The notes under the pieces were generated by a model. That model was given only the letters and a program-made list of their open reading frames with translations. It had not been told where the DNA came from and did not search any database. The translations under genes and the position numbers were made by a program. Positions 1 to 64,000 of a stretch of DNA of 64,000 nt are shown piece after piece. The stretch is taken from the IMG/VR virus record IMGVR_UViG_3300042402_002564, positions 182,503 through 246,502 of that record; one strand, 5' to 3'. Position 1 is the first letter of the stretch. The number at the start of each line of letters is the position of its first letter.

Positions 1-821
1 CAATTGATGAGGAATTTAGGATAAATAAAATTGATGACGCTCAAAATAAAGCAAAAGAGTTGCAATCTGGTTATAAAGAACTAGAGGAGGCAATTAAAGA
101 GGAAGAGAAACGAGAGTGTCAATTCAATTCTCTATCTAAGGAGATTTCAAATCTAACGAATGGCATTTCTCAAAACAATATTAAGATTAATGGATTGCGA
201 AGACAAATCAAAAATCTTGAATCTGAAATTCAAACTCTTACCGAAAACCTTGCAAATCGAAATTCTGAACATGAAAAGTTAGAAGAATATAAAAATAATT
301 TGAATTCTGTACTGAGTGATTTAGATTCTGTAAAGGAAAAAATTAATTATTACGATTATATCTACAGTCTCTTAAAAGATGGTGGAGTAAAAACTAAAAT
401 TATTAAAAAGTATTTGCCTCTTATTAATCAACAAGTCAATCGTTATTTACAAATGATGGACTTCTATATTAATTTCCATTTGGATGAAGAATTTTCTGAA
501 TCCATTAGATCTCCGATTCATGAAGATTTTTCATATACTTCATTTAGTGAAGGTGAAAAAATGAGAATTGATTTGGCTCTTCTTTTTACATGGAGAGAAA
601 TCGCTAAAATCAAAAATTCTTTGAATTGTAATATTATAATTTTTGACGAAACTTTTGATTCCTCTTTAGATGGATTTGGTACAGATGAGTTTTTAAAGAT
701 TATTAGGTATGTAATTAAAGACGCAAATGTATTTGTAATCTCTCATAAAGAAGGTATGCGAGATAAATTTAATAACGTAATTAAATTTGAGAAAATAAAA
801 GGATTTAGTAGGGCAGTTTAA
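1..821 (+). CDS. gp46: Recombination endonuclease ATPase subunit gp46 (Rad50/SbcC-like), 5'-truncated by window edge
   Basis: C-terminal ABC signature FSEGEKMRIDLALLFTWR and Walker B/D-loop IIFDETFDSSLD, preceded by coiled coil. Confidence 0.95.
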   Translation, partial: IDEEFRINKIDDAQNKAKELQSGYKELEEAIKEEEKRECQFNSLSKEISNLTNGISQNNIKINGLRRQIKNLESEIQTLTENLANRNSEHEKLEEYKNNLNSVLSDLDSVKEKINYYDYIYSLLKDGGVKTKIIKKYLPLINQQVNRYLQMMDFYINFHLDEEFSESIRSPIHEDFSYTSFSEGEKMRIDLALLFTWREIAKIKNSLNCNIIIFDETFDSSLDGFGTDEFLKIIRYVIKDANVFVISHKEGMRDKFNNVIKFEKIKGFSRAV

Positions 822-889
822 AGAGTGGCACAGGGGTCGTCCAATGGGCGATCTTTTTTTGTATTATACGCACATACGACATAAATCAA

Positions 890-3073
890 ATGCCTGTCTC
901 TCACGAAATCAAGTCTCAACTTGCCAAATTGCTTGCCACTGAGGATCTCGTTGTCGAGCATAAAAAAGTTTCTACTGCCTGCTTTAATGTCCACACTCGT
1001 GTTCTGACACTTCCTTTGTGGGAAAAAGCAAGCAATCTTGTGTATGACCTTCTGGTGGGTCACGAAGTTGGTCACGCTCTCTTCACTCCTGATGAGGATT
1101 GGACTGAGCAAGTAAAGGTTCCTGCTCAATTTGTAAACATCGTAGAAGATGCTCGCATTGAGAAGTTGATGAAGCGTAAGTATGCAGGACTTGCTAAAAC
1201 TTTCTTCAATGGATACAAAGAATTAAACGAGGAAGATTTCTTCCAGATTGCTGATGATGATATCTCTACTTTTAATCTTGCTGACCGTACCAATCTTTAT
1301 TTTAAAATTGGTAATTTTGTAAATTTAAAATTCGACTCAGAAGAGCAAGAAATTATTGACATGATTTCTGCTACTGAAACTTTTGCTGATGTTTTAATTG
1401 CAGCGGAAGAACTTTACAAATATTGTAAAAAAGAAAAAGAACAAGAACAAAAGATTGCTAACTTTGATTCTCATGAGCAACAAGGAGGTTCTCAATCACC
1501 TTCTAATGAAATTATAGAGACTAATAATTCTGATTCTGAACAAGATGGTGATGGTGATAATTCTCAACCAAAAGAGAATGAAGGAACTGGTGGAAATTCT
1601 CAAGGTGAACAAACTCCAATCAAATCTTCTGGGGATGATAATGAACCTGAAGTTCGTACTGCTGATTCTCTAGAGGAAAAGATTCGTGATCTTGTTGGGA
1701 ATGATTCATATGAAAATATGTACGTAGAAGTTCCTCAACTAAATTTGGACAGTGTTATTGGTAAAAATTCTGATGTTCATAAAGATATTGATGCATCTTT
1801 TGAACATCAACAAAAAATTCACAATGAGCATTCTCAAATGAGTGGTTATCCCACAATAAATTTATATGAAAATGTTGATCTTGAGTTTAGGAAGTTCAAA
1901 TCTTCAGCACAGAAAGAAGTCAACTATCTCGTGAAAGAGTTTGAATGTCGCAAGGCAGCAGACCAGTATGCTCGTGCGTCAACTGCTCGCACTGGTGTTC
2001 TTGATACTGCTCGACTTCATACCTACAAATATAACGAAGACCTTTTCAAGAAGGTTTCTGTAATTCCTGATGGTAAGAATCATGGACTAGTGTTTGTTCT
2101 AGACTGGAGTGGATCTATGTCTGATGTGATGGTTGATACTTGTAAGCAACTATTCAATCTCGTTTGGTTCTGTAAAAAAGTTAATATTCCATTTGAGGTA
2201 TATGCTTTTACTAACGAGTGGCGTCGAGGGGAGTATGACTATGAAACTGGAAAATATATTGCGGTAGACCGTGCTTCGCATTATGAAAAGAAAGAAAATT
2301 TATTGGTTGTGGATGAATCTTTCTCCATGATGAATATTCTTACCAGTAAAGTTTCTGGTAAGCAGATTGAAAAGCAAATGCTGAATATTTGGAGACTTGC
2401 TTGTTGTTTTAAAAATACTTATAGGTCTACGTACACTTATCCAAATCGTTTGAGTCTTTCTGGAACTCCTTTGAATGAAGCACTGATTTCTCTTCATCAA
2501 ATCCTTCCAAAATTCCAAAAGGAAAACAAACTCCAGAAAGTTCAATGTATTGTTTTGACTGATGGTGAGGCAAATCAACTAGTTTGTCATAAAGAAGTGA
2601 GGCGACATTGGGAAAAAGAACCATATATGGGAGTTGGACATATTAATGCTATGAGTACTTTTTTGCGAGATCGTAAACTTGGCACTACTTACAAGATTGG
2701 ATATGGGTATCATGAATTTACTGATGTTTTACTTAATAACTTAAAGGATAAGTTTTCTTCAACAAACTTCATTGGTATTCGTGTCCTTGAGAGTCGTGGT
2801 GTTCAAAGATTTATTAGTCTTTATCATCAAATTGGTGATAACGATTATGACAAAATTCAAAATGACTGGAAAAAAGTGAAAAGTTTTACCATTACAAAAT
2901 CTGGATATAATGCTTATTTTGGAATGTCTTCCGCTGCTCTTTCTCAAGATAGTGAGTTTGATGTTGCAGAATCTGCTACTAAGTCTCAAATCAAATCTGC
3001 ATTTGTTAAATCTTTGAAGACCAAAAAACTAAATAAAAAAGTTCTTGGTGAATTCATTTCTTTAGTTGCATGA
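890..3073 (+). CDS. VWA-domain protein with N-terminal HEXXH motif (CobT-like partner of the MoxR/CobS AAA+)
   Basis: HEVGH motif, acidic linker, MIDAS DWSGSM ... SGTP ... LTDGE; adjacent to cobS-like gene. Confidence 0.8.
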   Translation: MPVSHEIKSQLAKLLATEDLVVEHKKVSTACFNVHTRVLTLPLWEKASNLVYDLLVGHEVGHALFTPDEDWTEQVKVPAQFVNIVEDARIEKLMKRKYAGLAKTFFNGYKELNEEDFFQIADDDISTFNLADRTNLYFKIGNFVNLKFDSEEQEIIDMISATETFADVLIAAEELYKYCKKEKEQEQKIANFDSHEQQGGSQSPSNEIIETNNSDSEQDGDGDNSQPKENEGTGGNSQGEQTPIKSSGDDNEPEVRTADSLEEKIRDLVGNDSYENMYVEVPQLNLDSVIGKNSDVHKDIDASFEHQQKIHNEHSQMSGYPTINLYENVDLEFRKFKSSAQKEVNYLVKEFECRKAADQYARASTARTGVLDTARLHTYKYNEDLFKKVSVIPDGKNHGLVFVLDWSGSMSDVMVDTCKQLFNLVWFCKKVNIPFEVYAFTNEWRRGEYDYETGKYIAVDRASHYEKKENLLVVDESFSMMNILTSKVSGKQIEKQMLNIWRLACCFKNTYRSTYTYPNRLSLSGTPLNEALISLHQILPKFQKENKLQKVQCIVLTDGEANQLVCHKEVRRHWEKEPYMGVGHINAMSTFLRDRKLGTTYKIGYGYHEFTDVLLNNLKDKFSSTNFIGIRVLESRGVQRFISLYHQIGDNDYDKIQNDWKKVKSFTITKSGYNAYFGMSSAALSQDSEFDVAESATKSQIKSAFVKSLKTKKLNKKVLGEFISLVA

Positions 3074-3255
3074 AACAAAAATTTCCACTTGAACATCTAG
3101 TCAAATATGACACTAAAGAAGTGTTAGTAATTTGTGATAGTGCAATTACTGCTATGGGTATTCCTGCTATTGTAAAAAAATACTATCCAGGATATACGGG
3201 CAAAATTGTGAGTAGAGATTACTTTGAAAAATTTAAGAGCCAGTTGGCGAACTGA
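3070..3255 (+). CDS. Small hypothetical protein
   Basis: ATGA overlap with upstream stop; 61 aa ORF in operon. Confidence 0.6.
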   Translation: MKQKFPLEHLVKYDTKEVLVICDSAITAMGIPAIVKKYYPGYTGKIVSRDYFEKFKSQLAN

Positions 3256-3319
3256 CCACTGAGAACCTTTCAGAACCAATTTTACCCTTATAATTATTGA
3301 GTTGAACAAACACATCGTT

Positions 3320-4438
3320 ATGACACTTTCTTCTGATTACATCCGCACCTCTCTTCAAAATCTTTATGGCAACAACATCACCAGTGCCGATGTTCGTGCT
3401 TGGTGTAGTATGAATGATACTAATTACCAAACTGTTACTAATAAAATTTATCAATATAAAACTGGTCATGGTAAATGGAATCTTGAAGTGACTCAACAAA
3501 AAGTGGAAGAAATCGAACGTACTTATCAAGCACCCGCAGTGGTTCCTCCTGTAGAGCAAAATCTCATTCCTGATAAAGATGATACCTTCGTCAAGTTTGG
3601 TAATTTTAACGATATTAAACGCATTATTCAGTCCAATCTCTTTTATCCTACGTTCATTACGGGTCTTTCGGGTAATGGTAAAACGTTCAGTGTTGAGCAA
3701 GCGTGTGCTCAACTTAAGCGTGAATTGATTCGTGTAAACATTACAATTGAAACTGATGAAGACGACCTTATCGGTGGATTCCGCCTTGTTGATGGAAATA
3801 CCGCTTGGCATAACGGTCCCGTTATTGAGGCACTGGAACGAGGAGCAATCCTTCTCCTTGATGAAATCGACCTTGCATCTAACAAAATCCTGTGTCTTCA
3901 ATCCATCCTTGAAGGCAAAGGTGTTTTCCTGAAAAAGATTGGTCGCTGGGTAAAACCCGCTGCTGGGTTTAACGTGATTGCCACCGCAAACACCAAGGGT
4001 AAAGGTTCTGATGATGGACGTTTCATCGGCACCAACGTGCTCAACGAAGCATTCCTGGAGCGTTTCCCTGTGACCTTCGAGCAGTCCTATCCCGCCCCAG
4101 CAACTGAGCAGAAAATCCTTGAGGGGGTCGCTCTGGACCTTGGAGTAGAGGATCGTGACTTCTGCAAGCGTCTGGTGGACTGGGGTGATATCATCCGCAA
4201 GACCTTCTACGATGGTGGTATTGAAGAAATCATTAGCACCCGTCGTCTGGTTCATATCATCCGTGCTTACAGCATCTTCCAGGATAAAGCAAAGGCAATC
4301 CAAGTTTGTGTCAATCGTTTTGATGACGAAACTAAGCAAGCATTCCTTGAACTTTATGACAAGGTTGATGCTGACTTCCAGATGCCTAAAGAATATGAGC
4401 ATGTAACTTACGACCTTGACCAACAAACTCAATCCTGA
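3320..4438 (+). CDS. cobS: CobS-like MoxR AAA+ ATPase
   Basis: Walker A GLSGNGKT, Walker B LLLDEID, NEAFLERF; ATG 3320 downstream of TATAAT. Confidence 0.9.
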   Translation: MTLSSDYIRTSLQNLYGNNITSADVRAWCSMNDTNYQTVTNKIYQYKTGHGKWNLEVTQQKVEEIERTYQAPAVVPPVEQNLIPDKDDTFVKFGNFNDIKRIIQSNLFYPTFITGLSGNGKTFSVEQACAQLKRELIRVNITIETDEDDLIGGFRLVDGNTAWHNGPVIEALERGAILLLDEIDLASNKILCLQSILEGKGVFLKKIGRWVKPAAGFNVIATANTKGKGSDDGRFIGTNVLNEAFLERFPVTFEQSYPAPATEQKILEGVALDLGVEDRDFCKRLVDWGDIIRKTFYDGGIEEIISTRRLVHIIRAYSIFQDKAKAIQVCVNRFDDETKQAFLELYDKVDADFQMPKEYEHVTYDLDQQTQS

Positions 4439-4446
4439 TAAAATAT

Positions 4447-4473
4447 AAGGAGGTAAATCTGCCTCCTCTTTTT
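4447..4473 (+). terminator. Rho-independent terminator
   Basis: aggagg...cctcct stem followed by T tract. Confidence 0.7.
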
Positions 4474-4494
4474 GTCCTTTTACTATGAAACAAA

Positions 4495-5034
4495 ATGTCT
4501 GAAATTCCTGATAAAAATAAAAATTTTACTTCCATTTACGGAGACTTTATCGCAACTGAAGATTCTTATCCTTCGCCCGACACTATTTCTTTTGCTGGAT
4601 CTAGACTTTACGGTGGAATGAGTGATCAATCATATTGGGAAAGTGATGGGATTAGTCTTACTGGTAATCCTGCTCCCATGGGCGAAGACCGTATCACTTT
4701 AAATCCACCAACCCCCAAAGATGAATCGCAAAACAATTTTTGGAAATTTGGTGAAGGTAAAACTCTCAAAGCAGTAGAAGATTACATTATCAGCACTTAT
4801 AAAGCACATTACGCATCTGATAATTCTAAAGTTCAAGTTCTTGATATTATTGATGCAATTGGTGATGGTGTTCCATTTTGCCGAGATAATCTGATTAAAT
4901 ATTCTTCTCGTTTTGGTAAAAAAGAGGGGATGTCTCGTCTGGATGCACTAAAGATTATTCACTACGGAATTCTTCTTTATCATTTTGCTGGATTTAATAA
5001 TGAAACTTCGAAATCAAACTATGAAACTTTCTGA
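4495..5034 (+). CDS. Conserved cyanophage protein (DUF3310-like C-terminus)
   Basis: YIISTYKAHY...NLIKYSSRFGKK...DALKIIHY pattern. Confidence 0.7.
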   Translation: MSEIPDKNKNFTSIYGDFIATEDSYPSPDTISFAGSRLYGGMSDQSYWESDGISLTGNPAPMGEDRITLNPPTPKDESQNNFWKFGEGKTLKAVEDYIISTYKAHYASDNSKVQVLDIIDAIGDGVPFCRDNLIKYSSRFGKKEGMSRLDALKIIHYGILLYHFAGFNNETSKSNYETF

Positions 5035-5686
5035 TAAAACTCTGACACTTCTGAAGAATTTTTCTTCGATTAATCAATCCATTCTGTTTAAACAAGGCAA
5101 TTCTCTTCGTACAATTTCAGTAATGAAGAACATCTTGGCAGAAGCAACTGTAGAAGAAGAATTTACCAAAGATTTTGGTATCTATGACCTGAATCAATTT
5201 TTGAATGGTTTAAATCTTCATCAGAATGCAGAACTTGATTTTCAAAACGATGGTTATGTCGTTATTAAAGAAGGTAAATCGCGTTCCAAGTATTTCTTTG
5301 CAGACCCTAATGTAATCATCACTCCTCCAGAAAAAGATATTACACTTCCAAGTGAAGATGTTGCATTTACTCTGGATACAAAAGAACTAGATAAACTCCT
5401 TAAAGCTGCTGCAATTTATCAACTTCAAGATTTGTCAGTTATTGGAGAAGCAGGTGTTGTAAAACTAGTTGTTCGTGATAAGAAGAACGATACTTCTAAT
5501 GACTTCTCTGTGATTGTCGGTGAGACTGAAGATGAGTTCTCCTTTAATTTTAAAGTAGAAAATATCAAGATTCTTCCTGGTAATTATGAAGTTGTTATTT
5601 CACGTAAACTTTTGTCACGATTCAAGAATACTGGATTTGATGTGACTTATCATATTGCCTTGGAGCCTGATTCTACTTTTGGTTGA
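5021..5686 (+). CDS. gp45: Sliding clamp gp45 (alternative start 5000)
   Basis: MKLSDKTLTLLKNFSSINQSI, FGIYDLNQFL, Y.IALE C-terminus; synteny. Confidence 0.95.
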   Translation: MKLSDKTLTLLKNFSSINQSILFKQGNSLRTISVMKNILAEATVEEEFTKDFGIYDLNQFLNGLNLHQNAELDFQNDGYVVIKEGKSRSKYFFADPNVIITPPEKDITLPSEDVAFTLDTKELDKLLKAAAIYQLQDLSVIGEAGVVKLVVRDKKNDTSNDFSVIVGETEDEFSFNFKVENIKILPGNYEVVISRKLLSRFKNTGFDVTYHIALEPDSTFG

Positions 5687-6198
5687 TGAACATTTTTGTA
5701 ACTTCTCCTTGGCCCGCTGAGAGTGCTGTATGTCTTCCCGATAAACACATTGTCAAGATGCCTCTAGAGTGCTGCCAGATGCTCTCTATCGTTGCCTCTG
5801 ACAAGTGGGGACATGGGTACGGCACTCTTCCTAAGGCAGATGGAACTCCCTACAAGACCGACAAAGGAGCATTCCGCAATCATCCTTGTACCAAGTGGGC
5901 AATGGAGAGTATCCATAATGCCTACTGGTTAATCAAATGGGGACTGAACTTGTCTGATGAATACTGCCTGCGGTATAATAAAACTCACTCCTGTTATAAA
6001 ACTCTTGTGGATGCATACTATTTGTTTCCCAAGGGTAAGATTACAGAAGTGACTCCATTTGCTCGTGCTATGCCTGAGGAATGGAAGTTTGACGACACTA
6101 TTGATACATTTGAAGCATACAAAAGATACATAGCATCCAAACCTTGGGTTTCTGATAACTATCTTCGTATGCCTGAACGCAAACCTGATTGGGTCTAA
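5686..6198 (+). CDS. denV: Pyrimidine-dimer DNA glycosylase (DenV/Pyr_excise family)
   Basis: MNIFVT...DKHIVKMPLE..QMLS and NHPCTKW motifs. Confidence 0.75.
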   Translation: MNIFVTSPWPAESAVCLPDKHIVKMPLECCQMLSIVASDKWGHGYGTLPKADGTPYKTDKGAFRNHPCTKWAMESIHNAYWLIKWGLNLSDEYCLRYNKTHSCYKTLVDAYYLFPKGKITEVTPFARAMPEEWKFDDTIDTFEAYKRYIASKPWVSDNYLRMPERKPDWV

Positions 6199-6201
6199 AT
6201 T

Positions 6202-7146
6202 ATGACAAGTGAATTTCTTTTTGTGGAGAAATACCGTCCTCAAGTAATTGATGACTGTATTCTTCCCGATGAAACTAAAAAAACATTTAAGGAGTTTGTA
6301 GAGAAGGGTGAGATTCCTAACCTTCTTCTTGCAGGTCCTCCTGGTATTGGTAAAACTACCATTGCAAAAGCATTGTGTAATGAGTTGGGAGCAGATTTTT
6401 ATGTCATCAACGGATCCGACGAAGGACGTTTCTTGGATACTGTACGGAACCAAGCAAAGAACTTCGCTTCGACCGTCTCACTTACGGGATCTTCTAAACA
6501 CAAAGTCATCATCATCGATGAGGCGGATAACACAGGCAACGACGTACAACTCCTACTACGGGCGAATATTGAGGCATTTTATAACAACTGCCGATTCATC
6601 TTCACCTGTAATTACAAAAATAAAATCATTGAACCCCTTCACTCCCGTTGTGCAGTCATCGACTTCACAATTAAAGGAAAACAAAGAGTTCAACTTGCAG
6701 GGAATTTCTTTCAAAGGTTACAATTTATCCTTGATAAGGAAAAGATTGAGTATGATCAAAAGGTCGTTGCGGAACTCGTATCCAAGCACTTTCCCGATTT
6801 TCGACGTGTTCTAAACGAAATTCAAAGATATTCTACTAGTGGTAAGATTGACTCTGGTATTCTTGCTTCTTTTTCTGATATATCTGTAAATGAACTTCTT
6901 AAAAATCTTAAGGAGAAAAATTTTACTGAAGTTAGAAAGTGGGTAGTTGCTAATTTAGATAATGACCCTAATATCATTCTTCGTAGAGTATATGAGTCAT
7001 GTTATGATAATCTTTTACCCCAGTCGATACCTGCTGCAGTTCTTATTATTGCTAAGTATCAATATCAAATTGCATTTGTTGCTGACCAGGAGATTAATCT
7101 TTTAGCAGCATTAACCGAAATTATGTGTGAATGTGAATTTAAATAG
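6202..7146 (+). CDS. gp44: Clamp loader large subunit gp44
   Basis: EKYRP, GPPGIGKTT, IIDEAD, SRC motif. Confidence 0.97.
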   Translation: MTSEFLFVEKYRPQVIDDCILPDETKKTFKEFVEKGEIPNLLLAGPPGIGKTTIAKALCNELGADFYVINGSDEGRFLDTVRNQAKNFASTVSLTGSSKHKVIIIDEADNTGNDVQLLLRANIEAFYNNCRFIFTCNYKNKIIEPLHSRCAVIDFTIKGKQRVQLAGNFFQRLQFILDKEKIEYDQKVVAELVSKHFPDFRRVLNEIQRYSTSGKIDSGILASFSDISVNELLKNLKEKNFTEVRKWVVANLDNDPNIILRRVYESCYDNLLPQSIPAAVLIIAKYQYQIAFVADQEINLLAALTEIMCECEFK

Positions 7147-7161
7147 AGAGGAATTTAAAAA

Positions 7162-7449
7162 ATGAATGTAAAACTTATTCGTATGTCATCTGGTGAAGAT
7201 ATTATTTGTGATTTGATTGAGGAGACTGATAATCAAATTACAATTTGTGATCCTATTGTTGCTGTTCCTGCTGGAAATGGTCAGATTGGATTTGCTCCTT
7301 GGTCACCTCTAATTAATAAAGATGTAAAAGAACTAACCATTAATAAAAAATTTGTAGTGTATATTACGGAAACTACAGATAGAATGGTGCAAGAATATCA
7401 ATCTATGTTTAGTAGTATTATTACTCCTAATAAACAACTTCAAATTTAA
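7162..7449 (+). CDS. Small T4-like conserved protein (Sm-like fold candidate)
   Basis: MNVKLIRMSSGEDII...FAPWSP; similar start to 9989 ORF. Confidence 0.65.
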   Translation: MNVKLIRMSSGEDIICDLIEETDNQITICDPIVAVPAGNGQIGFAPWSPLINKDVKELTINKKFVVYITETTDRMVQEYQSMFSSIITPNKQLQI

Positions 7450-8306
7450 TGAAAAATTTTAAAACACCCCTTCGTTATCCTGGAGGCAAGTCTCGTGCTT
7501 GCACCAAAATGGATCCTTACTTCCCAGACCTTCGTAACTATGATGAATTTCGTGAACCATTTATTGGTGGGGGAAGTGTTGCAATTCATATTACCAAAAA
7601 ATATCCTAATTTAAATATTTGGGTAAATGATTTGTATGAACCTCTTGTTAATTTTTGGCAACAACTTCAAATTTTTGGAACGGATCTAAAAGATAAACTT
7701 TTAGAACTTAAATCGCTACACAATAATCCAGATGATGCAAAACAATTATTTTTAGTGAGTAAAAAAAATATTAATGATACGAATCTATCAAATATAGAAC
7801 GTGCAGTTAGTTTTTATATTATTAATAAGTGTTCTTTTTCTGGTCTTACGGAATCTTCATCCTTTTCAAAACAGGCATCTGAGTCTAACTTCTCTATAAG
7901 GGGAATTGAAAAATTACCAGAATATTCCAAATTAATTGAGAGGTGGCGTATAACTAATTACTCCTATGATTATCTAATGGATGGAAACAAGGGTGCTTTT
8001 GTGTATCTCGATCCTCCTTATGACATTAAGGATAATCTCTATGGGAACAAAGGATCAATGCATAAAGGATTTGATCACGATAAGTTTGCTACTGATTGCG
8101 ATTCTTGTAATATGGATCAACTAATCAGTTACAATTCAGACCAATTGGTAAAGGATCGTTTTAAGAACTGGAATACTGGGGAATTTGACCTTACTTATAC
8201 AATGAGGTCAGTTGGTGAATATATGCGAGAGCAAAAACAACGAAAGGAATTGCTATTATTTAATTATGGAATTGAAGGACTGGTTGAATTCAATCAATCA
8301 AACTAA
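7449..8306 (+). CDS. dam: DNA adenine methyltransferase (Dam/D12 class)
   Basis: LRYPGGKS, EPFIGGGSV, catalytic DPPY. Confidence 0.92.
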   Translation: MKNFKTPLRYPGGKSRACTKMDPYFPDLRNYDEFREPFIGGGSVAIHITKKYPNLNIWVNDLYEPLVNFWQQLQIFGTDLKDKLLELKSLHNNPDDAKQLFLVSKKNINDTNLSNIERAVSFYIINKCSFSGLTESSSFSKQASESNFSIRGIEKLPEYSKLIERWRITNYSYDYLMDGNKGAFVYLDPPYDIKDNLYGNKGSMHKGFDHDKFATDCDSCNMDQLISYNSDQLVKDRFKNWNTGEFDLTYTMRSVGEYMREQKQRKELLLFNYGIEGLVEFNQSN

Positions 8307-8646
8307 AACTAATTTAATGGATGAAAATCCAGAATCAGTAAAAGAATATACACCATATATCATCAATAAGTGTCTTTCTGCTCATATTGATTGTATTTTA
8401 TTTGCCAATGAAATGAATAAGTATCATCATCTTGATAAAGATATGCAATATTCATTTTATATAAATACTCTGAGGAAGCGAAAGAGATTTTCTCCTTGGC
8501 TCCGAAAGGATAAAGTCAAAGATTTAGAATGTGTTAAACGTTACTATGGTTATAGTAATGAGAAGGCATCTCAGGCTTTGAAAATTTTATCAAAATCACA
8601 ACTCGATTTTATTAAACAACGACTTGATATTGGCGGAACAAAATGA
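8266..8646 (+). CDS. gp62: Clamp loader small subunit gp62
   Basis: MELKDWLNSIN...RKRFSPW...YYGYSNEKA; synteny before regA. Confidence 0.93.
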   Translation: MELKDWLNSINQTKTNLMDENPESVKEYTPYIINKCLSAHIDCILFANEMNKYHHLDKDMQYSFYINTLRKRKRFSPWLRKDKVKDLECVKRYYGYSNEKASQALKILSKSQLDFIKQRLDIGGTK

Positions 8647-9083
8647 CTACTCAAACTATCGAACCCCAAGTAAATTGGACACCTGATATGATGGTGGAAG
8701 TTATTCTTAATGAACCTGATGATTTTCTGAAAGTTCGTGAGACTTTAACCCGTATCGGAGTGGCATCTAGGAAGGAGAAAAAACTCTACCAGAGCTGCCA
8801 CATTCTTCACAAACAAGGTAGATATTATATTACACACTTTAAAGAGTTGTTTGCACTTGATGGCAAACATGCAAATCTTACCGTAAATGATGTTCAGCGT
8901 CGTAATCGTATTGCTCGATTACTTTCTGATTGGGGATTAATTACTATAGTAAATACTGATTCAATCCTCGACATTGCACCTCTTAATCAAATTAAAGTTC
9001 TTTCTTATAAAGATAAAGGTGATTGGATTTTGGAGCAGAAGTATAATATCGGATCTAAAAAAGGTAAACCTCAAGATGAGTGA
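8643..9083 (+). CDS. regA: Translational repressor RegA
   Basis: DDFLKVRETLTRIG...LYQSCHILHKQG.YYI.HFKELF. Confidence 0.97.
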   Translation: MTTQTIEPQVNWTPDMMVEVILNEPDDFLKVRETLTRIGVASRKEKKLYQSCHILHKQGRYYITHFKELFALDGKHANLTVNDVQRRNRIARLLSDWGLITIVNTDSILDIAPLNQIKVLSYKDKGDWILEQKYNIGSKKGKPQDE

Positions 9084-9112
9084 TATTTAAATATAGGTTC
9101 GGAATACCATAA

Positions 9113-9146
9113 GAAGAGGTTCGGGTTTTTCCGCACCTCTTTTTTT
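9113..9146 (+). terminator. Rho-independent terminator
   Basis: gaagaggt...acctct stem plus T tract. Confidence 0.65.
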
Positions 9147-9221
9147 AATATCTTGTATAATTAATATTGGATGCCTTCGGGGTCCACAAAACACAAACTC
9201 GCTTTAAAAGGAGCTACTATA

Positions 9222-9662
9222 ATGACCAACCTTGCAACATCTAGGTTTACACATGCGGATCTTCCTGCCTTGATGGATAGGATTACTCGCAACAGTATTG
9301 GTATGGATGAATATTTTGACCGTCTATTTCATTTACATGAAACAACTTCTAACTATCCTCCATACAATTTAGTTCAAGTCAGTAATGTGGAATCAAGATT
9401 AGAACTTGCACTTGCAGGATTTAAAAAGAAAGAGGTTTATGTCTATACACAAGATGGGAAACTATTCGTTGAAGGACAAAAAGAGGATAAGGAATCTGAC
9501 ACCAACTACGTCCATAAGGGACTGGCTCAACGATCTTTCAAAAGAGCGTGGACAATGGCAGATGATACAGAAGTCGCAGAAGTATCATTTGAAGATGGAC
9601 TCCTCTCTATCAACTTAAGAAAGATTGTCCCAGATCATCATAAACGTAAAGATTATCTCTAA
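9222..9662 (+). CDS. hsp20: Small heat shock protein Hsp20
   Basis: NYPPYN, LALAGF, HKGLAQRSF, FEDGLL; SD aggag before ATG 9222. Confidence 0.95.
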   Translation: MTNLATSRFTHADLPALMDRITRNSIGMDEYFDRLFHLHETTSNYPPYNLVQVSNVESRLELALAGFKKKEVYVYTQDGKLFVEGQKEDKESDTNYVHKGLAQRSFKRAWTMADDTEVAEVSFEDGLLSINLRKIVPDHHKRKDYL

Positions 9663-9685
9663 ATAATTTTAAATTATTTAGAGAG

Positions 9686-9868
9686 ATGAAAACCTTCCAG
9701 CAGTTTATTGCAGAAATTAAAACCATAAGTTTTAAAATGGCAAAACCACACAAGGTATATAATAAAAATAGGGTAACAAATATTGGTGCTGGAAGGGCAG
9801 TTCCGAAAAGATCATCCTCTAGTTCTGGTGGAGATGGTGGTGATGGAAGTGGTGGAGATGGTGAATAA
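9686..9868 (+). CDS. Small basic protein with capsid-targeting-like N-terminus (putative internal head protein)
   Basis: Starts MKTFQQFIAE (T4 internal-protein CTS is MKTYQEFIAE); Gly/Ser/Asp tail. Confidence 0.6.
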   Translation: MKTFQQFIAEIKTISFKMAKPHKVYNKNRVTNIGAGRAVPKRSSSSSGGDGGDGSGGDGE

Positions 9869-9988
9869 ATAGAATTGGCTACCCCAAATATCGTCGGTGC
9901 TATCAAAGGGAGTTCTGGCAAAATCCAGATTGACTCCCTTTTTTATTTGTGATACAATTTTAGTAAAAAGTATTATTTAAAAATAATT

Positions 9989-10342
9989 ATGTCTATTAAA
10001 TTGGTAGTAGTAAAAACAGGTGAGCAAATTATTGCAAAAATTGAAGAAATGATTCTTGATGATAGAGTTGTTGGATATTTTTTAATAAAACCGTGTGTAG
10101 TAAAAATAGAAGACCTGAATCTTAATAAGGATACTGGAGGTGCATCTTTTGATATTAAATTGACACCTTGGATACCTTTAGGTAAAGGAATTAGATTTCC
10201 AGTTCCTACTGACTGGGTTGTTACAATTTCTGAACCAGTAGATGAATTAAAATTAATGTATCAGACTGATATTTTAAGAACTACTGAAGAAATTGAAGAG
10301 CAAAATATCGTTTTAAAAGATAATTGTGAGGAATGTCAATAA
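9989..10342 (+). CDS. Conserved cyanophage hypothetical protein
   Basis: MSIKLVVVKTGEQII...PWIPL; usual position before gp43. Confidence 0.75.
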   Translation: MSIKLVVVKTGEQIIAKIEEMILDDRVVGYFLIKPCVVKIEDLNLNKDTGGASFDIKLTPWIPLGKGIRFPVPTDWVVTISEPVDELKLMYQTDILRTTEEIEEQNIVLKDNCEECQ

Positions 10343-10608
10343 TGATTAAATTATTAGTATTTTTAGATAAAACCATCTTAATTACAAAAATAGAAGAATC
10401 ACCATCTGAACTTGGAGAACCAGATTGCAAATTAATTAATCCATTTGAAGTTAAAAAACCTCAAGTTGATGGAATGGCACCAACTTTGGAATCTTGGTTG
10501 AGTGGATACACTAAACAGAATGAATTTATGATTCACTCTGATAAAATCTTGACTATTGCCGAACCTACTGCTAGACTGATTGAACTATATGAAGAATTGA
10601 CGAAGTAA
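10333..10608 (+). CDS. Conserved cyanophage hypothetical protein
   Basis: ELGEPDCKLINP...MIHSDKILTI. Confidence 0.75.
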   Translation: MSIMIKLLVFLDKTILITKIEESPSELGEPDCKLINPFEVKKPQVDGMAPTLESWLSGYTKQNEFMIHSDKILTIAEPTARLIELYEELTK

Positions 10609-13103
10609 TGAGGTTTTATACCAACGTTCAGATGGTCGGAGATCAATTTCTTGTTCGTGGTTATGAAAATGGAAATCATTTCATGACTCGTGAGAAATTT
10701 GCTCCGACTCTTTTTGTGCCTTCAAATAAAAAAACTAATTATAAAACTTTAAATGGTGAATATGTAGAAAAAATTCATCCAGGTTTTGTTCGTGATTGTA
10801 GGGAGTTTATAAAAAAATATGATGGTGTAGAAGGATTTAAAATTTACGGGAATGAGAGATATATCTATCAGTATATTTCCGAAAATTATTCTGAGGATGA
10901 AATCAAATTTGATATTAGTAAAATTAAATTAATGACCTTGGATATTGAGGTTGCATCAGAAAATGGGTTCCCCGATGTAGAAAATGCTGCAGAAGAAGTT
11001 CTTCTCATTACTCTACAAGATTATACAACCAAGGAAATTATTACTTGGGGTATGGGACCATTCAAGCATAATCGTAATAAAGTTACTTATCGACAATTTA
11101 ACAACGAGTATGACCTTTTGAATGATTTTATTCATTGGTGGATGGATAATACTCCAGAAGTTGTGACTGGGTGGAATAGTAAACTTTACGATATTCCATA
11201 TCTTGTTCGTCGCCTAGACCGTGTGCTTGGTGAAAAACTTATGAAGAGAATGTCTCCTTGGGGTTTGGTAACTGAGGATGAAGTTTATATTTCTGGTCGT
11301 AAAAATATTTCTTATGATATTGGGGGTATCTCGCAGTTAGACTATCTTGACCTTTATAAAAAATTCACCTACAAGGCACAGGAATCATACCGACTTGATT
11401 ATATTGCCGAAGTTGAACTTGGTCAGAAAAAACTAGATCACTCTGAGTTTGATACGTTCAAGGACTTTTATACTAAAGGTTGGCAGAAGTTTGTAGAATA
11501 CAACATCATTGACGTAGAACTTGTTGACCGTTTGGAAGACAAGATGAAATTGATTGAACTTGCACTTACTATGGCATATGACGCCAAAGTAAACTATGAG
11601 GATGTATTTTCTCAGGTTAGGATGTGGGACACTATCATTTACAATTATCTCAAAAAGAGAAACATTGTAATTCCTCCAAATGAAAGATCTGATAAAGATT
11701 CCAAATATGCTGGTGCTTATGTAAAAGAACCAATTCCTGGTGCTTATGACTGGGTTGTGAGTTTTGACTTGAACTCTCTATACCCTCACCTTATTATGCA
11801 ATACAACATTTCTCCAGAGACTCTTTTAGATAATCGCCATCCTACAGTAAATGTAGATAAAATTCTTAATAAAGAACTAACATTTGACTCTTATAAAGAC
11901 TTTGCCGTATGTGCTAACGGTGCAATGTACCGTAAGGATGTTCGTGGATTCCTTCCAGAACTGATGGAAAAGATTTACACTGAACGTGTGGTGTTTAAGA
12001 AAAAAATGCTTGCTGCGGAACAGGAATATGAAAAGAAAAAGACGAAAGAGTTGGAAAAAGAGATTGCAAGATGCAACAACATCCAAATGGCGAGGAAAAT
12101 TCAACTTAACTCTGCTTATGGTGCTATCGGCAATCAGTACTTTCGTTATTTTAAACTAGCAAACGCTGAAGCCATTACTTTATCTGGACAGGTTTCTATT
12201 CAGTGGATTATGAATAAAATGAATGCCTATCTGAATAAAATTCTTAAGACGGGAGATGTTGATTATGTTATTGCTTCGGATACTGATTCTCTTTATATTA
12301 ATATGGGTCCTTTGGTTGACAGTGTATTCAAGGGAAGAGAGAAAACTACTCAAGGCATTGTTTCGTTCCTTGATAAGGTCTGTCAAGTGGAATTTGAGAA
12401 ATATATTGAAAGTTCTTACCAAGAATTGGCTGAGTATGTGAATGCCTATGATCAGAAGATGTTTATGAAGCGTGAATGTGTTGCTGAACGTGGAATTTGG
12501 ACTGCCAAAAAACGCTACATTCTGAATGTTTGGGATAGTGAAGGTGTTCGTTACGAAGAACCTAAACTTAAAATTAAAGGAATTGAAGCAATTAAATCAT
12601 CTACTCCTGCTCCATGCAGAAAAATGTTTAAAGATGGATTTAAAATAATGATGAGTGGAACGGAAGATGATGTTATCGAGTATATCGATAAATGTAGACA
12701 ATTGTTTAAGACTCTTCCCCCAGAACAAATTGCATTCCCAAGAAGTGCATCTGATGTTCGCAAATATAAATCGTCATCGGACATTTATATAAAAGGTACA
12801 CCTGTTCATATTCGTGGAGCACTATTGTTTAATCATTATATCAAAGAAAAAAAATTAACTAATAAATATTCTCTTATTGGTAATGGTGAAAAAGTGAAGT
12901 TTATTTATTTAAAAAAACCAAATATCATTAGGGAAAATATTATATCTTTTATACAAGAATTCCCAAAAGAATTGGGTATTGACAAGTACATTGATTATGA
13001 CTTACAATTTGAGAAGGCATTCTTAGAACCATTTAGATCTATTTTAGATGCTATCGGATGGAAAGTTGAAAAAATAAATACCTTAGAATCTTTTTTCTCA
13101 TGA
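10608..13103 (+). CDS. gp43: DNA polymerase (family B) gp43
   Basis: Exo DIE, SFDLNSLYP, KIQLNSAYG, SDTDS, KKRY motifs. Confidence 0.98.
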   Translation: MRFYTNVQMVGDQFLVRGYENGNHFMTREKFAPTLFVPSNKKTNYKTLNGEYVEKIHPGFVRDCREFIKKYDGVEGFKIYGNERYIYQYISENYSEDEIKFDISKIKLMTLDIEVASENGFPDVENAAEEVLLITLQDYTTKEIITWGMGPFKHNRNKVTYRQFNNEYDLLNDFIHWWMDNTPEVVTGWNSKLYDIPYLVRRLDRVLGEKLMKRMSPWGLVTEDEVYISGRKNISYDIGGISQLDYLDLYKKFTYKAQESYRLDYIAEVELGQKKLDHSEFDTFKDFYTKGWQKFVEYNIIDVELVDRLEDKMKLIELALTMAYDAKVNYEDVFSQVRMWDTIIYNYLKKRNIVIPPNERSDKDSKYAGAYVKEPIPGAYDWVVSFDLNSLYPHLIMQYNISPETLLDNRHPTVNVDKILNKELTFDSYKDFAVCANGAMYRKDVRGFLPELMEKIYTERVVFKKKMLAAEQEYEKKKTKELEKEIARCNNIQMARKIQLNSAYGAIGNQYFRYFKLANAEAITLSGQVSIQWIMNKMNAYLNKILKTGDVDYVIASDTDSLYINMGPLVDSVFKGREKTTQGIVSFLDKVCQVEFEKYIESSYQELAEYVNAYDQKMFMKRECVAERGIWTAKKRYILNVWDSEGVRYEEPKLKIKGIEAIKSSTPAPCRKMFKDGFKIMMSGTEDDVIEYIDKCRQLFKTLPPEQIAFPRSASDVRKYKSSSDIYIKGTPVHIRGALLFNHYIKEKKLTNKYSLIGNGEKVKFIYLKKPNIIRENIISFIQEFPKELGIDKYIDYDLQFEKAFLEPFRSILDAIGWKVEKINTLESFFS

Positions 13104-13303
13104 CAAATAAAAATCTTAATAATGAAGATATTGAAACTAAAAAAGACAAATGGAATAGGGGTTTAGATTTATTTTTAGAATCTGTATATAAACCAGATAA
13201 CGAACTTAGGCAATGTGCTCATAATCAAAAATGTTTTCATGAATTAATGGATGTTCGTGAAAATGTTGTAGAATATTTACAAACTTTGCGTTGGAATGAT
13301 TGA
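13100..13303 (+). CDS. Small hypothetical protein
   Basis: 67 aa, ATGA-coupled to gp43. Confidence 0.65.
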   Translation: MTNKNLNNEDIETKKDKWNRGLDLFLESVYKPDNELRQCAHNQKCFHELMDVRENVVEYLQTLRWND

Positions 13304-13467
13304 TGGAACTTCCTATTAATGATAAAGAACTGAATACTATTGTTAAGGCATTGGGATTTGGTGGAGATGCCTCTTTATACCATAAATTAAAATTAGTAAA
13401 AGAACTTAGAGAGCAAGGTTTGCCTTATAAACAAATACTTCGTAAAGAATACGGGATTGTAGCGTGA
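13303..13467 (+). CDS. Small hypothetical protein (54 aa, MELPINDKEL...)
   Basis: Below ORF-track cutoff; TGATG coupling at both ends. Confidence 0.55.
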   Translation: MELPINDKELNTIVKALGFGGDASLYHKLKLVKELREQGLPYKQILRKEYGIVA

Positions 13468-13595
13468 TGATTAAACTGAATTATTACATCAAAGAGTTTC
13501 CAAATACAACACTCTTTAAGTTTTTTAGAACTGAAGAGGCAGTAGAGATGTTTAAATCTCAAAATCAAGATTATGTTTTTATTGGAGATAAGTGA
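13467..13595 (+). CDS. Small hypothetical protein (42 aa, MIKLNYYIKE...)
   Basis: TGATG coupling to neighbours, fills gap to uvsX. Confidence 0.45.
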   Translation: MIKLNYYIKEFPNTTLFKFFRTEEAVEMFKSQNQDYVFIGDK

Positions 13596-14596
13596 TGGAT
13601 TTTTTAAAGGATATTGTAAAAGAGATTGGTGACGACTTTACAAAGTTGGCATCTGATATAGACGAGACCGAAACTTATGTTGATACGGGTTCATACATTT
13701 TTAATGCACTGGTCTCAGGTAGTGTATTTGGCGGTGTATCTGGCAATAAGATTACTGCTATTGCTGGAGAGTCTTCTACTGGAAAGACTTTTTTCTCTCT
13801 CGCCGTGGTTAAGAATTTTCTTGATTCTAATCCCGATGGTTACTGTCTCTACTTTGACACTGAAGCTGCTATCACTAAATCACTTGTAGAGTCTCGTGGT
13901 ATTGATACTACACGTCTTGTAGTTGTAAATGTTGTTACCATTGAAGAGTTTCGTGGTAAAGCACTTAAGGCGGTTGATATGTACCTTAAGAAACCTTTAG
14001 AAGAACGCAAACCGTGCATGTTTGTGCTAGACTCTTTAGGTATGCTTTCAACAGAGAAAGAAATCACTGATGCACTGAACGATAAACAAGTTCGTGATAT
14101 GACCAAATCTCAATTGGTCAAAGGTGCATTCCGAATGCTCACACTCAAACTAGGTCAAGCAAATGTCCCGCTCATTGTCACAAATCATACATACGATGTC
14201 ATCGGAGCTTACGTACCAACTAAAGAAATGGGAGGAGGTTCTGGACTCAAATACGCAGCAAGTACGATCATTTATCTCAGCAAAAAGAAAGAAAAGGATG
14301 GAACGGAAGTGGTCGGAAATATTATCAAGGCTAAGACTGCTAAATCGCGTTTAAGTAAGGAGAACAAAGATGTTGAAGTCCGTCTTTATTACGATGAGCG
14401 GGGGCTTGATCGTTATTATGGTCTTCTGGAACTTGGTGAGATTGGTGGACTCTGGAAGAATGTAGCAGGACGATATGAGATCGATGGTAAAAAGATTTAT
14501 GCTAAGCAAATTCTAAAAGAACCAGAATTATATTTTACTGAAGAAGTGATGCAACAATTAGATGAGATTGCTAAGAAGGAGTTTAGTTACGGTTGA
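13595..14596 (+). CDS. uvsX: RecA-like recombinase UvsX
   Basis: AGESSTGKT, YFDTE, LDSLG, MGGGSGLKYAAS. Confidence 0.95.
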   Translation: MDFLKDIVKEIGDDFTKLASDIDETETYVDTGSYIFNALVSGSVFGGVSGNKITAIAGESSTGKTFFSLAVVKNFLDSNPDGYCLYFDTEAAITKSLVESRGIDTTRLVVVNVVTIEEFRGKALKAVDMYLKKPLEERKPCMFVLDSLGMLSTEKEITDALNDKQVRDMTKSQLVKGAFRMLTLKLGQANVPLIVTNHTYDVIGAYVPTKEMGGGSGLKYAASTIIYLSKKKEKDGTEVVGNIIKAKTAKSRLSKENKDVEVRLYYDERGLDRYYGLLELGEIGGLWKNVAGRYEIDGKKIYAKQILKEPELYFTEEVMQQLDEIAKKEFSYG

Positions 14597-14618
14597 TTAT
14601 TGTTTATGGTTCTTTTAA

Positions 14619-15995
14619 ATGGAAAGTGTTGAATTAACAGTCTTAAAAAATTTAATATTTAATGAAGAATATTCTAGAAAAGTAATACCATTTATTAATC
14701 TAGAATATTTTGAAGATAATTCTCAAAAAATTATTTTTGAAGAAACTGTAAAATTTATCTTAAAATATAATTCTCAAATTACACTAGAATCACTTTTAAT
14801 TGAAATATCTAACAGAAAAGATATAAATGAGAGTGATATTAAATCTTTAACATCTTTAATCAATTCATTCGAATATCAACCATCCGACCAAAAGTGGTTA
14901 ATTGATACTACTGAAAAATGGTGCAGAGACCGTGCCATTTATCTCGCTTTAATGGAATCCATTTATATTGCTGATGGTAAGGATGATAAAAAAAATAGAG
15001 ATGCAATTCCTTCAATTTTATCTGATGCTTTAGCGGTATCATTTGATAATAATATTGGACATGATTATCTTTTAAATTATGAAGAAAGATATAATTATTA
15101 TCACAGGAAGGAAGATAAAATCGAGTTTGATTTGGAATATTTTAATAAAATTACTAAAGGTGGTCTCCCAAATAAAACATTAAATATTGCCCTTGCAGGC
15201 ACTGGTGTCGGTAAATCTTTGTTCATGTGCCATGTCGCATCTTCTGTCTTAGTTCAAGGAAAAAATGTCTTATACATTACTCTCGAAATGGCAGAAGAAA
15301 AAATTGCTGAGAGGATTGATGCAAATCTATTAAACGTTCCTATTCAACAGTTATCAGAATTACCAAAGGCAATGTTTGAAAGTAAAGTCAATACACTTGC
15401 CAGTAAAACACAAGGGTCTTTAATTATTAAAGAATATCCAACAGCATCTGCACATAGTGGACATTTTAAAGCATTGCTTAATGAATTAGCACTTAAAAAA
15501 TCTTTTAAACCAGATATTATTTTTATTGATTATCTTAATATCTGTTCTTCTTCCAGATATAAGGGAAATAGTAACATTAATTCTTATACGTTTGTAAAAG
15601 CAATTGCAGAAGAACTTCGTGGTCTTGCCGTGGAATTTAACGTTCCAATTGTATCCGCTACTCAAACTACTCGTAGTGGTTATGGTAATTCTGATGTAGA
15701 ACTTACTGATACATCAGAGTCTTTTGGTCTTCCAGCAACTGCAGACCTTATGTTTGCTCTTATCAGTACTGAAGAATTAGAAAATCTTGGGCAAATTATG
15801 GTAAAACAATTAAAAAATCGTTATAATGACCCAACAATCTATAAAAGATTTATTGTAGGTATCGACAGAGCAAAAATGAGATTGTATGATTGTGAACAAT
15901 CTGCCCAAAATGATGTTATTGACAATAATGAATATTCTGAATCTGAACAGGATAAAACAGTAAAAAAAGAAAAATTTAATGGATTTAAATTTTAA
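14619..15995 (+). CDS. gp41: Replicative DNA helicase gp41
   Basis: AGTGVGKS, YITLEM, IDYLNI, SATQTTR, SESFGLPATAD. Confidence 0.97.
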   Translation: MESVELTVLKNLIFNEEYSRKVIPFINLEYFEDNSQKIIFEETVKFILKYNSQITLESLLIEISNRKDINESDIKSLTSLINSFEYQPSDQKWLIDTTEKWCRDRAIYLALMESIYIADGKDDKKNRDAIPSILSDALAVSFDNNIGHDYLLNYEERYNYYHRKEDKIEFDLEYFNKITKGGLPNKTLNIALAGTGVGKSLFMCHVASSVLVQGKNVLYITLEMAEEKIAERIDANLLNVPIQQLSELPKAMFESKVNTLASKTQGSLIIKEYPTASAHSGHFKALLNELALKKSFKPDIIFIDYLNICSSSRYKGNSNINSYTFVKAIAEELRGLAVEFNVPIVSATQTTRSGYGNSDVELTDTSESFGLPATADLMFALISTEELENLGQIMVKQLKNRYNDPTIYKRFIVGIDRAKMRLYDCEQSAQNDVIDNNEYSESEQDKTVKKEKFNGFKF

Positions 15996-16042
15996 TAGTA
16001 TTTTGGTAAAGAGTTTTATATTCTTTACCTTTTTTTATTACC

Positions 16043-16050
16043 TATAAATA
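16043..16050 (+). promoter_or_regulatory. T4-type late promoter TATAAATA heading glycan island 1
   Basis: Exact gp55 consensus about 25 nt upstream of ATG 16075, after a terminator-like hairpin. Confidence 0.65.
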
Positions 16051-16074
16051 AAATCACGAATAAGAATATAATTA

Positions 16075-17154
16075 ATGAAAAAATTATTTAAAATATTGAC
16101 AAGTGAAAGGGTTGAGTATAATAAAAAGAGTATAAAAATCTTTGATATGATGAGATATTCATCTCATATTACTAATATTTTAGAAAGTGATAAAGATAAT
16201 TATATTAAAAATGTATGCTCATTTTTAGAAAAAAAGATAAGTGACAATACAATATTTTTTATTGATGATGAACGGTTTGAACCACAATATCAAAAAATTG
16301 AATTATTCTTTGAGTGTATAAAAAAAATAGATAGCAAACATAAAAATATAATTTATATTGTAAAAACTGAAATATTTGCTGATTATTTTGAAAAATATGA
16401 GATACAAAATTATATATTTGAACCACTGTTAGAAGTCATTAATTTTTATTACGGATCATTTAGAATAAGAAAATCTTTAATCGGAAATAAAATAAAGGAC
16501 GTGCCATTTTGCTCATTAAATGGGACAAAAAATCAAGTTAGAGAATTTTTGTTATATAGATTGAACGATTATAATTTGTTACCTGAAGGATACGTTACTG
16601 CTTGTGGGCAATTTTTTCTAGACCTGAATGAAGACATTAGAAATAATATATCCAAAGATAAATTTTTTGATAAATTTTATTATGATGGAAATCATAAATA
16701 TCATCAAGATAAAAATTTAGTAAATATTCTTTATATTGATAAAAATATTCCAGGTAATATATTTTTAACTGTCGAATCATTTAACTATGATAAAGTAGAA
16801 GAATCACTGAGACCATTATATACTGAGAAAACTTCTACTCCATTTTTGACAAAAAGAATACCTTTAATAATTGGATATAAAGATATTATTCAAGATCTTA
16901 GAATAGGTGGATTTGATATGTTTGATGATATAATTAACTATGAATATGATGAAATTGATCACATAGATTATCAAAAAAAGATTGACTTATGTATAAAAAA
17001 CAATTTACATATTCTTGAACATAATGATTTTTATGATAATTTAGAAATTGATAAGAGATTGGAATATAATAAAAAACATTATAATATATGGGTAGAAAAT
17101 CAAATTTTAAACTTCGAATCTAATATAGAAGAAAAATTAAAGTTATTTGTTTAA
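16075..17154 (+). CDS. Hypothetical protein, glycosyltransferase-like C-terminus
   Basis: TEKT..PF...IP.IIG...LR..GFD.FDDII.Y.YD pattern; very AT-rich. Confidence 0.5.
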   Translation: MKKLFKILTSERVEYNKKSIKIFDMMRYSSHITNILESDKDNYIKNVCSFLEKKISDNTIFFIDDERFEPQYQKIELFFECIKKIDSKHKNIIYIVKTEIFADYFEKYEIQNYIFEPLLEVINFYYGSFRIRKSLIGNKIKDVPFCSLNGTKNQVREFLLYRLNDYNLLPEGYVTACGQFFLDLNEDIRNNISKDKFFDKFYYDGNHKYHQDKNLVNILYIDKNIPGNIFLTVESFNYDKVEESLRPLYTEKTSTPFLTKRIPLIIGYKDIIQDLRIGGFDMFDDIINYEYDEIDHIDYQKKIDLCIKNNLHILEHNDFYDNLEIDKRLEYNKKHYNIWVENQILNFESNIEEKLKLFV

Positions 17155-17160
17155 TACATT

Positions 17161-17691
17161 ATGAAAGATACATTTATTACTGGTAAAATAGATAGTAATC
17201 TAATTGGAGATTTTAAAAACATAGATTATCCTGGAAGAAGGCAATTTAGAGATGATGAGACTGTTGAGAGGTGGAAAAATCTCGGACATTTGTATGTAAA
17301 TTATACTGGCTTTATTAGAGAAGAATATCGAGGATTGCCAGACTGGTGTGAAAATATAATTTTAGAAATAAAAAAACAACTAAATGTTTGCAACACTTCT
17401 TGTTCATTATATTGTATGCCTCCAGGTACAATAATGCCAGAGCATCAAGATGCATACTTAAATTATAAAAAAATATTTAATATTGGTGAGGTTGATAAAA
17501 TTTGTAGGATATTGGTGTTTATGGACGATTGGAAATCTGGACACTATTTTGAAGTTTGTGACAATCCAATAATAAACTGGAAATCTGGTGATTATTGTAT
17601 GTGGATTGGAAATACTCCACACATTGCTGCTAATATTGGAAGAGAAAATAGATATACATTACAAATAACTGCAACGATTGACGATGAGTAA
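17161..17691 (+). CDS. Fe(II)/2OG-dependent oxygenase-like (cupin) protein
   Basis: PGTIMPEHQD (HxD) ... W..GD ... PHIAAN.G...RYTLQIT. Confidence 0.75.
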   Translation: MKDTFITGKIDSNLIGDFKNIDYPGRRQFRDDETVERWKNLGHLYVNYTGFIREEYRGLPDWCENIILEIKKQLNVCNTSCSLYCMPPGTIMPEHQDAYLNYKKIFNIGEVDKICRILVFMDDWKSGHYFEVCDNPIINWKSGDYCMWIGNTPHIAANIGRENRYTLQITATIDDE

Positions 17692-18409
17692 AAGAAGAGC
17701 CGTTATAGATGAACTAGTAGAACAGTATCCAAAGTATTGTTCTTCTTTCACGTTCAAACTCCAAAAAGGAATACCTGGAGAAGTAATTCATAAAGAAGGA
17801 TTTGTTAATTGCTATATTGATTCGATAAACTATCTTGTTTATATGCATATTGATAAGTGTGGAAGTACCTCTATTACAACCGCATTGGAAGATCAAAAAC
17901 CTTACTTTTTAAGAATGGATAAGATTCCAAAGTCTGAAGAGTTTGCTAAACTTTTAGTGGAAAAAGAATATAAATTTTTTACTGTTGTTCGTGATCCAGT
18001 TTCTAGGTGGATGTCTGGATTGAACGAATTTATGTGTAGATATAGACCACCAATCAAATATGTAATAAATCAACTAAAAGATAAAAGATATGTTTTTGAT
18101 GAACATACAGCACCCCAACATTTATTTTTAAGATTGTGTATAGAAAATGATGCTAATCTTACTTGTATAAAAATGAATTCTGATATGGAGAAAAAAATAA
18201 ATGACGTTATTAGATGCTCTTTGAAAAATGAATCTACTAGAACTTCATACGTTCCATTAAAACTTCCACATTTAAGAAATTCCAAGTATTTTATACCGAA
18301 TTATATAAGTGTTTGTAAAAAATTATATGATGTTTATATAAAACCAGATACTACTCATTTTGATAAACTTTACAGCATAGACATTGACCTTTATAAAAAC
18401 GCAATATGA
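17684..18409 (+). CDS. Sulfotransferase (Sulfotransfer_2-like)
   Basis: PAPS motifs HIDKCGSTSI and VVRDPVSRWMS. Confidence 0.8.
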   Translation: MSKRRAVIDELVEQYPKYCSSFTFKLQKGIPGEVIHKEGFVNCYIDSINYLVYMHIDKCGSTSITTALEDQKPYFLRMDKIPKSEEFAKLLVEKEYKFFTVVRDPVSRWMSGLNEFMCRYRPPIKYVINQLKDKRYVFDEHTAPQHLFLRLCIENDANLTCIKMNSDMEKKINDVIRCSLKNESTRTSYVPLKLPHLRNSKYFIPNYISVCKKLYDVYIKPDTTHFDKLYSIDIDLYKNAI

Positions 18410-19020
18410 ATAACTTTAATACAGTAGAAAAATTTGAAAAAATCATAGCAAATTTTTTTGGATCTCCTTATGCAGTAGCAACAGATTGCTGTACTCATGC
18501 TATAGAACTATGTTTAAGGTATGAAAAATATGATAATATACAAATTCCTGAGCATACTTATATCTCTATACCATTTACAGCAGAAAAACTTAATTTAAAA
18601 TGGGAGTGGAAAAAAAATTATTCGTGGTGTGAATACTATCATATTTGGAATACAAACATAATAGATGCTGCAGTTTTTTGGGAAAAAAATGGTTATATTC
18701 CGAATACTTACATGTGTTTAAGTTTTCAGTATAAAAAACATTTAAATCTTGGTAGGGGTGGTATGATATTATTGGATAACTATGAATCTTATAAAGAACT
18801 CAAAAAAATGGTGTATGATGGAAGAACTTCTGAAAAACCTTGGATGGAACAAAATATTGATACGATAGGATATCATTATTATATGACGCCAGAAGTTGCT
18901 GAAACTGGCATACATAAATTTAGTAAAATTTCTGAAAAACAAACAAAAAAATGGGGATATCTAGATTATCCTTTTTTGCCAGATATGGAGGTGTTTAAAA
19001 AAAATGGATTTAGAAAATAA
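18406..19020 (+). CDS. Short DegT/DnrJ/EryC1/StrS PLP sugar aminotransferase
   Basis: AVATDCCTHAIEL, IIDAA, SFQYKKHL..GRGGMI (PLP Lys region); only 204 aa. Confidence 0.8.
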   Translation: MNNFNTVEKFEKIIANFFGSPYAVATDCCTHAIELCLRYEKYDNIQIPEHTYISIPFTAEKLNLKWEWKKNYSWCEYYHIWNTNIIDAAVFWEKNGYIPNTYMCLSFQYKKHLNLGRGGMILLDNYESYKELKKMVYDGRTSEKPWMEQNIDTIGYHYYMTPEVAETGIHKFSKISEKQTKKWGYLDYPFLPDMEVFKKNGFRK

Positions 19021-19882
19021 ACTTAAAGGTCTCCCCCCAGTTTTTTATTTGAACCTTGATCATAGGACAGATAGAAAAGAATATATGGAAAATCAGTTTA
19101 AAGAAAGAGGTATAACTGATTATACTAGAATATCTGCTTCTAGATTTGCAACATCAAAAATTGATGAGTGGGGTCATAGATTAGACTTGATGCTATTGGC
19201 TAAATCTGATGCATCCATTGTAATGAATCAGTTTACTACAATAATTGATTGGTATAATTCTGGTATATCAGAAACTTGTATAATAATGCAAGATGACCTA
19301 AGTTTGGAATTAATTGATTATTGGTCATTCGACTGGAATACTATCGTTAAAAGTTTGCCATATAATTGGGATTGTGTTCAATTTTATCATTGTCACAATG
19401 AAGAAATGCGTATGCATTTGCATAAAAGAAGTTATGGTAGTTCTTCTGCTGCTTGTTACATGATTAATAGATGGTACGCAGAAAAGTTAATAAAGATGCA
19501 TTTGCAACCAGATAACTCATTTAAACTTAAAAATAATTTGAAGGATGTAAGTGTTCCTAAAGAGTGTTATAGTAGTGATGACTTCTTGTTATATCAAATT
19601 GGTGTGAGTTATAGTTTACCAATTCTATGTTTAAACCAAAGACTTTCTCAAACTCCTGATAATAAAATGCAAGAAGATGAGACTGAAGATGACTATGATC
19701 CAGTTATAAGCATATATCACAACAAAATTCACGATATATTGGCTAGTACTTGCGTAAGGAGATGGTGGGAAAATGAAAGTTCAAAATATAAAGCAGAAGA
19801 TATTCTGAGTTATGGTGGTTCTATACATAAAAAGATGATTGTACCAATACCAAAGTTTAATAGAAAGGTGCTTCCAAAATGA
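19004..19882 (+). CDS. Glycosyltransferase family 25-like, paralogue 1
   Basis: YLNLDHRTDR, MQDD, LPYNWDCVQ. Confidence 0.8.
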   Translation: MDLENKLKGLPPVFYLNLDHRTDRKEYMENQFKERGITDYTRISASRFATSKIDEWGHRLDLMLLAKSDASIVMNQFTTIIDWYNSGISETCIIMQDDLSLELIDYWSFDWNTIVKSLPYNWDCVQFYHCHNEEMRMHLHKRSYGSSSAACYMINRWYAEKLIKMHLQPDNSFKLKNNLKDVSVPKECYSSDDFLLYQIGVSYSLPILCLNQRLSQTPDNKMQEDETEDDYDPVISIYHNKIHDILASTCVRRWWENESSKYKAEDILSYGGSIHKKMIVPIPKFNRKVLPK

Positions 19883-20742
19883 ACGTAGAATTGAATAAAT
19901 TAAAAACAATAGGATTTCCAAAAATCTTTTATTTGAATTCTGATTCTAGACCAGATAGAGGAAATTACATGGAATGGTCTTTTGAAAAGTGGGGAATAAA
20001 AAACTATGAGCGAGTTCCTACTAGTAGATTTTCACCAACAAATTACCATGATTGGTCGGAATTAATTTTAGATGAAAATATTTTACAGACACCTGAAGAA
20101 ATATCAAAAACTATTAATCATTTGAAAACAATAGTTGATTGGTATGATAATGGTGATGAAGAATATTGTATGATAATGGAAGACTTGATTGATATGAAAT
20201 CAATAGACCAATGGATGTTTGATTGGCAAACACTTTATAAAAATCTACCTTATAATTGGGATTGTATACAGTTATTTTTTTATAGCAATAGAACCATCAA
20301 CATGCATCTAAAACCAAAAGATGATGATACAAAAGGTGTATATTGTTATATGATAACTAGGCAGTTTGCTAAAAAAATTAAAGAACTTCATTATCATGAT
20401 GGAAGATTCAAATTTTTTATTAATAATAGAAATTTAAAATTACCAGAATATAAGTATGGGTCATTAGAATCCTTTTTATTTGAATTGGGAATAACCTATA
20501 CTTTACCAGTATTTTATTTGAGTTTAAAACATTTTGGTGAACCTAAAGAACTCGAAGATACATTGTGTAAACTCTCTTCGGAATCTATTGAGTTTTGGTG
20601 GAAAATAAAGTCTAAAGAATTTTCTATGCAAGAGTTCTTTTCATATAATAAAAGATATGATTGGAAAATGGAAGTTCTTTTTGATTTAAAAGAAAAGCAA
20701 GTGTATATGGATAAAGTTGAAAAAATAATGTTATGGATTTAA
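19879..20742 (+). CDS. Glycosyltransferase family 25-like, paralogue 2
   Basis: YLNSDSRPDR, IMEDL, LPYNWDCIQL. Confidence 0.78.
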   Translation: MNVELNKLKTIGFPKIFYLNSDSRPDRGNYMEWSFEKWGIKNYERVPTSRFSPTNYHDWSELILDENILQTPEEISKTINHLKTIVDWYDNGDEEYCMIMEDLIDMKSIDQWMFDWQTLYKNLPYNWDCIQLFFYSNRTINMHLKPKDDDTKGVYCYMITRQFAKKIKELHYHDGRFKFFINNRNLKLPEYKYGSLESFLFELGITYTLPVFYLSLKHFGEPKELEDTLCKLSSESIEFWWKIKSKEFSMQEFFSYNKRYDWKMEVLFDLKEKQVYMDKVEKIMLWI

Positions 20743-21587
20743 AAAATAAATTAAAAAATATGCCAAAAGTCTATTATTTTAATTTAGATAATAGAACAGA
20801 TAGAAAAAAATATATGGAAAAACAATTTGATAGGTGGGGCATAAACTATCAAAGAGTATCTGGAACCAAATACCTAGCTTCAAAAAACAAAGAATGGAAG
20901 CATTTAATTATTGATGTAAAAAACTACAAATTGTTAGTTCCTATTGCAGCAAATGCTATTTCTCATTTGGAGTTTTTAAAAAAATGGTATGAAGAAACAA
21001 CAGATCCGTATGTTCTGTTGATGGAAGATGATTATGATTTAAATCTAATAGAATATTGGCATTTTGATTGGGATTACTTAATGTCTAGACTTCCATATGA
21101 TTGGGATTGTCTGCAGTTGGGATTTGAGAATCCAATAGGAATACCTTTTTATCTACATCCAATGGCAACATCTCATGATTTTGGACCATGCTTACTTAAT
21201 AGGGATTATGTATACAAACTAATATCCTTGCATTGTGTTGATGATAAGTACAAACTAATTAATACCATATCTAATGGTGCTTGGAATGCTGAGGAAGGTG
21301 GATGTGGATCTGGAACAGTAGATTACTTTATATGTCATTGTGGTAAAACTTATTCCATACCATTAATAACAATAAATCCATCTTTTGGTAGTTTTGAGAA
21401 TAATAGTTTACTTCAAAAACTCTATAGAAATAATGGCGATGTGATGGCTAGAAATACATATTATTATTGGTGGCAAAATGAAAGGGATAAGTTTACTTTA
21501 GATGATTTTTTTACTTATGGAAAAAAACATGATCGCAAAATGATATTAGACCAAAAACAATATGGAAACTATAGACCTAAAAAATAA
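20733..21587 (+). CDS. Glycosyltransferase family 25-like, paralogue 3
   Basis: YFNLDNRTDR, SH, MEDD, LPYDWDCLQL. Confidence 0.82.
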   Translation: MDLKNKLKNMPKVYYFNLDNRTDRKKYMEKQFDRWGINYQRVSGTKYLASKNKEWKHLIIDVKNYKLLVPIAANAISHLEFLKKWYEETTDPYVLLMEDDYDLNLIEYWHFDWDYLMSRLPYDWDCLQLGFENPIGIPFYLHPMATSHDFGPCLLNRDYVYKLISLHCVDDKYKLINTISNGAWNAEEGGCGSGTVDYFICHCGKTYSIPLITINPSFGSFENNSLLQKLYRNNGDVMARNTYYYWWQNERDKFTLDDFFTYGKKHDRKMILDQKQYGNYRPKK

Positions 21588-22467
21588 ATTAAAAGGGTTT
21601 CCCCATGTTTATTATTTTAATCTTGACCAAAAAAGAGATCGTAAAAAATATATGGAAACCCAATTTGAACGTTGGGGGATAGAATATACTAGAATGTCAT
21701 CTAACATATATTCTATATGGAATTATGATGATTGGACCACAAATAAAGTAACTGGCGATAAAAGTGATACTGATCAAAGACTTTATGCTCCAGCAATGAT
21801 GCATTTTGAGTTATTTAAAAGATGGTTACATGATACAGATGAAGAATACATTCTCGTAATGGAAGATGATTATGATTTAAATTTAATTGAATACTGGCAT
21901 TTTGATTGGAATTATTTGATGTCTAAATTGCCTTATGATTGGGATTGTATTCAATTAGGATTTGAAACTTCAAATGTAATATCATTTTATCTTCATCCAG
22001 TAAAAGAAGACTATTCTTTTGGACCCTGCTTGTTTAAAAGAGAATATGTAGAGAAACTTTTAAGACTTCATTCTGAGGGATTTAAATATAGGTTTGATTT
22101 TAATATTTCTAATTGTCATTGGAGAGATAGACGAAATTATAAAAATGCTGCAGGTTCTTTGGAATATTTTATGTGTCAATCTGGAAGAACTTATTCAATT
22201 CCATTAATTGCATTAAACCCTTATTTTAGTTTTTGGTACTATAAAGATAAATGGATACCTAAATCTTATTTTCAAATGTGCTATGATTCTTATTATGATT
22301 GGTGGCAGAATGATAGAGATAAGTTTACTTTGGATGAATTTTTTACTTATGGAAAAGTAAATGATAAAATTATGGAAAGAAATCTCGAATATTGTGACAC
22401 TAAATATTTTGAAGAAAAGACCAAAGTATGTAGAGAAAAATTCTTGAAAAAATATGGATTTAAGTAA
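21562..22467 (+). CDS. Glycosyltransferase family 25-like, paralogue 4
   Basis: YFNLDQKRDR, MEDD, LPYDWDCIQL. Confidence 0.82.
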   Translation: METIDLKNKLKGFPHVYYFNLDQKRDRKKYMETQFERWGIEYTRMSSNIYSIWNYDDWTTNKVTGDKSDTDQRLYAPAMMHFELFKRWLHDTDEEYILVMEDDYDLNLIEYWHFDWNYLMSKLPYDWDCIQLGFETSNVISFYLHPVKEDYSFGPCLFKREYVEKLLRLHSEGFKYRFDFNISNCHWRDRRNYKNAAGSLEYFMCQSGRTYSIPLIALNPYFSFWYYKDKWIPKSYFQMCYDSYYDWWQNDRDKFTLDEFFTYGKVNDKIMERNLEYCDTKYFEEKTKVCREKFLKKYGFK

Positions 22468-23254
22468 TAAGTTATTCGGAATACCAAAAGTATATTATTT
22501 TAATTATGATGAGCACAAAAACAGAAATTACCATATGGATAGAAATCTTGGTAATTTAAAGGTTGCTAATTATGAAAGAATTTCGGCATCAAAATATACA
22601 TCCAAAAATTATGATGAATGGAAAAATTTAATCATAGATGTTGAGAATTATAAGTTAACACCAAATATTGCTGGATATGCAATCACAGTATTAGAATTTT
22701 TAAAAAAGTGGTTGGAGGAAACTGATGAAACAGAATTAATAATAACAAAAGATACTATTGATTTTGATTTAATTGAATATTGGAAATTTGATTGGAATTA
22801 TTTAAAATTTAGACTTCCTTATGATTGGGATTGTATTCAACTTGGATTTGAGAATTCTCAATACATACCATTTTATTTACATCCAATACTTCCTTCTAGT
22901 ACTTTTGGTCCATCGTTACTCAATAGATATTATGTAAAAAAAATAGTTAAATTGCATTGTATTGGTAGTCAATATAAACTGAATAATTATATTGCAAATA
23001 TGTATTTTAGCGGACAATCGGGAACAGTTGATTATTTCATTGGGCACAACGGAAATACTTATTCGATGCCATTATTTCCAAATAAACCAGAATTCTTTGA
23101 TAAAAATACTAAAAAATATGTTCTAGTTTATATCTGTAAAAATGCATATCATGAATGGTGGAAGAAAGAAAGTAGCAAATTTAATCTAGATGAGATATTT
23201 ACTTACGGAAAATATAATGATATTGGAATGGTAAAAAAACTTCGTAAAAAATAA
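22454..23254 (+). CDS. Glycosyltransferase family 25-like, paralogue 5 (EDD motif degenerate)
   Basis: Same scaffold (LPYDWDCIQL) but TKDT in place of MEDD. Confidence 0.72.
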   Translation: MDLSNKLFGIPKVYYFNYDEHKNRNYHMDRNLGNLKVANYERISASKYTSKNYDEWKNLIIDVENYKLTPNIAGYAITVLEFLKKWLEETDETELIITKDTIDFDLIEYWKFDWNYLKFRLPYDWDCIQLGFENSQYIPFYLHPILPSSTFGPSLLNRYYVKKIVKLHCIGSQYKLNNYIANMYFSGQSGTVDYFIGHNGNTYSMPLFPNKPEFFDKNTKKYVLVYICKNAYHEWWKKESSKFNLDEIFTYGKYNDIGMVKKLRKK

Positions 23255-23262
23255 TTAAAATT

Positions 23263-24081
23263 ATGAATATTAATCTGTCAAACAAGTTAAAAGGGCTTCC
23301 TCATATCTATTATGTAAATTTGGATAATAGAACTGATAGAAAAAAATATATGGAATCCCAGTTTGATTTTTGGAGAATAAAAGATTATACTAGAGTGTCT
23401 TCTTCAAAATACTTAGCATCTGAGTCTGAATCTTGGGCAAATAAAGTTATTGATGGGAGCATAAAAAATTTATCCTCATATGTTGTTGGTAATGCAATAA
23501 CCCACTTAGAACTTCTAAAAGATTGGGTTAATAATTCTAGCGATGATTATGTGATATTAATGGAAGATGATTATGATTTGAATTTAATACAGTATTGGAA
23601 ATTTGATTGGCAATACCTTATGTCTAGGTTGCCTTATGACTGGGACTGTATTCAATTGGGATTTGAATCAAAAGAATTTATTCCATTTTTTCTACATCCA
23701 AAATTAAGACATAGTTATTTTGGACCTGTTATGATTACTAGAGAATATGCTAAAAAGATATTAAGATTGCATTGTGTTGGGGAAGATAAGTATTCTTTAG
23801 ATAAATTGATGGGAGATTATAATTTTAAAGTTTGTTCTACTTCAGTAGATTATTTTATGGGACATACTGGCAGAACATATTCTATTCCATTGATAACTAC
23901 AAATGTTGATCTTGGTAGCACTGAAAGTGACATACAAATAGAGAGGCGTCATCATGTTAAATCCAGAGCCGCATATTATTATTGGTGGATGAAGAGAAGT
24001 ATGAAATATAGTTTAGATGAATTTTTTACCTATGGAAAACCAAACGATCAAGAGATGGTTATTAGTACGGTTGACTATTAA
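23263..24081 (+). CDS. Glycosyltransferase family 25-like, paralogue 6
   Basis: YVNLDNRTDR, TH, MEDD, LPYDWDCIQL. Confidence 0.82.
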   Translation: MNINLSNKLKGLPHIYYVNLDNRTDRKKYMESQFDFWRIKDYTRVSSSKYLASESESWANKVIDGSIKNLSSYVVGNAITHLELLKDWVNNSSDDYVILMEDDYDLNLIQYWKFDWQYLMSRLPYDWDCIQLGFESKEFIPFFLHPKLRHSYFGPVMITREYAKKILRLHCVGEDKYSLDKLMGDYNFKVCSTSVDYFMGHTGRTYSIPLITTNVDLGSTESDIQIERRHHVKSRAAYYYWWMKRSMKYSLDEFFTYGKPNDQEMVISTVDY

Positions 24082-24111
24082 ATAAAAAATGATTATAATG
24101 TCTTTATTTAA

Positions 24112-25086
24112 ATGTATAGTACTAATGAGTGGGGAAAATTAAAAAAAATTGTAGTTGGTGTTGCTGACTATGCTGTAGTTCCCCCAGTTGATAAAAGTTT
24201 GCGGACTATTAACTATGCTGATCTTAAGGATACTTCTGAAATCAAGGTTGGACCATATCCAGAGCAAGTAATTGAAGAAGCAAATGAAGATTTAGAAATA
24301 CTTGTAGATTTTTTAAAGTCTCAAGATGTAGAAGTATTGAGACCAAAAAGAGAAAAAACAGATTATTATAACTATTGCCCAAGAGATTGTGTATTCGTTC
24401 ATGGTGAAGTTGCATTAGCGACACCAATGCCATTAAGATCCAGATTGGGTAATTGGAGATCTTATTCTCATCATTTGACCGATGTTATTGAAATGCCTTG
24501 TTGTTATTTCGATGATCTTTACAATGAAGAATGTGTTGGAAATCCAGACATTCTTGCATTGACTGAAGTAACTCCTGCATTTGATGCCGCCAATATAATT
24601 CGTGCAAATAATGAGATTTTATATCTGGTATCAAATAGTGGAAATGTTGCGGGTGCAAAATATTTACAATCACTTTTGGATGAACATTATGATGGAGAAG
24701 TTCAGGTAAATCTTCTCCAAAATGTATATTCATATGTTCATATTGATACTACTATTGCATTTTTAAGAGAAGGTCTTTTACTTGCAAATCCAAGTAGAAT
24801 AAAAGATAAAGATGATTTGCCTGAACCATTTAATGAGTGGGAAATAATTTGGTGCCCAGAACCTGTAGACACTGGATACTATCCAGGTTATAATCATGCA
24901 TCACCTTGGTCCAATATGAACTTGCTTAGTGTTAGTCATGAGTTAGTAGTCTTGGAAGAACATCAACATCCAACTAGACAAGTATTGGAAAGATATGGGA
25001 TTGAGTGTGCTATGCTTCCCATGAGACAACAAAGAACATTAAGTGGTGGATTTCATTGCGTAACTTTAGACCTTGAGAGAGAATAA
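24112..25086 (+). CDS. Amidinotransferase (AGAT/StrB1-like)
   Basis: NEWGKL..IVVG, CPRD, FDAA, SGN..G, HIDTT, GGFHC; Asp-His-Cys triad intact. Confidence 0.9.
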   Translation: MYSTNEWGKLKKIVVGVADYAVVPPVDKSLRTINYADLKDTSEIKVGPYPEQVIEEANEDLEILVDFLKSQDVEVLRPKREKTDYYNYCPRDCVFVHGEVALATPMPLRSRLGNWRSYSHHLTDVIEMPCCYFDDLYNEECVGNPDILALTEVTPAFDAANIIRANNEILYLVSNSGNVAGAKYLQSLLDEHYDGEVQVNLLQNVYSYVHIDTTIAFLREGLLLANPSRIKDKDDLPEPFNEWEIIWCPEPVDTGYYPGYNHASPWSNMNLLSVSHELVVLEEHQHPTRQVLERYGIECAMLPMRQQRTLSGGFHCVTLDLERE

Positions 25087-25088
25087 TT

Positions 25089-26306
25089 ATGGAAATTGGA
25101 TTTATTGGATTGGGTAAATTGGGTATGGCATGTGCGGAAGAAATAGTTCTGCATGGGCATAATGTATATGGGTATGATATTTGTGATAAAAATAGTAACC
25201 TAGTACAAGTTAAAAAAAGTATTGAGGATGTTGTAAAAATTAGCGATATTGTTTTTATTGCTGTTCCAACTCCCCATGATCCAGAATATGATGGTAGTAA
25301 GCCATGTATGGACTTGAATCCAAAAGATTTTAGTTATGACATTGTAAAGGAGTGTTTGATTGAATCAAATTGTTATATGAATAAGAATCAACTTTTGGTT
25401 CTTATTTCTACAGTTCTTCCTGGAACAACTAGAAATCAATTTTCGAGATTAGTCCAGAATACTCGATTTGTTTATAATCCATATCTTATTGCAATGGGGT
25501 CTGTTGCTTGGGATATGGTCAACCCAGAAATGGTAATGATTGGTACTGAAGATGGTACTGAAACTGGGGATGCTAAACAACTCATTGAATTCTATAAAAC
25601 TGTTATGGAAAATGATCCCCCATATGTTGTTGGTACGTGGGATGAATGTGAATGTATTAAAGTTTTTTATAATACATTTATTAGCAACAAAATTAGTTTT
25701 GTGAATATGATACAAGATGTTGCCGAAAAATCTAAGAATATTAATGTTGATGTTGTTACAAGTGCGTTATGCCTTGGTGCATCTAGAATCATTAGTCCTC
25801 ATTATATGAAGGCAGGAATGGGTGATGGTGGTGCTTGCCATCCAAGAGATAATATTGCCCTCCGTTATCTTGCAGAAAAACTAGATCTGGGGTATGATTT
25901 CTTTGAAGGAATTATGCGTTCTAGAGAAGTTCAAGCAAAAAATCTTGCTAAAAAGTTAGTTGAACTTGCTGGCGATGTCCTACCAATTGTCATTCATGGA
26001 AAAGCATATAAACCAAAGGTTCCTTATATTGATGGGAGTTATAGTCTTTTAGTTGGGCATTATTGTGCTGAGATGGGCAAACCACCAATTTATGTTGACA
26101 AATATACTGGAGACGAATATACTCCTGATGGTCCTGCAGTTTTTCTTCTTGCTCACAGTGCATCTACAACTTACTGGCATGATGAGAGTAATGATGAACT
26201 TTATTGCAATATTCCAAAAGGAAGTGTTGTTCTGGATCCGTGGAGAAAATTTAAGTCAAATGATGTTAACGTAATTTATTACGGCAACACTCGATTTGGT
26301 TCTTGA
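25089..26306 (+). CDS. UDP-glucose/GDP-mannose dehydrogenase family protein
   Basis: GLGKLG Rossmann, AVPTP, STVLPGT, KVFYNT, GGACHPRD. Confidence 0.9.
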   Translation: MEIGFIGLGKLGMACAEEIVLHGHNVYGYDICDKNSNLVQVKKSIEDVVKISDIVFIAVPTPHDPEYDGSKPCMDLNPKDFSYDIVKECLIESNCYMNKNQLLVLISTVLPGTTRNQFSRLVQNTRFVYNPYLIAMGSVAWDMVNPEMVMIGTEDGTETGDAKQLIEFYKTVMENDPPYVVGTWDECECIKVFYNTFISNKISFVNMIQDVAEKSKNINVDVVTSALCLGASRIISPHYMKAGMGDGGACHPRDNIALRYLAEKLDLGYDFFEGIMRSREVQAKNLAKKLVELAGDVLPIVIHGKAYKPKVPYIDGSYSLLVGHYCAEMGKPPIYVDKYTGDEYTPDGPAVFLLAHSASTTYWHDESNDELYCNIPKGSVVLDPWRKFKSNDVNVIYYGNTRFGS

Positions 26307-26353
26307 CTAGACATTCAAAATCTGTTATTCTTTTAAAGAGAATCTAAAAACCT

Positions 26354-26764
26354 ATGCAAATCATTGATACAAAAAAATATATTGAATTTGTTCGCCAAAC
26401 TACAAGTCCTGCAAGTAGCGACTTTACACAACTTCTTTCCCGAATGACCGAACTTGAGGCAACTCATGATGCCGATGTTCCTCGTTTGATTACAGCAGCT
26501 TTTGGTATGAGTGCCGAAGCTGGAGAGTTTACTGAAGTGGTTAAAAAAATTATTCTTCAAGGTAAACCTTATAATGAAGAAAATGCCTTCCACTTAAAAC
26601 GTGAACTTGGTGATATTTGTTGGTATCTTGCTCAAGCGTGTATGGCACTTGATACTAATTTTGAAGAAATCCTTCAAATGAATTATGAAAAGTTAAGTGC
26701 TCGTTATCCAGAAGGAACATTTGATGTTTACCGTTCCGAAAATAGGGTAGAAGGAGATCTCTGA
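26354..26764 (+). CDS. mazG: MazG-like nucleotide pyrophosphohydrolase
   Basis: AEAGEFTEVVKK...ELGDICWY...N.EKL.ARYP. Confidence 0.92.
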   Translation: MQIIDTKKYIEFVRQTTSPASSDFTQLLSRMTELEATHDADVPRLITAAFGMSAEAGEFTEVVKKIILQGKPYNEENAFHLKRELGDICWYLAQACMALDTNFEEILQMNYEKLSARYPEGTFDVYRSENRVEGDL

Positions 26765-26825
26765 TAATATGCCTCCCATATTGGGAGGTTTTTTTATAAA
26801 TATTTTTATAAAAAGAATTAGGAAA

Positions 26826-27452
26826 ATGGATTTTTGTAACCCAGACGGAATGAGAGATTTGTACAACTCTCTATATCTTTCAGAAGAAGTTGATATTGAA
26901 GAAGGTAAGAAAGAGTTTCCTTCTGCTAAGGTTGCTAAACAAGAGGAAAAGCATAGAAAAGCAGCTGTTTCTCAAAAAGGTGGTAGTAGAGGTTCTTCTA
27001 AAAATCGTGCAATGAAGATGAGTTCAATTCGTGGTGCTATAGAACGTGGAGAAGATCCAAGAGCAGATGGATATGGTGGTGCTCGTGCTGCTCGCGGAAA
27101 TCCACCTGAAGACCATCGTGCGGCATTTTCAAAAAATCCTTTAAACAATCCTCCAAGACCAGTTAAAAAACCTGGAGTTAATAAAGAGGAATTTGACGCT
27201 ATTGTAGAATATTTGTTTGTTGAAGGTTATGCTGATACTTTTGAATCTGCAGAATTAATGGCAGAAAATATTAGTGAAGTTTGGATTGATGAAATTCTTG
27301 AAGCATATAAAGAGTTTCCAACTGCAAAAGTAATGAATAAAGCAGGAAAACTTATGGGTTCTTCTGCTGGTAAAACTGATTCCGCAAGTAAGAAGAAAGA
27401 AAAGCGTGGTATTAAGATGATGGATACAATGATGCAGCACACACCAGATTGA
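26826..27452 (+). CDS. Charged putative internal head protein
   Basis: Late promoter TATAAATA at 26795; K/R-rich; EGYA.T.E.A..M..N.SE.W domain shared with 39642 ORF. Confidence 0.6.
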   Translation: MDFCNPDGMRDLYNSLYLSEEVDIEEGKKEFPSAKVAKQEEKHRKAAVSQKGGSRGSSKNRAMKMSSIRGAIERGEDPRADGYGGARAARGNPPEDHRAAFSKNPLNNPPRPVKKPGVNKEEFDAIVEYLFVEGYADTFESAELMAENISEVWIDEILEAYKEFPTAKVMNKAGKLMGSSAGKTDSASKKKEKRGIKMMDTMMQHTPD

Positions 27453-27481
27453 TAATAAATAAAATATAATTTTTGTCCCCC

Positions 27482-27510
27482 TTGACAAAAGTTGAGGGGG
27501 ACTTTATAAT
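27482..27510 (+). promoter_or_regulatory. Sigma70-type promoter for tRNA-Ala/Leu
   Basis: TTGACA-17 nt-TATAAT perfect consensus. Confidence 0.85.
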
Positions 27511-27519
27511 ATGGAGTAT

Positions 27520-27590
27520 GGGGGATTAGTTTAGTGGTAAAACGGGTGCTTTGCAAGCATCAATCACCAGTTCGACTCTGGTATTCTCCA
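27520..27590 (+). tRNA. tRNA-Ala(UGC)
   Basis: Cloverleaf, anticodon TGC, G3:U70, A73. Confidence 0.92.
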
Positions 27591-27593
27591 TAT

Positions 27594-27676
27594 GCCTAAG
27601 TGGTGGAATGGTAGACACAGCGGACTTAGAATCCGCCGCCTTAAAAAGCGTGGAAGTTCGAATCTTCTCTTGGGCA
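27594..27676 (+). tRNA. tRNA-Leu(UAG)
   Basis: gcgga-CTTAGAA-tccgc, long variable arm. Confidence 0.92.
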
Positions 27677-27708
27677 CTAAATATTTTAAATGCAGTTAAA
27701 ATTCCAAA

Positions 27709-28788
27709 ATGGAACTAAGGGGTGCAAAGACTATAATAGATGATTTAAAAAAACACTTAAAAAGTAGGAATAAAATAAAAATAGATATTCAAGGTGATTA
27801 TGCATATAAAACTAACACCAAACAAACCACATTTGTAATTATAAAATCTAATGATAGGTCTGACACTTTAGAAGTAGTTACTGATGCTTTAACAGATATT
27901 GGGGTAAAATATATTGAAGGGAGAGTTACAGGAAGTTCTTTTCCTGGATTGACAATAACTGATTTTAAAAAATTTGGTAAAAGAGAAAAAGAAATAAGAA
28001 TATTATTTAAATTTCCAGATGGTGCAGATTCAAAATCTTATAATATTTGGAATGAGTTATTAGATAAGCATGTTTTTCCTAAGAATTCTAGTTTGAAAAG
28101 GCAACCATCCAATAACTATGAATTAAATGTTTTGAGATTAATTAATTCTAAAATACAAGAAAGTGGTAACGGAAAACCAATCGATATTAAAATAAAAAAT
28201 AAAACATATAAAAATATTGCTGGATTTGTTGGTGGAGTTGGAACAAAAAAAGCAGATTTTGTTGTAATAGATTATGATGGAAATGAAGTATGCTTTATTT
28301 CATATAAAAGTGGATCCACCTCATTAGATTTCCAGCAATATGGGGGAATAACTCAAAGGTCTGGAGATATTATATCTAATCATCCAGAGGTTAAAAAATT
28401 TAATGAAGATGTTGTGAATAACTGGGAAAGTTTATCTGATGATTATACTACTTTACATAGAAAAATATCTGATAGAAATTTAAAAAAACAATCTGTATTT
28501 GGTAAAGATTATAAAAAAGCATCTGGATATGATAGCGTAGATTTTTTTATTCAGGGGGATCCTAGATTTTCAGTAAGGGGATCTGTTTTACATATTATGT
28601 TCTCTACTAAAATTGTTAGAAAAGGTGATTTATCTGGATTATCTAGAGATTATGATCCAGTTTTAGGTGCTAGAACTGGTGAAAGATATAGAAAGATAAC
28701 TTATAATGGAAGAACCATATATGGAGTTAGAGGTGGTATTTGGACCAAAGGATATATAGTATCTAGAAGAAAAAATAAAGAAATTTAA
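27709..28788 (+). CDS. Hypothetical protein with putative PD-(D/E)XK nuclease domain
   Basis: KKADFVVID...FISYK...FQQYGG motif. Confidence 0.5.
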   Translation: MELRGAKTIIDDLKKHLKSRNKIKIDIQGDYAYKTNTKQTTFVIIKSNDRSDTLEVVTDALTDIGVKYIEGRVTGSSFPGLTITDFKKFGKREKEIRILFKFPDGADSKSYNIWNELLDKHVFPKNSSLKRQPSNNYELNVLRLINSKIQESGNGKPIDIKIKNKTYKNIAGFVGGVGTKKADFVVIDYDGNEVCFISYKSGSTSLDFQQYGGITQRSGDIISNHPEVKKFNEDVVNNWESLSDDYTTLHRKISDRNLKKQSVFGKDYKKASGYDSVDFFIQGDPRFSVRGSVLHIMFSTKIVRKGDLSGLSRDYDPVLGARTGERYRKITYNGRTIYGVRGGIWTKGYIVSRRKNKEI

Positions 28789-28821
28789 TCAGTTCATAAA
28801 TATTAGTATATCAAAACAAAT

Positions 28822-29412
28822 ATGAAAAGCTTCTCTCAATTTTTAAATGAATCTAATAAATCTCTTGCCGCAATTCACGGTAAGAGATTAGGTCTCGTGC
28901 CAGATGGGCATGGTGGATTTTATGACAAAAAAACTGGAGAATTTATAGCCAAGAACGAAGGTGGTAGATTAAAATTCTATAATCAAAATCAAATTATTGG
29001 AGAACCAGATCCTAAACAAATTAGAACACCCGCTAATCAAAGACCTGTTTCGACTCAAACTTTCTCTAAAAAAATAAAAAAAGAAAATTATATACCTGAT
29101 AGACAGGATGAACAGATACTAAGAGAAAAATATATTTCAAGAGAAATATTCAATGAGGGTTCAATAGTTGAGAATTTAAACACAGGTATGGTTGGTAAAA
29201 TAATTCGTAGAGGAACGAATTATTTAATTTGTGTTACTGAAGATAATAATATGTTCAAGTCTTGGATAAAAGATGTTGTTGAGTGGACTGAAAAATCTGG
29301 TGTTCCTGCGGATAAAAGAGAAATAGGAACAGATTCTTTTAGAAAATATGCAATGAAAATGACTGATACTAAAAGAATAAAGAATTTCATAAATAAATAT
29401 AAGGCAAATTAA
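28822..29412 (+). CDS. Putative internal head protein resembling the termini of the cyanophage cytidyltransferase-like protein
   Basis: MKSFSQFLNE start, DGHGG, VENLNTG..G.IIRRGTNYLICVTED..MFKSWI; no HxGH motif. Confidence 0.55.
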   Translation: MKSFSQFLNESNKSLAAIHGKRLGLVPDGHGGFYDKKTGEFIAKNEGGRLKFYNQNQIIGEPDPKQIRTPANQRPVSTQTFSKKIKKENYIPDRQDEQILREKYISREIFNEGSIVENLNTGMVGKIIRRGTNYLICVTEDNNMFKSWIKDVVEWTEKSGVPADKREIGTDSFRKYAMKMTDTKRIKNFINKYKAN

Positions 29413-29434
29413 AGTAAATTTAATTTTTAATACA

Positions 29435-32062
29435 ATGTTAAGACATATCGTAACTGACCTTCATGGGGTCTATTTAAGAGAGTTTGAAGCACAACTTGGT
29501 AAAACTCCAACTAAACCACAATTAGCTAAAAAAGCTCCTCAGAAAGAAGGTGGAGATAAGTCTGATGCTGGTGGAAGTCCAGATGAAAAAATTAAAAAGC
29601 AAGCAAGACAACTTGCATACGACACTAGATATAAGTCAAGAAGAGAAGGTATACCTTTAGAGAGAGCATGGTCTCAAGTTCTTCAAAATTCTTCTGCATC
29701 TGCTCCAGTTAAAGAACTTGCCAAAGGTATGGTATTTGGTGGTTCAGTAAAAGAAGATGTTGATGGTAATATTAATGAAGCAGATGATAATAAGAAAGAA
29801 ATGGTTTTAGTTACTCCTGTAAAAGGATATGGTAAACCATATAGAAGATATGCAACTTTAAAGAAAAAATATGAATTGAGAAGAAACCCACAAATTCAAT
29901 CTGTTGTTGGTACTTCTTATGGAACTCCTTATGAGGGAGAAAAGAAAAAAGGAGAACAAACTGCTGCGGCACTTCAGCATAAGACTCCCGAAAAGAAGGC
30001 TAAAAAAGATTATGATGGTGATGGAAAAGTAGAAAGTGGTGCAAAAGAATATCGCGGTGCAGTTCATAACGCTATTCAACGCAAAAAAGGTGGAAAACCA
30101 GATGGTAAAGATACATCTAATGTAAAAGAGTCATTCTCAAATTGGAGAGAAGATCTTATTGAAGTTGCTGATATTTTAGATAATCAAAAAGACCAAAAGA
30201 AAATTTCTGAGAAAAAAGTAAATAATAAAATTAAAATTAATCCAGATATAAAAGAAACGGTATCTCTATTTGGTGGAGAACTTATTGACGTTCAAGAAAT
30301 TACCGAAGATTATTTGAACGAATCTATTGATATTGCATCTGAATATTTCTATCAGTGTGGATTAAATGAATATGGATTAGATATGGTTATTGAAGAACTT
30401 GGATTAGAAAAGTTCACTGATTTTGTTTTTTATATTTCTGAAGATTATGAATTGACCGAGGCAAGAAGAAGTGGACGTATTGAACCAGTAACAAAGGGTG
30501 GTAAATCTGTTGGTTCTCTCAAAGGTGGAGCAAAAACTGCAGCTATTAATCGTCTTCGTAAAGAGAAGCAAGCAGCGAGATCTGGTGAAGGATCTAATTC
30601 CAAATCCTTAGGAATGACTGCTGCTCTTAGAAGTCAATCATCTGTGGCTAAAAAAATTGCAACTGATAAAGGTAAAAAGGCAGTAGAAAAAGCAAAAGAA
30701 GCACAAGGTTCTAAAAAACCACTTAAAGATAGAATTGCAAAAGGTGTTCTTGGTGCTGTTAAGGCATATCAGCAAGGCATGGAGCGTCATAAAGCTGCAA
30801 CTGCAACTGCTGGTAAGGCATTAAAAGTTGCTGCTAAAGGTGCATCTGAATTTGGTAAAGGTGTTGCTTCTGGAGTTAAGGCAACTGGCACTGCTGCTAA
30901 AAAAGTAAAGAAAGCAGTAGTTGGTGAGGCGGTTTATGGTGGAACAAAACCAGAACCAAAAGATACCAGAATGACTGTCACTGCTTCTGATAAAAAGGCA
31001 AATACCAAAGCATGGCAAAATTATAAGGCGGGGCATCCTTCGTATAAAGCAGCACCACATCTTGATGAAGAAGAAAGTGATAGAATGAGAGATCGTCAGC
31101 TAGAGCGTGGTGGAATGGGTGCTCGTTCTTCAACATCTCCAGAAAGAAGATCTAGTGCGAAACCACAAACTGATGCTGAAAGAAAGGCATCTATGGAAAA
31201 ATACAAAAAAACTAGTAAAGATGCTTTAGATCTTGTAAGAAAATCTATGGGTAAAGGTTTAATGCAGCAATATGAACCAGAAGGTAATATTATAGGTGAA
31301 GCAAAGAAGATGAAAGGCGAAGATCCTTGCTGGAAAGGGTATCAAATGGTGGGGACTAAAAAGAAGCGTGGTAAAGAAGTTCCAAACTGTGTTCCTAAAG
31401 AAGAAGTATCTTTAGATGAAAAAATAACATCTAAAACTTCAAAAGAAAAAATCATAAGTGATTTTGTAAAATCTAATGATCCAAAGTTTTCTGGAGATAC
31501 TAAAAAAGAAAGAATCAATAGGGCATTGGGTGCATGGTATGCAATGCATCGTAATAAAAGTAAAGTAACTGAAGCGATTTCTACAGTAACTGGTCAGCAA
31601 GGCAGTGAAGTTGCTAATAAGCAAAAAGATACTGAAAGAAAACAAATGCTTGCTGCACAACAAAAATTAATGCAGAAAAAGCAAATGCTTCAGAGACAGC
31701 AATTCCAGCAACAAAAACAAGGTAAATTACCCTTAAATTATGGAGAGGATATTGAATTGAATGATGAAGTAATTGATGAAAAAACAAGATACGCTAAAGA
31801 AACTGGTGTTAATTATAGAAAGCAAAAACCACAACCCGAAGGTGGTAGTGCAAAAAGTGATAAAGCATTCCAAAGCGTATCTAAGATGATGCGTAATATG
31901 TCTGGTGGTAGACCTGCTGGACAAAGACCAAAGGTAAAAGGTAAAAAACCACCTGAAGCTGGTAAATATGGATCTGAGAGGGAATCACCCGCACAAACAG
32001 TAGCAAAGCGTCGTGCTGCTGCTCAAAGAGCACAAGATATGATGCATTCTAGATTTGATTAA
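29435..32062 (+). CDS. Large K/A/E-rich putative virion (internal head) protein
   Basis: 875 aa, modular low-complexity blocks separated by [LIV]xE sites; DPCWKGY..VPNCV and DYDGDG motifs. Confidence 0.65.
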   Translation: MLRHIVTDLHGVYLREFEAQLGKTPTKPQLAKKAPQKEGGDKSDAGGSPDEKIKKQARQLAYDTRYKSRREGIPLERAWSQVLQNSSASAPVKELAKGMVFGGSVKEDVDGNINEADDNKKEMVLVTPVKGYGKPYRRYATLKKKYELRRNPQIQSVVGTSYGTPYEGEKKKGEQTAAALQHKTPEKKAKKDYDGDGKVESGAKEYRGAVHNAIQRKKGGKPDGKDTSNVKESFSNWREDLIEVADILDNQKDQKKISEKKVNNKIKINPDIKETVSLFGGELIDVQEITEDYLNESIDIASEYFYQCGLNEYGLDMVIEELGLEKFTDFVFYISEDYELTEARRSGRIEPVTKGGKSVGSLKGGAKTAAINRLRKEKQAARSGEGSNSKSLGMTAALRSQSSVAKKIATDKGKKAVEKAKEAQGSKKPLKDRIAKGVLGAVKAYQQGMERHKAATATAGKALKVAAKGASEFGKGVASGVKATGTAAKKVKKAVVGEAVYGGTKPEPKDTRMTVTASDKKANTKAWQNYKAGHPSYKAAPHLDEEESDRMRDRQLERGGMGARSSTSPERRSSAKPQTDAERKASMEKYKKTSKDALDLVRKSMGKGLMQQYEPEGNIIGEAKKMKGEDPCWKGYQMVGTKKKRGKEVPNCVPKEEVSLDEKITSKTSKEKIISDFVKSNDPKFSGDTKKERINRALGAWYAMHRNKSKVTEAISTVTGQQGSEVANKQKDTERKQMLAAQQKLMQKKQMLQRQQFQQQKQGKLPLNYGEDIELNDEVIDEKTRYAKETGVNYRKQKPQPEGGSAKSDKAFQSVSKMMRNMSGGRPAGQRPKVKGKKPPEAGKYGSERESPAQTVAKRRAAAQRAQDMMHSRFD

Positions 32063-32064
32063 AA

Positions 32065-32685
32065 ATGAGTGCAACTTTTGATCCTCTTAAAGAGTTTTTA
32101 AAATTTGTTCTTGATAGTGAAGAACTCATGGAAAAAGCCGCATCTGTTAAAGATGAGGAGTTTCAAGATTATTTAAATGGAGTTCCTGGATTTAAGAAGT
32201 TTTACTTATATAATGATGGAGAATTCCAAATTCAAATATTTCAGTGCCCACCAAATTTTATTGTTCCAGAGCATACCCATCCAAATGTAGATAGTTATGA
32301 AGTTTATATGGGTGGATCTATGTGCTTTAGTCATGGTGGAAATTGGGTATTAGGTGAGTATGAAAAAATAAAATATTTCAAACATAGAGATTATTATTGC
32401 ATACGTGTTCGTCCAGAAGATCCACACGGTGGTGTTATAGGACCAAAGGGTGGACGTTTTATGTCCGTTCAAAGATGGATAAATGGCACAAAACCTAGTT
32501 GTGTGGGTTCAGACTATACTGGATTTACAGTATCCGCTGAGCATGTGGGAGATGTTACTTTTGGAAAAGCTGCATTTAAAGAACAAATTTCTTATAAAGA
32601 TGCAGCTACATTAGAAGAACTTAAACCAGTGTTTAAACTTGATGAAAATGGTGAGGTTTGTGATGTATCATTACCAAAGAGTTGA
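32065..32685 (+). CDS. Cupin-fold protein
   Basis: PEHTHPNVDSYE ... PHGG cupin metal motifs. Confidence 0.65.
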   Translation: MSATFDPLKEFLKFVLDSEELMEKAASVKDEEFQDYLNGVPGFKKFYLYNDGEFQIQIFQCPPNFIVPEHTHPNVDSYEVYMGGSMCFSHGGNWVLGEYEKIKYFKHRDYYCIRVRPEDPHGGVIGPKGGRFMSVQRWINGTKPSCVGSDYTGFTVSAEHVGDVTFGKAAFKEQISYKDAATLEELKPVFKLDENGEVCDVSLPKS

Positions 32686-32737
32686 ATATAAAAACTCATA
32701 ACTCTAAATATTTACAGATCCACTTTAGGAGATTACC

Positions 32738-32908
32738 ATGGGAGCAATTGTAGAAGTCTTAAGACCAGTACTTTTTGCATTTTTGGGTTCTTGCCACACT
32801 AAAAAATTAGTATGTGATCTTTTGGATCGTTATGTTCAAACAACCGATAATGATATTGACAATCTTATTTCTAACACAGTAAGAACTGCATTAATGAAAG
32901 GTTGCTGA
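32738..32908 (+). CDS. Small hypothetical protein (56 aa, MGAIVEVLRP...TDNDIDN)
   Basis: SD aggag; below ORF-track cutoff; followed by terminator. Confidence 0.6.
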   Translation: MGAIVEVLRPVLFAFLGSCHTKKLVCDLLDRYVQTTDNDIDNLISNTVRTALMKGC

Positions 32909-32930
32909 TTTAAAAGTACAAATTTTACAG

Positions 32931-32960
32931 AGAGACCTTTAATTGGGGTCTCTCTTTTTT
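32931..32960 (+). terminator. Rho-independent terminator abutting late promoter TATAAATA (32960-32967)
   Basis: agagacc...ggtctct plus T tract. Confidence 0.75.
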
Positions 32961-33002
32961 ATAAATACTTTTTAGGAAAATAAATTTTACGGAAGAAAAA
33001 AC

Positions 33003-33773
33003 ATGGCACTCTGGGGAAATAATGATGCTAAGTTTTCAGGAGGCACAGTATCTCTTAATTACAATACCCTCGTCGTAACTGGTGCTGGCACTTCTTTTGG
33101 TGCAGTTGGTGCTGCTGCTACTGGAGACGTAATTAGATTTGGTAGCAGAGATAATTCTACTTATGTTGGAGATGCTGTAATTGTAAGTATTGCAAGTACA
33201 ACTCAATTATCTATTGCATCTACTGCTGGACTAAGTGGTGCTGCTATCTCTGGATTAGGATTCGATATTAGTGAACTTCCTAAGTACACTGTCCTTGATA
33301 GTAATTATTCACAATTCAATGTTCAGAATAATACTGCAGAAACAACAATTGCGGTTAGAACAAGCGTTGCTGCTACTGCTGCTGTAGGTGTAGCAACTGT
33401 TGCGATTGCATCCACTTCTGGAATTATTGCTGGTGACACATTCGTGAGTGGTAGTGTTTCTAAAGTAATTGTTTCTATTGCTTCTACAACAGTATCTTTT
33501 GGTTCAACCATTGCTGCTTCTCTTGCTGCTGGTGCTAGTGTAAATATTACAAGATCTAGTGGTACTTATCGTAAGAGTGTTTACGGTGTTGCTACTGGTG
33601 GACGTAATGCTGCATTAACCACTAAGTATGAATTAACTCATGAAGGATGGGTTGGAGTTACTACTTATGTAGATAGCACTGGAGAATTGAGAGTTAAGAA
33701 AGAAACTCTTGTTGCAATGTCTGGTATTACTACAGGTAACACACCAATCTATGACGGTAACCCATTAGCTTGA
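33003..33773 (+). CDS. Virion structural protein (S/T/A/G-rich)
   Basis: MALWGN start, HEGWV and RVKKETLVAMS C-terminal motif; late promoter upstream. Confidence 0.7.
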   Translation: MALWGNNDAKFSGGTVSLNYNTLVVTGAGTSFGAVGAAATGDVIRFGSRDNSTYVGDAVIVSIASTTQLSIASTAGLSGAAISGLGFDISELPKYTVLDSNYSQFNVQNNTAETTIAVRTSVAATAAVGVATVAIASTSGIIAGDTFVSGSVSKVIVSIASTTVSFGSTIAASLAAGASVNITRSSGTYRKSVYGVATGGRNAALTTKYELTHEGWVGVTTYVDSTGELRVKKETLVAMSGITTGNTPIYDGNPLA

Positions 33774-33781
33774 TATAACTT

Positions 33782-34171
33782 ATGCTTTTTGATGAACTGA
33801 ATGAAAATAATTTTTTATTATTTGCTATTAAGCATTATGAAAATCCTCATGCGGTAACCAAAGAGGATTTTGATAAAGATTTGAATCATTTCAAATACAT
33901 AAAAAGATTGCTTAAAAGATATAAAAATACGGGACAATTAAAGTCCCATCTTTTAATTAATCACTTTATAATTTTGTATAATATATTTGGTGATGCCACT
34001 ACACCAATGTTATTTTATAAAATTGAAAAAGAATTGTGGTCAGTAATGAAAACATTTATTCTGTTTTTAAACAGATTGCCAGAGTATCCAAAATGTTATA
34101 TACATGACATACCAGTTGATATAACTTGTTTAGGAGAACTTCAAAAAATTTACCGAAATGAAAAGTGTTGA
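33782..34171 (+). CDS. Conserved T4-like hypothetical protein
   Basis: FAIKHYENP...KYIKRLL...LINH.IILYN.FG. Confidence 0.75.
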   Translation: MLFDELNENNFLLFAIKHYENPHAVTKEDFDKDLNHFKYIKRLLKRYKNTGQLKSHLLINHFIILYNIFGDATTPMLFYKIEKELWSVMKTFILFLNRLPEYPKCYIHDIPVDITCLGELQKIYRNEKC

Positions 34172-34370
34172 TAAAGTAATTCAAATACTTAGAGAAATGA
34201 TGGTTGCTAACGCACCAGGATCTGGTAGCGGATTTAGTACTAAATCTCCCGAAGAAGGTCCAGTTGCAGGTAAAGATACTTTAATTGGAACTGGAGTCAA
34301 AAAAAGATACATTTATGGCGGGAGAAAATCTCGTAAAAATTGGATTGATCATTTTAATAAAAAATCATAG
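34158..34370 (+). CDS. Small hypothetical protein
   Basis: Operon position; GPVAG.D motif. Confidence 0.55.
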   Translation: MKSVDKVIQILREMMVANAPGSGSGFSTKSPEEGPVAGKDTLIGTGVKKRYIYGGRKSRKNWIDHFNKKS

Positions 34371-34380
34371 AGATTTTAAA

Positions 34381-34842
34381 ATGTTTAACCAAATAGGAGC
34401 ACCTAAAATGTCAGACACAAAATTGGCAGTTTTAGAAGAAAAGTTAAACATTTATGAAGAACTTTCTAGAGAGATGCTCTCTAAGTTAGAATCTGCAGTA
34501 AATAAAATTTCAGAGTCTAATCAAAGAATCGCAAATATTCTCGCTAAACATGATGAAAGAATTGATCAGTCTATTAAAACTGACCAAGTGATTATAAAAA
34601 TGATCGAAGATGTTAAAGCATCAAATACTGTTGAACATCAATCGGTTATTAAAAGAATAGAAACAGTAGAAGAAACTGTCAGAGGATTATCTCAAACTAA
34701 ATGGATGTTGGTTGGAATGGGTATATTATCTGGTGTAGTCGCAACGATAATATCAACTATTTTATCTGGATGGATGAGTGCCCAGGATTATAGTCCAAGA
34801 ATTCAAGAAAATATTATTCTCGAACAACCACAAAATAAATAA
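34381..34842 (+). CDS. Coiled-coil protein with C-terminal transmembrane helix
   Basis: Heptad pattern then WMLVGMGILSGVVATII. Confidence 0.65.
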   Translation: MFNQIGAPKMSDTKLAVLEEKLNIYEELSREMLSKLESAVNKISESNQRIANILAKHDERIDQSIKTDQVIIKMIEDVKASNTVEHQSVIKRIETVEETVRGLSQTKWMLVGMGILSGVVATIISTILSGWMSAQDYSPRIQENIILEQPQNK

Positions 34843-35035
34843 TTTGGAATTATGGCATACTATGCCACATGAAAAAAAATAAGTATAGAAAATTGAAGAG
34901 TTTATATTTTATTCAAAGAATTACAAACTCTGTCATTAAATGGACTTCCTTAATATCCTCTCAGATTAAGGAGACCAGATCTATTGACAAGTCATTTAAT
35001 CAGTGATACCATTGAGCATCGGATAAAATATTAGT

Positions 35036-36025
35036 ATGGACTTTATTGATGTAAAGTATGTGAACTTATTGTCTCCTAGATTGGATAAATTTAAGTTTGT
35101 AAAAACCAATCTTTACAATTTTAGATGTCCTATTTGTGGGGACTCTCAGAAGAATAAAAATAAAACAAGAGGATACTTATATTCTGTAAAGAATAATACT
35201 AACTTCAAGTGCCATAATTGTGGTATTAGTATATCATTTAACAATTTTTTAAAAAAAGTAGATCCTAATCTTCATAAACAATATACCTTAGAAAAATTTA
35301 AAGAAGGTTTTACTGGTAAAAATTTTGTAGTTGCTGAAGAACCAGAATTTAATTTTGCACCACCATCATTTAATCAGACTAAAAAGTTAAAACTAAATAT
35401 ACCAAAAGCTTCTTCAAATTCTTCTGCAAAAATTTATTTGGAAAGAAGAAAAATAAATCCAGAAAAATTTTATTACGTAGATAAATTTAAAGAATGGACT
35501 AATTCGATGGTTCAAACGTTTGACCAAAAAAGTTTGGACTATGATGAACCTAGAATTATAATTCCTTTAATTTATCAAAATAAACTTGTTGGATTTCAAG
35601 GAAGAGCATTAGGTTTAAATAAGATTAAATACATTACTATAATGATTGATGATGACGCACCAAAAATCTATGGTCTCGATGAAGTACAAAACGATAAAAC
35701 TGTGTACATCACAGAAGGTCCATTCGACTCAACTTTCATTCGCAACGCAATTGCTCTTTGTGGAGCTGACGGTGATGTTAGTAAGTGGGGTATTAGCAAT
35801 CGCGTGTGGATTTATGATAACGAACCACGTAACACAGACATTGTTAATAGAATCGAAAAATGCATCGATAATGGAGAAAAGGTAGTTATTTGGCCAAATA
35901 CCATACGTGAGAAAGATATAAACGATATGGTTTTATCTGGACATAACGTTGAAAAGATGATAAACTTAAATACTTATTGTGGATTAGAAGCAAAACTTAA
36001 ATTTACAACCTGGAAAAAAATATGA
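35036..36025 (+). CDS. gp61: DNA primase gp61
   Basis: Zn finger CPICGDS...CHNC, TOPRIM TEGPFDS, DNEPRN, KDINDM. Confidence 0.96.
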   Translation: MDFIDVKYVNLLSPRLDKFKFVKTNLYNFRCPICGDSQKNKNKTRGYLYSVKNNTNFKCHNCGISISFNNFLKKVDPNLHKQYTLEKFKEGFTGKNFVVAEEPEFNFAPPSFNQTKKLKLNIPKASSNSSAKIYLERRKINPEKFYYVDKFKEWTNSMVQTFDQKSLDYDEPRIIIPLIYQNKLVGFQGRALGLNKIKYITIMIDDDAPKIYGLDEVQNDKTVYITEGPFDSTFIRNAIALCGADGDVSKWGISNRVWIYDNEPRNTDIVNRIEKCIDNGEKVVIWPNTIREKDINDMVLSGHNVEKMINLNTYCGLEAKLKFTTWKKI

Positions 36026-38325
36026 GTAACGGATTAAAGGTTAAAAAGAGAAGTGGATTGATTGAAAGCATTGATTTGGATAAAATGCATGTTATGGTTG
36101 AAGAGGCATGTAGGGATCTTGCTGGAGTATCTGCATCTCAAGTTGAAATGCAATCAGGTATTCAATTTTATGATGGAATAACGACTTCTGAAATTCAAGA
36201 AATTCTAATTCGAAGTGCTAGTGATTTAATAGATTTAGATCATCCGAATTATCAATTTGTTGCTGCTCGTTTATTACTTTTCGGAGTTAGGAAGCAACTT
36301 TATGGTAAAATGAAGGAACTTCCTCATCTTAAAGAGCATATTACCAATTGTGTAAAATTGAGTGTCTATGATGATGAAATCTTTGTCAAATATTCTGAAG
36401 AAGAACTTGATAAAGCAAATGCATATATTGATCATAATCGTGACTATCTGTTCACTTATGCGGGTCTACGTCAAGTCGTTGATAAGTACCTCGTGCAAGA
36501 TAGAAGCAGTGGTGGTGTATATGAAACACCACAGTTTATGTACATGATGATTGCTCTGACTATCTTTGCAGAGTATCCAAAAGAAACACGTCTTTCCTAT
36601 GTAAAGAGGTATTATGACGCAATCTCAAAGCACAAAATCAACATCCCCACACCAATCATGGCAGGGGTCAGAACACCACTTCGTCAATTTGCATCTTGTG
36701 TTCTCGTTGATGTTGATGACACCCTCGATAGTATCTTTAGCAGCGATATGGCTATTGGCAGGTATGTTGCACAAAGGGCTGGTATCGGCATCAACGCAGG
36801 TCGAATCCGTGGTATCAACTCTAAAATCAGAGGTGGAGAGGTACAACATACAGGCGTTGTCCCCTTCCTTAAAAAGTTTGAGTCAACTGTCCGATGCTGT
36901 ACACAAAACGGTATCCGAGGTGGTTCTGCTACAGTTCACTTTCCTATCTGGCACCAAGAAATAGAAGATATTCTCGTCTTAAAAAATAATAAAGGAACTG
37001 AAGATAATCGTGTTCGTAAGTTAGACTACTCTATCCAAATCAGCAAACTGTTCTATGAACGATTCATTCGCAACGAAGAAATCACCCTCTTCTCTCCGCA
37101 TGATGTTCCTGGTTTGTATGATGCTTTTGGCACTGATCGATTTGACGAGTTATATGTGGATTATGAACGAGATACATCTATTCCAAGAAAAACTATTGGT
37201 GCTCAAGAACTTATTCTGGACCTCCTGAAAGAGAGAGCAGAGACTGGTCGTATTTACATCATGAATATCGATCATTGTAACTCACATAGCTCTTTTCTTG
37301 ATAAAGTAAGCATGTCTAATCTTTGTCAAGAAATTACATTACCAACAGACCCTATTCAACATATTGATGGTTCTGGTGAAATTGCCCTGTGTATTCTTTC
37401 TGCAATCAACGTTGGAAAAGTAAAGTCTGATGAGGAACTTGAAGAACTTTGTGAACTTTCAGTACGTGGTTTGGATGAATTGATTGACTATCAGAAATAC
37501 CCTGTAATGGCGGCAGAAATCGCCACTAAGGCACGTAGATCACTTGGTATTGGTTATATTGGTCTTGCACACTATTTGGCAAAACTTGGATTTAAATATG
37601 AATCTCAAGATGCTTGGAATGCTGTTCATGGACTTTCTGAGTCCTTCCAGTATTATCTACTAAAAGCATCAAATCAACTTGCTAAAGAAAAGGGTTCTTG
37701 TGGGTATTTTGATAGAACAAAATATTCTCAAGGAATTCTACCAATTGATACATACAAAAAAGACGTAGACGAAATTTCATCAATTCCATACCAACATGAT
37801 TGGGAAGAACTTAGAGCATCAATCTTGGCTTACGGTCTCAGGCACTCAACACTGTCCGCACAGATGCCATCGGAGAGCAGTTCCGTTGTGTCAAACGCAA
37901 CCAATGGAATTGAACCACCTCGTGGATACTTGTCCATTAAGAAGTCAAAGAAGGGACCACTTAAGCAAATTGTTCCTCAGTACCAAACTCTCAAGAATAA
38001 TTATACGCTTCTTTGGGATATGCCTAGTAACACTGGCTATATTAACATTGTTGCTGTGATGCAAAAATTCTTTGACCAAGCAATTTCGGGCAACTGGTCT
38101 TATAATCCAGAAAATTATCCAGATAATGAAGTTCCAGTCTCTGTAATGGCGAACGATTTTCTAACTACATATAAGTACGGGTGGAAAACTTCATATTATC
38201 AAAACACTTATGATATTAAAACTGATGAAGTTGATGATAATACAACAAGTTCAAAATTGAATAATTTATTGGAAGAGATCTTAAACAGTAAAGATGAAGA
38301 AGATTGTGAGAGTTGTAAGATTTAG
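36022..38325 (+). CDS. nrdA: Ribonucleotide reductase class Ia alpha subunit
   Basis: ATP cone, PTP, SCVL, SNLCQEI, C-terminal CESC. Confidence 0.97.
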   Translation: MSNGLKVKKRSGLIESIDLDKMHVMVEEACRDLAGVSASQVEMQSGIQFYDGITTSEIQEILIRSASDLIDLDHPNYQFVAARLLLFGVRKQLYGKMKELPHLKEHITNCVKLSVYDDEIFVKYSEEELDKANAYIDHNRDYLFTYAGLRQVVDKYLVQDRSSGGVYETPQFMYMMIALTIFAEYPKETRLSYVKRYYDAISKHKINIPTPIMAGVRTPLRQFASCVLVDVDDTLDSIFSSDMAIGRYVAQRAGIGINAGRIRGINSKIRGGEVQHTGVVPFLKKFESTVRCCTQNGIRGGSATVHFPIWHQEIEDILVLKNNKGTEDNRVRKLDYSIQISKLFYERFIRNEEITLFSPHDVPGLYDAFGTDRFDELYVDYERDTSIPRKTIGAQELILDLLKERAETGRIYIMNIDHCNSHSSFLDKVSMSNLCQEITLPTDPIQHIDGSGEIALCILSAINVGKVKSDEELEELCELSVRGLDELIDYQKYPVMAAEIATKARRSLGIGYIGLAHYLAKLGFKYESQDAWNAVHGLSESFQYYLLKASNQLAKEKGSCGYFDRTKYSQGILPIDTYKKDVDEISSIPYQHDWEELRASILAYGLRHSTLSAQMPSESSSVVSNATNGIEPPRGYLSIKKSKKGPLKQIVPQYQTLKNNYTLLWDMPSNTGYINIVAVMQKFFDQAISGNWSYNPENYPDNEVPVSVMANDFLTTYKYGWKTSYYQNTYDIKTDEVDDNTTSSKLNNLLEEILNSKDEEDCESCKI

Positions 38326-38400
38326 TTTTCATAACAATTCTAAATCTTAAATATTAGTGGTGATGGTTGGATTACATTATTAGCAAAACGGAGAAAACAC

Positions 38401-39579
38401 ATGCAATTTAAATTCCTGGAAACCGAAAATCAATCGAAGATCAAGGGACTGACAGTTTTTAATACTGATCAAGTTAATACTAAAAAACAACCTATGTTTT
38501 TTGGCAAACCACTAGGAATTCAAAGATACGATACATACAAATACCCAATTTTTGATAAACTAACCACACAACAATTAGGTTATTTTTGGAGACCTGAAGA
38601 AGTTTCTCTTCAGAAGGACCGTGGAGATTATCAAACACTTCGCCCAGAACAAAAGCATATCTATACTTCTAACTTGAAGTATCAAATTATGTTAGATTCT
38701 GTTCAAGGACGTGGACCAGGAATGGCATTTATTCCTTATTGTTCTCTTCCAGAATTGGAAGCGTGTATGGAAGTGTGGGGATTTATGGAAATGATCCATA
38801 GTCGCTCATACACCTATATTATTAAAAATGTTTATTCCGATCCATCTGAAGTATTTGATGCAATTATAACAGATGACCGTATTTTAGAACGTGCTGCAAG
38901 TGTAACTGAATCTTATGATGATTTTATTCAATCTGCACAGTTTTATGCTTCATCTGAAACATGGAAACATCATCTTGAAGGAGTACATTACGCAAAAGAG
39001 ACCGTCAATGATGTCAAACGAAAACTTTACAGAGCAATCGCAAACGTTAATATTCTTGAAGGTATTCGGTTCTACGTTAGTTTTGCTTGTTCTTTCGCCT
39101 TTGGTGAACTTAAGCTTATGGAAGGATCAGCTAAAATCATCTCTCTTATCGCAAGAGACGAAAACCAACATTTAGCTATTACTCAGAATATTCTAAACAA
39201 ATGGCGTGATGGTGATGATCCAGAAATGGCAAAAATTGCAAAAGAAGAAGAAGAGTGGGTTTATAAAATGTTTGACCGTGCAGTAAATGAAGAAAAACGT
39301 TGGGCAGATTATCTGTTCAAAGACGGAAGTATGATTGGTTTGAATGATAAACTTCTTCAGCAGTATGTCGAATGGATTGCAAATCGCAGAATGAAGGCAA
39401 TTGGATTAAAACCAATTTATGATATTTCAGCAAACAATAATCCACTTCCTTGGACTCAACATTGGATTTCTTCTAAAGGACTTCAAGTTGCTCCCCAAGA
39501 AACTGAAGTTGAATCTTATGTGGTTGGTGGAATTAAGCAGGATCTTAAAAAAGATACTTTTAGTGGATTTAAACTTTGA
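38401..39579 (+). CDS. nrdB: Ribonucleotide reductase class Ia beta subunit
   Basis: FWRPEE, EMIHSRSY, LEGIRFY, RDENQH, APQETE. Confidence 0.97.
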   Translation: MQFKFLETENQSKIKGLTVFNTDQVNTKKQPMFFGKPLGIQRYDTYKYPIFDKLTTQQLGYFWRPEEVSLQKDRGDYQTLRPEQKHIYTSNLKYQIMLDSVQGRGPGMAFIPYCSLPELEACMEVWGFMEMIHSRSYTYIIKNVYSDPSEVFDAIITDDRILERAASVTESYDDFIQSAQFYASSETWKHHLEGVHYAKETVNDVKRKLYRAIANVNILEGIRFYVSFACSFAFGELKLMEGSAKIISLIARDENQHLAITQNILNKWRDGDDPEMAKIAKEEEEWVYKMFDRAVNEEKRWADYLFKDGSMIGLNDKLLQQYVEWIANRRMKAIGLKPIYDISANNNPLPWTQHWISSKGLQVAPQETEVESYVVGGIKQDLKKDTFSGFKL

Positions 39580-39641
39580 ATATTTGGGGAGGGTTAACCT
39601 CCCCTTTTTTTATAAATATAATTAAACACAAAAATAGAAAA

Positions 39642-40595
39642 ATGAGCGTTTTTAAACTTACCGAGGCATATAATGCCATTTATGACGAAGATTTGAGATC
39701 TGAAGTTGAAGATATGAATGAGGAGTTTGTTGGTGTAGAAGAACTCTCAGATGAAGAATTAGACTCTATTGTTGAAGAAGCAATTTATGATGTTTTAAAC
39801 GAAGGATTTGATATTGAAGAACTTGATGTAATTTTTGAAGAAGTTATTTTAGAAGCAAAAGTAACCATGGGTCGTGGTGGTGAAGCAGGTGGAAGTGATA
39901 AAGTAACTTCTGGATCTGGTAGCAGAATGGCTGCTGCATCTAGATTATCTGCATCTAAAGCAAAAAGAAGACAGGAAAGAATTGCTAAAGTAAAGGGTGC
40001 AATTAAAAAGGGTGTTGAAAAAGTAAAGTCTGCCCCTGGTGAAGCAAAGAAGGCAGCAGAGAAAAAGGTAAAGGATGTTAAGCAACAGTCTCACGTAGCT
40101 GCTGCTAAGTACGCAAATAAGCGTAATTTGGTTAAAGGGGCTGGTCTTAAGACTCAATCAAGTAAAGGTAGATCGGAACTTCGTTCTGCAGTTGCAAAAG
40201 ATATTAAATCAAGAGTTGGTGCTAAGATTAAAGCAGCCGCAGATAAAGTAAAGCAAAAAGCAGCATCTGCAGCAGTATCTGGTTATGCTGCCGCAAAGTC
40301 TGCTAAGCAAGCAGCATCTGATGTTAAGAACAAGGCAGTTCAATCTGCTAAGAACAAGGCAGCAGTTGCTAAGAGAGGTGCTAAGAGTGCTGTAGGTAAG
40401 GCAGCAAGGGCGGTTGCTAGCGGTGCTGGTAAGGTTGCTTCAAGACTTGGTGAAGAGACTGAGGTTGTCGATCTTTATGATGTTATTCTTGAGCATCTAA
40501 TTGAAAATGGATATGCAGAGACTCCAGAATCAGCAACAGTTATCATGGCAAATATGTCTGAAGAATGGAGACAAAATATTTTAGAAAGTATTTGA
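39642..40595 (+). CDS. K/A-rich putative internal head protein
   Basis: Late promoter 39611; acidic N-terminus, histone-H1-like basic core, ENGYAETPESA..IMANMSEEW C-domain. Confidence 0.65.
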   Translation: MSVFKLTEAYNAIYDEDLRSEVEDMNEEFVGVEELSDEELDSIVEEAIYDVLNEGFDIEELDVIFEEVILEAKVTMGRGGEAGGSDKVTSGSGSRMAAASRLSASKAKRRQERIAKVKGAIKKGVEKVKSAPGEAKKAAEKKVKDVKQQSHVAAAKYANKRNLVKGAGLKTQSSKGRSELRSAVAKDIKSRVGAKIKAAADKVKQKAASAAVSGYAAAKSAKQAASDVKNKAVQSAKNKAAVAKRGAKSAVGKAARAVASGAGKVASRLGEETEVVDLYDVILEHLIENGYAETPESATVIMANMSEEWRQNILESI

Positions 40596-40675
40596 TAAAT
40601 GTAATCAAATAACAACAAAGAGACCTTTTACAGGTCTCTTTTTTTATAACTATTGATAGATGTAAATAAAATTCG

Positions 40676-40831
40676 ATGGTCCATATAACTGATATTTACG
40701 AATTGAAGGCAAGATTAGATAAGTTAAAACATCAAATTGATAAAGAGTCTAGATATCCTGGGGAGAAGGAACTTGCCCATAAATATCTGAGCAAAGCTAT
40801 TGACTATGTGAATGAGTTACAGTTATACTAA
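40676..40831 (+). CDS. Small hypothetical protein (51 aa, MVHITDIYEL...)
   Basis: Clean ORF overlapping the next gene start. Confidence 0.5.
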   Translation: MVHITDIYELKARLDKLKHQIDKESRYPGEKELAHKYLSKAIDYVNELQLY

Positions 40832-41249
40832 TCCATGGGTCTATGATGGAAAAGTTTTTGAGTCTGATAATATACAAGATTATTTTGGTTTTGTTTATCA
40901 TATTCACTGCAATACAACTGGTAGGGACTATATTGGTAGAAAATATTTCTGGAGTTTCCGAACACCGAAGGGAAAATCTAGAAAAGTTAAATCAGAGTCT
41001 GACTGGAAAAACTATTATGGATCATGTCCAGAGCTAAAAGAAGATGTTCAAAAATTTGGCAAAGAAAATTTTACAAGAACTATTATTTCATTACATAAAA
41101 CAAAGGGCAAAACTAACTTTGAAGAAACAAGACAATTATTTACAAAAAACGTCCTTACAGAATCCCTTGACGACGGAACCCCGAGGTACTACAATAGCAA
41201 CATCCTCAACAGGTACTTCCGAAAAGATTATTATGGAAAAGACGACTGA
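40812..41249 (+). CDS. denA: GIY-YIG endonuclease (T4 endonuclease II-like)
   Basis: GFVY...YIGRK...W..YYGS...YYN.NI. Confidence 0.75.
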   Translation: MSYSYTNPWVYDGKVFESDNIQDYFGFVYHIHCNTTGRDYIGRKYFWSFRTPKGKSRKVKSESDWKNYYGSCPELKEDVQKFGKENFTRTIISLHKTKGKTNFEETRQLFTKNVLTESLDDGTPRYYNSNILNRYFRKDYYGKDD

Positions 41250-41448
41250 AGATATCGTCTCAGATATTCGTGAATGGTCAATTGACCGAATTCACTATCT
41301 GTGTCAAGATAGTACAGAACAAAAATTAAAACTTCAACAATATATGGATGCGGTATCTATATCAGAAGAATTTTCTGAATGGATTGACCTTGATGTGGAT
41401 TCTAATCAACAATTAGATATCATGTACCTGGAGTATAAGCAAATCTAA
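41233..41448 (+). CDS. Hypothetical protein
   Basis: 3' part of the 41044 ORF; ATG 41233 avoids a long overlap. Confidence 0.55.
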   Translation: MEKTTEDIVSDIREWSIDRIHYLCQDSTEQKLKLQQYMDAVSISEEFSEWIDLDVDSNQQLDIMYLEYKQI

Positions 41449-41618
41449 TTGTTAGAAATCTTGACAAAACATAAATATTAACTTATTATGTAAAAATCCC
41501 TGTTATGAGCAGGGTATTTTATTATGAGACTGTGACAATGATTTAGAGCCGTGGGCACTGCCCCTGAGAAGGGGAACTTCTCCTTTGCTTATACGGATGT
41601 AGAGTTCTATTAAATTTA

Positions 41619-41981
41619 ATGCTTTTAAAAACACTTTCAATTTTTGCTATTGCTGTTTCGGGATTAGCACCCCTTGAGGCAAAAGCAGCAAGTGGTTGTA
41701 CCCTTGCTTCACACTATGGAGTTGGCGATGGTTATCACGGACAAACTACTGCTAATGGTGAACGGTATAACGCTTATGGTAAATCAGTTGCACATAGATG
41801 GCTTCCATTCGGAACCAGATTACGAGTTACAAATCAACGAACTGGTAAGTCAGTAATTGTGCGTGTAAATGATCGTGGACCTTATGTTGGCGACAGAGAC
41901 CTAGACCTGTCGTATGGAGCATTCTCCACTATTGCCCATCCAGGGCAAGGTGTTGCCAGCGTATGTTATTCTAGAGTTTAA
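41619..41981 (+). CDS. rlpA: RlpA-like (DPBB) lytic transglycosylase
   Basis: Signal peptide, ASHYG, TANGE, AHRWLPFGT, VRVNDRGP, DLS. Confidence 0.9.
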   Translation: MLLKTLSIFAIAVSGLAPLEAKAASGCTLASHYGVGDGYHGQTTANGERYNAYGKSVAHRWLPFGTRLRVTNQRTGKSVIVRVNDRGPYVGDRDLDLSYGAFSTIAHPGQGVASVCYSRV

Positions 41982-42038
41982 AAAATTAATATTTTTATAA
42001 TAAATAGGAGAAAGTGTTAACCAACTTTCTCCTTTTTT

Positions 42039-42458
42039 ATGTTTAATTTTGGTAAAAAGAAACCAAATATAAAACAGTATGCAATAATAGGGATAGTTCT
42101 TTCTTCTATCGTTGCGGTATTATCTCAGTGTTCTGGAGTATCTGAAAATAGCGTTTGGGATTTATTTGATGAAATTCAAAGAAAATATTTTCCACAAACT
42201 ATTCTTAATGAATTTATTATTAAAGATGATGAAAAATTAAACAGAAGAATAAAAAGAGATGTTGATAATGCTATTCAAAAAGTTACTCCAGAATATGATA
42301 GAATTATTGAAGAAGCAGATAAGAAGTATCAACCAAAAAAATTAGAAAAACCAGTGGATGATTCTGTTTGTTATACCGACGAGTGTAAATCGCTTGGAGG
42401 AGAAATTAGAATTTGTTCTCCTTGGATAGATTCTTGTAAAGAAACTAATATAAATTAA
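42039..42458 (+). CDS. Hypothetical membrane-anchored protein
   Basis: N-terminal hydrophobic helix; Cys-rich C-terminus. Confidence 0.6.
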   Translation: MFNFGKKKPNIKQYAIIGIVLSSIVAVLSQCSGVSENSVWDLFDEIQRKYFPQTILNEFIIKDDEKLNRRIKRDVDNAIQKVTPEYDRIIEEADKKYQPKKLEKPVDDSVCYTDECKSLGGEIRICSPWIDSCKETNIN

Positions 42459-42477
42459 AAAAGATACTTTAGACAAT

Positions 42478-42660
42478 ATGGAAGACATTAAAAAACAATA
42501 TCCAAGTCCATCAGATTTAAATAATCTATATGGACATACCGATTTGGAAGGATTTTCCAAATATCTTGGTGTAAATTATGATACTCTTCTTGAAATAAAT
42601 AGAAAGAATGCTGAAGTTATTCGAAAATCGGCAAAGGGGTTGACAGAGCAAGACGTTTAG
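42478..42660 (+). CDS. Small hypothetical protein
   Basis: 60 aa ORF; overlaps the -35 of the tmRNA promoter. Confidence 0.45.
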   Translation: MEDIKKQYPSPSDLNNLYGHTDLEGFSKYLGVNYDTLLEINRKNAEVIRKSAKGLTEQDV

Positions 42661-42668
42661 GGTACTAT
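42640..42668 (+). promoter_or_regulatory. Sigma70-type promoter for tmRNA/tRNA-Arg
   Basis: TTGACA-17 nt-TACTAT. Confidence 0.7.
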
Positions 42669-42674
42669 ATAGAT

Positions 42675-42911
42675 TGTTCAGGAGGAGAGATCCACTGGCA
42701 TTTCGGACTGGGGTTCGACTCCCCACAACTCCATAAATCAAGGGGTTGACAAGGTTTCGACGGGGTGTTATGATCTTATCTGTTGATGGAACAAACAACA
42801 AACGCCAACAAAATCGTGGCATTCTCTCGTAGCAAAGTTGCTACCTTAGTTTGAGAGACGGGGTGACGACTACCTTGTAATCCAAAGTCGCGGGCAGTGG
42901 AATGCTGCCAC
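42675..42911 (+). ncRNA. ssrA: Circularly permuted (two-piece) tmRNA, cyanobacterial type
   Basis: T-arm plus acceptor 3' strand CAACTCC-A (to 42733), 8-nt spacer, GGGGTTG..TTCGAC 5' end (42742), G3:U70; tag ANKIVAFSRSKVATLV* at 42804-42854; outer ends approximate. Confidence 0.9.
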
Positions 42912-42915
42912 TTAT

Positions 42916-42989
42916 GCCTCAGTAGCTCAGTGGACTAGAGCATCCGCCTTCTAAGCGGTTGGCCGCAGGTTCGAATCCTGCCTGAGGCG
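42916..42989 (+). tRNA. tRNA-Arg(UCU)
   Basis: Cloverleaf, anticodon TCT. Confidence 0.92.
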
Positions 42990-43317
42990 TTGACTTTTAA
43001 AATAAAAAGTCTTATAAATAATAACACTTAGGTCGAAAACAATGTCTTATCCAATGCCCAAACAGTTTAGTAATCTCGATTGCCGTTATTGGCATATTGA
43101 GGGTACTCCCCTGTTTGTGGATATGGATAAACATATGTAGTATGTAATCCATAAAAACAAAAAGACAGGGGAGAGAAACCAAAAAGTTTCCTCCCCTTTT
43201 TTGTTGCCTGTGACAGGTTCCTAAGTGTCCACCAATCTCCCCTAAGAGACCAAACGGTGGTATTCTAATCAAGTGGTCGAGAGAGACCACGATTTGCACC
43301 TTGACAATTTAACCCTT

Positions 43318-43390
43318 GGGTCTGTAACTCAGTTGGTAGAGTAGCGGGCTTTTAACCTGTAAGTCGTCGGTTCGAGCCCGACCAGACCCA
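43318..43390 (+). tRNA. tRNA-Lys(UUU)
   Basis: Cloverleaf, anticodon TTT. Confidence 0.92.
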
Positions 43391-43428
43391 TTGACCGCCA
43401 CAGTTCGGTCGTTAAACATAAACTGTTC

Positions 43429-43519
43429 GGGAGAGTGGCTACTGTTGGCAATATGTGTGGCTGCGGTCTGTAAAACCGTTACATCGGAACCATCGGGGGT
43501 TCAATTCCCTCCTCTCCCA
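43429..43519 (+). tRNA. tRNA-Tyr(GUA), atypical long D-loop
   Basis: gcggt-CTGTAAA-accgt, long variable arm, T-arm. Confidence 0.8.
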
Positions 43520-43523
43520 CCTT

Positions 43524-43596
43524 GACCCTATAGTGAAGTGGTCTATCACGCTACCCTGTCACGGTGGTATCACGGGTTCGAATCCCGTTAGGGTCG
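43524..43596 (+). tRNA. tRNA-Asp(GUC)
   Basis: Cloverleaf, anticodon GTC, G73. Confidence 0.92.
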
Positions 43597-43775
43597 TTGG
43601 GAGTCAGTATTCTAACTCCCACGCATTCTTCAGAGGTTGCCAGTTTGCAGAAGAATGTTGTAGTAATAACTGGAATTGGGGAGGGATTTCTAACCACCAT
43701 CGGATGATGGCAGGATTCATAAGGCTACGAAGCGTAATCCGTAAGTAACTTCGTGTGGGATACCCCTCCCATCAA

Positions 43776-43851
43776 GGTCCCATCGTCTAATTGGTCAGGA
43801 CGCGACCCTTTCAAGGTTGAAACGCGGGTTCAAACCCCGCTGGGACTACCA
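43776..43851 (+). tRNA. tRNA-Glu(UUC)
   Basis: Cloverleaf, anticodon TTC, CCA encoded. Confidence 0.92.
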
Positions 43852-43852
43852 A

Positions 43853-43929
43853 CGGAATGTAGCTCAGTTTGGTAGAGCTCTGGTTTTGGGAACCAGTTGT
43901 CGCAGGTTCGAATCCTGTCATTCCGACCA
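43853..43929 (+). tRNA. tRNA-Pro(UGG)
   Basis: Cloverleaf, anticodon TGG, CCA encoded. Confidence 0.93.
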
Positions 43930-44002
43930 CGGGGAATAGCTCAGTTGGTAGAGCACATGCCTGAAGAGCATGGTGTCGGTGGTTCAATTCCACCTTCCTC
44001 GG
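43930..44002 (+). tRNA. tRNA-Phe(GAA)
   Basis: catgc-CTGAAGA-gcatg. Confidence 0.88.
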
Positions 44003-44139
44003 CTTGGGTTGCTGCCCGATATGAGAAACACTCCTGTATTTCTAGGATACGGTAGGGTGAAAACTCGGAATTACCTCTGCCCCGTCTCTTGGGGATGCGA
44101 ATTGAGGAAAGGTAAAGGGAAGAGACAGCAACCCATATT

Positions 44140-44212
44140 GGAAACATAGCTTAGTTGGTAAAGCATTCGACTGATAATCGAAAGACCACTGGTTCGAGTC
44201 CAGTTGTTTCCA
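44140..44212 (+). tRNA. tRNA-Ile(GAU)
   Basis: Cloverleaf, anticodon GAT. Confidence 0.93.
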
Positions 44213-44299
44213 TAGGACTCCAGCAAGGTGCTTGCTAGGATATAAAAGACTGACGCCTCCCTCTTCAGAAAGAGTACCCAGCAGGTCAGCGTCCATTTT

Positions 44300-44371
44300 G
44301 GCAGTGTAGTTCAGTGGTAGAACAAGAGATTCATACCCTCTATGTCGGTAGTTCAATTCTACCCACTGCCT
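44300..44371 (+). tRNA. tRNA-Met(CAU)
   Basis: Cloverleaf, anticodon CAT. Confidence 0.82.
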
Positions 44372-44372
44372 T

Positions 44373-44443
44373 GTGTCGTTAGCCTAGTGGTAAGGCAGTG
44401 GTTTGTGGAACCACCTAGATGGGTTCAATTCCCATACGACACC
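44373..44443 (+). tRNA. tRNA-His(GUG)
   Basis: Anticodon GTG, C73. Confidence 0.88.
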
Positions 44444-44445
44444 CC

Positions 44446-44524
44446 GTTCAGGTGGCAGAGTGGTCGAATGCGGAAGTCTGCAAAACTTCTATTACCGTGG
44501 GTTCGAATCCCACCCTGAACTCCA
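44446..44524 (+). tRNA. tRNA-Cys(GCA)
   Basis: Anticodon GCA, U73, CCA. Confidence 0.92.
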
Positions 44525-44528
44525 AAAA

Positions 44529-44599
44529 GTTGGATTGGTGTAACGGTAGCACGACGGTCTCCAAAACCGTTAGTGGGAGTTCAAATCTCTCATCCTTCG
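44529..44599 (+). tRNA. tRNA-Trp(CCA), two acceptor-stem mismatches
   Basis: acggt-CTCCAAA-accgt; acceptor GTTGGAT/ATCCTTC. Confidence 0.75.
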
Positions 44600-44604
44600 C
44601 CTAT

Positions 44605-44677
44605 GCCCTCGTAACTCAGTGGCTAGAGTATCCGCCTTCTAAGCGGTTAGTCGTAGGTTCGAATCCTACCGAGGGTG
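44605..44677 (+). tRNA. tRNA-Arg(UCU), second copy
   Basis: Cloverleaf, anticodon TCT. Confidence 0.92.
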
Positions 44678-44681
44678 CTTT

Positions 44682-44755
44682 GTCCTCTTAACTCAGTGGA
44701 CCAGAGTGCTTGGCTACGAACCAAGAAGTCGCAAGTTCAAATCTTGCAGAGGACG
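44682..44755 (+). tRNA. tRNA-Arg(ACG)
   Basis: cttgg-CTACGAA-ccaag. Confidence 0.92.
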
Positions 44756-44850
44756 CTTGACAAACTTACAAAAGTTTGTTACTATATAATAGTGATAGAG
44801 GTTGAGTCCCTGTTACATCCTTATGAGGTGTATCACACTCAATCCATCAA

Positions 44851-44925
44851 AGTGGGGAAGTGTAACGGTTGCACAGAAGTCTCATAAGCTTCAAGAAGGA
44901 GGTTCAATTCCTCCCCCCGCCACCA
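44851..44925 (+). tRNA. tRNA-Met(CAU), initiator-like
   Basis: Anticodon CAT, 1:72 mismatch, CCA encoded. Confidence 0.78.
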
Positions 44926-44928
44926 CAT

Positions 44929-45001
44929 TCCCTTATAGCTCAATTGGCAGAGCACGGAGCTGTTAACTCTGGGGTTCCTGGTTCGAGTCCAGGTGGGGGA
45001 G
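44929..45001 (+). tRNA. tRNA-Asn(GUU)
   Basis: Cloverleaf, anticodon GTT, G73. Confidence 0.92.
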
Positions 45002-45133
45002 TTTTAATCTAGGAATAAAATGATTAATATTTTTAAAAAAATCTATTTTAATATAAAAGCATATATTGAATTTAAAAAAGTATCTAAAAAATGTAGAGAA
45101 GAAGACCCATACATCTATAAATAAAACTAAAAA

Positions 45134-45904
45134 ATGACTAATAATATATTAGTTACATTTGGATGTAGTTGGACTTTTGGTGAAGGATCTGGATATGTTG
45201 ATGGAATGGATCAAAATGAATATGAAGAAATTCAACAGGATGAAAAAATATGTTATGATAATTCTTGGAGAAAAATCATAGTAGATCATTATAATCTTAG
45301 ACACATAAACTTTTCTGTTCCAGGAAGTAGCAATCAAAGACAGTTTAAAACTGCTAGGGAATATTTTGTAACAGAAGAATGGAAAAAATTAATTAGTGAA
45401 CGCAGAAATAATGTTGTTGTTTTGTGGGGAATTACCAGTACATATAGAAATTATTTTTGGTGTAAAGATACTAATAGATACCAAAACATTTTTTATTCTA
45501 AATCTAAATATGATAGATACCAAGACAAATTGGCAAAAGCAATGATGTCATGGTCCTATGTTAAAGAGGTTGAGGAAGAAGTTGTAAAAAATGAAATATT
45601 ATTTTTTAATCAATATTTTAAATTGGTTGGTGTAAAAAATATGTGGTTTGATACTTTTAATTCTTTAGATTATAAAGAAAAATTTGATAATTTTTTAGAT
45701 CAATATAAAGAACAGAGAGATCTTTTATCGATGCTTTGTTATGAACATGCTAGAAAATTAAATGGCAGATTAGTTTTGAATAATAATTTTAAATATGCTG
45801 AAGAAAATGGATTAATAAATTTAATTAGTTTTCATCCTAAAAAAGAACAATATAAAATTATTGGTGAATATTTTATTAGAAAATTGAAAAAATACTTCAA
45901 ATAA
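45134..45904 (+). CDS. SGNH-hydrolase-like hypothetical protein
   Basis: FGCSWTFG block I, GSSN, C-terminal HP. Confidence 0.6.
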   Translation: MTNNILVTFGCSWTFGEGSGYVDGMDQNEYEEIQQDEKICYDNSWRKIIVDHYNLRHINFSVPGSSNQRQFKTAREYFVTEEWKKLISERRNNVVVLWGITSTYRNYFWCKDTNRYQNIFYSKSKYDRYQDKLAKAMMSWSYVKEVEEEVVKNEILFFNQYFKLVGVKNMWFDTFNSLDYKEKFDNFLDQYKEQRDLLSMLCYEHARKLNGRLVLNNNFKYAEENGLINLISFHPKKEQYKIIGEYFIRKLKKYFK

Positions 45905-45954
45905 ATCAATAAATAGTTGACAAAATAATTTGTCTCTGTTAAAATAAAATCATC

Positions 45955-46026
45955 GGGCGATTAACTCAGCGGTAGAGTGGCCTCCTTACAAGTGGTAAGT
46001 CACTGGTTCGATTCCAGTATCGCCCA
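45955..46026 (+). tRNA. tRNA-Val(UAC)
   Basis: Anticodon TAC; TTGACA promoter upstream. Confidence 0.9.
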
Positions 46027-46173
46027 TATATAAAATGAAGCATATATAACTTATGAAAGATAAAAAATTCAAAAAATTAATTCAAAAACCTTTAAGATTT
46101 CATCATCAAGATATCCATGAAGAACTTGATAGTATTAAATTATCATTAGCAGATATTAGGAGATTAATGGAAA

Positions 46174-46431
46174 ATGTTAGTAGTGAGATGCAAAGATTGC
46201 AACAAAGAGTTGACAAGTCATCCATCTAAAACTCAGTGTTGTGGATGTTCTAATATGATGACTGTCTGTGCTGATAACATATCAGCCATTGATTTAACTA
46301 AAGTAATTATTATTAATTCAAATAATAAAAAACCTCATAAAAAAACAAGTTTATTTTCTCCAGAAGAACTTGAGTATCAAGAATCTAGAAGAAAAAGAAA
46401 AGTTCGCAAATTAGATTTTGAAATACGTTAA
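46174..46431 (+). CDS. Small Zn-ribbon-like conserved cyanophage protein
   Basis: CKDC...CCGCSN; RRKRKVRKLDFEIR. Confidence 0.65.
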   Translation: MLVVRCKDCNKELTSHPSKTQCCGCSNMMTVCADNISAIDLTKVIIINSNNKKPHKKTSLFSPEELEYQESRRKRKVRKLDFEIR

Positions 46432-46471
46432 ATCTTAACTAAATAAGAAAATAAAGTTTTCTTATTAACTT

Positions 46472-46558
46472 GGAAGGGCAATCCGATTGGCGACGGAACC
46501 TGTCTTGAAAACAGTTGAGGTGTTAAAGCCCTTGGGGGTTCGACTCCCCCTCCTTCCG
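46472..46558 (+). tRNA. tRNA-Ser(UGA)
   Basis: Anticodon TGA, long variable arm, G73. Confidence 0.9.
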
Positions 46559-46657
46559 TTTAACAATTTTTTAATTTGTGTTATAAAATGAACACAATAC
46601 ATTGACGTTTAAAAATTAAAAACTATTATATAGTAGTACAACTACTTATAAACCCCA

Positions 46658-46813
46658 ATGGATGATCATACTTACCAAAATTGGGTGAAGATTAAAGAAA
46701 CCTTTGAGTCTTCTGGTAATACAAATAACATGTTTTATCGTAGGGCCTGTGAAATAGTAAAAACTAAAAGAGACCCTTTAGCAAAGTTTTTTGGTGATAC
46801 TAATAATGGATAA
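46658..46813 (+). CDS. Small hypothetical protein (MDDHTYQNWVKIK...)
   Basis: Clean ORF after a TTGACG promoter; below track cutoff. Confidence 0.55.
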   Translation: MDDHTYQNWVKIKETFESSGNTNNMFYRRACEIVKTKRDPLAKFFGDTNNG

Positions 46814-47044
46814 AACAATTATATCTGCAATAATAATTTTTACATTAATTGGTTTATTCATCAGATGGGGACTTACAAACGCATATGCGTAAGTAAAGAT
46901 AATTTAAATGGAGAGAAAGATGATTTTTCATATTGTAGAGACTCTTGCAGCGAGTCCAGTTTGGTTGTTCTTTTGCGGTTTTGGCTTGACAGTTGTTCCT
47001 TTTATGGGTATAATGATTATACACCGAGATAAATAATCTTATTA

Positions 47045-47118
47045 CGGGGTGTAGCTCAGTTTGGTAGAGCACTGCTTTTGGGAAGCAGGGGCCGTAGGTT
47101 CGAATCCTATCACCCCGA
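47045..47118 (+). tRNA. tRNA-Pro(UGG), second copy
   Basis: Cloverleaf, anticodon TGG. Confidence 0.92.
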
Positions 47119-47322
47119 TTAGTAAAATCTTTGTAATTTTACTATTTAAATTTTAGTTAATGATTTTTTTAAATGGAATCACAACAGGAAATTTCTAAAA
47201 TTGAATCTATAGATTTTACTAATGAGTCAAGTAAAGATGCATCAGAGACAGATATCAAAGAGTTGATAGAGGTCTTGACAAACCACAACGATGCATGTTA
47301 ACTTTGATTTGTTGAAACACAC

Positions 47323-47397
47323 GGGACTGTCGCCTATTGGTTAAGGCCCACTGCTTATAACGGTGTGAACTGAGTTCAATTCTCAGCAGTCCTACCA
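47323..47397 (+). tRNA. tRNA-Ile(UAU)
   Basis: cactg-CTTATAA-cggtg, CCA encoded. Confidence 0.88.
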
Positions 47398-47398
47398 A

Positions 47399-47470
47399 GG
47401 GAGTATAGCTTAATGGTTAGAGCGGCCTGCTTATAACGGGTTAGTCTGGGTTCAACTCCCAGTATTCCTA
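47399..47470 (+). tRNA. tRNA-Ile(UAU), second divergent copy
   Basis: gcctg-CTTATAA-cgggt. Confidence 0.88.
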
Positions 47471-47499
47471 TTGCTATTCGCTATTTGCGAATAACGAAT

Positions 47500-47572
47500 G
47501 CTCGTTTAGCCATCTGGTGAAGGCAGCGAACTCATAATTCGCCTCAGGAGAGTTCGATCCTCTCAACGAGCA
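47500..47572 (+). tRNA. tRNA-Met/Ile2(CAU)
   Basis: gcgaa-CTCATAA-ttcgc. Confidence 0.85.
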
Positions 47573-47649
47573 CTCGGACAGAATTTAATCTGTCCATCTT
47601 GACTTCTCCAAGTCAACCCCTTATAATATTAAGGTCAACATTCAAAACA

Positions 47650-47865
47650 ATGACTCTTACAACTAAATTCAAGAAAGACATTCAAACTCTTCGCGGTGCT
47701 GCAAACGGAGATTTTTATCTCGATGTAAAGAATCCGAAACTTTATAAAAAAGTTCGCAGATATTATGAAGGTGAAGGTGTAGTGTTCTCTGGTGATCCTT
47801 TGGATGATTATGAAATGCTAATGGAATATCTCTATCAAGATCTTGAAACTGTAGAAGTTGCCTAG
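47650..47865 (+). CDS. Conserved cyanophage hypothetical protein
   Basis: LDVKNPKLYKKVRRYYE.EGV.FSGDPLDDY; TTGACT-TATAAT promoter upstream. Confidence 0.7.
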   Translation: MTLTTKFKKDIQTLRGAANGDFYLDVKNPKLYKKVRRYYEGEGVVFSGDPLDDYEMLMEYLYQDLETVEVA

Positions 47866-47907
47866 TCATGGAGAGACTATAAAAACCCTGGTCGGGAGCA
47901 ACCCCTT

Positions 47908-48141
47908 ATGGATAAAACAACTATACTTAGGTATGTTGGTAATGCACTCCTCATAATTGGATATTACATTCTTTTATGGGGAGATGAAAAAATTGGATTA
48001 ATTGTTAAATTTCTTGCTGGAATCTTGTTACTTCCTTCATTTGTTTATTTAAAAATGTGGGATTCTGTAACAATATGTGGATTTTATGCTTTTATTGAAA
48101 TTACTAGATTAATCCATCTTTTCGCCACGGATGGGCGTTAA
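47908..48141 (+). CDS. Small membrane protein
   Basis: Three hydrophobic segments. Confidence 0.55.
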   Translation: MDKTTILRYVGNALLIIGYYILLWGDEKIGLIVKFLAGILLLPSFVYLKMWDSVTICGFYAFIEITRLIHLFATDGR

Positions 48142-48142
48142 C

Positions 48143-48275
48143 AGTACTGGTGGAGTCAAATGACCCTCATTTTGGTTTCTTGCTTTTCCATTAAAAAGCA
48201 AGTGGTGCGGATGGGGAATTCTTTCTCCGCCTGGTTTCTTGCCTCCAGTTAAAGGGCAAGTGGCGAGCCTGAATT
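48143..48275 (+). ncRNA. manA-like structured RNA motif
   Basis: CTGGTGGAGTC..GACCC followed by two GGTTTCTTGC..CC..AAA..GCAAGTGG modules next to the tRNA cluster; recognised from memory, not searched. Confidence 0.6.
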
Positions 48276-48339
48276 TACTAAGATGGGTAAATCCCATCTT
48301 TTTTTATACCATAAAATAAATACATTTTTAATTCTTATT

Positions 48340-49152
48340 ATGGTAGAAGTATCTCACTTAGAATGGCATATAACACATTCATGTAATTTTATGTGTCAGG
48401 GGTGTGGGCATTTTACTAATGATGGATATAATGAGCATATATCAATTGATGATTTAAAAAAATGGTATTCACTTTGGAAAAATAAAATAAAACCCAAAGA
48501 ATTATCAATACTCGGTGGAGAACCTTTATTACACAAAGATTTAATTGATATAATTTACATGACAAAAGAGGAATGGAATATTCAAGAAGACCAATATTAT
48601 GAGATAGTTACTAATGGTGTTTTAATTGATAGGCATCCAGAATTACCAAAAGCTTTATATGATACTAATTGTGTCATGACAGTATCAATGCATTCTTATG
48701 ATAAAGAATACTTAAAAGTGTTTTTAAAATCTTTATCTAAAATAAATGAATGGGTTGAATTATATGGTATTAATGTAGTATTAAATGATTCTGCTAATCA
48801 TTGGATAAAAACCTATCATGGTAGTGGTAAAAACATACTTCCTTTTGAAGACAATGATCCACAAATGAGTTGGGATAGATGCCCATCAGGACAACAGAAT
48901 TTTCAATTATATAATGGAAAAATGTATAAATGTTCGCCACTTGCATATCTACAACTTAAAAAAAGAAAATATGGAGATCAATTATCACCAAAATGGGATC
49001 CATATTTAAAATACAAACCATTATCACCAGATTCTACTGAAGAAGAAATATATGAATTTTTTAATAGAGGATCAGAATCTGTCTGTAGCATGTGTCCTAA
49101 GAACCCTCAAAAATTTATAAAGTCTAATCCGATGAAAAAATTCATTGACTGA
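48340..49152 (+). CDS. Radical SAM protein with C-terminal auxiliary Cys cluster
   Basis: CNFMCQGC, GGEP, TNG, C-terminal C...KC...CSMC. Confidence 0.85.
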   Translation: MVEVSHLEWHITHSCNFMCQGCGHFTNDGYNEHISIDDLKKWYSLWKNKIKPKELSILGGEPLLHKDLIDIIYMTKEEWNIQEDQYYEIVTNGVLIDRHPELPKALYDTNCVMTVSMHSYDKEYLKVFLKSLSKINEWVELYGINVVLNDSANHWIKTYHGSGKNILPFEDNDPQMSWDRCPSGQQNFQLYNGKMYKCSPLAYLQLKKRKYGDQLSPKWDPYLKYKPLSPDSTEEEIYEFFNRGSESVCSMCPKNPQKFIKSNPMKKFID

Positions 49153-49197
49153 ATTTTGTTTTAATGTTAGGATGCAATCCATATCATAATTTAACAT

Positions 49198-50199
49198 ATG
49201 AAAGTTGCCCTTATCACTGGAATAACAGGACAGGATGGATCGTATCTTGCAGAATTGCTTCTTCAAAAAGGTTATGAAGTTCATGGCATTGTTAGAAGAG
49301 CATCCCTTATCAATACTCATCGTATTGACCATATCTTTGATTCTATTAATCTCCATTACGGTGATCTTACTGATTCTACCAATCTTGTAAGAGTTATTCA
49401 GCAGGTTCAACCAGATGAAATTTATAACTTGGGTGCCCAAAGTCATGTAAAAGTGTCTTTTGAGATGCCAGAATATACTGGTATGGTTGATGGTCTTGGA
49501 ACTCTTCGTATTCTTGAAGCAGTTCGTCTTTTAGGAATGGAGAAAAAAACAAGAATTTATCAAGCATCTACTTCTGAACTATATGGTCTCGTTCAAGAAG
49601 TACCACAAAAAGAAACAACCCCTTTTTATCCTCGTTCACCTTATGGAGTCGCTAAACTTTATGGATACTGGATTATTAAAAACTACCGAGAATCGTATGG
49701 ATTACACGCAAGTTCTGGAATTCTTTTCAATCACGAATCCCCTCGCAGAGGAGAAACTTTTGTCACAAGAAAAATCACTCGCGGATTATCACGAATTTCA
49801 ACTGGGGAACAGGACGTATTATATCTCGGAAATTTGAATGCAAAGCGTGATTGGGGACATGCTAAAGACTTTGTTGAAGCAATGTGGTTAATGCTTCAAC
49901 AAGATAACCCAGATGACTATGTAATCGCTACAGGAAAACAATACTCGGTACGCGAGTTTGTTGAAGAAGCATCACCTTATTTTGGAATGAAAATTGCTTG
50001 GGAAGGTGAAGGTTTAGATGAAGTTGGTATTGATAGACTTACTAAAAAAGTAATAATTAGAGTTAATCCAAAATATTTTAGACCAGCAGAAGTTGAATCT
50101 TTGTTGGGAGACCCATCAAAAGCGAAAGAAAAACTAGGATGGGAACCAAAAATTACATTTGAACAATTAGTTGAGGACATGTGTTTATATGGACAATAA
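49198..50199 (+). CDS. gmd: GDP-mannose 4,6-dehydratase
   Basis: [31 protein letters not shown]. Confidence 0.97.
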
Positions 50200-51127
50200 T
50201 TCTAAAATCTTTGTTGCTGGTCATAATGGTTTAGTTGGATCTGCAATTGTTAGAAATTTAAAGTCAAAAGGGTATAATAATATTATTACTGCAAATAGAA
50301 AACAACTAGATCTTACCGATCAATGTCAAGTTGATTTATTCTTCATTGAAAATAAACCAGATTATGTATTTCTTGCTGCAGCAAAAGTAGGTGGTATCGT
50401 TGCTAATCGAGATTATCCAGCAGATTTTATTCGAGACAATCTTTTAATTCAAACAAATGTAATTGATGCCTCTTACCGATATGGTGTAAAAAAACTGGTA
50501 TTTTTAGGGTCTTCTTGTATATATCCTAAACATCCAACTATTCCGATTACAGAAGATCAATTCCTTACTGGACCATTAGAACCCACAAATGATGCCTACG
50601 CAGTTGCAAAAATTGCTGGAATTAAAATGTGCCAAGCGTATAATAAACAGTATGGATTTAATGCAGTCTCATTAATGCCAACTAATCTTTATGGACCTAA
50701 TGATAATTTTGACCCAGAAAGTAGTCACGTTATTCCAGGTATAATGGGGAGAGTTCATAAGGCAAAAATTAATAATGAACCTTTTATAGAGTGTTGGGGA
50801 GATGGATCTGCATTACGTGAATTTTTATTCATTGATGATTTTGCTGAAGCATGTTATACTTGCATGATTAAATATAATAACCCTGAAATTATTAATATCG
50901 GTAGTGGCAAGGATATTACAATTAAAAATCTAACAGAATTAATTTGTAATGTTTTAGATTACACTGGTGAAATTAAATGGGATACTTCTAAACCCAATGG
51001 AACCCCAAGAAAAGTGATGAATGTTGATAAAATTAAATCTCTTGGATGGGATACTAAAACTGGGATTAGACAAGGTTTATACGAAACATACGAATGGTTT
51101 AAAAACAATGTCAATGATCGGATTTAA
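50189..51127 (+). CDS. fcl: GDP-L-fucose synthase
   Basis: [34 protein letters not shown]. Confidence 0.95.
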
Positions 51128-51905
51128 TTCTTTAGGAAAACTTGGTAGACTTGGAAATCAAATGTTCCAACTTGCGTCTTTAAAAGGTATTGCAAGAAAA
51201 AATGATTACAATTATTGTCTCCCTCCATCTACTAATGTTAATGAATGGGAAGATCACCAATTGTTTGTTCCATTTAAGCTTCATAACGTTATGCTGCTTA
51301 ATATCCAATATCTTGATGGTAAAAGACCTACCATTGTAGAAAATGAATTTGGATTTAATGAGGAATTATATAACAATTGCCCAAAGTGGGTGAATCTTCA
51401 AGGATACTTTCAATCAGAAAAATATTTTAAAGATATTGAAGATGAAATTAGAGAAGATTTTGAATTTCATGACCATATTTTTAATCCAGCAAAGGAAATG
51501 ATTGAAACTATAGATGATCCAATTTCTCTTCATATTAGAAGGACTGATTATCTACAACTATCACATCAACATAACAATCTCGATTTAGATTATTATGAAA
51601 AGGCATTAGAGCATTTTGATACTGATAGAACTGTTGTTATTTTTTCTGATGACCCAGAATGGTGCAAATCACAGACATTATTTGAAAGTGATAGATTTTT
51701 AATTGCGGAAGGAAACTCTAATTATGTTGACCTTTGTTTGATGACTCTATGTAAATCGCATATTATTGCAAACTCTTCATTCTCTTGGTGGGGTGCATGG
51801 TTGGCAAAGAGTGATAAGGTTATTGCACCAAGTAAATGGTTTGGACCTGATAATCAACACCTAGATACTAAAGATCTTTATTGCCCAGATTGGACTGTAA
51901 TTTAA
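51108..51905 (+). CDS. Alpha-1,2-fucosyltransferase (GT11)
   Basis: GRLGNQMFQ, GYFQSEKYF, HIRRTDY, FSDD, ANSSFSWWGA. Confidence 0.92.
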   Translation: MSMIGFNSLGKLGRLGNQMFQLASLKGIARKNDYNYCLPPSTNVNEWEDHQLFVPFKLHNVMLLNIQYLDGKRPTIVENEFGFNEELYNNCPKWVNLQGYFQSEKYFKDIEDEIREDFEFHDHIFNPAKEMIETIDDPISLHIRRTDYLQLSHQHNNLDLDYYEKALEHFDTDRTVVIFSDDPEWCKSQTLFESDRFLIAEGNSNYVDLCLMTLCKSHIIANSSFSWWGAWLAKSDKVIAPSKWFGPDNQHLDTKDLYCPDWTVI

Positions 51906-52624
51906 TGAAAGTTGCTGTTATTTTTATTGGAACGGAGAAGTACCTTAACTTCCTTCCCTCATGGTATGAGAGTTGTGAGCAATTCTTATTGCCAAGCACC
52001 GAAAAAAAGTATATAATTTTTACTGATGGTGAGGTTCCAGAATCTCCAGAAAATGCTATTGTATATAATCAAGAGCATTTAGAGTGGCCATATATCACCC
52101 TGTATCGTTTTAAAATGATCCAGAAATGTTTTGAAGATATTCAAGACTGTGATTGGTTACTTTTTCTAGATGCAGATATGCGAGTAGTAGATACTGTTAT
52201 TGCAGAAGACTTGTTTGATGATTCTAAAAAATATATTGGGGTTCATCATCCATGTCATTATTTGAACATGCCACCACACAATGAACTTCCTGGAGCATTT
52301 GATGTAACTCCACTATCTAATGCATGTGTTTCCGAATCTGATGATTTGTCAATTTATTTTCAAGGATGTTTATGGGGTGGTAAACTTCCTTATGTTCTTG
52401 ATATGATTCAAGAACTTGACCAAAAAACAACTGAAGATGAAAAAAATAATATAATTGCTACTTGGCATGATGAAAGTCATTTGAATAAGTTTTATATTGA
52501 ACATCGGGATGAAGTATTTGTAGCGTCACCAAGTCTTGCATACCCAGAAGTATTCGCTAAAGTATGTACATTTGAACCAAAAATTGTCCATCTATCTAAA
52601 GATAATAGTAAGTATCATGTCTAA
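51905..52624 (+). CDS. GT6 (ABO-type alpha-1,3-Gal/GalNAc transferase)
   Basis: IFTD, WPYITLYRF, DAD, YFQG..WGG, WHDESHLNK. Confidence 0.88.
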   Translation: MKVAVIFIGTEKYLNFLPSWYESCEQFLLPSTEKKYIIFTDGEVPESPENAIVYNQEHLEWPYITLYRFKMIQKCFEDIQDCDWLLFLDADMRVVDTVIAEDLFDDSKKYIGVHHPCHYLNMPPHNELPGAFDVTPLSNACVSESDDLSIYFQGCLWGGKLPYVLDMIQELDQKTTEDEKNNIIATWHDESHLNKFYIEHRDEVFVASPSLAYPEVFAKVCTFEPKIVHLSKDNSKYHV

Positions 52625-53321
52625 AATTGCTATGATTTACTCGGGTCAACCGAGACACTTAAAAGAATGTTATGAAAATCATCGTCAAACTTTTTGGGAT
52701 GCAAATCCAGATTGTGAAATTGATGTGTTTGCTCATATTTGGTATGACGAGGCATGGGTAGGAACTTATTTTTGGGACCAATATAAAGACCGTGGGCGTT
52801 GGGAAGCAGACCTTAAAGATTTTATGGTTGATAACTGGCAACCCAAAGGTCTTGTTTTTGAAGAACCAAAAGAGTTTGAAGCGGAAGATATTTATCCTGA
52901 TCCTAGATTTCCTCATCCAGTCAACAACATTATCTCAATGTTTTATAGCTTGAATGAAGCAAATAATCTCAAGAAAAAGTATGAAGATGATAATGGGTTT
53001 AAGTATGATTGTGTTATTCGTTTAAGAACTGATGAATATTTTAAAACTCCTATTGGTCCCATATCAAACTATGATTTAAATACAGTTAATGTATTGAATG
53101 AATGGGCACACATTGAACATGGAATCAATGACCACTTTGCATTTGGGTCATCTGAATTGATGGATAAATATCTTGACGTATTTGACAATTTTGTTAAAAT
53201 ATGTGAAATGGGTGCGGAAATCAATCCAGAATGTCTTATTGGGTTTAATGCACAAAAAAGACACAATCTTCCCATTACTAAAAACAACTGGAACTATGTA
53301 CTTTGGAGAGATAAAAAATAA
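52617..53321 (+). CDS. Hypothetical glycan-locus protein (paralogue of 54694)
   Basis: SGQPR...DVFAH.W...SMFYS...YDCVIRLRTD. Confidence 0.6.
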   Translation: MSKIAMIYSGQPRHLKECYENHRQTFWDANPDCEIDVFAHIWYDEAWVGTYFWDQYKDRGRWEADLKDFMVDNWQPKGLVFEEPKEFEAEDIYPDPRFPHPVNNIISMFYSLNEANNLKKKYEDDNGFKYDCVIRLRTDEYFKTPIGPISNYDLNTVNVLNEWAHIEHGINDHFAFGSSELMDKYLDVFDNFVKICEMGAEINPECLIGFNAQKRHNLPITKNNWNYVLWRDKK

Positions 53322-54694
53322 TGACTAAACTTGTTATCTTTGATTTGGATGGCGTCTTAATTGATAGTAAAGATTATCATTACGAAGCATTAAACCAAGC
53401 ACTTGGGGAAGAATATGCTATCAGCAGAGAAGAGCATGTTAGCATTTATGATGGTCTTCCCACTAAAGCAAAACTAGAACTTTTGACTAAAAATAAGGGT
53501 CTTCCTGTAGACCTTTACGACCAGATTTGGAGAGATAAGCAAGAGGCAACTCTCAAAATCTTTAATGATTGTGTTGCAAAAGATTATGAGTTAATGGGTT
53601 ATTTCCAGCAACTTGTAGATGCAGGATATAAAATCGCCGTAGCATCTAACAGTATTCGCAATACTGTAAAGATTATTCTTCTGCGTCTTGGTCTTCTTGA
53701 GTTTGTTGATATGTACGTCTCTAATGAAGACGTTGTTCGCAATAAACCATTCCCAGCAATGTACTGGAAGTGCATGACTGCTCTTGGAGCACTTCCTGCA
53801 GATACTGTAATTGTTGAGGATAGTCATATTGGTCGTCAAGGTGCTCTTGATAGTAAGGCACACTTGGTTCCTGTTGAAGACCGTAAGGATCTTAATCAGG
53901 TAAAGATTGACCGCATCAAAAAAATTCTAAATGGTACTAAACAAAAAGTTGCGTGGGAGAGCAAGACTATGAATGTTCTTATTCCTATGGCAGGTGCTGG
54001 CAGCAGATTTGCTAGTCAGGGTTACACCTTCCCCAAACCTTTGATTGAAGTTAAAGGTAAACCAATGATTCAAGTGGTTGTTGAGAACCTGAACATCAAA
54101 GCAAATTATACTTTTATTGTTCAGAAGGAGCATTATGAGAAGTATAATCTCAACTATCTGCTTCCTCTGATTGCTCCTGGATGTAATATTGTCCAAGTTG
54201 ATGGTCTTACTGAAGGTGCTTGTTGCACTACTTTACTTGCAAAAGAGTTTATCGATAATGATGAACCCCTTGTAATGGCAAATTCGGACCAGTTTGTTGA
54301 ATGGGATAGCAACGAAACCCTTTATGCATTCCAAAATGGTGAAGTTGATGGCGGTATCGTAACCTTCCCCGCAACCCATCCTAAGTGGTCTTATGCTAAA
54401 CTTGGTGAAGAAGGTTATGTTGAGGAAGTTGCTGAGAAGAAACCAATCTCTGAACATGCCACTGTAGGTATTTACTACTGGAAAAAAGGTTCTGATTATG
54501 TTAAGTATGCTGAACAAATGATTGAAAAGAACATTCGGGTTAATAATGAGTTCTATGTTTGTCCAGTATTTAATGAAGCAATCGGTGATGGTAAAAAAAT
54601 CCGCATCAAAGAGATTGATAGGAATGGTATGTGGGGTATTGGAACTCCAGAAGATTTAAATTATTTCCTCGAACATTATAATGGAGAAGTGTGA
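53321..54694 (+). CDS. HAD phosphatase fused to NTP-transferase
   Basis: FDLDGVL, KP.P, VEDS then IPMAGAGSRF..PKPL, AEKK, GTPEDL. Confidence 0.85.
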   Translation: MTKLVIFDLDGVLIDSKDYHYEALNQALGEEYAISREEHVSIYDGLPTKAKLELLTKNKGLPVDLYDQIWRDKQEATLKIFNDCVAKDYELMGYFQQLVDAGYKIAVASNSIRNTVKIILLRLGLLEFVDMYVSNEDVVRNKPFPAMYWKCMTALGALPADTVIVEDSHIGRQGALDSKAHLVPVEDRKDLNQVKIDRIKKILNGTKQKVAWESKTMNVLIPMAGAGSRFASQGYTFPKPLIEVKGKPMIQVVVENLNIKANYTFIVQKEHYEKYNLNYLLPLIAPGCNIVQVDGLTEGACCTTLLAKEFIDNDEPLVMANSDQFVEWDSNETLYAFQNGEVDGGIVTFPATHPKWSYAKLGEEGYVEEVAEKKPISEHATVGIYYWKKGSDYVKYAEQMIEKNIRVNNEFYVCPVFNEAIGDGKKIRIKEIDRNGMWGIGTPEDLNYFLEHYNGEV

Positions 54695-55440
54695 TGAAAG
54701 TAGCATTAGCATTTTTTGGGCAACCTAGATTTGTTGATAATCTAGAAATTATCAACACATACAAAGAAGTAATTCTTAATCGATATGATACTGATGTATT
54801 CGGTCACATGTGGTGGCAAGAAAATGGTGGAGAATATGATTACTCTTCTTGGTCTAAGATAAACAAATGCCCTGTTTCTGAGGATGCCCCAGAAATTATT
54901 ACCAATAATTATTCTCCTTTAATTTTAGGTATTGAAGATCCAAAGACTTTTGAATTGCCACCTAAAGCTAAAAAATTTATTGATGAGAAGTTTACTGATA
55001 AGCATCCTGCTAGACAAATATATGGAGAAAGTGGCAACCATTGGAATCCTAAAAACTATAGCAATGTAATGTCACAATTGTATTCTATTAAATCTGTTGC
55101 TAATATTGTTAAATCATACGCAGAAGATACAAATACCAGTTACGATTTTATTGTACTAGCAAGGTATGATACCGTACTTCTTAATTTCCCAGATCTTAAT
55201 ACTTGTGATAAGTATAAGTTTTATCTTCCAGGACATCATCCTAGATTCCCTGATACAATCCAATTCTTTGGTCCAAAATATTTGACTTGGGCACTTAATG
55301 CTTTTGATGATATTGAAGATGTATATGAAGATATTTGGGAACCTTCTCCCGAAGCATTTAAAATGGGTTCATTTTTAAAGTGGTTTGAACACTCTGATCT
55401 TGCTCCTTGTTCTATGGATGCTGCTTGTATCCGAGGTTAA
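54694..55440 (+). CDS. Hypothetical glycan-locus protein (paralogue of 52617)
   Basis: FGQPR...DVFGH.W...SQLYS...YDFIVLARYD. Confidence 0.6.
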   Translation: MKVALAFFGQPRFVDNLEIINTYKEVILNRYDTDVFGHMWWQENGGEYDYSSWSKINKCPVSEDAPEIITNNYSPLILGIEDPKTFELPPKAKKFIDEKFTDKHPARQIYGESGNHWNPKNYSNVMSQLYSIKSVANIVKSYAEDTNTSYDFIVLARYDTVLLNFPDLNTCDKYKFYLPGHHPRFPDTIQFFGPKYLTWALNAFDDIEDVYEDIWEPSPEAFKMGSFLKWFEHSDLAPCSMDAACIRG

Positions 55441-55442
55441 TT

Positions 55443-55910
55443 ATGAAAATCATTGCACATAGAGGAAATATTGATGGTCCCAATCCTTTAACGGAAAACC
55501 ATCCAGATACTATTGATAATGCAATATCAATGGGATTTGATGTTGAAATTGATATTAGATATGATACATTTGATAATAAATTTTATCTAGGTCATGATGA
55601 TCCACAATATGTGGTTACTCCATATTGGTTAGCTGAACGTATGGAAAACCTGTGGATTCATTGTAAAAATATTGAAGCACTTTATCATTTTGTTCATAAA
55701 ACTGGTGGATATAATTATTTTTGGCATCAAACAGATGATTTTACGCTAACCAGTAAAAACTATATTTGGACATATCCTGGACAAACCTATACACCATCTA
55801 GTATAATTGTTATGCCAGAAAATTATATTAAACGAGAAGAATTAAATACTTTGATTGCTTATGATTGTTATGGTGTTTGTACAGATTATCCTCAAAAAAT
55901 AAAAAAATGA
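55443..55910 (+). CDS. GDPD/PLC-like phosphodiesterase
   Basis: IAHRGN, EN, VEIDI, GHD, VCTDYP. Confidence 0.75.
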   Translation: MKIIAHRGNIDGPNPLTENHPDTIDNAISMGFDVEIDIRYDTFDNKFYLGHDDPQYVVTPYWLAERMENLWIHCKNIEALYHFVHKTGGYNYFWHQTDDFTLTSKNYIWTYPGQTYTPSSIIVMPENYIKREELNTLIAYDCYGVCTDYPQKIKK

Positions 55911-56857
55911 AAATTACATTAGTTGGACCAGGCATTATGCCTATTCCCCCTACTGGGTGGGGTGCAGTAGAAATATTAATTTGGGATACTAAACTTGCCT
56001 TAGAAGAACTGGGGCATGAAGTTCAAATTGTAAATACTAAAGATTACAGGCAAATTATTAATGAAATAAATGCATTTGTACCTGATTTTGTGCATGTGCA
56101 TTATGATGAATTTATTAATCTTTGTCCATACATCCAATATCCATCTGCAATTACAAGTCATTTTGGATATTTAGAGAGACCTCAAATGTTTAATGGTTAT
56201 GCAAATGTTGCCAATCAATTTGCTTCTATTAAACCAAATATTTTTTGTTTATCTGAAGGAATCTCTAAGGTATATCAAATAATGTTTAATATTCCTAAAG
56301 AGAATCTTTTTATTACTCCAAACGGAGTTAATATTAATCAATTTAAAGTCTCAGAATCTCCAAAATACCCAGACAGATCAATCTATCTTGCAAAGATTGA
56401 TTATAGAAAACGTCAACATCTATTCCAGTCTATTGATAGTCTTTGGTTTGCTGGAAATCTTGCTGATAGTAGATTTAATACTAACAAGAACTATTTGGGT
56501 GAATGGTCTAAAGAAACTCTATACAATGAACTCACCGATTATGGTAACCTTGTTCTTCTATCTGATGGGGAGGCACATCCATTAGTTTGTATGGAAGCTC
56601 TTGCCGCAGGTCTTGGTGTAGTAGTATGTGAATGGGGCAAAGCAAATCTCGATCAATCTAAACCATTTATTACTATTATTCCAGAAGACAAAATTGATGA
56701 TTTAGAATACATTGAAGAAAAAATTGTAAAAAATAGAGAGTATTCAATTTCTCATCGGGAAGAAATTTTAGAATATTCTAAAAACTTTGATTGGAAAGAA
56801 ATCTTACAAAAATATTATATTCCTAGTATAGTTAAAGTTATTGAAAATCATGGATAA
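55907..56857 (+). CDS. Glycosyltransferase (GT4-like, GT-B)
   Basis: PIPPTGWGAVE, PNGV, E...LV.MEALAAG. Confidence 0.85.
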   Translation: MKITLVGPGIMPIPPTGWGAVEILIWDTKLALEELGHEVQIVNTKDYRQIINEINAFVPDFVHVHYDEFINLCPYIQYPSAITSHFGYLERPQMFNGYANVANQFASIKPNIFCLSEGISKVYQIMFNIPKENLFITPNGVNINQFKVSESPKYPDRSIYLAKIDYRKRQHLFQSIDSLWFAGNLADSRFNTNKNYLGEWSKETLYNELTDYGNLVLLSDGEAHPLVCMEALAAGLGVVVCEWGKANLDQSKPFITIIPEDKIDDLEYIEEKIVKNREYSISHREEILEYSKNFDWKEILQKYYIPSIVKVIENHG

Positions 56858-57641
56858 AAATAAATCAATAAGTAAATTGAAAAACTTTGGACCTGTTTAT
56901 TATTTGAATTTGGATGGTCAACCAGAAAGAAAACAGTATATGGAGGAACAGTTTTCTTACTGGGAAATTGAAAATTATACTAGAATTTCTGCCTATGATG
57001 GTAGAGATGACGATTTAAGTGATATCATAAAAGGAAGGTATCCAGAAAATATGTCATCTGGTGAGGTTGGATGTGTAACCTCACATCTTAAAGCAATTGA
57101 ACATTGGTATAATAATTCTGATAGTCCTTATGCAATTATCATGGAAGATGATTGCAATTTAGATATTGCTAGATTTTGGACATTTACCTGGGAAGACTTT
57201 ATTTCTAGGGTTCCCTATGATTGGGATGTTGTTCAATTGGCAATTATTTGTACTGGTGATATTCATGTGAAAATTCATAAACGATTTGTGAATGAATTTT
57301 CCACTGCATGTTACGCAATCACTAGACACCATGCAGAAAAATTAATTAAACTCCACATTAGAGATGGTAAGTATAAACTGGACAATGGGGTAAAACCAAG
57401 GCCAGTTGCAGATGATTTATTGTATAATTCTGGAAATACTTATTCAGTACCATTATTATTGTATAAAATTGAGTTAGGTTCTTCTATTCATCCTGATCAT
57501 ATTGATATTTTTCACAGAAACAGTCATGATGGAATATTTAATTTCTGGTCTCAAGCAGGGGCTCAATTGACAATTGATCAACTTACCGACTATGATCCTT
57601 ATCTAGGGAGAGTCACTGATCCATCTGGTGGACAGCGGTAA
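56850..57641 (+). CDS. Glycosyltransferase family 25-like (seventh copy)
   Basis: YLNLD..PER, GEVGC..SH, MEDD, PYDWDVVQL. Confidence 0.85.
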   Translation: MDKNKSISKLKNFGPVYYLNLDGQPERKQYMEEQFSYWEIENYTRISAYDGRDDDLSDIIKGRYPENMSSGEVGCVTSHLKAIEHWYNNSDSPYAIIMEDDCNLDIARFWTFTWEDFISRVPYDWDVVQLAIICTGDIHVKIHKRFVNEFSTACYAITRHHAEKLIKLHIRDGKYKLDNGVKPRPVADDLLYNSGNTYSVPLLLYKIELGSSIHPDHIDIFHRNSHDGIFNFWSQAGAQLTIDQLTDYDPYLGRVTDPSGGQR

Positions 57642-57748
57642 ACCCTATACACTTGACAAACATAATTCTTAAACCTATACTAAATAGGTACTTAAGAATT
57701 ATGTTGTAATTCTTAACATTTGTCGTTTAGATCTAAAACAAATTAACT

Positions 57749-58624
57749 ATGATTATTCGTTCTATTCTTGCCGCCGCTGTTGCTGCTACTGCTGCTCCCG
57801 CCATGGCACAAGTCACCAGTGTTAAGCAACTGAGTGATGTTCAACCTACCCAGTGGTCGTATCAAGCGATTACTAATCTGGTAGAGCGTTATGGTTGTGT
57901 TGCTGGTTATCCCAATGGCACCTTCCAGCCTGGTCAACCTGCTACTCGTGCTGAACTTGCTGCCCTGACTAATGCTTGTTTGGATCGCATTACTGAGTTC
58001 CAAAGTGCTGCTGATGCTGCCCTGGCTGCTGCTCTCCGTGCTGAGTTCGCCAAAGAAATCGGTGCTACCAATGCCCGTGTAAGTGCTCTTGAACTTGCTG
58101 CCGCTCAGAAGGCACAAGGCGTGGGTAATTACCTGGGTGCTGGTGTACTGCTGAACAAGCAAGGCACCGCTGGTAACGGTTATACCGAGAACCGTACTAT
58201 CTCTGGTGCTACTATCCAAGGTCGTTATGCTGTGAAGACCTTCAGCAATCAAAATGCTGTTGCTGTTCGTCCTTATACTAACCTTGTTGGTACTCCTGCT
58301 GGTCAGATCGGTGCTGCTGGTGGTGCCCTCCTCTCCTACGATTGGAGTCTCGCCCGTGCCGCTTCTGGTGTGAGCAAGGCTAACATCTACACTGGTGTTG
58401 GTTATCAAATCCCCTTCGTGAATAACACTGCTGCTAACTTCCAGTCCGCTGTGGGTGATCGTGGTCAAGTTGTTCTCGCTCTGGGTATCGAAGGTCGTCT
58501 GACCAACTCTCTGGTTGGTTTTGCTGATCTGAAGTTCCCCACCACCAACGCTGCTAACAGCTACGGTGCAACTAACGGAACCTATTCTCCTGTGTTCACC
58601 ACGGGTCTGGGATTCAAGTTCTGA
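57749..58624 (+). CDS. SLH-domain outer-membrane porin-like protein (short)
   Basis: Signal peptide, LSDVQPT.W.YQA..LVERYGC.AGYP...TRAE SLH domain, C-terminal GLGFKF beta-signal. Confidence 0.85.
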   Translation: MIIRSILAAAVAATAAPAMAQVTSVKQLSDVQPTQWSYQAITNLVERYGCVAGYPNGTFQPGQPATRAELAALTNACLDRITEFQSAADAALAAALRAEFAKEIGATNARVSALELAAAQKAQGVGNYLGAGVLLNKQGTAGNGYTENRTISGATIQGRYAVKTFSNQNAVAVRPYTNLVGTPAGQIGAAGGALLSYDWSLARAASGVSKANIYTGVGYQIPFVNNTAANFQSAVGDRGQVVLALGIEGRLTNSLVGFADLKFPTTNAANSYGATNGTYSPVFTTGLGFKF

Positions 58625-58726
58625 TTTAAAAATAAAATCTAATTGATTTAGTCAAGGGTCGGATTTCCCCCCTTGACTTTTTTTTATAATTACTATATAA
58701 TTTTGTTGTAAATCGTTACAAAATCA

Positions 58727-58921
58727 ATGACAGTTACCACTAATGAACGTGGGCAGCAAAATATGTTTGCTAAAGAACCCACTATGTATTATGAAAATTA
58801 TGGGATGTATTCCCCTAATGAAATTAAGGAGATGACGAATGGACGCTGGGCTATGGTCGGTATTGTTGCTGGGTTCATTTCTTATGCTATCACTGGTAAG
58901 TTCTTCTTCTGCATCTTCTGA
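58727..58921 (+). CDS. hli: High-light inducible protein
   Basis: NMFAKEP, E..NGRWAMVG. Confidence 0.9.
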   Translation: MTVTTNERGQQNMFAKEPTMYYENYGMYSPNEIKEMTNGRWAMVGIVAGFISYAITGKFFFCIF

Positions 58922-59020
58922 CAATTGATTGACAATGACTGAGATTCTATTTACAATGACTTCAGTTGCCTTCTTCGTATTGTTGGCAGCATCTGTAGAA
59001 AAACTTTGTGAGACTTATTA

Positions 59021-59311
59021 ATGACTTACACTATTACTCTTCAAAACCCAGATGGCACTGAGAATACAATTCAATGTGCTAGTGATCAGTATATTTTAGA
59101 AGCGGCTGAAGAAGCAGGACTTGATATGCTTTATTCTTGTCGTGCTGGTGCATGTAGTTCTTGTGCAGGTAAACTTATTAGTGGAACTGTCGATAATGAA
59201 GAACAATCATTTCTTGATGATGACCAAATTGCACAAGGATACATTCTTACATGTGTCGCATATCCAACTAGTGATTGCGTCATTCTAACTGAACAGGAAG
59301 AAAACCTGTGA
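59021..59311 (+). CDS. petF: [2Fe-2S] plant-type ferredoxin
   Basis: [10 protein letters not shown]...EQSFLDDDQ...LTCVAYP. Confidence 0.96.
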
Positions 59312-59520
59312 GTGCTGGAATGCTTGGGAAATTCAATCTTGCCCTCCAAGAATTAGTTGACAGTGGTGTTTGGGATCGAGATGTAAAACTAGAAGTCAAG
59401 ATCGCTGGCACACTCAAGAATGATAAGTTTATTGTTATCAAACCTGTCAAAGAAAAAATGGTTTGCAATACAAACCCAGATCTTAAACAAAAACACATTT
59501 ATCAAGGAGAAACAAAATGA
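59308..59520 (+). CDS. Hypothetical protein
   Basis: GTGA-coupled to petF. Confidence 0.55.
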
Positions 59521-59636
59521 AATTCGGATTCACCCCTGAAGCAGAAATTCTTAATGCTCGTCTCGCCATGCTTGGTTTTGTAATTGCTGTTGGCACTTAC
59601 ATGACCACGGGACAAATTATTCCTGGTGTATGGTGA
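59517..59636 (+). CDS. hli: High-light inducible protein (39 aa)
   Basis: [21 protein letters not shown]...TGQIIPG; SD aggag; not in ORF track. Confidence 0.92.
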   Translation: MKFGFTPEAEILNARLAMLGFVIAVGTYMTTGQIIPGVW

Positions 59637-59704
59637 TTATGATTAAAATTTTCGCTAAAAAAATTTACAACAAATATAAAGAAAAAATTAGTATGGAGGT
59701 GCCT

Positions 59705-60232
59705 ATGCGTAAAGAAGGATATCAAATTCCACAAGTAGAATTTGTATTTCGTGAGAATGGTGAATTTGTAAATCGTACATCTTCTGAACTTTTCGATGGA
59801 AAGCGTGTGGTCATTTTTAGCTTGCCTGGTGCTTTCACTCCTACTTGCAGTGCCTATCAGTTACCTGGATTCGAAGAGAAATACGACGACTTTATTGGTA
59901 GTGGCATCGACGCTATTTACTGCGTCTCTGTTAATGATGGGTTTGTAATGAATGCTTGGGCACAAGATCAAAACATCAAGAACGTCACTCTTATCCCTGA
60001 CGGCAATGCATATTTCACACGTTCTATGGGAATGCTTGTCAATAAGTCTAACCTTGGTTTCGGTGATCGCTCTTGGCGTTATGCTGCGGTCGTGGATAAC
60101 GGAATCATCGAGAAACTATTCGTTGAAGATGGGCAACGGGACAATGCAGAAACCGACCCTTACGAAGCGACTACTCCAGAAGTTGTTTTGGAATATGTGA
60201 AATCTACTGTTCGTGAAGTAGCAACAGTTTGA
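59705..60232 (+). CDS. Peroxiredoxin (Prx5/type II)
   Basis: LPGAFTPTCS, VSVND.FVM.AW, DGN..F, RSWRYA; SD ggagg. Confidence 0.93.
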   Translation: MRKEGYQIPQVEFVFRENGEFVNRTSSELFDGKRVVIFSLPGAFTPTCSAYQLPGFEEKYDDFIGSGIDAIYCVSVNDGFVMNAWAQDQNIKNVTLIPDGNAYFTRSMGMLVNKSNLGFGDRSWRYAAVVDNGIIEKLFVEDGQRDNAETDPYEATTPEVVLEYVKSTVREVATV

Positions 60233-60291
60233 ACGAAGGAGGGTTTATCCCTCCTTTTTTAATAAATATAATGCAGGGTTTGGATACTATA

Positions 60292-60990
60292 ATGCTCATC
60301 GATCTTCACAATTTTTTTAAACACTTTGATGAAAATAATCCAAAGCATGTTGCTGCGGTAGAACAATTTGAAAAAGATTTGCTTTTAAAGGCACACGAAT
60401 TGATGCAAGACGAAGCAAATTGGGTAAGGATTTTTAGAACAAAAGAGAACAAACCCCAAGCAACTATTTTACCAGTTCCTTTTTATCCACAAACAGATAA
60501 CTATAGAGATGCAAATAGAACCTGCAACTCTTCTGCTTGTGCAATGTGTCTTGAGTATTTCAAACCTGGCACACTAAAAGGACCTAAGGGCGATGACGCC
60601 TATGTACAAAAAGTTTTTTCAATTGGTGACACAACTGATCACCTGGTTCAAACCAAAGTTCTTGCGTCATACGGTATTAAATCCAGTTTTTCCTACAGCC
60701 TTACTTTTGCTGATCTTGATAGAGAGCTTGCCGCTGGTAGACCTGTTGTTATTGGCATTCTTCATCGCGGGACTTTATCTAATCCCACAGGAGGACACAT
60801 GGTAGTGGTGATTGGTAAGACACCTTCTGGTGATTATGTCGTTAATGACCCTTATGGATCATTAAATGATGGATATACTGGTTCCGTGAACAATGGTAAG
60901 GGTGCTGTTTACAAACGTTCCGAATTATCTCGTAGATGGTGCCCTAAAGGTAATGATGGTTGGGGTAGAATTTTTGATGTAAAAAAGTAG
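60292..60990 (+). CDS. C39-like cysteine peptidase (putative endolysin domain)
   Basis: Q...CNSSACAM, GHMVVV.G, VNDPYG. Confidence 0.8.
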   Translation: MLIDLHNFFKHFDENNPKHVAAVEQFEKDLLLKAHELMQDEANWVRIFRTKENKPQATILPVPFYPQTDNYRDANRTCNSSACAMCLEYFKPGTLKGPKGDDAYVQKVFSIGDTTDHLVQTKVLASYGIKSSFSYSLTFADLDRELAAGRPVVIGILHRGTLSNPTGGHMVVVIGKTPSGDYVVNDPYGSLNDGYTGSVNNGKGAVYKRSELSRRWCPKGNDGWGRIFDVKK

Positions 60991-61053
60991 AATCAACATC
61001 ACAATCAAAAATCCCTCAATGTGGTGTTGATTTAATTAGAGAGTTTGAGGGAT
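60981..61053 (+). other. Predicted -1 programmed ribosomal frameshift signal
   Basis: A_AAA_AAG slippery heptamer (60981-60987) plus pseudoknot (stems 60991-61003/61020-61032 and 61011-61019/61045-61053). Confidence 0.8.
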
Positions 61054-61469
61054 GTCACTTGAATGCTTATCCAGACCCACTAACTGGTGGACTTCCAATT
61101 ACAATTGGTTGGGGTTCTACTAAAGATTTTGATGGTAAATCTTTTAAATTGGGTAGAAAAATTACTCAAGAATATGCAGATAAATTATTGTTATTTGACC
61201 TTGAACAAAGATTTCTTCCTTCATTGCAAAAAATACCTTATTGGAGCGAAATGAATGACAACCAACGTGGAGCACTTCTCAGCTTTGCTTATAATCTCGG
61301 TGCTGGCTTCTATGGTAACAGCAATTTCAATACTATTACCCGCAATCTACGTGAGAAGAATTGGAAAGCAATCCCAAAAACATTAGAGATGTATCGTAAT
61401 CCTGGTAGTAAAGTTGAAGCAGGATTACTTAGAAGAAGAAAAGCGGAGGGTAAACTCTGGGTTTCTTAA
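60987..61469 (+). CDS. GH24 lysozyme domain (-1 frame; probably made as a frameshift fusion)
   Basis: DLIREFEGCHL.AYPD....TIGWG...ALLSFAYNLG...GLLRRR.AE; frame open from 60978, no ATG before the catalytic Glu. Confidence 0.88.
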   Translation, partial: VESTSQSKIPQCGVDLIREFEGCHLNAYPDPLTGGLPITIGWGSTKDFDGKSFKLGRKITQEYADKLLLFDLEQRFLPSLQKIPYWSEMNDNQRGALLSFAYNLGAGFYGNSNFNTITRNLREKNWKAIPKTLEMYRNPGSKVEAGLLRRRKAEGKLWVS

Positions 61470-61705
61470 TCTTCTACCTTTGTTCGTAGAGCGATTACTG
61501 TAGTTAGAATTGCTAATAGAGTTTCATATCCTCTTCTCTCAGATTCTTTACAATCTAAGGGAGGAGGATTTTTTAGTTTTCCTAATGCATTTGCAGCATT
61601 GATTGACCCTGGAAACATAAAGTTACATGAAATAAAATTAATTCCAACAAATCCAATAGCGGAGAAACAAACTATAAAGATAAGTTTGGTTAGATTAAGT
61701 TTCAT
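61466..61705 (-). CDS. Small membrane protein
   Basis: MKLNLTKLIFIV... two hydrophobic segments; ATG coupled to upstream minus-strand ORF. Confidence 0.5.
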   Translation of the reverse strand: MKLNLTKLIFIVCFSAIGFVGINFISCNFMFPGSINAANALGKLKNPPPLDCKESERRGYETLLAILTTVIALRTKVED

Positions 61706-61893
61706 CTTCCTTCTTGACGATGAATCCAGGTTTTGAGTTCGTGTAAATATGTTCTTAATATTTGTGCTTGTTCTTGATGCCAAAAATCACCCGTCTCCAA
61801 CCAGAGACGGGTGTGATTATCTATTGCCTTAAGTATTTGGTGGATAGGAGCATTCCAACACTCCCTTTTTGGAGTGTTCCACTCTCTGGGCAT
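61702..61893 (-). CDS. Conserved cyanophage hypothetical protein
   Basis: MPREWNTP.RE.WN.PIH..LKAIDNH. Confidence 0.65.
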   Translation of the reverse strand: MPREWNTPKRECWNAPIHQILKAIDNHTRLWLETGDFWHQEQAQILRTYLHELKTWIHRQEGR

Positions 61894-61896
61894 ACA

Positions 61897-62088
61897 TTAA
61901 ACTTCAGTGGTGTCTTCTTGGTCTTTTGCTGGAATAAACAAATCAACTTTCTTTAATAAAGATTCTGCTTCTTCATCATGAATGGCATTTTTTTGTGCCC
62001 AAGATAAATCAAAGTCAGAAACTTTTTGCTTTTTAGAAAGTTTTGTGCAGATTGCTAAAAGTCTCTTGCGAGTAGGTTCGTTTAACAT
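61897..62088 (-). CDS. Small hypothetical protein
   Basis: Minus-strand operon member. Confidence 0.55.
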   Translation of the reverse strand: MLNEPTRKRLLAICTKLSKKQKVSDFDLSWAQKNAIHDEEAESLLKKVDLFIPAKDQEDTTEV

Positions 62089-62279
62089 CTTTTTAAATAA
62101 ATCTACTTTATTTTATTTAGCAATACTATATCTTAATTATTATACGGTTATCAATATATCAACCCTTTATTTAGGATGTGCCAGTTGAGCAATTGTACCT
62201 ATTGACAGGGTTTGCTGACAATGTTATTATAAATACATCAAAACGTTAAGGAATGTAACACTTCTTTAATGTTTGTGAC

Positions 62280-62390
62280 TCCCGTTAACCGAGACCTATG
62301 GGAGTATAAATTACGTCTCTCATGCCCACACTGGGGGTGGTGTGGGGAATAACGTAACATCCAGTTCCCCCTGGACTTTTTACTTACCCT
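62280..62390 (+). ncRNA. PhotoRC-II-like structured psbA 5' leader
   Basis: AACCGAGACCTATGGG...CGTCTCTCAT...hairpin...CCAGTTCCCCCTGGAC..TACTTA directly before psbA; recognised from memory. Confidence 0.7.
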
Positions 62391-62400
62391 TTTAAACAAA

Positions 62401-63480
62401 ATGACTGCTACACTTTCACAACAACGACAATCAAATACTTGGGAACAATTCTGCAACTGGGTTACTTCAACCGACAACCGCCTCTATGTGGGTTGGTTCG
62501 GAGTCCTGATGATCCCTTGTCTGCTTGCTGCTACAACTTGTTTTATCATCGCATTCATCGGTGCTCCTCCTGTGGACATTGATGGTATCCGCGAACCTGT
62601 TGCTGGTTCACTCATGTACGGAAACAACATCATCTCTGGTGCTGTTATCCCTTCGTCCAATGCAATTGGACTGCACTTTTACCCCATCTGGGAAGCTGCT
62701 TCCCTAGATGAGTGGCTCTACAACGGTGGTCCTTTCCAACTCGTTGTCTTCCACTTCCTGATTGGTATCTATGCTTATATGGGTCGTGAGTGGGAACTTT
62801 CTTATCGTCTAGGTATGCGTCCTTGGATCTGCGTTGCATACTCTGCTCCTGTTGCTGCTGCTTCTGCAGTGTTCCTGGTCTATCCTTTCGGTCAAGGTTC
62901 TTTCTCTGATGCGATGCCTCTGGGTATCTCTGGCACCTTCAACTACATGCTGGTGTTCCAGGCTGAGCACAACATCCTGATGCACCCCTTCCACATGCTC
63001 GGTGTTGCTGGTGTATTTGGTGGTTCTCTGTTCAGTGCGATGCACGGTTCGCTTGTAACCTCTTCGCTTGTTCGTGAAACCACTGAAAACGAGTCGCAGA
63101 ACTACGGTTACAAGTTCGGTCAAGAAGAAGAGACTTATAACATCGTTGCTGCTCACGGTTATTTTGGTCGCCTTATTTTCCAATATGCTTCCTTTAATAA
63201 CTCCCGTTCTCTGCACTTCTTCCTTGCTGCTTGGCCTGTTGTAGGCATCTGGTTCACTGCTCTTGGTGTTTCTACGATGGCCTTCAATTTGAATGGCTTC
63301 AACTTTAATCAGAGCATTATGAGTTCTGAAGGTAAAGTTGTTAACACTTGGGCAGATGTGCTCAACCGTGCTGGTCTTGGTATGGAAGTTATGCACGAAA
63401 GGAACGCACACAACTTCCCTCTGGATCTTGCTGCTGCTGAGAACACTCCTGTTGCTCTCACTGCTCCTAGTATCGGTTGA
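62401..63480 (+). CDS. psbA: Photosystem II D1 protein
   Basis: Full D1 sequence ([33 protein letters not shown]); no intron. Confidence 0.99.
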
Positions 63481-63505
63481 TAAAAACTGAATAACTGATA
63501 TAATT

Positions 63506-63532
63506 AAGAGGGTATAACAACCCTCTTTTTTT
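63506..63532 (+). terminator. Rho-independent terminator after psbA
   Basis: aagaggg...ccctctt plus T tract. Confidence 0.75.
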
Positions 63533-63655
63533 ATGTCTCATAATACTCAACACGAACCTGTACCTAACTGGGTAATCTGGGCAGGTGTAGGTATGATGGT
63601 ATTCACAGTTCTTGTATTTGTTTTATTCACTCTTGGGGTAATTTATTGGGGATAG
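63533..63655 (+). CDS. Small single-TM protein (40 aa)
   Basis: MSHNTQHEPVPNWVIWAGVGMMVF... Confidence 0.45.
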   Translation: MSHNTQHEPVPNWVIWAGVGMMVFTVLVFVLFTLGVIYWG

Positions 63656-63661
63656 AAATTT

Positions 63662-63865
63662 ATGTTTATTTTTAAAGTAGGTGATATTTGTAGAATTGAT
63701 AATCCAAATCAAAGAAGGTATGGAAGAGAATTTGAAATTCTAGGTTTCATGTATGATAAAGATGATGAGCATTTTCCTCCAATCGCAATGAAAGTTAGAT
63801 ACTTAGACACCAATCGTAAAGGAACATATGACTGCTCATTTGATTCTCTTGTTGTAATTGGATAA
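63662..63865 (+). CDS. Small hypothetical protein (SH3/KOW-like start FKVGD)
   Basis: 67 aa ORF. Confidence 0.5.
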   Translation: MFIFKVGDICRIDNPNQRRYGREFEILGFMYDKDDEHFPPIAMKVRYLDTNRKGTYDCSFDSLVVIG

Positions 63866-63932
63866 GCACAAACACTCATTGACCTCTTTGTTAAGGAATG
63901 TTAAGATAAATATGAGAAATACATAGGAGGTT

Positions 63933-64000
63933 ATGACTTCTTCAACACTTTCACAACCAATTTCACAAAGAGGATGGTTCGATGTCCTGGATGACTGGCT
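63933..64000 (+). CDS. psbD: Photosystem II D2 protein, N-terminus (runs off window)
   Basis: SD aggagg; MTSSTLSQPISQRGWFDVLDDW. Confidence 0.9.
   Translation, partial: MTSSTLSQPISQRGWFDVLDDW

What the first reader, a model, noticed from the sequence alone, without database searches (positions are those of the whole stretch)
16043..26306. Late-expressed island for a guanidinylated/sulfated glycan: amidinotransferase + aminotransferase + sulfotransferase + oxygenase + six GT25 + NDP-sugar dehydrogenase
Seen: a ~10 kb AT-rich, tightly coupled 12-gene block between gp41 and mazG, headed by an exact TATAAATA late promoter. Known: a DegT-type aminotransferase followed by an amidinotransferase is the route to guanidino-cyclitols in streptidine synthesis (StsC/StrB1). 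Cyanobacterial amidinotransferases (CyrA, SxtG) act in toxin pathways. Inference: the phage makes an amidino-amino(uronic) sugar and assembles a sulfated oligosaccharide with its own GT set. Late timing favours virion-protein or cell-surface decoration over replication-coupled DNA modification, though DNA hypermodification is not excluded.
Basis: partly seen in the sequence, partly recalled or inferred. Interest (0 to 1): 0.75.

Follow-up and report, generated by a model that had tools for sequence, protein, structure and literature searches.

The report
Cyanophage cassette for a guanidino-sugar glycan
A T4-like cyanophage carries a 10-kb, 12-gene block, shared by dozens of uncultured relatives, that appears to build a short sugar chain carrying guanidino and sulfate groups; what the chain is attached to is still unknown.

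Summary
Twelve intact, tightly packed + strand genes (16075-26306) lie between the gp41 helicase and mazG. A terminator hairpin and an exact TATAAATA precede them. The closest cultured relative, S-SRM01, has gp41 abutting mazG, so this is a clean insertion.

Identities mostly hold:
- a StrB1-type amidinotransferase (far closer to StrB1 than to AGAT or SxtG)
- a PAPS-type sulfotransferase
- a small Fe/2OG dioxygenase
- a UDP-glucose-dehydrogenase-like enzyme
- six ordered GT25-like paralogues.

Two corrections. The "DegT aminotransferase" is a half-size (about 200 aa) form whose length is conserved in thousands of metagenomic proteins. The first gene (O1) is an unknown, lineage-specific add-on.

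The amidinotransferase has relatives in at least 185 viral contig stretches. Among the 80 loci kept, it travels with the mini-DegT (76 of 81 loci, counting S-SCSM2R), the GT25-like genes (75) and the dioxygenase (67-70). No cellular genome has the combination. All genes are under purifying selection.

The late promoter is limited to the five O1-bearing loci. Elsewhere the cassette follows gp41 directly.

Best reading: a phage-specific pathway that makes a guanidino sugar and assembles a decorated oligosaccharide. The acceptor (virion protein, host envelope, less likely DNA) is unresolved. I rate it a new variant of a known kind.

The parts
14619..15995 (+). gp41 DnaB-like replicative helicase (left flank, not part of the cassette)
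   Evidence: Pfam DnaB_C 2.6e-20. In S-SRM01 its stop abuts mazG.
16005..16039 (+). Terminator-like hairpin (10-bp stem, 5-nt loop) plus T-run
   Evidence: Stems are conserved in L005.
16043..16050 (+). T4-type late-promoter motif TATAAATA, 24 nt upstream of the O1 start
   Evidence: Present only in the five O1-bearing loci.
16075..17154 (+). O1, 359 aa, unknown function. Lineage-specific addition (GC 21.6%).
   Evidence: No Pfam, PHROG, NCBIfam or PDB hit, alone or as a profile. 169 distant representatives. Found in only 5 of 81 loci. dN/dS 0.11. No profile similarity to GT11 or GT25.
17161..17691 (+). O2, 176 aa, small Fe(II)/2-oxoglutarate dioxygenase
   Evidence: Weak Pfam Asp_Arg_Hydrox hit. 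AF2 pLDDT 93.6; Foldseek top hits are Fe/2OG dioxygenases AndA, AsqJ and P4H. H95, D97, H154 and R164 are invariant in 47 homologues.
17684..18409 (+). O3, 241 aa from the ATG (ORF opens at TTG 17678), PAPS-type sulfotransferase
   Evidence: Pfam Sulfotransfer_2 30.8 bits against a cut-off of 22. The K-x-G-S-T-S and R-D-P-x-x-R-x-x-S positions are invariant or nearly so in 26 homologues.
18406..19020 (+). O4, 204 aa, half-size DegT-family PLP enzyme ('mini-DegT')
   Evidence: Pfam DegT 4.3e-15, matching only profile positions 35-83 and 165-244. At least 7978 homologous clusters; all 120 listed are about 195-205 aa. AF2 pLDDT 90.7. Foldseek hits are sugar aminotransferases of 360-420 aa, with query TM-scores (TMq) of 0.56-0.72. 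K111 and D87 are invariant.
19004..19882 (+). O5, GT25-like glycosyltransferase, paralogue 1
   Evidence: PHROG 2835 6e-41. Positional orthologue in every gp41-mazG locus.
19879..20742 (+). O6, GT25-like glycosyltransferase, paralogue 2
   Evidence: PHROG 2835 1.9e-38.
20733..21587 (+). O7, GT25-like glycosyltransferase, paralogue 3
   Evidence: Pfam Glyco_transf_25 30.3 bits against a cut-off of 24. PHROG 2835 3.5e-43.
21562..22467 (+). O8, GT25-like glycosyltransferase, paralogue 4 (present only in the six-GT loci)
   Evidence: PHROG 2835 4.5e-38.
22454..23254 (+). O9, GT25-like glycosyltransferase, paralogue 5 (acidic motif partly altered)
   Evidence: PHROG 2835 2.9e-32.
23263..24081 (+). 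O10, GT25-like glycosyltransferase, paralogue 6
   Evidence: PHROG 2835 2.2e-49. 33% identical (E 3e-46) to the window's canonical GT25 at 56841-57641.
24112..25086 (+). O11, 324 aa, StrB1-type amidinotransferase
   Evidence: PDB 1bwd 5.5e-59 over the full length. D92, D158, H210, D212 and H315 are invariant in all 60 homologues and C316 in 59 of 60. 4951 clusters at E<=1e-30.
25089..26306 (+). O12, 405 aa, UDP-glucose/GDP-mannose-dehydrogenase-family enzyme
   Evidence: Pfam central and N-terminal domains. Below the cut-off of the NCBIfam nucleotide-sugar dehydrogenase model TIGR03026 (136.6 against 189.8 bits). Best PDB hits are UDP-glucose 6-dehydrogenases, 9e-24. C250 invariant.
26354..26764 (+). 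mazG (right flank)
   Evidence: Pfam MazG.
26771..26802 (+). Second terminator-like hairpin (26771-26789) followed by TATAAATA (26795-26802); closes the transcription unit

Best explanation
This is a phage-specific, conserved glycan-building and glycan-tailoring cassette inserted between gp41 and mazG. SHOWN: it encodes intact enzymes with conserved catalytic residues. They are a StrB1-type amidinotransferase, a half-size DegT-family PLP enzyme, a small Fe/2OG dioxygenase, a PAPS-type sulfotransferase, a UDP-glucose-dehydrogenase-like enzyme and six GT25-like glycosyltransferases kept in a fixed order. The genes are co-inherited in many uncultured T4-like cyanophages and are under purifying selection. 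INFERRED: a sugar carbon is oxidised to a ketone (by the dioxygenase, or the dehydrogenase where present). The mini-DegT converts the ketone to an amine. The amidinotransferase then transfers an amidino group from arginine to make a guanidino sugar, which is the streptidine logic of oxidation, StsC, StrB1. The five or six distinct GT25-like enzymes each add one residue to build a short oligosaccharide in the cytoplasm. In this lineage the chain also receives a uronic acid and a sulfate. The product is placed on a non-DNA acceptor that ends up exposed: a phage particle protein or a host envelope glycolipid. My evidence does not separate these two. I lean slightly to the particle in this lineage because a conserved terminator plus late promoter heads the unit.
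For: Enzyme identities and conserved catalytic residues. Clean insertion relative to S-SRM01. Co-occurrence in 81 loci: mini-DegT 76, GT25-like 75 (333 genes), dioxygenase 67-70, dehydrogenase 38-42, sulfotransferase 36. In a second architecture the three core genes are adjacent in the order mini-DegT, dioxygenase, amidinotransferase. GT order O5, O6, O7, [O8], O9, O10 is conserved; paralogues are 28-52% identical and orthologues 35-71%. dN/dS is 0.02-0.16 for all 12 genes, against 0.04 for gp41. The phage amidinotransferase clade is 63-100% identical internally but at most 41% to any of 185,579 species genomes, and none of the 80 cellular loci carries another cassette gene within 10 kb. Other architectures add further sugar-tailoring enzymes: a NodU/CmcH-type carbamoyltransferase, radical SAM enzymes and a P4H-like oxygenase. 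The island GTs are paralogues of the cyanophage GT25 that sits in heptose/fucose 'LPS' clusters. Promoter and terminator.
Against: No substrate or product is known for any of these proteins. The mini-DegT lacks the C-terminal domain of canonical sugar aminotransferases, so it may not act on NDP-sugars or may not be an aminotransferase. The dioxygenase could hydroxylate a protein rather than a sugar. No initiating transferase, flippase, polymerase or candidate acceptor gene lies in the island. Only one of the six GTs passes Pfam's GT25 cut-off. The late promoter is absent from most relatives. No collagen-like repeat was found in the window.
Confidence: 0.6

Rival explanations
1. DNA hypermodification. 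The dioxygenase hydroxylates a base in phage DNA, the GT25-like enzymes glycosylate it, and the amino or guanidino sugar adds positive charge that blocks host nucleases.
For: In about 38 loci the cassette sits inside the replication module and usually follows gp41 directly, with no promoter motif. Phage GTs are known to put varied glycans on 5hmC (bioRxiv 10.1101/2023.12.21.572611). A 2OG dioxygenase is part of the conserved core.
Against: Neither paper on phage DNA glycosylation mentions GT25, aminotransferases, amidinotransferases or sulfotransferases. The dioxygenase's top 50 fold matches are small-molecule and prolyl hydroxylases, not TET, JBP or AlkB. A five-to-six-enzyme chain plus sulfate is unprecedented on DNA. 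The amidinotransferases cited for deazaguanine DNA (QueF-L, ArcS) are unrelated proteins. I did not survey the whole window for hydroxymethyl-pyrimidine or methyltransferase genes.
Confidence: 0.1
2. A free secondary metabolite. The cassette makes a soluble aminoglycoside-like guanidino pseudo-oligosaccharide (the 'antibiotic synthesis genes' view) that acts on competing microbes or phages.
For: The S-SCSM2R authors read the mini-DegT, amidinotransferase and radical SAM genes this way (PMC12801897). StrB1 is the closest solved relative. BtrR ranks among the mini-DegT fold hits. A carbamoyltransferase and radical SAM enzymes occur in sister architectures.
Against: No cyclitol-forming enzyme, kinase or exporter was detected in the island: the Pfam and NCBIfam scans gave no such family. 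The GTs are of the GT25 (LPS and collagen) type. Five or six conserved GTs point to a glycoconjugate. The benefit to a lytic phage is unclear.
Confidence: 0.1
3. Not one pathway. The dioxygenase and sulfotransferase hydroxylate and sulfate a protein such as a tail-fibre or collagen-like protein. The GT25-like enzymes glycosylate hydroxylated residues as collagen GTs do. The mini-DegT and amidinotransferase do something separate.
For: Iyer et al. 2010 (PMC2938197) described neighbourhoods of beta-hydroxylase-family dioxygenases with sulfotransferases and predicted that tail-collar or collagen-like proteins are the substrates. O2 hits that Pfam family weakly, and O3 overlaps its end. The closest solved relatives of the GT profile are Mimivirus R655 (1e-7) and procollagen galactosyltransferase 1 (0.013) (PMC9546862). 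A P4H-like oxygenase precedes the GT run in architecture B.
Against: The dioxygenase tracks the mini-DegT and amidinotransferase, and lies adjacent to them in about 30 loci that have no sulfotransferase. The solved-structure comparison covers only the first ~100 residues and may be biased, because, to my knowledge, no bacterial LOS GT25 structure has been solved. No collagen-like repeat is present in the window.
Confidence: 0.15
4. An ordinary amino-acid-metabolism auxiliary gene. The protein is a glycine amidinotransferase or DDAH-type enzyme (guanidinoacetate/creatine or arginine metabolism) that merely sits beside glycan genes.
For: JGI names for family members are 'glycine amidinotransferase' or 'N-dimethylarginine dimethylaminohydrolase'. 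A global-ocean AMG survey discusses a viral creatine pathway (PMC11360552).
Against: The protein scores about 100 bits higher against StrB1 than against AGAT and aligns end to end with the compact StrB1. It has near-obligate linkage to the mini-DegT and GT25-like genes. No GAMT-like methyltransferase was detected in the island.
Confidence: 0.03

Closest known systems
StrB1, L-arginine:inosamine-phosphate amidinotransferase of streptomycin biosynthesis (PDB 1bwd)
   Same: Full-length alignment (residues 5-323 to 8-339), E 5.5e-59. The Cys, His and Asp catalytic positions are conserved. It has StrB1's compact size rather than the longer AGAT form. It is accompanied by a DegT/StsC-family PLP enzyme.
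   Different: Encoded by a phage. No inositol or cyclitol genes or kinase lie nearby. The neighbours are glycosyltransferases. The substrate is unknown. The clade is separate from all cellular homologues (at most 41% identity).
DegT/DnrJ/EryC1/StrS sugar aminotransferases (e.g. GDP-perosamine synthase 3bn1, BtrR 2c7t, CalS13 4zas)
   Same: The PLP-binding large-domain fold (Foldseek probability 1.0). The Schiff-base lysine and the cofactor-binding aspartate are invariant.
   Different: About 200 aa instead of 360-420. It lacks about 35 N-terminal residues, about 40 internal residues and the whole C-terminal domain. This short length is the conserved state of a very large metagenomic family.
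'LPS' gene clusters of large T4-like cyanophages (P-SSM2, S-SM2, S-SSM7; the cyanophage gene cluster that Sullivan et al. 2010 label T4-GC 266, a GT25)
   Same: Phage-borne sets of sugar-nucleotide enzymes and glycosyltransferases of unknown target. The island GTs are paralogues of that GT25. The window also carries such a cluster at 48171-57641.
   Different: Different genome position (gp41-mazG). A six-fold GT25-like array instead of one copy. Adds a guanidinylation trio and a sulfotransferase. Absent from all cultured phages searched except S-SCSM2R.
Synechococcus phage S-SCSM2R ORF301-310 cluster (PMC12801897)
   Same: The only cultured phage found with the core. Amidinotransferase 65% identical, mini-DegT 58%, dioxygenase 26%, and four GT25-like genes.
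   Different: Different locus and architecture: it has a radical SAM enzyme, a GT2 and a P4H-like oxygenase, and no sulfotransferase or dehydrogenase. Published as 'antibiotic synthesis genes' whose role the authors call unclear.
Giant-virus self-encoded glycosylation machinery (Mimivirus R655 and related; collagen GT25 enzymes)
   Same: A virus carries its own GT25-type transferases and amino-sugar enzymes. R655 is the closest solved relative of the GT profile.
   Different: Similarity covers only the first ~100 residues (nucleotide-binding part). Bacterial host. No collagen-like gene seen in the window. No amidinotransferase is known to me in the giant-virus systems.
Phage DNA glycosylation systems (T4 glucosyltransferases; 5hmC glycan hypermodification)
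   Same: Phage-encoded GTs located among replication genes. A 2OG dioxygenase is present.
   Different: Different GT families. No base-hydroxymethylation pathway was identified here. Sulfation and amidination are unknown on DNA.

Membership tests
Amidinotransferase family (guanidino-group-modifying enzyme superfamily), StrB1 subtype | Catalytic Cys-His-Asp set in the conserved sequence contexts | tested here: met
   The alignment to 1bwd keeps the catalytic positions. D92, D158, H210, D212 and H315 are invariant in 60 of 60 homologues and C316 in 59 of 60.
Amidinotransferase family (guanidino-group-modifying enzyme superfamily), StrB1 subtype | Full-length similarity closer to StrB1 than to glycine amidinotransferases | tested here: met
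   203 bits for StrB1, against 110 (HsvA), 107 (AGAT) and 97.5 (SxtG).
Amidinotransferase family (guanidino-group-modifying enzyme superfamily), StrB1 subtype | Curated family model above threshold | tested here: not met
   No Pfam or NCBIfam hit at E<=0.01. The family is recognised only through the PDB search.
Amidinotransferase family (guanidino-group-modifying enzyme superfamily), StrB1 subtype | Acceptor is a phosphorylated aminocyclitol | not testable with these tools
No cyclitol synthase or kinase was detected in the island.
DegT/DnrJ/EryC1/StrS aminotransferases | PLP Schiff-base lysine and cofactor-binding aspartate | tested here: met
   K111 and D87 are invariant. The lysine aligns with that of solved enzymes.
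DegT/DnrJ/EryC1/StrS aminotransferases | Two-domain architecture of about 360-400 aa including the C-terminal small domain | tested here: not met
   204 aa. Matches only profile positions 35-83 and 165-244 of 360. Target TM-scores (TMt) are 0.32-0.41 against full-length enzymes. All 120 listed homologues are about 195-205 aa.
CAZy GT25 / Pfam PF01755 | Score above Pfam's gathering threshold | tested here: inconclusive
   O7 passes (30.3 against 24). O5, O8 and O10 fall below it. O6 and O9 have no hit. Ten of 19 family members match. All six are in PHROG 2835 at 1e-32 to 1e-49, and O10 is 33% identical to a canonical GT25.
CAZy GT25 / Pfam PF01755 | Acidic metal and nucleotide-sugar binding motif after the N-terminal Rossmann-like half | tested here: met
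   One aspartate (D102 in O10) is invariant across 19 members. The full acidic motif is seen in O7, O8 and O10, and altered forms in O5, O6 and O9.
Sulfotransferase family 2 (PF03567) | Family model above threshold, plus the 5'-phosphosulfate and 3'-phosphate binding motifs for PAPS | tested here: met
   30.8 bits against a cut-off of 22. Motif residues are invariant or nearly so in 26 homologues.
UDP-glucose/GDP-mannose dehydrogenase family | N-terminal NAD domain, central domain and catalytic cysteine | tested here: met
   PF03721 and PF00984 are above their cut-offs. C250 is invariant. UDP-glucose 6-dehydrogenases are the best PDB hits.
UDP-glucose/GDP-mannose dehydrogenase family | C-terminal UDP-binding domain and an equivalog-level match that would fix the substrate | tested here: not met
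   No PF03720 hit. The NCBIfam nucleotide-sugar dehydrogenase model TIGR03026 scores 136.6 against a cut-off of 189.8, and all equivalogs are far below their cut-offs.
Fe(II)/2-oxoglutarate dioxygenases | Double-stranded beta-helix fold with the H-x-D...H iron triad and a basic 2OG-binding residue | tested here: met
   The fold matches dioxygenases. H95, D97, H154 and R164 are invariant. The Pfam hit is below threshold.
T4-type late transcription unit | TATAAATA at the right distance upstream of a gene start, in an intergenic position | tested here: met
   Promoter activity itself is not testable here, and the motif is absent from most related loci.

The most novel reading that the evidence does not exclude
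T4-like cyanophages carry a widespread, phage-only pathway in which a half-size PLP enzyme, a small 2OG dioxygenase and a StrB1-type amidinotransferase install a guanidino group on a sugar. An ordered set of GT25-like enzymes builds that sugar into a charged (guanidinium plus sulfate or carboxylate) oligosaccharide displayed on the virion, or, more radically, on the phage DNA. To my knowledge, guanidino sugars are not known in any viral or bacterial surface glycan.
Probability: 0.3. Interest if true: 0.85.

Novelty: new variant of a known kind. Interest (0 to 1): 0.62.

Why it matters
Cyanophage 'LPS' genes have been an open question since 2005-2010. Sullivan et al. 2010 could not say whether they are functional or 'stuffer DNA'. 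This cassette gives a sharply defined, abundant and selectable case. Its amidinotransferase and mini-DegT each have thousands of distinct metagenomic variants, are phage-specific, and are strongly conserved.

Automatic pipelines label the amidinotransferase as glycine amidinotransferase or DDAH. That label would file it under creatine or arginine metabolism, whereas the gene context says glycan tailoring.

If the product is a guanidinylated, sulfated glycan on virions or cells, it would be new glycan chemistry. It could also be a new determinant of phage-host or phage-grazer interaction in the most abundant marine phototrophs. The half-size DegT enzyme is also of interest to enzymologists as a minimal fold-type-I PLP protein.

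Tried and rejected
- Megablast of the island against 50,697 phage records found nothing. tblastn with O1 also found nothing.
- O1 remains unassigned. Pfam, PHROG, NCBIfam and PDB searches gave nothing, alone or as a 43-sequence profile. Profile-profile comparison with GT11 and GT25-like alignments gave probability 0.2. I recalled a resemblance of one O1 motif to fucosyltransferases; it was not confirmed and I dropped it.
- Single-sequence PDB searches for O2, O3 and O4 found nothing significant. A profile search for O2 also found nothing.
- No collagen-like (Gly-X-Y) runs of six or more were found in any frame of the window.
- A host origin for the cassette is rejected. No picocyanobacterial genome holds a close amidinotransferase, and no cellular locus holds a second cassette gene.
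- The idea that the mini-DegT is a truncated or broken gene is rejected. Its length is conserved across thousands of clusters, its catalytic residues are invariant, and dN/dS is 0.09.
- Recent foreign origin inferred from AT-richness is rejected, because GC3 equals that of gp41 and mazG.
- The two papers on DNA glycan hypermodification contain none of the relevant enzyme terms.
- The deazaguanine 'amidinotransferases' are unrelated proteins.

Full report
**What is there**

The window belongs to a T4-like cyanomyophage. Its DNA polymerase to uvsX region is about 80% identical to freshwater Synechococcus phage S-SRM01 and about 75% to marine phages.

Between the DnaB-like gp41 helicase (14619-15995) and mazG (26354-26764) lie twelve + strand ORFs, 16075-26306. 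They overlap by 4-26 nt or are separated by only 2-30 nt. In S-SRM01 the gp41 stop abuts the mazG start, so the block is a clean 10.3-kb insertion.

GC is 0.290 against 0.353 for the rest of the window. However, gp41 is equally AT-rich, and third-position GC (0.14-0.23) matches the flanks. The island is therefore compositionally at home in the phage.

**Promoter and terminator**

- TATAAATA is exact at 16043-16050, 24 nt before the first ATG.
- It follows a terminator-like hairpin with a T-run at 16005-16039.
- A second hairpin (26771-26789) and TATAAATA (26795) close the unit after mazG.
- The motif count in the window (8) is not above chance (9.3 expected). But all eight are on the + strand, and seven lie outside coding sequence, mostly 10-35 nt upstream of a start, in a window that is about 88% coding.
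- The spacer is 93% identical to L005, whose neighbouring genes have dS of 0.6-0.9.

The late-promoter observation therefore stands for this phage.

**Gene identities**

| Gene | Size | Assignment | Key evidence |
|---|---|---|---|
| O11 | 324 aa | StrB1-type amidinotransferase | PDB 1bwd 5.5e-59, 203 bits, end to end. HsvA, AGAT and SxtG score about 100-110 bits. Catalytic Asp, His and Cys conserved in 59-60 of 60 homologues. |
| O3 | 241 aa | PAPS-type sulfotransferase | Passes Pfam Sulfotransfer_2; both PAPS-binding motifs conserved. |
| O2 | 176 aa | Small Fe/2OG dioxygenase | AF2 pLDDT 93.6. Fold matches AndA, AsqJ and P4H. H-x-D...H...R invariant. |
| O12 | 405 aa | UDP-glucose-dehydrogenase-like | Catalytic cysteine present, but below equivalog thresholds and with no recognisable C-terminal domain. 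|
| O5-O10 | 266-301 aa | Six GT25-like glycosyltransferases | PHROG 2835, 1e-32 to 1e-49. One passes Pfam GT25. 28-52% identical to each other. |
| O4 | 204 aa | Half-size DegT-family PLP enzyme | See below. |
| O1 | 359 aa | Unknown | See below. |

Two points differ from the finding.

- **O4 is not an ordinary DegT enzyme.** It has 204 aa and matches only profile positions 35-83 and 165-244. It keeps the PLP lysine and aspartate but lacks the C-terminal domain. Its model (pLDDT 90.7) overlays the large domain of sugar aminotransferases of 360-420 aa. At least 7978 homologous clusters were scored, and all 120 listed are about 195-205 aa. It is a conserved mini-enzyme, not a truncation.
- **O1 has no detectable family.** This holds even as a profile. 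It occurs only in the five closest loci.

**Distribution**

A scan of IMG/VR with O11 found 185 related stretches. The 80 loci kept are 63-100% identical. Counts below are over 81 loci, which add cultured phage S-SCSM2R.

| Partner gene | Loci out of 81 |
|---|---|
| Mini-DegT | 76 |
| GT25-like genes (333 genes in total) | 75 |
| Dioxygenase | 67-70 |
| Dehydrogenase | 38-42 |
| Sulfotransferase | 36 |

Of the five loci lacking the mini-DegT, three are cut within 2.6 kb upstream of the amidinotransferase.

The main architectures (a few loci show further arrangements):

1. **gp41-mazG architecture (about 38 loci).** Order: dioxygenase, sulfotransferase, mini-DegT, five or six GTs, amidinotransferase, dehydrogenase.
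2. **Second architecture (about 30 loci, elsewhere in the genome).** A P4H-like oxygenase, three or four GTs, then mini-DegT, dioxygenase and amidinotransferase side by side. These are usually followed by one more GT and a NodU/CmcH-type carbamoyltransferase.
3. **Radical SAM variants.** Others add radical SAM enzymes.

Further points:

- In the gp41-mazG architecture the GTs are positional orthologues in a fixed order, O5, O6, O7, [O8], O9, O10.
- All twelve genes show dN/dS of 0.02-0.16 against L005, like gp41 at 0.04.
- The amidinotransferase family has 4951 clusters at E<=1e-30.
- In 185,579 species genomes the best relatives are only 35-41% identical. They come from Vibrio, Bacteriovoracaceae, actinomycetes, Luminiphilus and others, and there is no close picocyanobacterial homologue.
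- None of the 80 cellular loci has another cassette gene within 10 kb.
- Among cultured phages only S-SCSM2R carries the core. Its authors called the genes 'antibiotic synthesis genes' of unclear purpose.

**Timing**

Of the gp41-mazG loci without O1 that retain the gp41 end (about 28), 20 have the dioxygenase gene 3-23 bp after gp41. The rest have one small extra ORF between them. None has an ATAAATA motif there. The terminator and late promoter came with, or just before, the lineage-specific O1 gene. Late expression is thus a property of this lineage, not of the cassette, and cannot be used to choose the target.

**Mechanism**

The conserved core of mini-DegT, dioxygenase and amidinotransferase is best read as a three-step guanidinylation module: oxidise a carbon to a ketone, transaminate it, then amidinate the amine from arginine. 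This is the logic of streptidine synthesis and rests on established knowledge of StsC and StrB1.

The ordered, anciently diverged GTs fit an assembly line that adds one residue each. The sulfotransferase, dehydrogenase and, in other phages, the carbamoyltransferase and radical SAM enzymes look like optional tailoring steps.

All of these steps are inferred. Only the enzyme classes, their intactness, their linkage and their selection are shown.

**Acceptor**

I could not resolve it.

- *For an envelope glycolipid.* To my knowledge, bacterial GT25 enzymes act on LOS cores. The island GTs are paralogues (33% identity) of the window's canonical GT25 at 56841-57641. That gene is 55% identical to the S-SM2 gene Sullivan et al. 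label T4-GC 266, which sits among heptose, fucose and capsule genes.
- *For virion or other proteins.* The late promoter here points this way. The closest solved GT relatives are Mimivirus R655 and procollagen galactosyltransferase, although this comparison may be biased. Hydroxylases lie adjacent, and Iyer et al. predicted that beta-hydroxylase plus sulfotransferase pairs modify tail-collar or collagen-like proteins. The enzymes are phage-only.
- *For DNA.* The position in the replication module fits, but nothing else does.

**Comparison and novelty**

The kind, virus-encoded glycan machinery and cyanophage 'LPS' clusters, is known. New here are:

- the guanidinylation trio built around a half-size PLP enzyme
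- the six-fold ordered GT25-like array
- the sulfotransferase
- the gp41-mazG location
- the evidence that this is an abundant, conserved, phage-specific cassette.

I rate it a new variant of a known kind, interest about 0.6. No gene in the island is broken.

Noticed in passing
window 48171-57641 (+): A second glycan gene cluster headed by a wcaG RNA motif (RF01761, 96.6 bits, 48171-48274). In order: a radical SAM enzyme, GDP-mannose 4,6-dehydratase, a WcaG-like epimerase/reductase, GT11, GT6, DUF7796, a HAD phosphatase-nucleotidyltransferase fusion, an unknown ORF, a GT4-like gene, and a canonical GT25 that is 55% identical to the S-SM2 T4-GC 266 gene. Together with the island, the window holds at least 10 glycosyltransferases.
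   Followed up: partly
window 42646-47573 (+), also 27519-27677: A phage-borne cyanobacterial-type (permuted) tmRNA at 42646-42909 (RF01851, 113 bits). It is followed by 22 tRNA genes up to 47573, and two more tRNAs lie at 27519-27677. This explains the GC-rich stretch at 43-45 kb that has no long ORFs.
   Followed up: partly
window 62228-63480 (+): TATAAATA at 62228, then a PhotoRC-II RNA motif (62266-62360, 72 bits), then a 359-aa ORF (62401-63480). I take the ORF to be psbA from its position and length, but I did not search it.
   Followed up: no
window 8460, 16043, 26795, 32960, 39611, 43013, 45116, 62228: All eight exact TATAAATA motifs are on the + strand. Seven lie outside coding sequence, mostly 10-35 nt upstream of a start codon, so they behave as a real late-promoter set although their number is not above chance.
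   Followed up: yes
window 26769-27452: The first ATG of this ORF is overlapped by the terminator hairpin (26771-26789) and the TATAAATA at 26795. The real start is more likely the next in-frame ATG at 26826, and relatives align only from about residue 20.
   Followed up: partly
window 17678-17691: The sulfotransferase ORF opens at a TTG (17678), but an ATG two codons later (17684) is the likelier start. It overlaps the end of the dioxygenase gene by 8 nt.
   Followed up: partly
L047-L073 (e.g. L067:3277-14200): The sister architecture of the cassette carries a NodU/CmcH-type carbamoyltransferase (about 500 aa), a P4H-like 2OG oxygenase (about 390 aa) and several conserved small ORFs with no family (my clusters f9, f11, f12, f13). 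Other loci (L044, L045, L060, L079-L081) add one to three radical SAM enzymes.
   Followed up: partly
Campylobacter phages CP220, CPt10, CP20, F379 and others (hits H17-H30): These phages encode amidinotransferase-superfamily proteins about 23-25% identical to O11. Two Enterococcus phage records hit more weakly. Their role is unknown to me, and I did not examine their gene context.
   Followed up: no
L082 (S-SRM01) 4246-4827: S-SRM01 has a homing endonuclease between uvsX and gp41, and its gp41 abuts mazG. The uvsX-gp41-mazG stretch therefore accepts insertions in this phage group.
   Followed up: no
L031:12200-12784 and homologues (my cluster f35): In many marine gp41-mazG loci one or two extra 2OG-FeII_Oxy_5 oxygenase genes sit between the dehydrogenase and mazG, and two 115-aa ORFs sit between the dioxygenase and the sulfotransferase. 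Both are absent from this window.
   Followed up: no

What the first reader, a model, noticed from the sequence alone, without database searches (positions are those of the whole stretch)
42640..42911. Phage-encoded two-piece (permuted) tmRNA with a rewired degradation tag
Seen: after a TTGACA-17-TACTAT promoter the tRNA-like 3' half (GGACTGGGGTTCGACTCCCCA-CAACTCC-A) comes first. An 8-nt spacer (TAAATCAA) follows, then the 5' half GGGGTTGACAAGGTTTCGAC with G3:U70. GGGGTGTTA and GATCTT of the coding piece can pair with TGGCATTTC and GAGATC of the acceptor piece. The tag frame reads ANKIVAFSRSKVATLV*. Known: Prochlorococcus/Synechococcus-clade tmRNAs are permuted and carry tags like ANKIVSFSR...AA; the terminal AA is the ClpX degron. 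Inference: a host-derived tmRNA whose tag ends -TLV could rescue ribosomes while redirecting or avoiding ClpXP proteolysis, or back up host tmRNA against RNase defences. No smpB is visible in the window.
Basis: partly seen in the sequence, partly recalled or inferred. Interest (0 to 1): 0.8.

Follow-up and report, generated by a model that had tools for sequence, protein, structure and literature searches.

The report
Cyanophage two-piece tmRNA, altered tag end
A freshwater cyanobacterial virus carries its own intact copy of the ribosome-rescue RNA (tmRNA) in the split form its hosts use; such viral copies were already listed, but its peptide tag has swapped the hosts' universal "-VAA" ending for a conserved "-LV".

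Summary
Window 42640-42911 holds a sigma-70-type promoter followed by a circularly permuted (two-piece) tmRNA gene of the picocyanobacterial type. ARAGORN calls it, and Rfam cyano_tmRNA scores 113 bits against a threshold of 70. The gene heads a 22-tRNA array in a T4-like cyanomyovirus that is common in lakes. The tRNA-like domain, helix P2, the tag helix, the 3' pseudoknot and the terminal hairpin are all supported by covariation across 40 host and viral sequences. The tag ANKIVAFSRSKVATLV is under purifying selection (pS 0.5-0.9, pN 0.1-0.27).

The "rewired tag" claim survives its own refutation test. All 119 host tags sampled end in -(V/I)AA, while 42 of 56 cyano-type viral tags do not. The -AA end was lost at least twice, and only in viral lineages. 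Viral tmRNAs lie outside the host clade, so this is an old phage lineage. No SmpB is encoded in the window or in any cultured cyanophage.

The existence of permuted tmRNAs in cyanophages (S-CRM01, S-SSM7, AG-345-P14) was already tabulated by Buchholz et al. 2022. The gene is therefore a new member of a known kind. I found no prior description of the systematic tag-end divergence. What that divergence does to proteolysis is untested.

The parts
42640..42668 (+). Sigma-70-type promoter: -35 TTGACA (42640-45), 17-nt spacer, -10 TACTAT (42663-68). The inferred transcription start is near 42675.
   Evidence: 10 of 12 consensus matches. It is conserved as TTGACA-N17-TA(C/G)TAT in relatives whose flanks otherwise differ. 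The start site is inferred, not mapped.
42675..42733 (+). Acceptor piece: P2 5' strand (42681-42705), T-arm (42709-42725), acceptor 3' strand CAACTCC (42726-32), discriminator A (42733). CCA is not encoded.
   Evidence: Rfam alignment, MFE fold, covariation: the T-arm and acceptor stem pair in 40 of 40 sequences. The next bases are TAA, so CCA must be added after transcription (sequence).
42734..42741 (+). Intervening spacer TAAATCAA, expected to be removed when the precursor is cut into two pieces.
   Evidence: Sequence. This position is the variable-length loop in hosts and phages (2-30 nt). Its removal is inferred from the known processing of two-piece tmRNAs.
42742..42911 (+). Coding piece: acceptor 5' strand GGGGTTG (42742-48, G3 pairs with U70), GGTTTCGAC D-loop analogue, P2 3' strand (42761-81), a 21-nt A-rich linker, the tag ORF, the pseudoknot and the terminal hairpin.
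   Evidence: One adapter-flanked 136-nt insert covering 42759-42894 is present in a lake metatranscriptome.
42804..42854 (+). Tag reading frame: GCC resume codon through TGA stop, encoding ANKIVAFSRSKVATLV*. The tag helix is at 42829-42844.
   Evidence: ARAGORN. The resume codon aligns with the host resume codon in the Rfam alignment. Codon analysis shows purifying selection.
42858..42890 (+). H-type pseudoknot after the stop codon: stem 1 pairs 42858-64 with 42872-78; stem 2 pairs 42867-71 with 42886-90.
   Evidence: stem 1 is 97% paired, and 4 of 5 stem-2 pairs show compensatory double changes across 23 host and viral sequences.
42893..42909 (+). Terminal hairpin of the coding piece (GGCAG...CTGCC).
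   Evidence: Four of its five pairs show compensatory changes.
42915..42990 (+). tRNA-Arg(TCT), 5 nt after the tmRNA. It is the first gene of the main tRNA array (42915-47573), which is probably co-transcribed; its 5' processing would define the 3' end of the coding piece.
   Evidence: tmRNA followed by tRNA-Arg(TCT) is also seen in S-CAM1, S-CAM3 and L253. An exact copy of the tRNA is present in a freshwater metatranscriptome. Co-transcription is inferred.

Best explanation
This is a functional, phage-encoded two-piece tmRNA (ssrA) of the picocyanobacterial type. It is probably transcribed early by host RNA polymerase from its own sigma-70-type promoter, together with the downstream tRNA array. 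Host tRNA-processing enzymes would then cut the precursor: RNase P at G1 of the coding piece and at the next tRNA, followed by 3' trimming and CCA addition at A73. That removes the 8-nt spacer and leaves an acceptor piece and a coding piece held together by the acceptor stem and helix P2. Host AlaRS would charge it through G3:U70. With host SmpB and EF-Tu it would enter ribosomes stalled on broken mRNAs, add ANKIVAFSRSKVATLV and release the ribosome. This keeps translation capacity up during infection, when host transcription, and so the supply of host tmRNA, is expected to fall and mRNA cleavage to rise. Shown here: gene integrity, covarying structure, selection on the tag peptide, an old phage lineage, and the absence of phage SmpB. 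Inferred: expression timing, processing, charging and ribosome rescue. The tag's -LV end replaces the host -VAA end and is itself conserved. This suggests that tagged products meet a different fate than with host tmRNA (weaker ClpXP recognition or another protease), but that step is speculative. The confidence of 0.8 applies to 'functional phage tmRNA used in ribosome rescue'; for 'the altered end changes the proteolytic fate' I would give about 0.35.
For: Detectors: ARAGORN and two Rfam models score well above threshold.

Structure:
- The acceptor stem and T-arm pair in 40 of 40 sequences, G3:U70 is invariant, one acceptor pair shows CG, GC, AU and UA, and P2 is 93% paired with 4 compensatory pairs. 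The covariation score is 0.315 against 0.16 for shuffles and at most 0.12 for slid controls.
- The 3' pseudoknot and terminal hairpin covary (0.43 against 0.19).
- The MFE fold reproduces the architecture, z = -2.1.

Tag:
- pS is 0.5-0.9 and pN is 0.11-0.27 between subfamilies.
- The terminal Leu-Val is kept through TTA/CTA/TTG and GTT/GTA codons, and the stop codon varies between TGA and TAG.

Genomic and environmental context:
- The promoter is conserved in relatives.
- The gene sits in or at the head of tRNA arrays in relatives.
- Identical copies occur in 4 IMG/VR contigs, and the phage is present in at least 15 lake metagenome runs.
- A 136-nt insert from the coding piece is present in a lake metatranscriptome.

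Tags and phylogeny:
- Host tags: 119 of 119 end in -(V/I)AA.
- Viral cyano-type tags: 42 of 56 do not end in -AA.
- Viral non-cyano permuted tags (alpha- and beta-proteobacterial-like): 57 of 61 keep -AA.
- Hosts form one clade with 100/99 support, and all viral copies lie outside it. L258, a viral copy with the host-like tag, is sister to the window's family with 100/100 support.
Against: - There is no direct evidence of processing into two pieces, aminoacylation or tagging. The RNA evidence is a single contig in a library that may contain DNA.
- The window's lineage lacks the small hairpin that hosts have between P2 and the resume codon (21 nt against 31 nt), and canonical tmRNAs rely on PK1 at that position.
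- No phage SmpB exists, so function depends on compatibility with the host protein.
- Part of the tag ORF lies in a conserved RNA helix, which confounds codon-based selection tests for the middle residues.
- Nothing is known about which protease reads -VAA or -LV in picocyanobacteria. In Synechocystis, tags ending in -V are weaker but still destabilising, so -LV could simply be a tolerated degron variant.
Confidence: 0.8

Rival explanations
1. Decoy or competitor. The phage RNA mainly competes with host tmRNA for SmpB, AlaRS or stalled ribosomes, so that rescue products (including truncated phage proteins) are not marked with the host's efficient -VAA degron. The benefit is the removal of host tagging, not added rescue capacity.
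For: The host -AA end was lost repeatedly, and only in phage lineages. There is no phage SmpB, so the two RNAs must share the host protein. A TLD-only phage tmRNA (DS6A) is reported to inhibit host tmRNA.
Against: The tag peptide, including its end, is under purifying selection. A pure decoy would not need this. Family B phage tmRNAs and L258 keep -VAA. This rival overlaps heavily with the main explanation and differs only in where the benefit lies.
Confidence: 0.15
2. Ordinary backup tmRNA with a drifted but equivalent tag. The -LV end is still read by the same host protease or proteases, so nothing is rewired.
For: ssrA variants ending in -AAV or -ASV are still destabilising in Synechocystis and E. 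coli. Non-polar C-termini are the general requirement for several ssrA-reading proteases (established knowledge from E. coli work on ClpXP, ClpAP, FtsH and Tsp).
Against: Hosts never drift: 119 of 119 keep -(V/I)AA across Prochlorococcus, Synechococcus, Cyanobium and Vulcanococcus. Phage lineages each fix a different conserved end: -LV, -AV, -TA, -TV, -PA, -CA. If the ends were equivalent, hosts should vary too.
Confidence: 0.3
3. Non-functional passenger: a decaying ssrA copy picked up with tRNA genes, or an attP-like fragment left over from integration into the host ssrA.
For: tmRNA genes are common integration sites, and prophages often carry ssrA fragments (many IMG/VR hits are standard tmRNAs at contig ends). 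The pre-tag hairpin has been lost.
Against: The gene is full length with all helices covarying. The tag is under purifying selection. It has its own conserved promoter. The lineage is old and widespread in lytic T4-like phages, and no integrase domain was found among the 33 ORFs scanned.
Confidence: 0.03

Closest known systems
Two-piece (permuted) tmRNA of marine and freshwater picocyanobacteria (Prochlorococcus, Synechococcus, Cyanobium; Rfam RF01851 cyano_tmRNA)
   Same: Same gene order (acceptor piece, short spacer, coding piece). Same T-arm and acceptor stem with G3:U70, same P2 helix, same resume position, same N-terminal tag core AN(K/N)IVxFSR, and the same post-tag pseudoknot and terminal hairpin.
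   Different: It is encoded by a virus. It lies outside the host clade, separated by a 0.47 branch with 100/99 support. The host's 5' leader hairpin is replaced by a promoter. The hairpin between P2 and the tag is missing. The tag helix is shortened. The tag ends in -TLV instead of -PVAA.
Permuted tmRNAs already listed in cyanophages S-CRM01, S-SSM7 and AG-345-P14 (Buchholz et al. 2022, PMC9004378, supplementary table)
   Same: Same kind of gene in the same virus family (Kyanoviridae). S-CRM01 belongs to the window's own tag family.
   Different: The window's sequence is only about 75% identical to S-CRM01 over 110 nt and 77% identical to its nearest IMG/VR relative. That paper lists only the presence of the genes and does not discuss tag ends, SmpB or structure. 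GenBank records leave these genes unannotated or call them hypothetical proteins.
Two-piece alpha-type tmRNA of OM43 phage Melnitz and pelagimyophages; one-piece tmRNAs of mycobacteriophages (Bxz1 group) and Bacillus phage G
   Same: Lytic phages that carry a complete ssrA, in Melnitz also behind an early promoter. The proposed role is to maintain the hijacked translation apparatus.
   Different: These belong to different tmRNA lineages. The viral non-cyano permuted tags in IMG/VR (alpha- and beta-proteobacterial-like) keep the canonical -AA end (57 of 61). Melnitz has a glutamine riboswitch, and none is found next to the tmRNA here.
Bacterial tmRNAs whose tags naturally lack the -LAA end (e.g. 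Mycoplasma tags read by Lon; from my own knowledge, not tested here)
   Same: A precedent that changing the tag end goes with a change in the protease that reads it.
   Different: In those cases the whole host lineage changed both tag and protease. Here only the virus changes the tag, while the host keeps -VAA.

Membership tests
tmRNA, permuted cyanobacterial type (RF01851 / RF04321) | Covariance-model score at or above the curated gathering threshold | tested here: met
   RF01851 gives 113.3 bits against GA 70; RF04321 gives 87.1 bits against GA 47. ARAGORN reports tmRNA*.
tmRNA, permuted cyanobacterial type | tRNA-like domain: 7-bp acceptor stem with G3:U70 (alanine identity), T-arm with a TTCGA loop, discriminator A | tested here: met
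   both helices pair in 40 of 40 sequences, the G:U pair is invariant, and compensatory changes occur in both helices.
tmRNA, permuted cyanobacterial type | Circular permutation: the acceptor 3' strand lies upstream of the 5' strand, joined by a short removable loop, and helix P2 holds the two pieces together | tested here: met
   Order and 8-nt spacer. P2 is 93% paired with 4 compensatory pairs. The MFE fold agrees.
tmRNA, permuted cyanobacterial type | Tag reading frame that starts at an Ala resume codon and ends at a stop codon, and that is translated | tested here: met
   The frame runs 42804-42854 and aligns with the host frame. pS is much greater than pN, which indicates selection on the peptide. 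Translation itself was not observed.
tmRNA, permuted cyanobacterial type | Pseudoknot(s) flanking the tag | tested here: inconclusive
   The post-tag pseudoknot is present and covaries. The host hairpin upstream of the tag is absent in this lineage.
tmRNA, permuted cyanobacterial type | Processing into two RNAs, CCA addition, alanylation, and SmpB-dependent entry into stalled ribosomes | not testable with these tools
   The only RNA evidence is one 136-nt metatranscriptome insert inside the coding piece. No phage SmpB exists.
Canonical ssrA degron (ClpX-type C-terminal -AA) | The tag ends in Ala-Ala-COOH | tested here: not met
   The window tag ends in -TLV. All 119 host tags end in -(V/I)AA.
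Recent host-to-phage gene capture (auxiliary gene nested within the host clade) | The viral copy nests inside the diversity of extant host sequences | tested here: not met
   Hosts are monophyletic relative to all viral copies, with 100/99 support and 98% of bootstrap trees.

The most novel reading that the evidence does not exclude
Cyanophage tmRNA lineages have repeatedly and specifically replaced the host's invariant ClpX-type -VAA degron with other conserved ends (-LV, -AV, -TA/-TV/-PA, -CA). On this reading, the virus rescues stalled ribosomes while reprogramming what happens to the rescued products: sparing them, degrading them more slowly, or sending them to another protease. That would be a previously unrecognised layer of viral takeover of host protein quality control.
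Probability: 0.3. Interest if true: 0.65.

Novelty: new member of a known kind. Interest (0 to 1): 0.45.

Why it matters
tmRNA is the main bacterial ribosome-rescue system, and its tag is the textbook example of a degradation signal. Widespread cyanophages of lakes and oceans keep their own tmRNA over long evolutionary time, use the host's SmpB, and systematically abandon the host's tag ending. This gives a natural experiment on which part of trans-translation (ribosome release or product destruction) matters during infection of the planet's most abundant phototrophs. Practically, it also shows that this gene is missed or mis-annotated as a protein in at least six cultured cyanophage genomes.

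Tried and rejected
- Megablast of the region against GenBank phages hit only a tRNA-Arg in Salmonella phages, so the window's phage is not deposited.
- RNA evidence: two run searches and one read-laying gave a single coding-piece insert plus tRNA contigs. This is too thin to show two-piece processing or RNA ends.
- A second promoter-like site inside the coding piece (TTGACA-17-TATGAT, 11 of 12 matches, 42746-74) was rejected as chance, because relatives have TTGCCA there.
- The terminator-like hairpin at 42829-44 is the tag helix, not a terminator.
- SmpB search: Pfam on 33 SmpB-sized ORFs, six-frame tblastn of E. coli SmpB on the window (best E = 2.4), and tblastn against 50,697 phage records (68 hits, none a cyanophage).
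- The integration-remnant idea was rejected: the gene is full length, no integrase domain was found among the ORFs scanned, and the phage is a lytic T4-like type.
- Adding the cultured isolates to the tree failed for 6 of 7, because my junction pattern was too strict. Their placement was therefore not tested.
- Literature searches for phage tmRNA tags, ClpXP and trans-translation in cyanophages found no prior treatment.

Full report

Yes.
- The -35 box TTGACA is at 42640-45, followed by a 17-nt spacer and the -10 box TACTAT at 42663-68.
- The T-arm and acceptor 3' strand end at discriminator A42733.
- The 8-nt spacer TAAATCAA is at 42734-41.
- The acceptor 5' strand GGGGTTG starts at 42742 and is followed by ACAAGGTTTCGAC.
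- The tag frame GCC...GTT TGA runs 42804-42854 and encodes ANKIVAFSRSKVATLV*.

ARAGORN calls a permuted tmRNA with exactly this tag. Rfam cyano_tmRNA scores 113.3 bits (gathering score 70, E = 7e-30) and the merged tmRNA_permuted model scores 87.1 bits (gathering score 47). The promoter scanner scores the promoter at 10 of 12 consensus positions. An independent minimum-free-energy fold of 42675-42911 reproduces them, along with the T-arm, the acceptor stem, the tag helix and both 3' hairpins (z = -2.1).

**2. What genome is this?**

The window has 24 tRNA genes, a wcaG RNA and a PhotoRC-II element in front of psbA. Pfam finds T4-like replication and regulation proteins such as RegA, gp45 and the clamp loader. 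The best nucleotide matches are cyanomyoviruses at about 77% identity, with S-SRM01 nearest, so the phage itself is not deposited. Four IMG/VR contigs carry an identical tmRNA region, one of them 246.5 kb long. Between 74% and 99% of the sampled words of window 42000-44000 occur in at least 15 lake-water or freshwater metagenome runs from at least 12 studies. This is therefore a large T4-like cyanomyovirus that is common in lakes.

**3. Is the RNA structurally intact?**

I aligned 40 sequences (12 hosts, 28 viral) over the tRNA-like domain and P2 and counted pairs for the Rfam-derived structure.
- The acceptor stem and T-arm are paired in every sequence.
- G3:U70 is invariant.
- One acceptor pair occurs as CG, GC, AU and UA.
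- Two T-arm pairs flip.
- The inner P2 helix is 93% paired, with four compensatory pairs.
- The covariation score is 0.315, against 0.16 for shuffles and at most 0.12 for slid controls.

For the 3' domain I used 23 sequences.
- Pseudoknot stem 1 is 97% paired.
- Four of five pseudoknot stem-2 pairs change on both sides.
- The terminal hairpin covaries.
- The covariation score is 0.43, against 0.19 for shuffles.

There is one structural difference from hosts. The window's lineage has only a 21-22-nt A-rich linker between P2 and the resume codon, where hosts have 31 nt containing a small hairpin. CCA is not encoded, because TAA follows A73.

**4. Is the tag translated and constrained?**

Ten 16-codon tags of the window's family differ mostly at synonymous sites. 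Between subfamilies, pS is 0.5-0.9 and pN is 0.11-0.27. Arg is encoded by CGT, CGC or AGG. The terminal Leu is encoded by TTA, CTA or TTG, and the terminal Val by GTT or GTA. The stop codon is TGA or TAG. The N-terminal ANxIVAFSR and the terminal LV are kept, while the middle residues vary. Some of that middle variation is compensatory within the tag helix, so the codon test is cleanest for the two ends.

**5. Is the tag "rewired" relative to hosts?**

I scanned one genome per species for the permuted junction, using a pattern that constrains only the tRNA-like domain and not the tag.
- All 119 permuted host tags end in -(V/I)AA. The consensus is AN(K/N)IV(S/R/A)FSRQ(T/A/P)APVAA.
- In IMG/VR, 56 cyano-type permuted tmRNAs were found, and 42 of them do not end in -AA.
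- By contrast, 57 of 61 viral permuted tmRNAs of the non-cyano types (alpha- and beta-proteobacterial-like) keep -AA.

The viral cyano-type tags fall into families.
- Family A, the window's: ...SK(V/S/T)(A/T)(T/A)LV, ...TS(V/L)PSLV, ...RRTAVAV, and ...SLVAAL in S-CRM01.
- Family B: an N-terminally extended tag ending in -STVAA.
- Family C: extended tags ending in -ELATA, -ELVTA, -EMVPA or -LATV.
- Two host-like tags: L258 and L018.

Cultured phages fit these families.
- S-SSM7 (and by similarity S-SSM6a, not read directly) and Sf-FS3 belong to family C.
- S-CAM1 and S-CAM3 belong to family B.
- S-CBWM1 ends in -VSCA.

**6. Origin**

In a maximum-likelihood tree of 68 tmRNA cores, the 36 host rows form one clade with 100/99 support on a 0.47 branch, and every viral sequence lies outside it (98/99). 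The window's family is a clade with 98/92 support. Its sister, with 100/100 support, is L258. That contig's flanks match marine T4-like cyanophage genomes, and it still has the host-type tag ANNIVSFSRQAAPVAA. The -LV end therefore arose inside a phage lineage. On the tree the "-AA end" state needs at least four changes, two of which are forced by strongly supported branches. All of them are among viruses. The tree is unrooted and the RNA is short, and the S-CRM01, window and AVAV branches are long, so the exact number of events is uncertain.

**7. Partners and expression**

No SmpB is encoded.
- Pfam found none in 33 ORFs of 59-256 aa.
- Six-frame tblastn of E. coli SmpB on the window gives a best E-value of 2.4.
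- The same query finds SmpB in 68 of 50,697 phage records, down to about 40% identity. None is a cyanophage, even though complete genomes of S-CRM01, S-SSM7, S-CAM1, S-CAM3 and S-CBWM1 are in the collection.

The phage RNA must therefore use host SmpB, AlaRS, EF-Tu and processing enzymes.

The promoter is conserved in the closest subfamilies. In other relatives the gene follows a tRNA directly. In most relatives it lies inside a tRNA array. Here it heads the array, 5 nt before tRNA-Arg(TCT).

Expression evidence is thin. One adapter-flanked 136-nt insert covering 42759-42894 (4 mismatches, the one inside the tag being synonymous) is present in a lake metatranscriptome. An exact tRNA-Arg contig is present in another. 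The tool warns that such libraries can contain DNA.

**8. Mechanism**

The best-supported reading is a working tmRNA that supplements or replaces the host's during infection. Gene integrity, covariation, peptide-level selection and long persistence in lytic phages are shown here. Early transcription, RNase P and 3' processing, CCA addition, alanylation and SmpB-dependent rescue follow from established knowledge of two-piece tmRNAs (Keiler et al. 2000 and Sharkady & Williams 2004, as cited) and were not observed.

The consequence of the -LV end is inference only. In Synechocystis and E. coli, ssrA variants ending in -ASV or -AAV are weaker degrons than -LVA. A slower or different proteolytic fate is therefore plausible, but so is continued recognition.

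**9. Novelty**

Phage tmRNAs have been known since the Bxz1-type mycobacteriophages. A 2022 survey counted 53 two-piece tmRNAs among 18,146 phage genomes, and its table lists S-CRM01, S-SSM7 and AG-345-P14. The tmRNA database pipeline was also applied to viral genomes. The gene in the window is thus a new member of a known kind.

I found no description of the following points in the searchable literature:
- host tags are invariant at -VAA, while cyanophage tags have repeatedly moved to other conserved ends;
- the phage genes form old lineages outside the host clade;
- these phages have no SmpB;
- the window's lineage is structurally reduced.

These points are modestly new and directly testable.

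**10. Verdict**

Interest is moderate (0.45): this is a solid, widespread and under-annotated viral tmRNA with an intriguing but functionally untested tag change.

Noticed in passing
L295:633-851 (S-SSM7 SSSM7_025); L296:842-1051 (Sf-FS3 SfFS3_24); L297:559-699 (S-CAM3 S250808_204); L298, L299 and L001 are unannotated: GenBank records of at least six cultured cyanophages annotate the tmRNA region as a 'hypothetical protein' CDS or leave it blank. ARAGORN and Rfam find a permuted tmRNA in all of them (109-143 bits; S-CRM01 74 bits).
   Followed up: yes
window 42746-42774: A second, even better sigma-70-like match (TTGACA-17-TATGAT with an upstream TG, 11 of 12) lies inside the coding piece. It arises from the acceptor strand GGGGTTGACA. 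It is not conserved in relatives (TTGCCA), so it is probably chance.
   Followed up: partly
window 42782-42803; compare L131, L223, L121: The window's tmRNA lineage (including L258 and S-CRM01) lacks the small hairpin (GCTC-GGTAA-GAGC) that hosts have between P2 and the resume codon. A 21-22-nt A-rich linker replaces the hosts' 31 nt.
   Followed up: partly
L096, L109, L073, L253 (IMG/VR); L295-L298 (isolates): Viral tag families B and C have an extra hairpin before the conserved ANNIVAFSR codons. ARAGORN reads it as an N-terminal extension A(K/N)TSDTA. Whether translation resumes at the upstream or the downstream Ala codon is unclear.
   Followed up: no
window 43429-43521: ARAGORN calls a 93-nt tRNA-Arg(GCG) here, but Rfam's tRNA model reports no match at this position. 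It may be a false call or an unusual, interrupted tRNA.
   Followed up: no
window 46472-46557: Rfam just passes the tRNA-Sec threshold (48.8 bits against 47), while ARAGORN calls tRNA-Ser(TGA). It is most likely a long-arm serine tRNA.
   Followed up: no
window 47323-47470: There are two adjacent tRNA-Ile genes with the rare anticodon TAT (reading AUA directly), plus three tRNA-Met(CAT)-type genes in the array.
   Followed up: no
window 48171-48274 and 62266-62360; L023:2452-2659: A wcaG RNA lies upstream of the ORF at 48283, and a PhotoRC-II RNA lies in front of psbA (62401-63480). A relative (L023) carries a manA RNA inside its tRNA array.
   Followed up: no
L299 (S-CBWM1, genus Aokuangvirus): A cyano-type permuted tmRNA (tag ANKIVAFHRQAVSCA) is also present in a cyanophage whose record does not place it in Kyanoviridae. 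The gene is therefore not confined to one virus family.
   Followed up: partly

What the first reader, a model, noticed from the sequence alone, without database searches (positions are those of the whole stretch)
44005..44135. Unexplained ~130-nt pseudoknotted RNA between tRNA-Phe and tRNA-Ile
Seen: a perfect 10-bp terminal helix TGGGTTGCTG/CAGCAACCCA and a long hairpin (CCGA/TCGG, CACTC/GGGTG, CTGTATT/GATACGG). A second domain has CCTC/GAGG or TTACC/GGTAA pairings and a CCCC/GGGG hairpin whose loop GTCTCTT is complementary to AAGAGAC near the 3' end. It is GC-rich, has no credible ORF and sits flush between tRNAs, so tRNA processing would release it. Inference: a discrete ncRNA (tRNA mimic, decoy or ribozyme) that I cannot assign to a family.
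Basis: seen in the sequence. Interest (0 to 1): 0.65.

Follow-up and report, generated by a model that had tools for sequence, protein, structure and literature searches.

The report
New structured RNA in phage tRNA arrays
The 135 bases between tRNA-Phe and tRNA-Ile encode a conserved, pseudoknotted non-coding RNA that recurs in the tRNA gene arrays of several unrelated cyanophages, matches no catalogued RNA family, and has an unknown function.

Summary
Window 44004-44138 (+) fills the gap between tRNA-Phe and tRNA-Ile in a 246.5-kb T4-like cyanophage with 27 tRNAs and a tmRNA. It matches no Rfam 15 family, even at E<=10.

It is one member of a family. I found about 50 loci holding 28 distinct sequences, plus three distant variants. 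The carriers are uncultured phage contigs, the isolate S-CBWM1 and an 87-kb GC-rich phage. Nearly all copies sit flush between two same-strand tRNAs, but the flanking tRNAs differ between phages.

- **Supported by covariation:** the terminal helix P1, the variable hairpin P3, a 7-bp P4 and the hairpin P5 (17 pairs with double changes, 0 of 500 shuffles as good).
- **Pseudoknot:** it never varies in the main family. In the three distant variants it is kept with different sequences.
- **Not supported:** TTACC/GGTAA is rejected.

My best reading is a discrete, trans-acting RNA that is transcribed with the tRNAs and released by tRNA-end processing. This makes it a positional analogue of T4 RNAC/RNAD and of GOLLD/ROOL. 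Its target is unknown. Ribozyme, riboswitch and tRNA-mimic readings have no support but are not all excluded.

The parts
43930..44003 (+). Upstream flank: tRNA-Phe(GAA). Its 3' processing would set the 5' end of the element.
   Evidence: ARAGORN; Rfam tRNA 67.4 bits.
44004..44138 (+). The whole element, a 135-nt structured non-coding RNA that fills the inter-tRNA gap.
   Evidence: Covariance model R1 scores 157.3 bits at 44005-44139. It is a single copy in the 246.5-kb genome.
44005..44014 (+). P1, 5' strand (TGGGTTGCTG).
   Evidence: Pairs with 44126-44135. 8 of 10 pairs show changes on both sides, and 98.5% of cells are paired. The helix has an entirely different sequence in S-CBWM1, L173 and L207.
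44126..44135 (+). P1, 3' strand (CAGCAACCCA).
44015..44019 (+). Invariant CCCGA. This is unresolved.
   Evidence: CCC/GGG is paired in 41/41, 41/41 and 41/41 (40 C-G, 1 U-G) aligned copies, by RNAalifold. P2 is 91% paired, with no covariation, and is broken in the CCCAAT and TCGTTAAA variants.
44020..44028 (+). Conserved junction strand TATGAGAAA.
   Evidence: Nearly invariant in 28 distinct sequences. Recognisable as GA.AAAC in the distant variants.
44029..44059 (+). P3, a variable hairpin. The base is CACTC/GGGTG and the distal stem is CTGTATT/GATACGG.
   Evidence: The base pairs covary (AU to GC in 6 sequences; UG, AU and CG at the fourth pair). The distal part differs in length and sequence but stays a hairpin, giving whole-element lengths of 127-162 nt in the main family.
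44058..44072 (+). The most conserved core, TGAAAACTCGGAATT (consensus UGAAAANUCGGAAUU).
   Evidence: Present in all members, including the distant variants L173, L207 and L100b.
44071..44077 (+). P4, 5' strand (TTACCTC).
   Evidence: Pairs with 44104-44110. 4 of 7 pairs have changes on both sides. The central A.A becomes U-A, A-U or C-G in some members.
44080..44094 (+). P5 hairpin, CCCC/GGGG, with the 7-nt loop GTCTCTT.
   Evidence: 100% of cells are paired, and two pairs covary (CG/AU/GC and CG/GC).
44085..44090 (+). Pseudoknot, loop strand (TCTCTT).
   Evidence: Complementary to 44120-44125. It never varies in the main family. Distant variants keep loop/tail complementarity with other sequences: UGGAU/AUCCA, GAAAG/CUUUC and UCUCG/CGAGA, with shuffle p of 0.02, 0.08 and 0.03.
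44095..44103 (+). Conserved strand ATGCGAATT between P5 and the P4 3' strand.
   Evidence: ATG.GAATT is invariant in the main family. It is replaced by longer inserts in the distant variants.
44104..44110 (+). P4, 3' strand (GAGGAAA).
44111..44119 (+). Conserved purine strand GGTAAAGGG.
   Evidence: GG[T/C/A]AAAGGG across the family. AAGGCAAA in the distant variants.
44120..44125 (+). Pseudoknot, 3' strand (AAGAGA), directly 5' of the P1 3' strand.
44139..44213 (+). Downstream flank: tRNA-Ile(GAT). RNase P cleavage at its 5' end would set the 3' end of the element.
   Evidence: ARAGORN; Rfam tRNA 79.6 bits.

Best explanation
This is a gene for a discrete, compactly folded non-coding RNA. It belongs to a family not previously catalogued that occupies a 'tRNA slot' in phage tRNA arrays.

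Fold. A 9-10-bp closing helix (P1) leads into a junction built from invariant purine-rich strands. One arm (P3) is variable. The other arm (P4-P5) folds back so that the P5 loop pairs with the six bases immediately 5' of the P1 3' strand. That pseudoknot can stack on P1.

Shown: the family exists, the helices covary, the + strand is the functional strand, and the RNA is phage-borne and moves between unrelated phages.

Inferred:
1. It is transcribed as part of the polycistronic tRNA precursor.
2. It is released by the host's tRNA-end nucleases: RNase P at the 5' end of the downstream tRNA, and RNase Z or RNase E plus exonucleases behind the upstream tRNA. The closed P1/pseudoknot end makes it a stable RNA.
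3. It acts in trans. Its invariant junction forms a binding surface for a protein, RNA or small ligand of translation or tRNA metabolism, for example as a decoy or sponge against a host factor.

My rough odds: discrete structured RNA family about 0.9; co-transcription and release by tRNA processing about 0.6; trans-acting binder about 0.45; specifically an anti-defence decoy about 0.15.
For: Family and structure:
- The model R1 finds 41 full-length copies, 28 of them distinct, at 104-164 bits.
- 93.8% of cells are paired and 17 pairs carry changes on both sides. None of 500 shuffles reached this, and slid controls gave 43-56% paired.
- G-U pairs such as U.G in P3 and P1 exist only on the + strand.
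- The pseudoknot is retained with different sequences in the distant variants.

Context:
- 42 of 54 element copies (53 loci) lie within 3 nt of a same-strand tRNA on both sides.
- The flanking pair differs between phages: Phe|Ile, Asp|Glu, Asp|Ile, Glu|Ile, Lys|Leu, Leu|Met, Ile|Leu and Gly|Asn.
- No promoter-like or terminator-like site lies on the + strand between 42775 and 44757.
- GC content is tRNA-like in an AT-rich genome.

Independence from tRNAs: L156 carries the element behind ORFs, with no tRNA in 2.1 kb, a hairpin before it and a U-tract after it.

RNA evidence: exact 151-170-nt pieces in wetland metatranscriptome contigs span 43871-44037 and 44038-44188. The AT-rich gap 43020-43271 has zero depth in all four runs.

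Phage-specific:
- The only real hit in 185,579 species genomes is a 4.3-kb tRNA-array contig in a MAG.
- There is no convincing hit in 151 sampled cyanobacterial genomes.

Precedent:
- T4 rnaC and rnaD lie flush behind tRNA-Arg and are stable RNAs of unknown role (PMC3014915, PMC9697503).
- GOLLD and ROOL lie near phage tRNA islands (PMC12286853).
Against: - No direct evidence exists for a mature, stable RNA species or for its ends. The RNA-library data are low-depth contigs, and DNA carry-over is not excluded.
- No partner was found. No protein is shared by all three complete RNA-positive phages and absent from the RNA-negative relative S-CREM1.
- The main family is shallow: many junction positions are invariant simply because the sequences are close.
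- The three distant variants were recognised partly by eye, and L207 is below the model's threshold.
- P2 versus CCC/GGG is unresolved, so the junction topology is uncertain.
Confidence: 0.6

Rival explanations
1. It is a self-cleaving ribozyme of a new class that cuts the tRNA precursor in cis, helping to separate neighbouring tRNAs or setting its own ends.
For: It has a compact pseudoknotted fold with invariant junction nucleotides, and it sits at RNA-processing junctions. Small ribozyme classes are common in phages (general knowledge). Two metatranscriptome contigs abut exactly at 44037|44038, though this is probably a low-coverage accident.
Against: No Rfam ribozyme model (hammerhead, twister, twister-sister, pistol, hatchet, HDV-like, hairpin) hits at E<=10. 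Host RNase P and RNase Z already process flush tRNAs, as at the many 1-3-nt tRNA-tRNA junctions of the same array. L156 has no tRNA to process. Contigs span both tRNA/element junctions uncut.
Confidence: 0.1
2. It is a riboswitch-like aptamer that senses a metabolite, or a tRNA, and controls read-through or processing of the downstream part of the array.
For: The invariant junction and pseudoknot architecture is typical of aptamers. Cyanophages carry other metabolite-linked RNA motifs, and wcaG and PhotoRC-II are in this window.
Against: There is no expression platform. There is no terminator-like site or ribosome-binding site behind P1 in the window. The downstream gene differs between phages. 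No riboswitch model hits. In L156 it lies at the 3' end of ORFs.
Confidence: 0.07
3. It is a building block of a homo-oligomeric RNA assembly, as shown for ROOL and GOLLD and in a 2026 preprint for the small cyanophage manA motif, perhaps acting on tRNAs or ribosomes.
For: It has the same genomic habitat as ROOL and GOLLD, namely phage tRNA islands (PMC12286853). Short cyanophage RNAs can form cages (bioRxiv 10.64898/2026.07.01.735769). Two conserved self-complementary AAUU tracts lie at 44069-72 and 44100-03.
Against: This is argued purely by analogy. There is no sequence or model similarity to those RNAs. The AAUU tracts overlap P4 and may be intramolecular.
Confidence: 0.1
4. It is a passive structured spacer or a decayed tRNA remnant with no function of its own.
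For: It occupies a tRNA-sized slot. S-CREM1 has a tRNA-derived cloverleaf in the same Phe|Ile slot with the same UUGGG...CCCA ends. L051 shows a truncated copy fused to a tRNA 3' half.
Against: It has no tRNA features. Single-stranded segments are nearly invariant across unrelated phages while the helices covary. It was transferred between unrelated phage lineages and to different slots. It also occurs outside arrays.
Confidence: 0.06
5. It is a DNA-level element, such as a homing-endonuclease target or recombination site, or a short protein-coding gene.
For: HNH (phrog_16726) and GIY-YIG endonuclease genes sit in or beside these arrays. A 45-codon ORF starts at 44021.
Against: The covariation follows RNA pairing rules, including strand-specific G-U pairs. 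The ORF is interrupted or frame-shifted in relatives.
Confidence: 0.02

Closest known systems
Bacteriophage T4 RNAC (species 1, 139 nt) and RNAD (species 2, 119 nt)
   Same: These are small stable RNAs encoded flush within a T4-type phage tRNA cluster, on the tRNA strand. They lie 1-6 nt from their neighbours, are similar in size to the element, and have an unknown function (PMC3014915, PMC9697503).
   Different: No homology is detectable. Model R1 gives no hit with filters off, local alignment p is 0.08 and 0.3, and nhmmer finds nothing. T4 rnaC ends in a tRNA-like T-arm and acceptor, and the element has none.
GOLLD, ROOL and Drum RNAs (Rfam)
   Same: They are orphan, elaborately structured RNAs of phages and prophages that cluster with tRNA genes. 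Their function is unknown (PMC12286853).
   Different: The element is 4-6 times smaller than GOLLD and ROOL. It has no match to any of these models at E<=10. Its carriers are cyanophages.
Cyanophage RNA motifs wcaG, manA, PhotoRC-I/II and glnA
   Same: They are conserved structured RNAs carried by cyanomyoviruses. wcaG and PhotoRC-II occur in this same window.
   Different: Those motifs lie in 5' UTRs of protein genes as cis-regulatory candidates. This element lies between tRNAs, or at the 3' end of ORFs in L156, and matches none of their models.
tRNA-like RNAs (bacterial Y RNA YrlA; the S-CREM1 slot element)
   Same: They are excised with or like tRNAs, and the 5' and 3' ends form a closing helix.
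   Different: The element has no T-arm or D-arm and no YrlA hit in the interval. The phage genome has no TROVE/Ro60 or RtcB gene.
Small pseudoknotted aptamers and self-cleaving ribozymes (pistol, hatchet, twister-sister, preQ1-II, SAM-II and similar)
   Same: They share a hairpin-loop-to-3'-tail pseudoknot and invariant junction nucleotides.
   Different: No model matches. The genomic context is neither a 5' UTR nor a ribozyme-typical one. Activity is untested.

Membership tests
tRNA (RF00005) / tmRNA | Cloverleaf with a T-arm (GTTCRANYC) and D-arm, detected by ARAGORN or the tRNA covariance model. | tested here: not met
   No call falls inside 44004-44138.
T4 rnaC/rnaD-type tRNA-cluster RNAs | Encoded flush within a phage tRNA cluster, on the tRNA strand. 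| tested here: met
T4 rnaC/rnaD-type tRNA-cluster RNAs | Sequence or structure homology to T4 rnaC or rnaD. | tested here: not met
   Model R1 run with filters off on L385 scores at most 6 bits. Smith-Waterman against shuffles gives p = 0.08 and 0.3, and nhmmer finds no hit.
T4 rnaC/rnaD-type tRNA-cluster RNAs | Accumulates as a stable processed RNA during infection. | not testable with these tools
   Only metatranscriptome contigs were available, and they give no ends or levels.
GOLLD / ROOL / Drum | Match to the Rfam covariance model. | tested here: not met
   No hit at E<=10.
Known self-cleaving ribozyme classes | Match to the class consensus (Rfam models). | tested here: not met
Known self-cleaving ribozyme classes | Site-specific self-cleavage. 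| not testable with these tools
   This needs an in vitro assay.
Riboswitch | An aptamer followed by an expression platform, upstream of a regulated gene class. | tested here: not met
   There is no terminator-like site behind P1. The downstream neighbours are varying tRNAs.
Y RNA-like (YrlA) / Ro60 system | A YrlA model match and a Ro60 (TROVE) partner gene. | tested here: not met
   YrlA hits fall only on true tRNAs. TROVE and RtcB are absent from the complete phage genome.
RNase P RNA | Match to the RNase P models, including the P4 pseudoknot with CR-I and CR-V. | tested here: not met
   By eye, GAAAAGUCGG and GGUAAAGGG resemble CR-I and CR-II strings, but no Rfam RNase P hit appears at E<=10. 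At 135 nt the element is far too small.

The most novel reading that the evidence does not exclude
The RNA is the founding member of a new functional class of phage 'tRNA-array RNAs' with an activity of its own. Its invariant junction, which includes three UGNRA pentads that could form T-loop-like modules, would bind tRNAs or a tRNA-directed host enzyme. It would thereby protect or tune the phage's own translation apparatus. Alternatively it might assemble into a multimer. In either case it would finally give a function to the kind of RNA that T4 RNAC and RNAD have represented for 50 years.
Probability: 0.2. Interest if true: 0.85.

Novelty: new member of a known kind. Interest (0 to 1): 0.6.

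Why it matters
Phage tRNA clusters have been known since the 1970s to carry extra stable RNAs (T4 RNAC and RNAD). More recently they were found to neighbour giant orphan RNAs (GOLLD, ROOL). None of these has a known function.

This element adds a small, well-defined and strongly conserved family to that group:
- Its secondary structure is clear and backed by covariation.
- It has spread horizontally between unrelated cyanophages.
- It is present in a cultured phage-host pair (S-CBWM1 / Synechococcus CBW1002), so the question can be tested directly.
- At about 135 nt, with a pseudoknot, it suits structure determination.

It also matters for annotation, because 130-nt 'gaps' in phage tRNA arrays are not empty spacer.

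Tried and rejected
- **Rfam.** I ran a gathering-threshold search on the window, E<=10 on 42500-48500, E<=10 on 43995-44145, and E<=10 on the L207 variant. The element got nothing. The only hit in the interval is a chance CRISPR-DR35 match on the minus strand, at 14 bits and E = 3.
- **T4 rnaC/rnaD homology.** Rejected. The shared 9-mer AUGAGAAAC with the rnaD 5' end is not significant (p = 0.08).
- **TTACC/GGTAA pairing.** Rejected, because variants break it without compensation.
- **Coding ORF.** Rejected.
- **Bacterial copies.**
  - The genome contigs pattern scan gave 17 places, and only L100 is real. L100 is a 4.3-kb tRNA-array contig binned in a Chitinophagaceae MAG, and it holds two copies.
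  - L102 (Roholtiella, 25.9 bits) lacks the P5 loop/pseudoknot and was pre-selected by the pattern.
  - G151 (28.6 bits) lies inside an 81-codon ORF.
  - I judged both L102 and G151 to be chance.
- **Spaced-motif scans for distant members.** These returned mostly chance hits in coding DNA. Only L173/L374 and L207 were real.
- **Protein-partner search.** I compared all ORFs of G000, S-CBWM1, G001 (all RNA-positive) and S-CREM1 (RNA-negative).
  - The only protein common to the three RNA-positive phages is also in S-CREM1.
  - The G000/S-CBWM1-specific hits are an HNH homing endonuclease (phrog_16726) and a small protein of unknown function (phrog_507). Both lie next to the element in S-CBWM1 but elsewhere in G000.
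  - They look like vehicles or passengers of transfer rather than partners.
- **tmRNA linkage.** G000 and S-CBWM1 have a tmRNA and S-CREM1 has neither RNA, but G001 has the distant variant without a tmRNA. No firm association follows.
- **Kink-turn reading of the P2/P3 internal loop, by eye.** The required G.A/A.G tandem is not there.
- **Metatranscriptome lay-down.** Only contigs at depth 2-8 were available. They give no ends, strand or level.
- **Literature.** No paper in the library holds the conserved 14-mers. The 2023 catalogue of about 10,000 viral candidate RNAs (PMC10690425) has no supplement held, so I could not check whether this motif is among them.

Full report
**Where it lies**

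The window is bases 182503-246502 of a 246.5-kb virus record with direct terminal repeats. It is an AT-rich (GC 0.338) T4-like cyanophage, and its closest GenBank relative at this locus is Synechococcus phage S-CREM1 (Kyanoviridae). The genome carries 27 tRNAs, a permuted cyanobacterial-type tmRNA, and the cyanophage motifs wcaG and PhotoRC-II.

The finding lies in the densest part of the tRNA array. tRNA-Phe ends at 44002/3 and tRNA-Ile starts at 44139/40. The 135 bases between them have tRNA-like GC (0.47-0.48), while non-RNA DNA around the array has 0.21-0.35. No promoter-like or terminator-like site lies on the + strand between 42775 and 44757.

**Checking the observation**

The + strand folds to -47.4 kcal/mol, z = -3.5. 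The minus strand folds about as well (z = -3.8), so folding energy alone does not decide the strand.

No tRNA, tmRNA or Rfam family matches the interval. This holds at gathering thresholds, at E<=10 over 6 kb, and at E<=10 on the 151-nt interval alone.

A 45-codon ORF starting at 44021 is not conserved. Relatives have early stops, and family lengths differ by non-multiples of three.

**It is a family**

- BLAST against 50,697 GenBank phages found one relative, in the isolate S-CBWM1. That phage is an Aokuangvirus, not T4-like, and there too the element lies inside a tRNA array, between tRNA-Gly and tRNA-Asn.
- Pattern scans of IMG/VR and JGI metagenomes, followed by a covariance model (R1, built from 11 sequences with my hand-drawn structure), gave 41 full-length matches at 104-164 bits. 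28 of them are distinct sequences.
- One truncated copy (L051) is fused to a tRNA 3' half.
- There are three distant variants, listed here:
  - a second, divergent copy on L100 (31.6 bits);
  - L173/L374, in a complete 87.5-kb, GC-58% phage (33 bits);
  - L207, which is below the model's threshold and was recognised by the shared core and architecture.
- S-CREM1, the closest isolate to the window phage, lacks the element. In the same Phe|Ile slot it carries a 97-nt tRNA-derived cloverleaf with two T-arm-like hairpins.

**Context of the copies**

I tabulated 54 element copies in 53 loci. 42 of them have a same-strand tRNA within 3 nt on both sides, and the element typically fills a 131-138-nt gap (162 nt in L049, whose P3 is longer). 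The flanking pair varies: Phe|Ile in 26, Asp|Glu in 8, Asp|Ile in 6, Glu|Ile in 2, and single cases of Lys|Leu, Leu|Met, Ile|Leu, Gly|Asn, Glu|Asp, Leu|Leu and Leu|Lys.

A few copies are not flush. L113 and L129 have 43 nt to the next tRNA and none close upstream. L156 has no tRNA at all in 2.1 kb. There the element follows protein-coding ORFs, is preceded by a hairpin and is followed by a U-tract. So it behaves as a self-contained RNA gene that usually, but not necessarily, rides in tRNA arrays.

**Structure**

On the model-fitted alignment, 93.8% of cells are standard pairs, against 86.8% in shuffles and 43-56% in slid controls. 17 of 36 pairs have changes on both sides, and none of 500 shuffles reached that. 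The alignment was fitted to my structure, so the paired percentage leans towards it. The double changes do not.

| Helix | Window sequence | Support |
|---|---|---|
| P1 | 44005-14 / 44126-35 | 8 of 10 pairs covary; fully different sequence in S-CBWM1, L173 and L207 |
| P3 base | CACTC / GGGTG | 2 pairs covary; the distal hairpin is free in length and sequence |
| P4 | UUACCUC / GAGGAAA (7 bp) | 4 pairs covary; the central A.A becomes U-A, A-U or C-G |
| P5 | CCCC / GGGG | 2 pairs covary, 100% paired |

G-U pairs such as U.G in P3 would be C.A on the other strand. The RNA is therefore the + strand, the same strand as the tRNAs.

The pseudoknot UCUCUU/AAGAGA never varies in the main family, so that alignment neither supports nor refutes it. 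In each of the three distant variants, however, a hairpin loop inside the P4-enclosed domain is complementary to the stretch just 5' of the P1 3' strand, and the sequences differ: UGGAU/AUCCA, GAAAG/CUUUC (plus GAG/CUC) and UCUCG/CGAGA. Individual shuffle p-values are 0.009-0.08. I chose the loops by eye, so these p-values are optimistic. I regard the pseudoknot as probable.

CCGA/TCGG has no covariation and is mismatched in the CCCAAT and TCGTTAAA variants. RNAalifold instead pairs the invariant CCC (44015-17) with the invariant GGG (44117-19), and that pairing holds in all 41 rows. If CCC/GGG is right, the AAGAGA pseudoknot strand is a bulge between P1 and a 3-bp P1b, and P3 and P4/P5 form a three-way junction with invariant purine-rich strands. 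TTACC/GGTAA is rejected.

**What stays constant**

Across all members, including the distant ones, the constant parts are UGAAAANUCGGAAUU, AAGG[U/C/A]AAA(GGG) and CCCGA...GA.AAAC. All of them are predicted to be largely unpaired. Helices covary while junction strands are invariant, which is the usual signature of an RNA whose tertiary fold or binding surface is under selection.

**Who has it**

It appears to be phage-borne.
- The exact-pattern scan of one genome for each of 185,579 prokaryote species returned only one real locus. That locus is a 4.3-kb contig made almost entirely of tRNA genes, binned into a Chitinophagaceae MAG, and it carries two copies.
- In 151 cyanobacterial genomes drawn evenly from the phylum, the model gave only two weak hits. 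One is inside an ORF, and the other lacks the pseudoknot loop and had been pre-selected by the pattern. I consider both chance. This is 'not found in those searched', not 'absent'.
- The carriers span T4-like phages, S-CBWM1 and an unrelated 87-kb phage, so the element has moved horizontally.
- An HNH homing endonuclease (phrog_16726) sits inside the tRNA arrays of several carriers, next to the element in S-CBWM1. A GIY-YIG SegE-like gene lies just upstream of the window's array. These are plausible vehicles for the transfer.

**Expression**

Three wetland metatranscriptome runs from a single study hold exact pieces of this array, and a freshwater run from a second study holds similar pieces with mismatches. 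In the wetland runs, exact 151-170-nt contigs cover 43854-44004, 43871-44021, 43871-44037 and 44038-44188. These span both tRNA/element junctions. The AT-rich 43020-43271 gap has zero depth in all four runs.

This fits co-transcription with the tRNAs. It does not prove it, because depth is 2-8, the data are contigs, and DNA carry-over cannot be excluded.

**Comparison with known RNAs**

T4 rnaD and rnaC lie 1 and 6 nt behind tRNA-Arg and rnaD respectively. [quoted passage not shown] The element is a positional analogue of these but not a detectable homologue. T4 rnaC is visibly tRNA-like at its 3' end, and so is the S-CREM1 slot element. This element is not.

GOLLD and ROOL share the habitat, phage tRNA islands (PMC12286853), but not the size or the model. 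No TROVE/Ro60 or RtcB gene is present that would suggest a Y-RNA system. String resemblances to RNase P CR-I and CR-II that I noticed by eye have no model support.

**Function**

Function is not established. I commit to the following as most likely. The RNA is made as part of the tRNA precursor. It is freed by RNase P and RNase Z-type processing of its neighbours, and it is stabilised by the closed P1/pseudoknot end. It acts in trans through its invariant junction.

The partner search found no phage protein that tracks the RNA. A host factor, an RNA (tRNA) or self-assembly therefore remain the candidates. The ribozyme, riboswitch, multimer and inert-spacer readings are listed as rivals, each with its test.

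**Limits of this work**
The census and the diversity are therefore lower bounds.
- E-values from the quickly calibrated model are rough.
- The 2023 catalogue of viral candidate RNAs could not be checked for this motif.

Noticed in passing
window 43598-43775 (+): A second conserved, GC-rich non-tRNA element of 178 nt lies between tRNA-Asp and tRNA-Glu. It has two hairpins plus a long-range GGGGAGGG/CCCCTCCC helix. It is shared with S-CREM1 (L001:2255-2424) and with L018, L110, L130 and L132, with apparent compensatory changes. Exact pieces appear in wetland metatranscriptome contigs. It has no Rfam hit, and its MFE z-score is only -1.4.
   Followed up: partly
L001:2574-2670 (S-CREM1, OP535465.1 about 44479-44575): In the same Phe|Ile slot, S-CREM1 has an unannotated 97-nt tRNA-like cloverleaf with two T-arm-like hairpins and an 8-bp acceptor-like stem. 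It keeps the UUGGG...CCCA ends of the element.
   Followed up: partly
window 42644-42945 (+): The phage encodes a permuted (two-piece, cyanobacterial-type) tmRNA with tag ANKIVAFSRSKVATLV. tmRNAs also occur in S-CBWM1 and in the arrays of L008, L018/L019, L024 and L069. S-CREM1 and the 87-kb phage G001 have none.
   Followed up: partly
L051:6286-6412 (-): A truncated copy of the element (its first 105 positions) is fused to the 3' half of a tRNA. This is evidence of recombination inside arrays.
   Followed up: no
L100:2621-2751 and 2846-2983: A 4.3-kb contig binned into a Chitinophagaceae MAG consists of a tRNA array with two copies of the element, one canonical and one divergent. It is probably a mis-binned phage fragment.
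   Followed up: partly
window 40812-41249 (+); L008, L115, L131, L002:1127-1585: Homing endonuclease genes border or interrupt these tRNA arrays. A GIY-YIG SegE-like gene lies upstream of the window's array, and an HNH gene (phrog_16726) lies inside several arrays. This recalls segB in the T4 tRNA cluster.
   Followed up: partly
window 43429-43521 and 46471-46559 (+): Two long tRNAs are called oddly. A 93-nt 'tRNA-Arg(gcg)' has a weak tRNA-Sec match (31 bits), and S-CREM1 annotates a tRNA-Tyr in that slot. tRNA-Ser(tga) just passes the tRNA-Sec gathering score (48.8 against 47).
   Followed up: no
window 42991-43316: A 326-nt AT-richer gap (GC 0.38) between tRNA-Arg and tRNA-Lys is conserved in more than 25 related loci, yet has zero depth in all four RNA runs. 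Its nature is unexamined; it could be a small ORF or a regulatory region.
   Followed up: no
L156:54-188 (-): One copy of the element lies outside any tRNA array. It sits behind ORFs, preceded by a GC hairpin and followed by a U-tract, which suggests a free-standing transcription unit or 3'-UTR location.
   Followed up: partly
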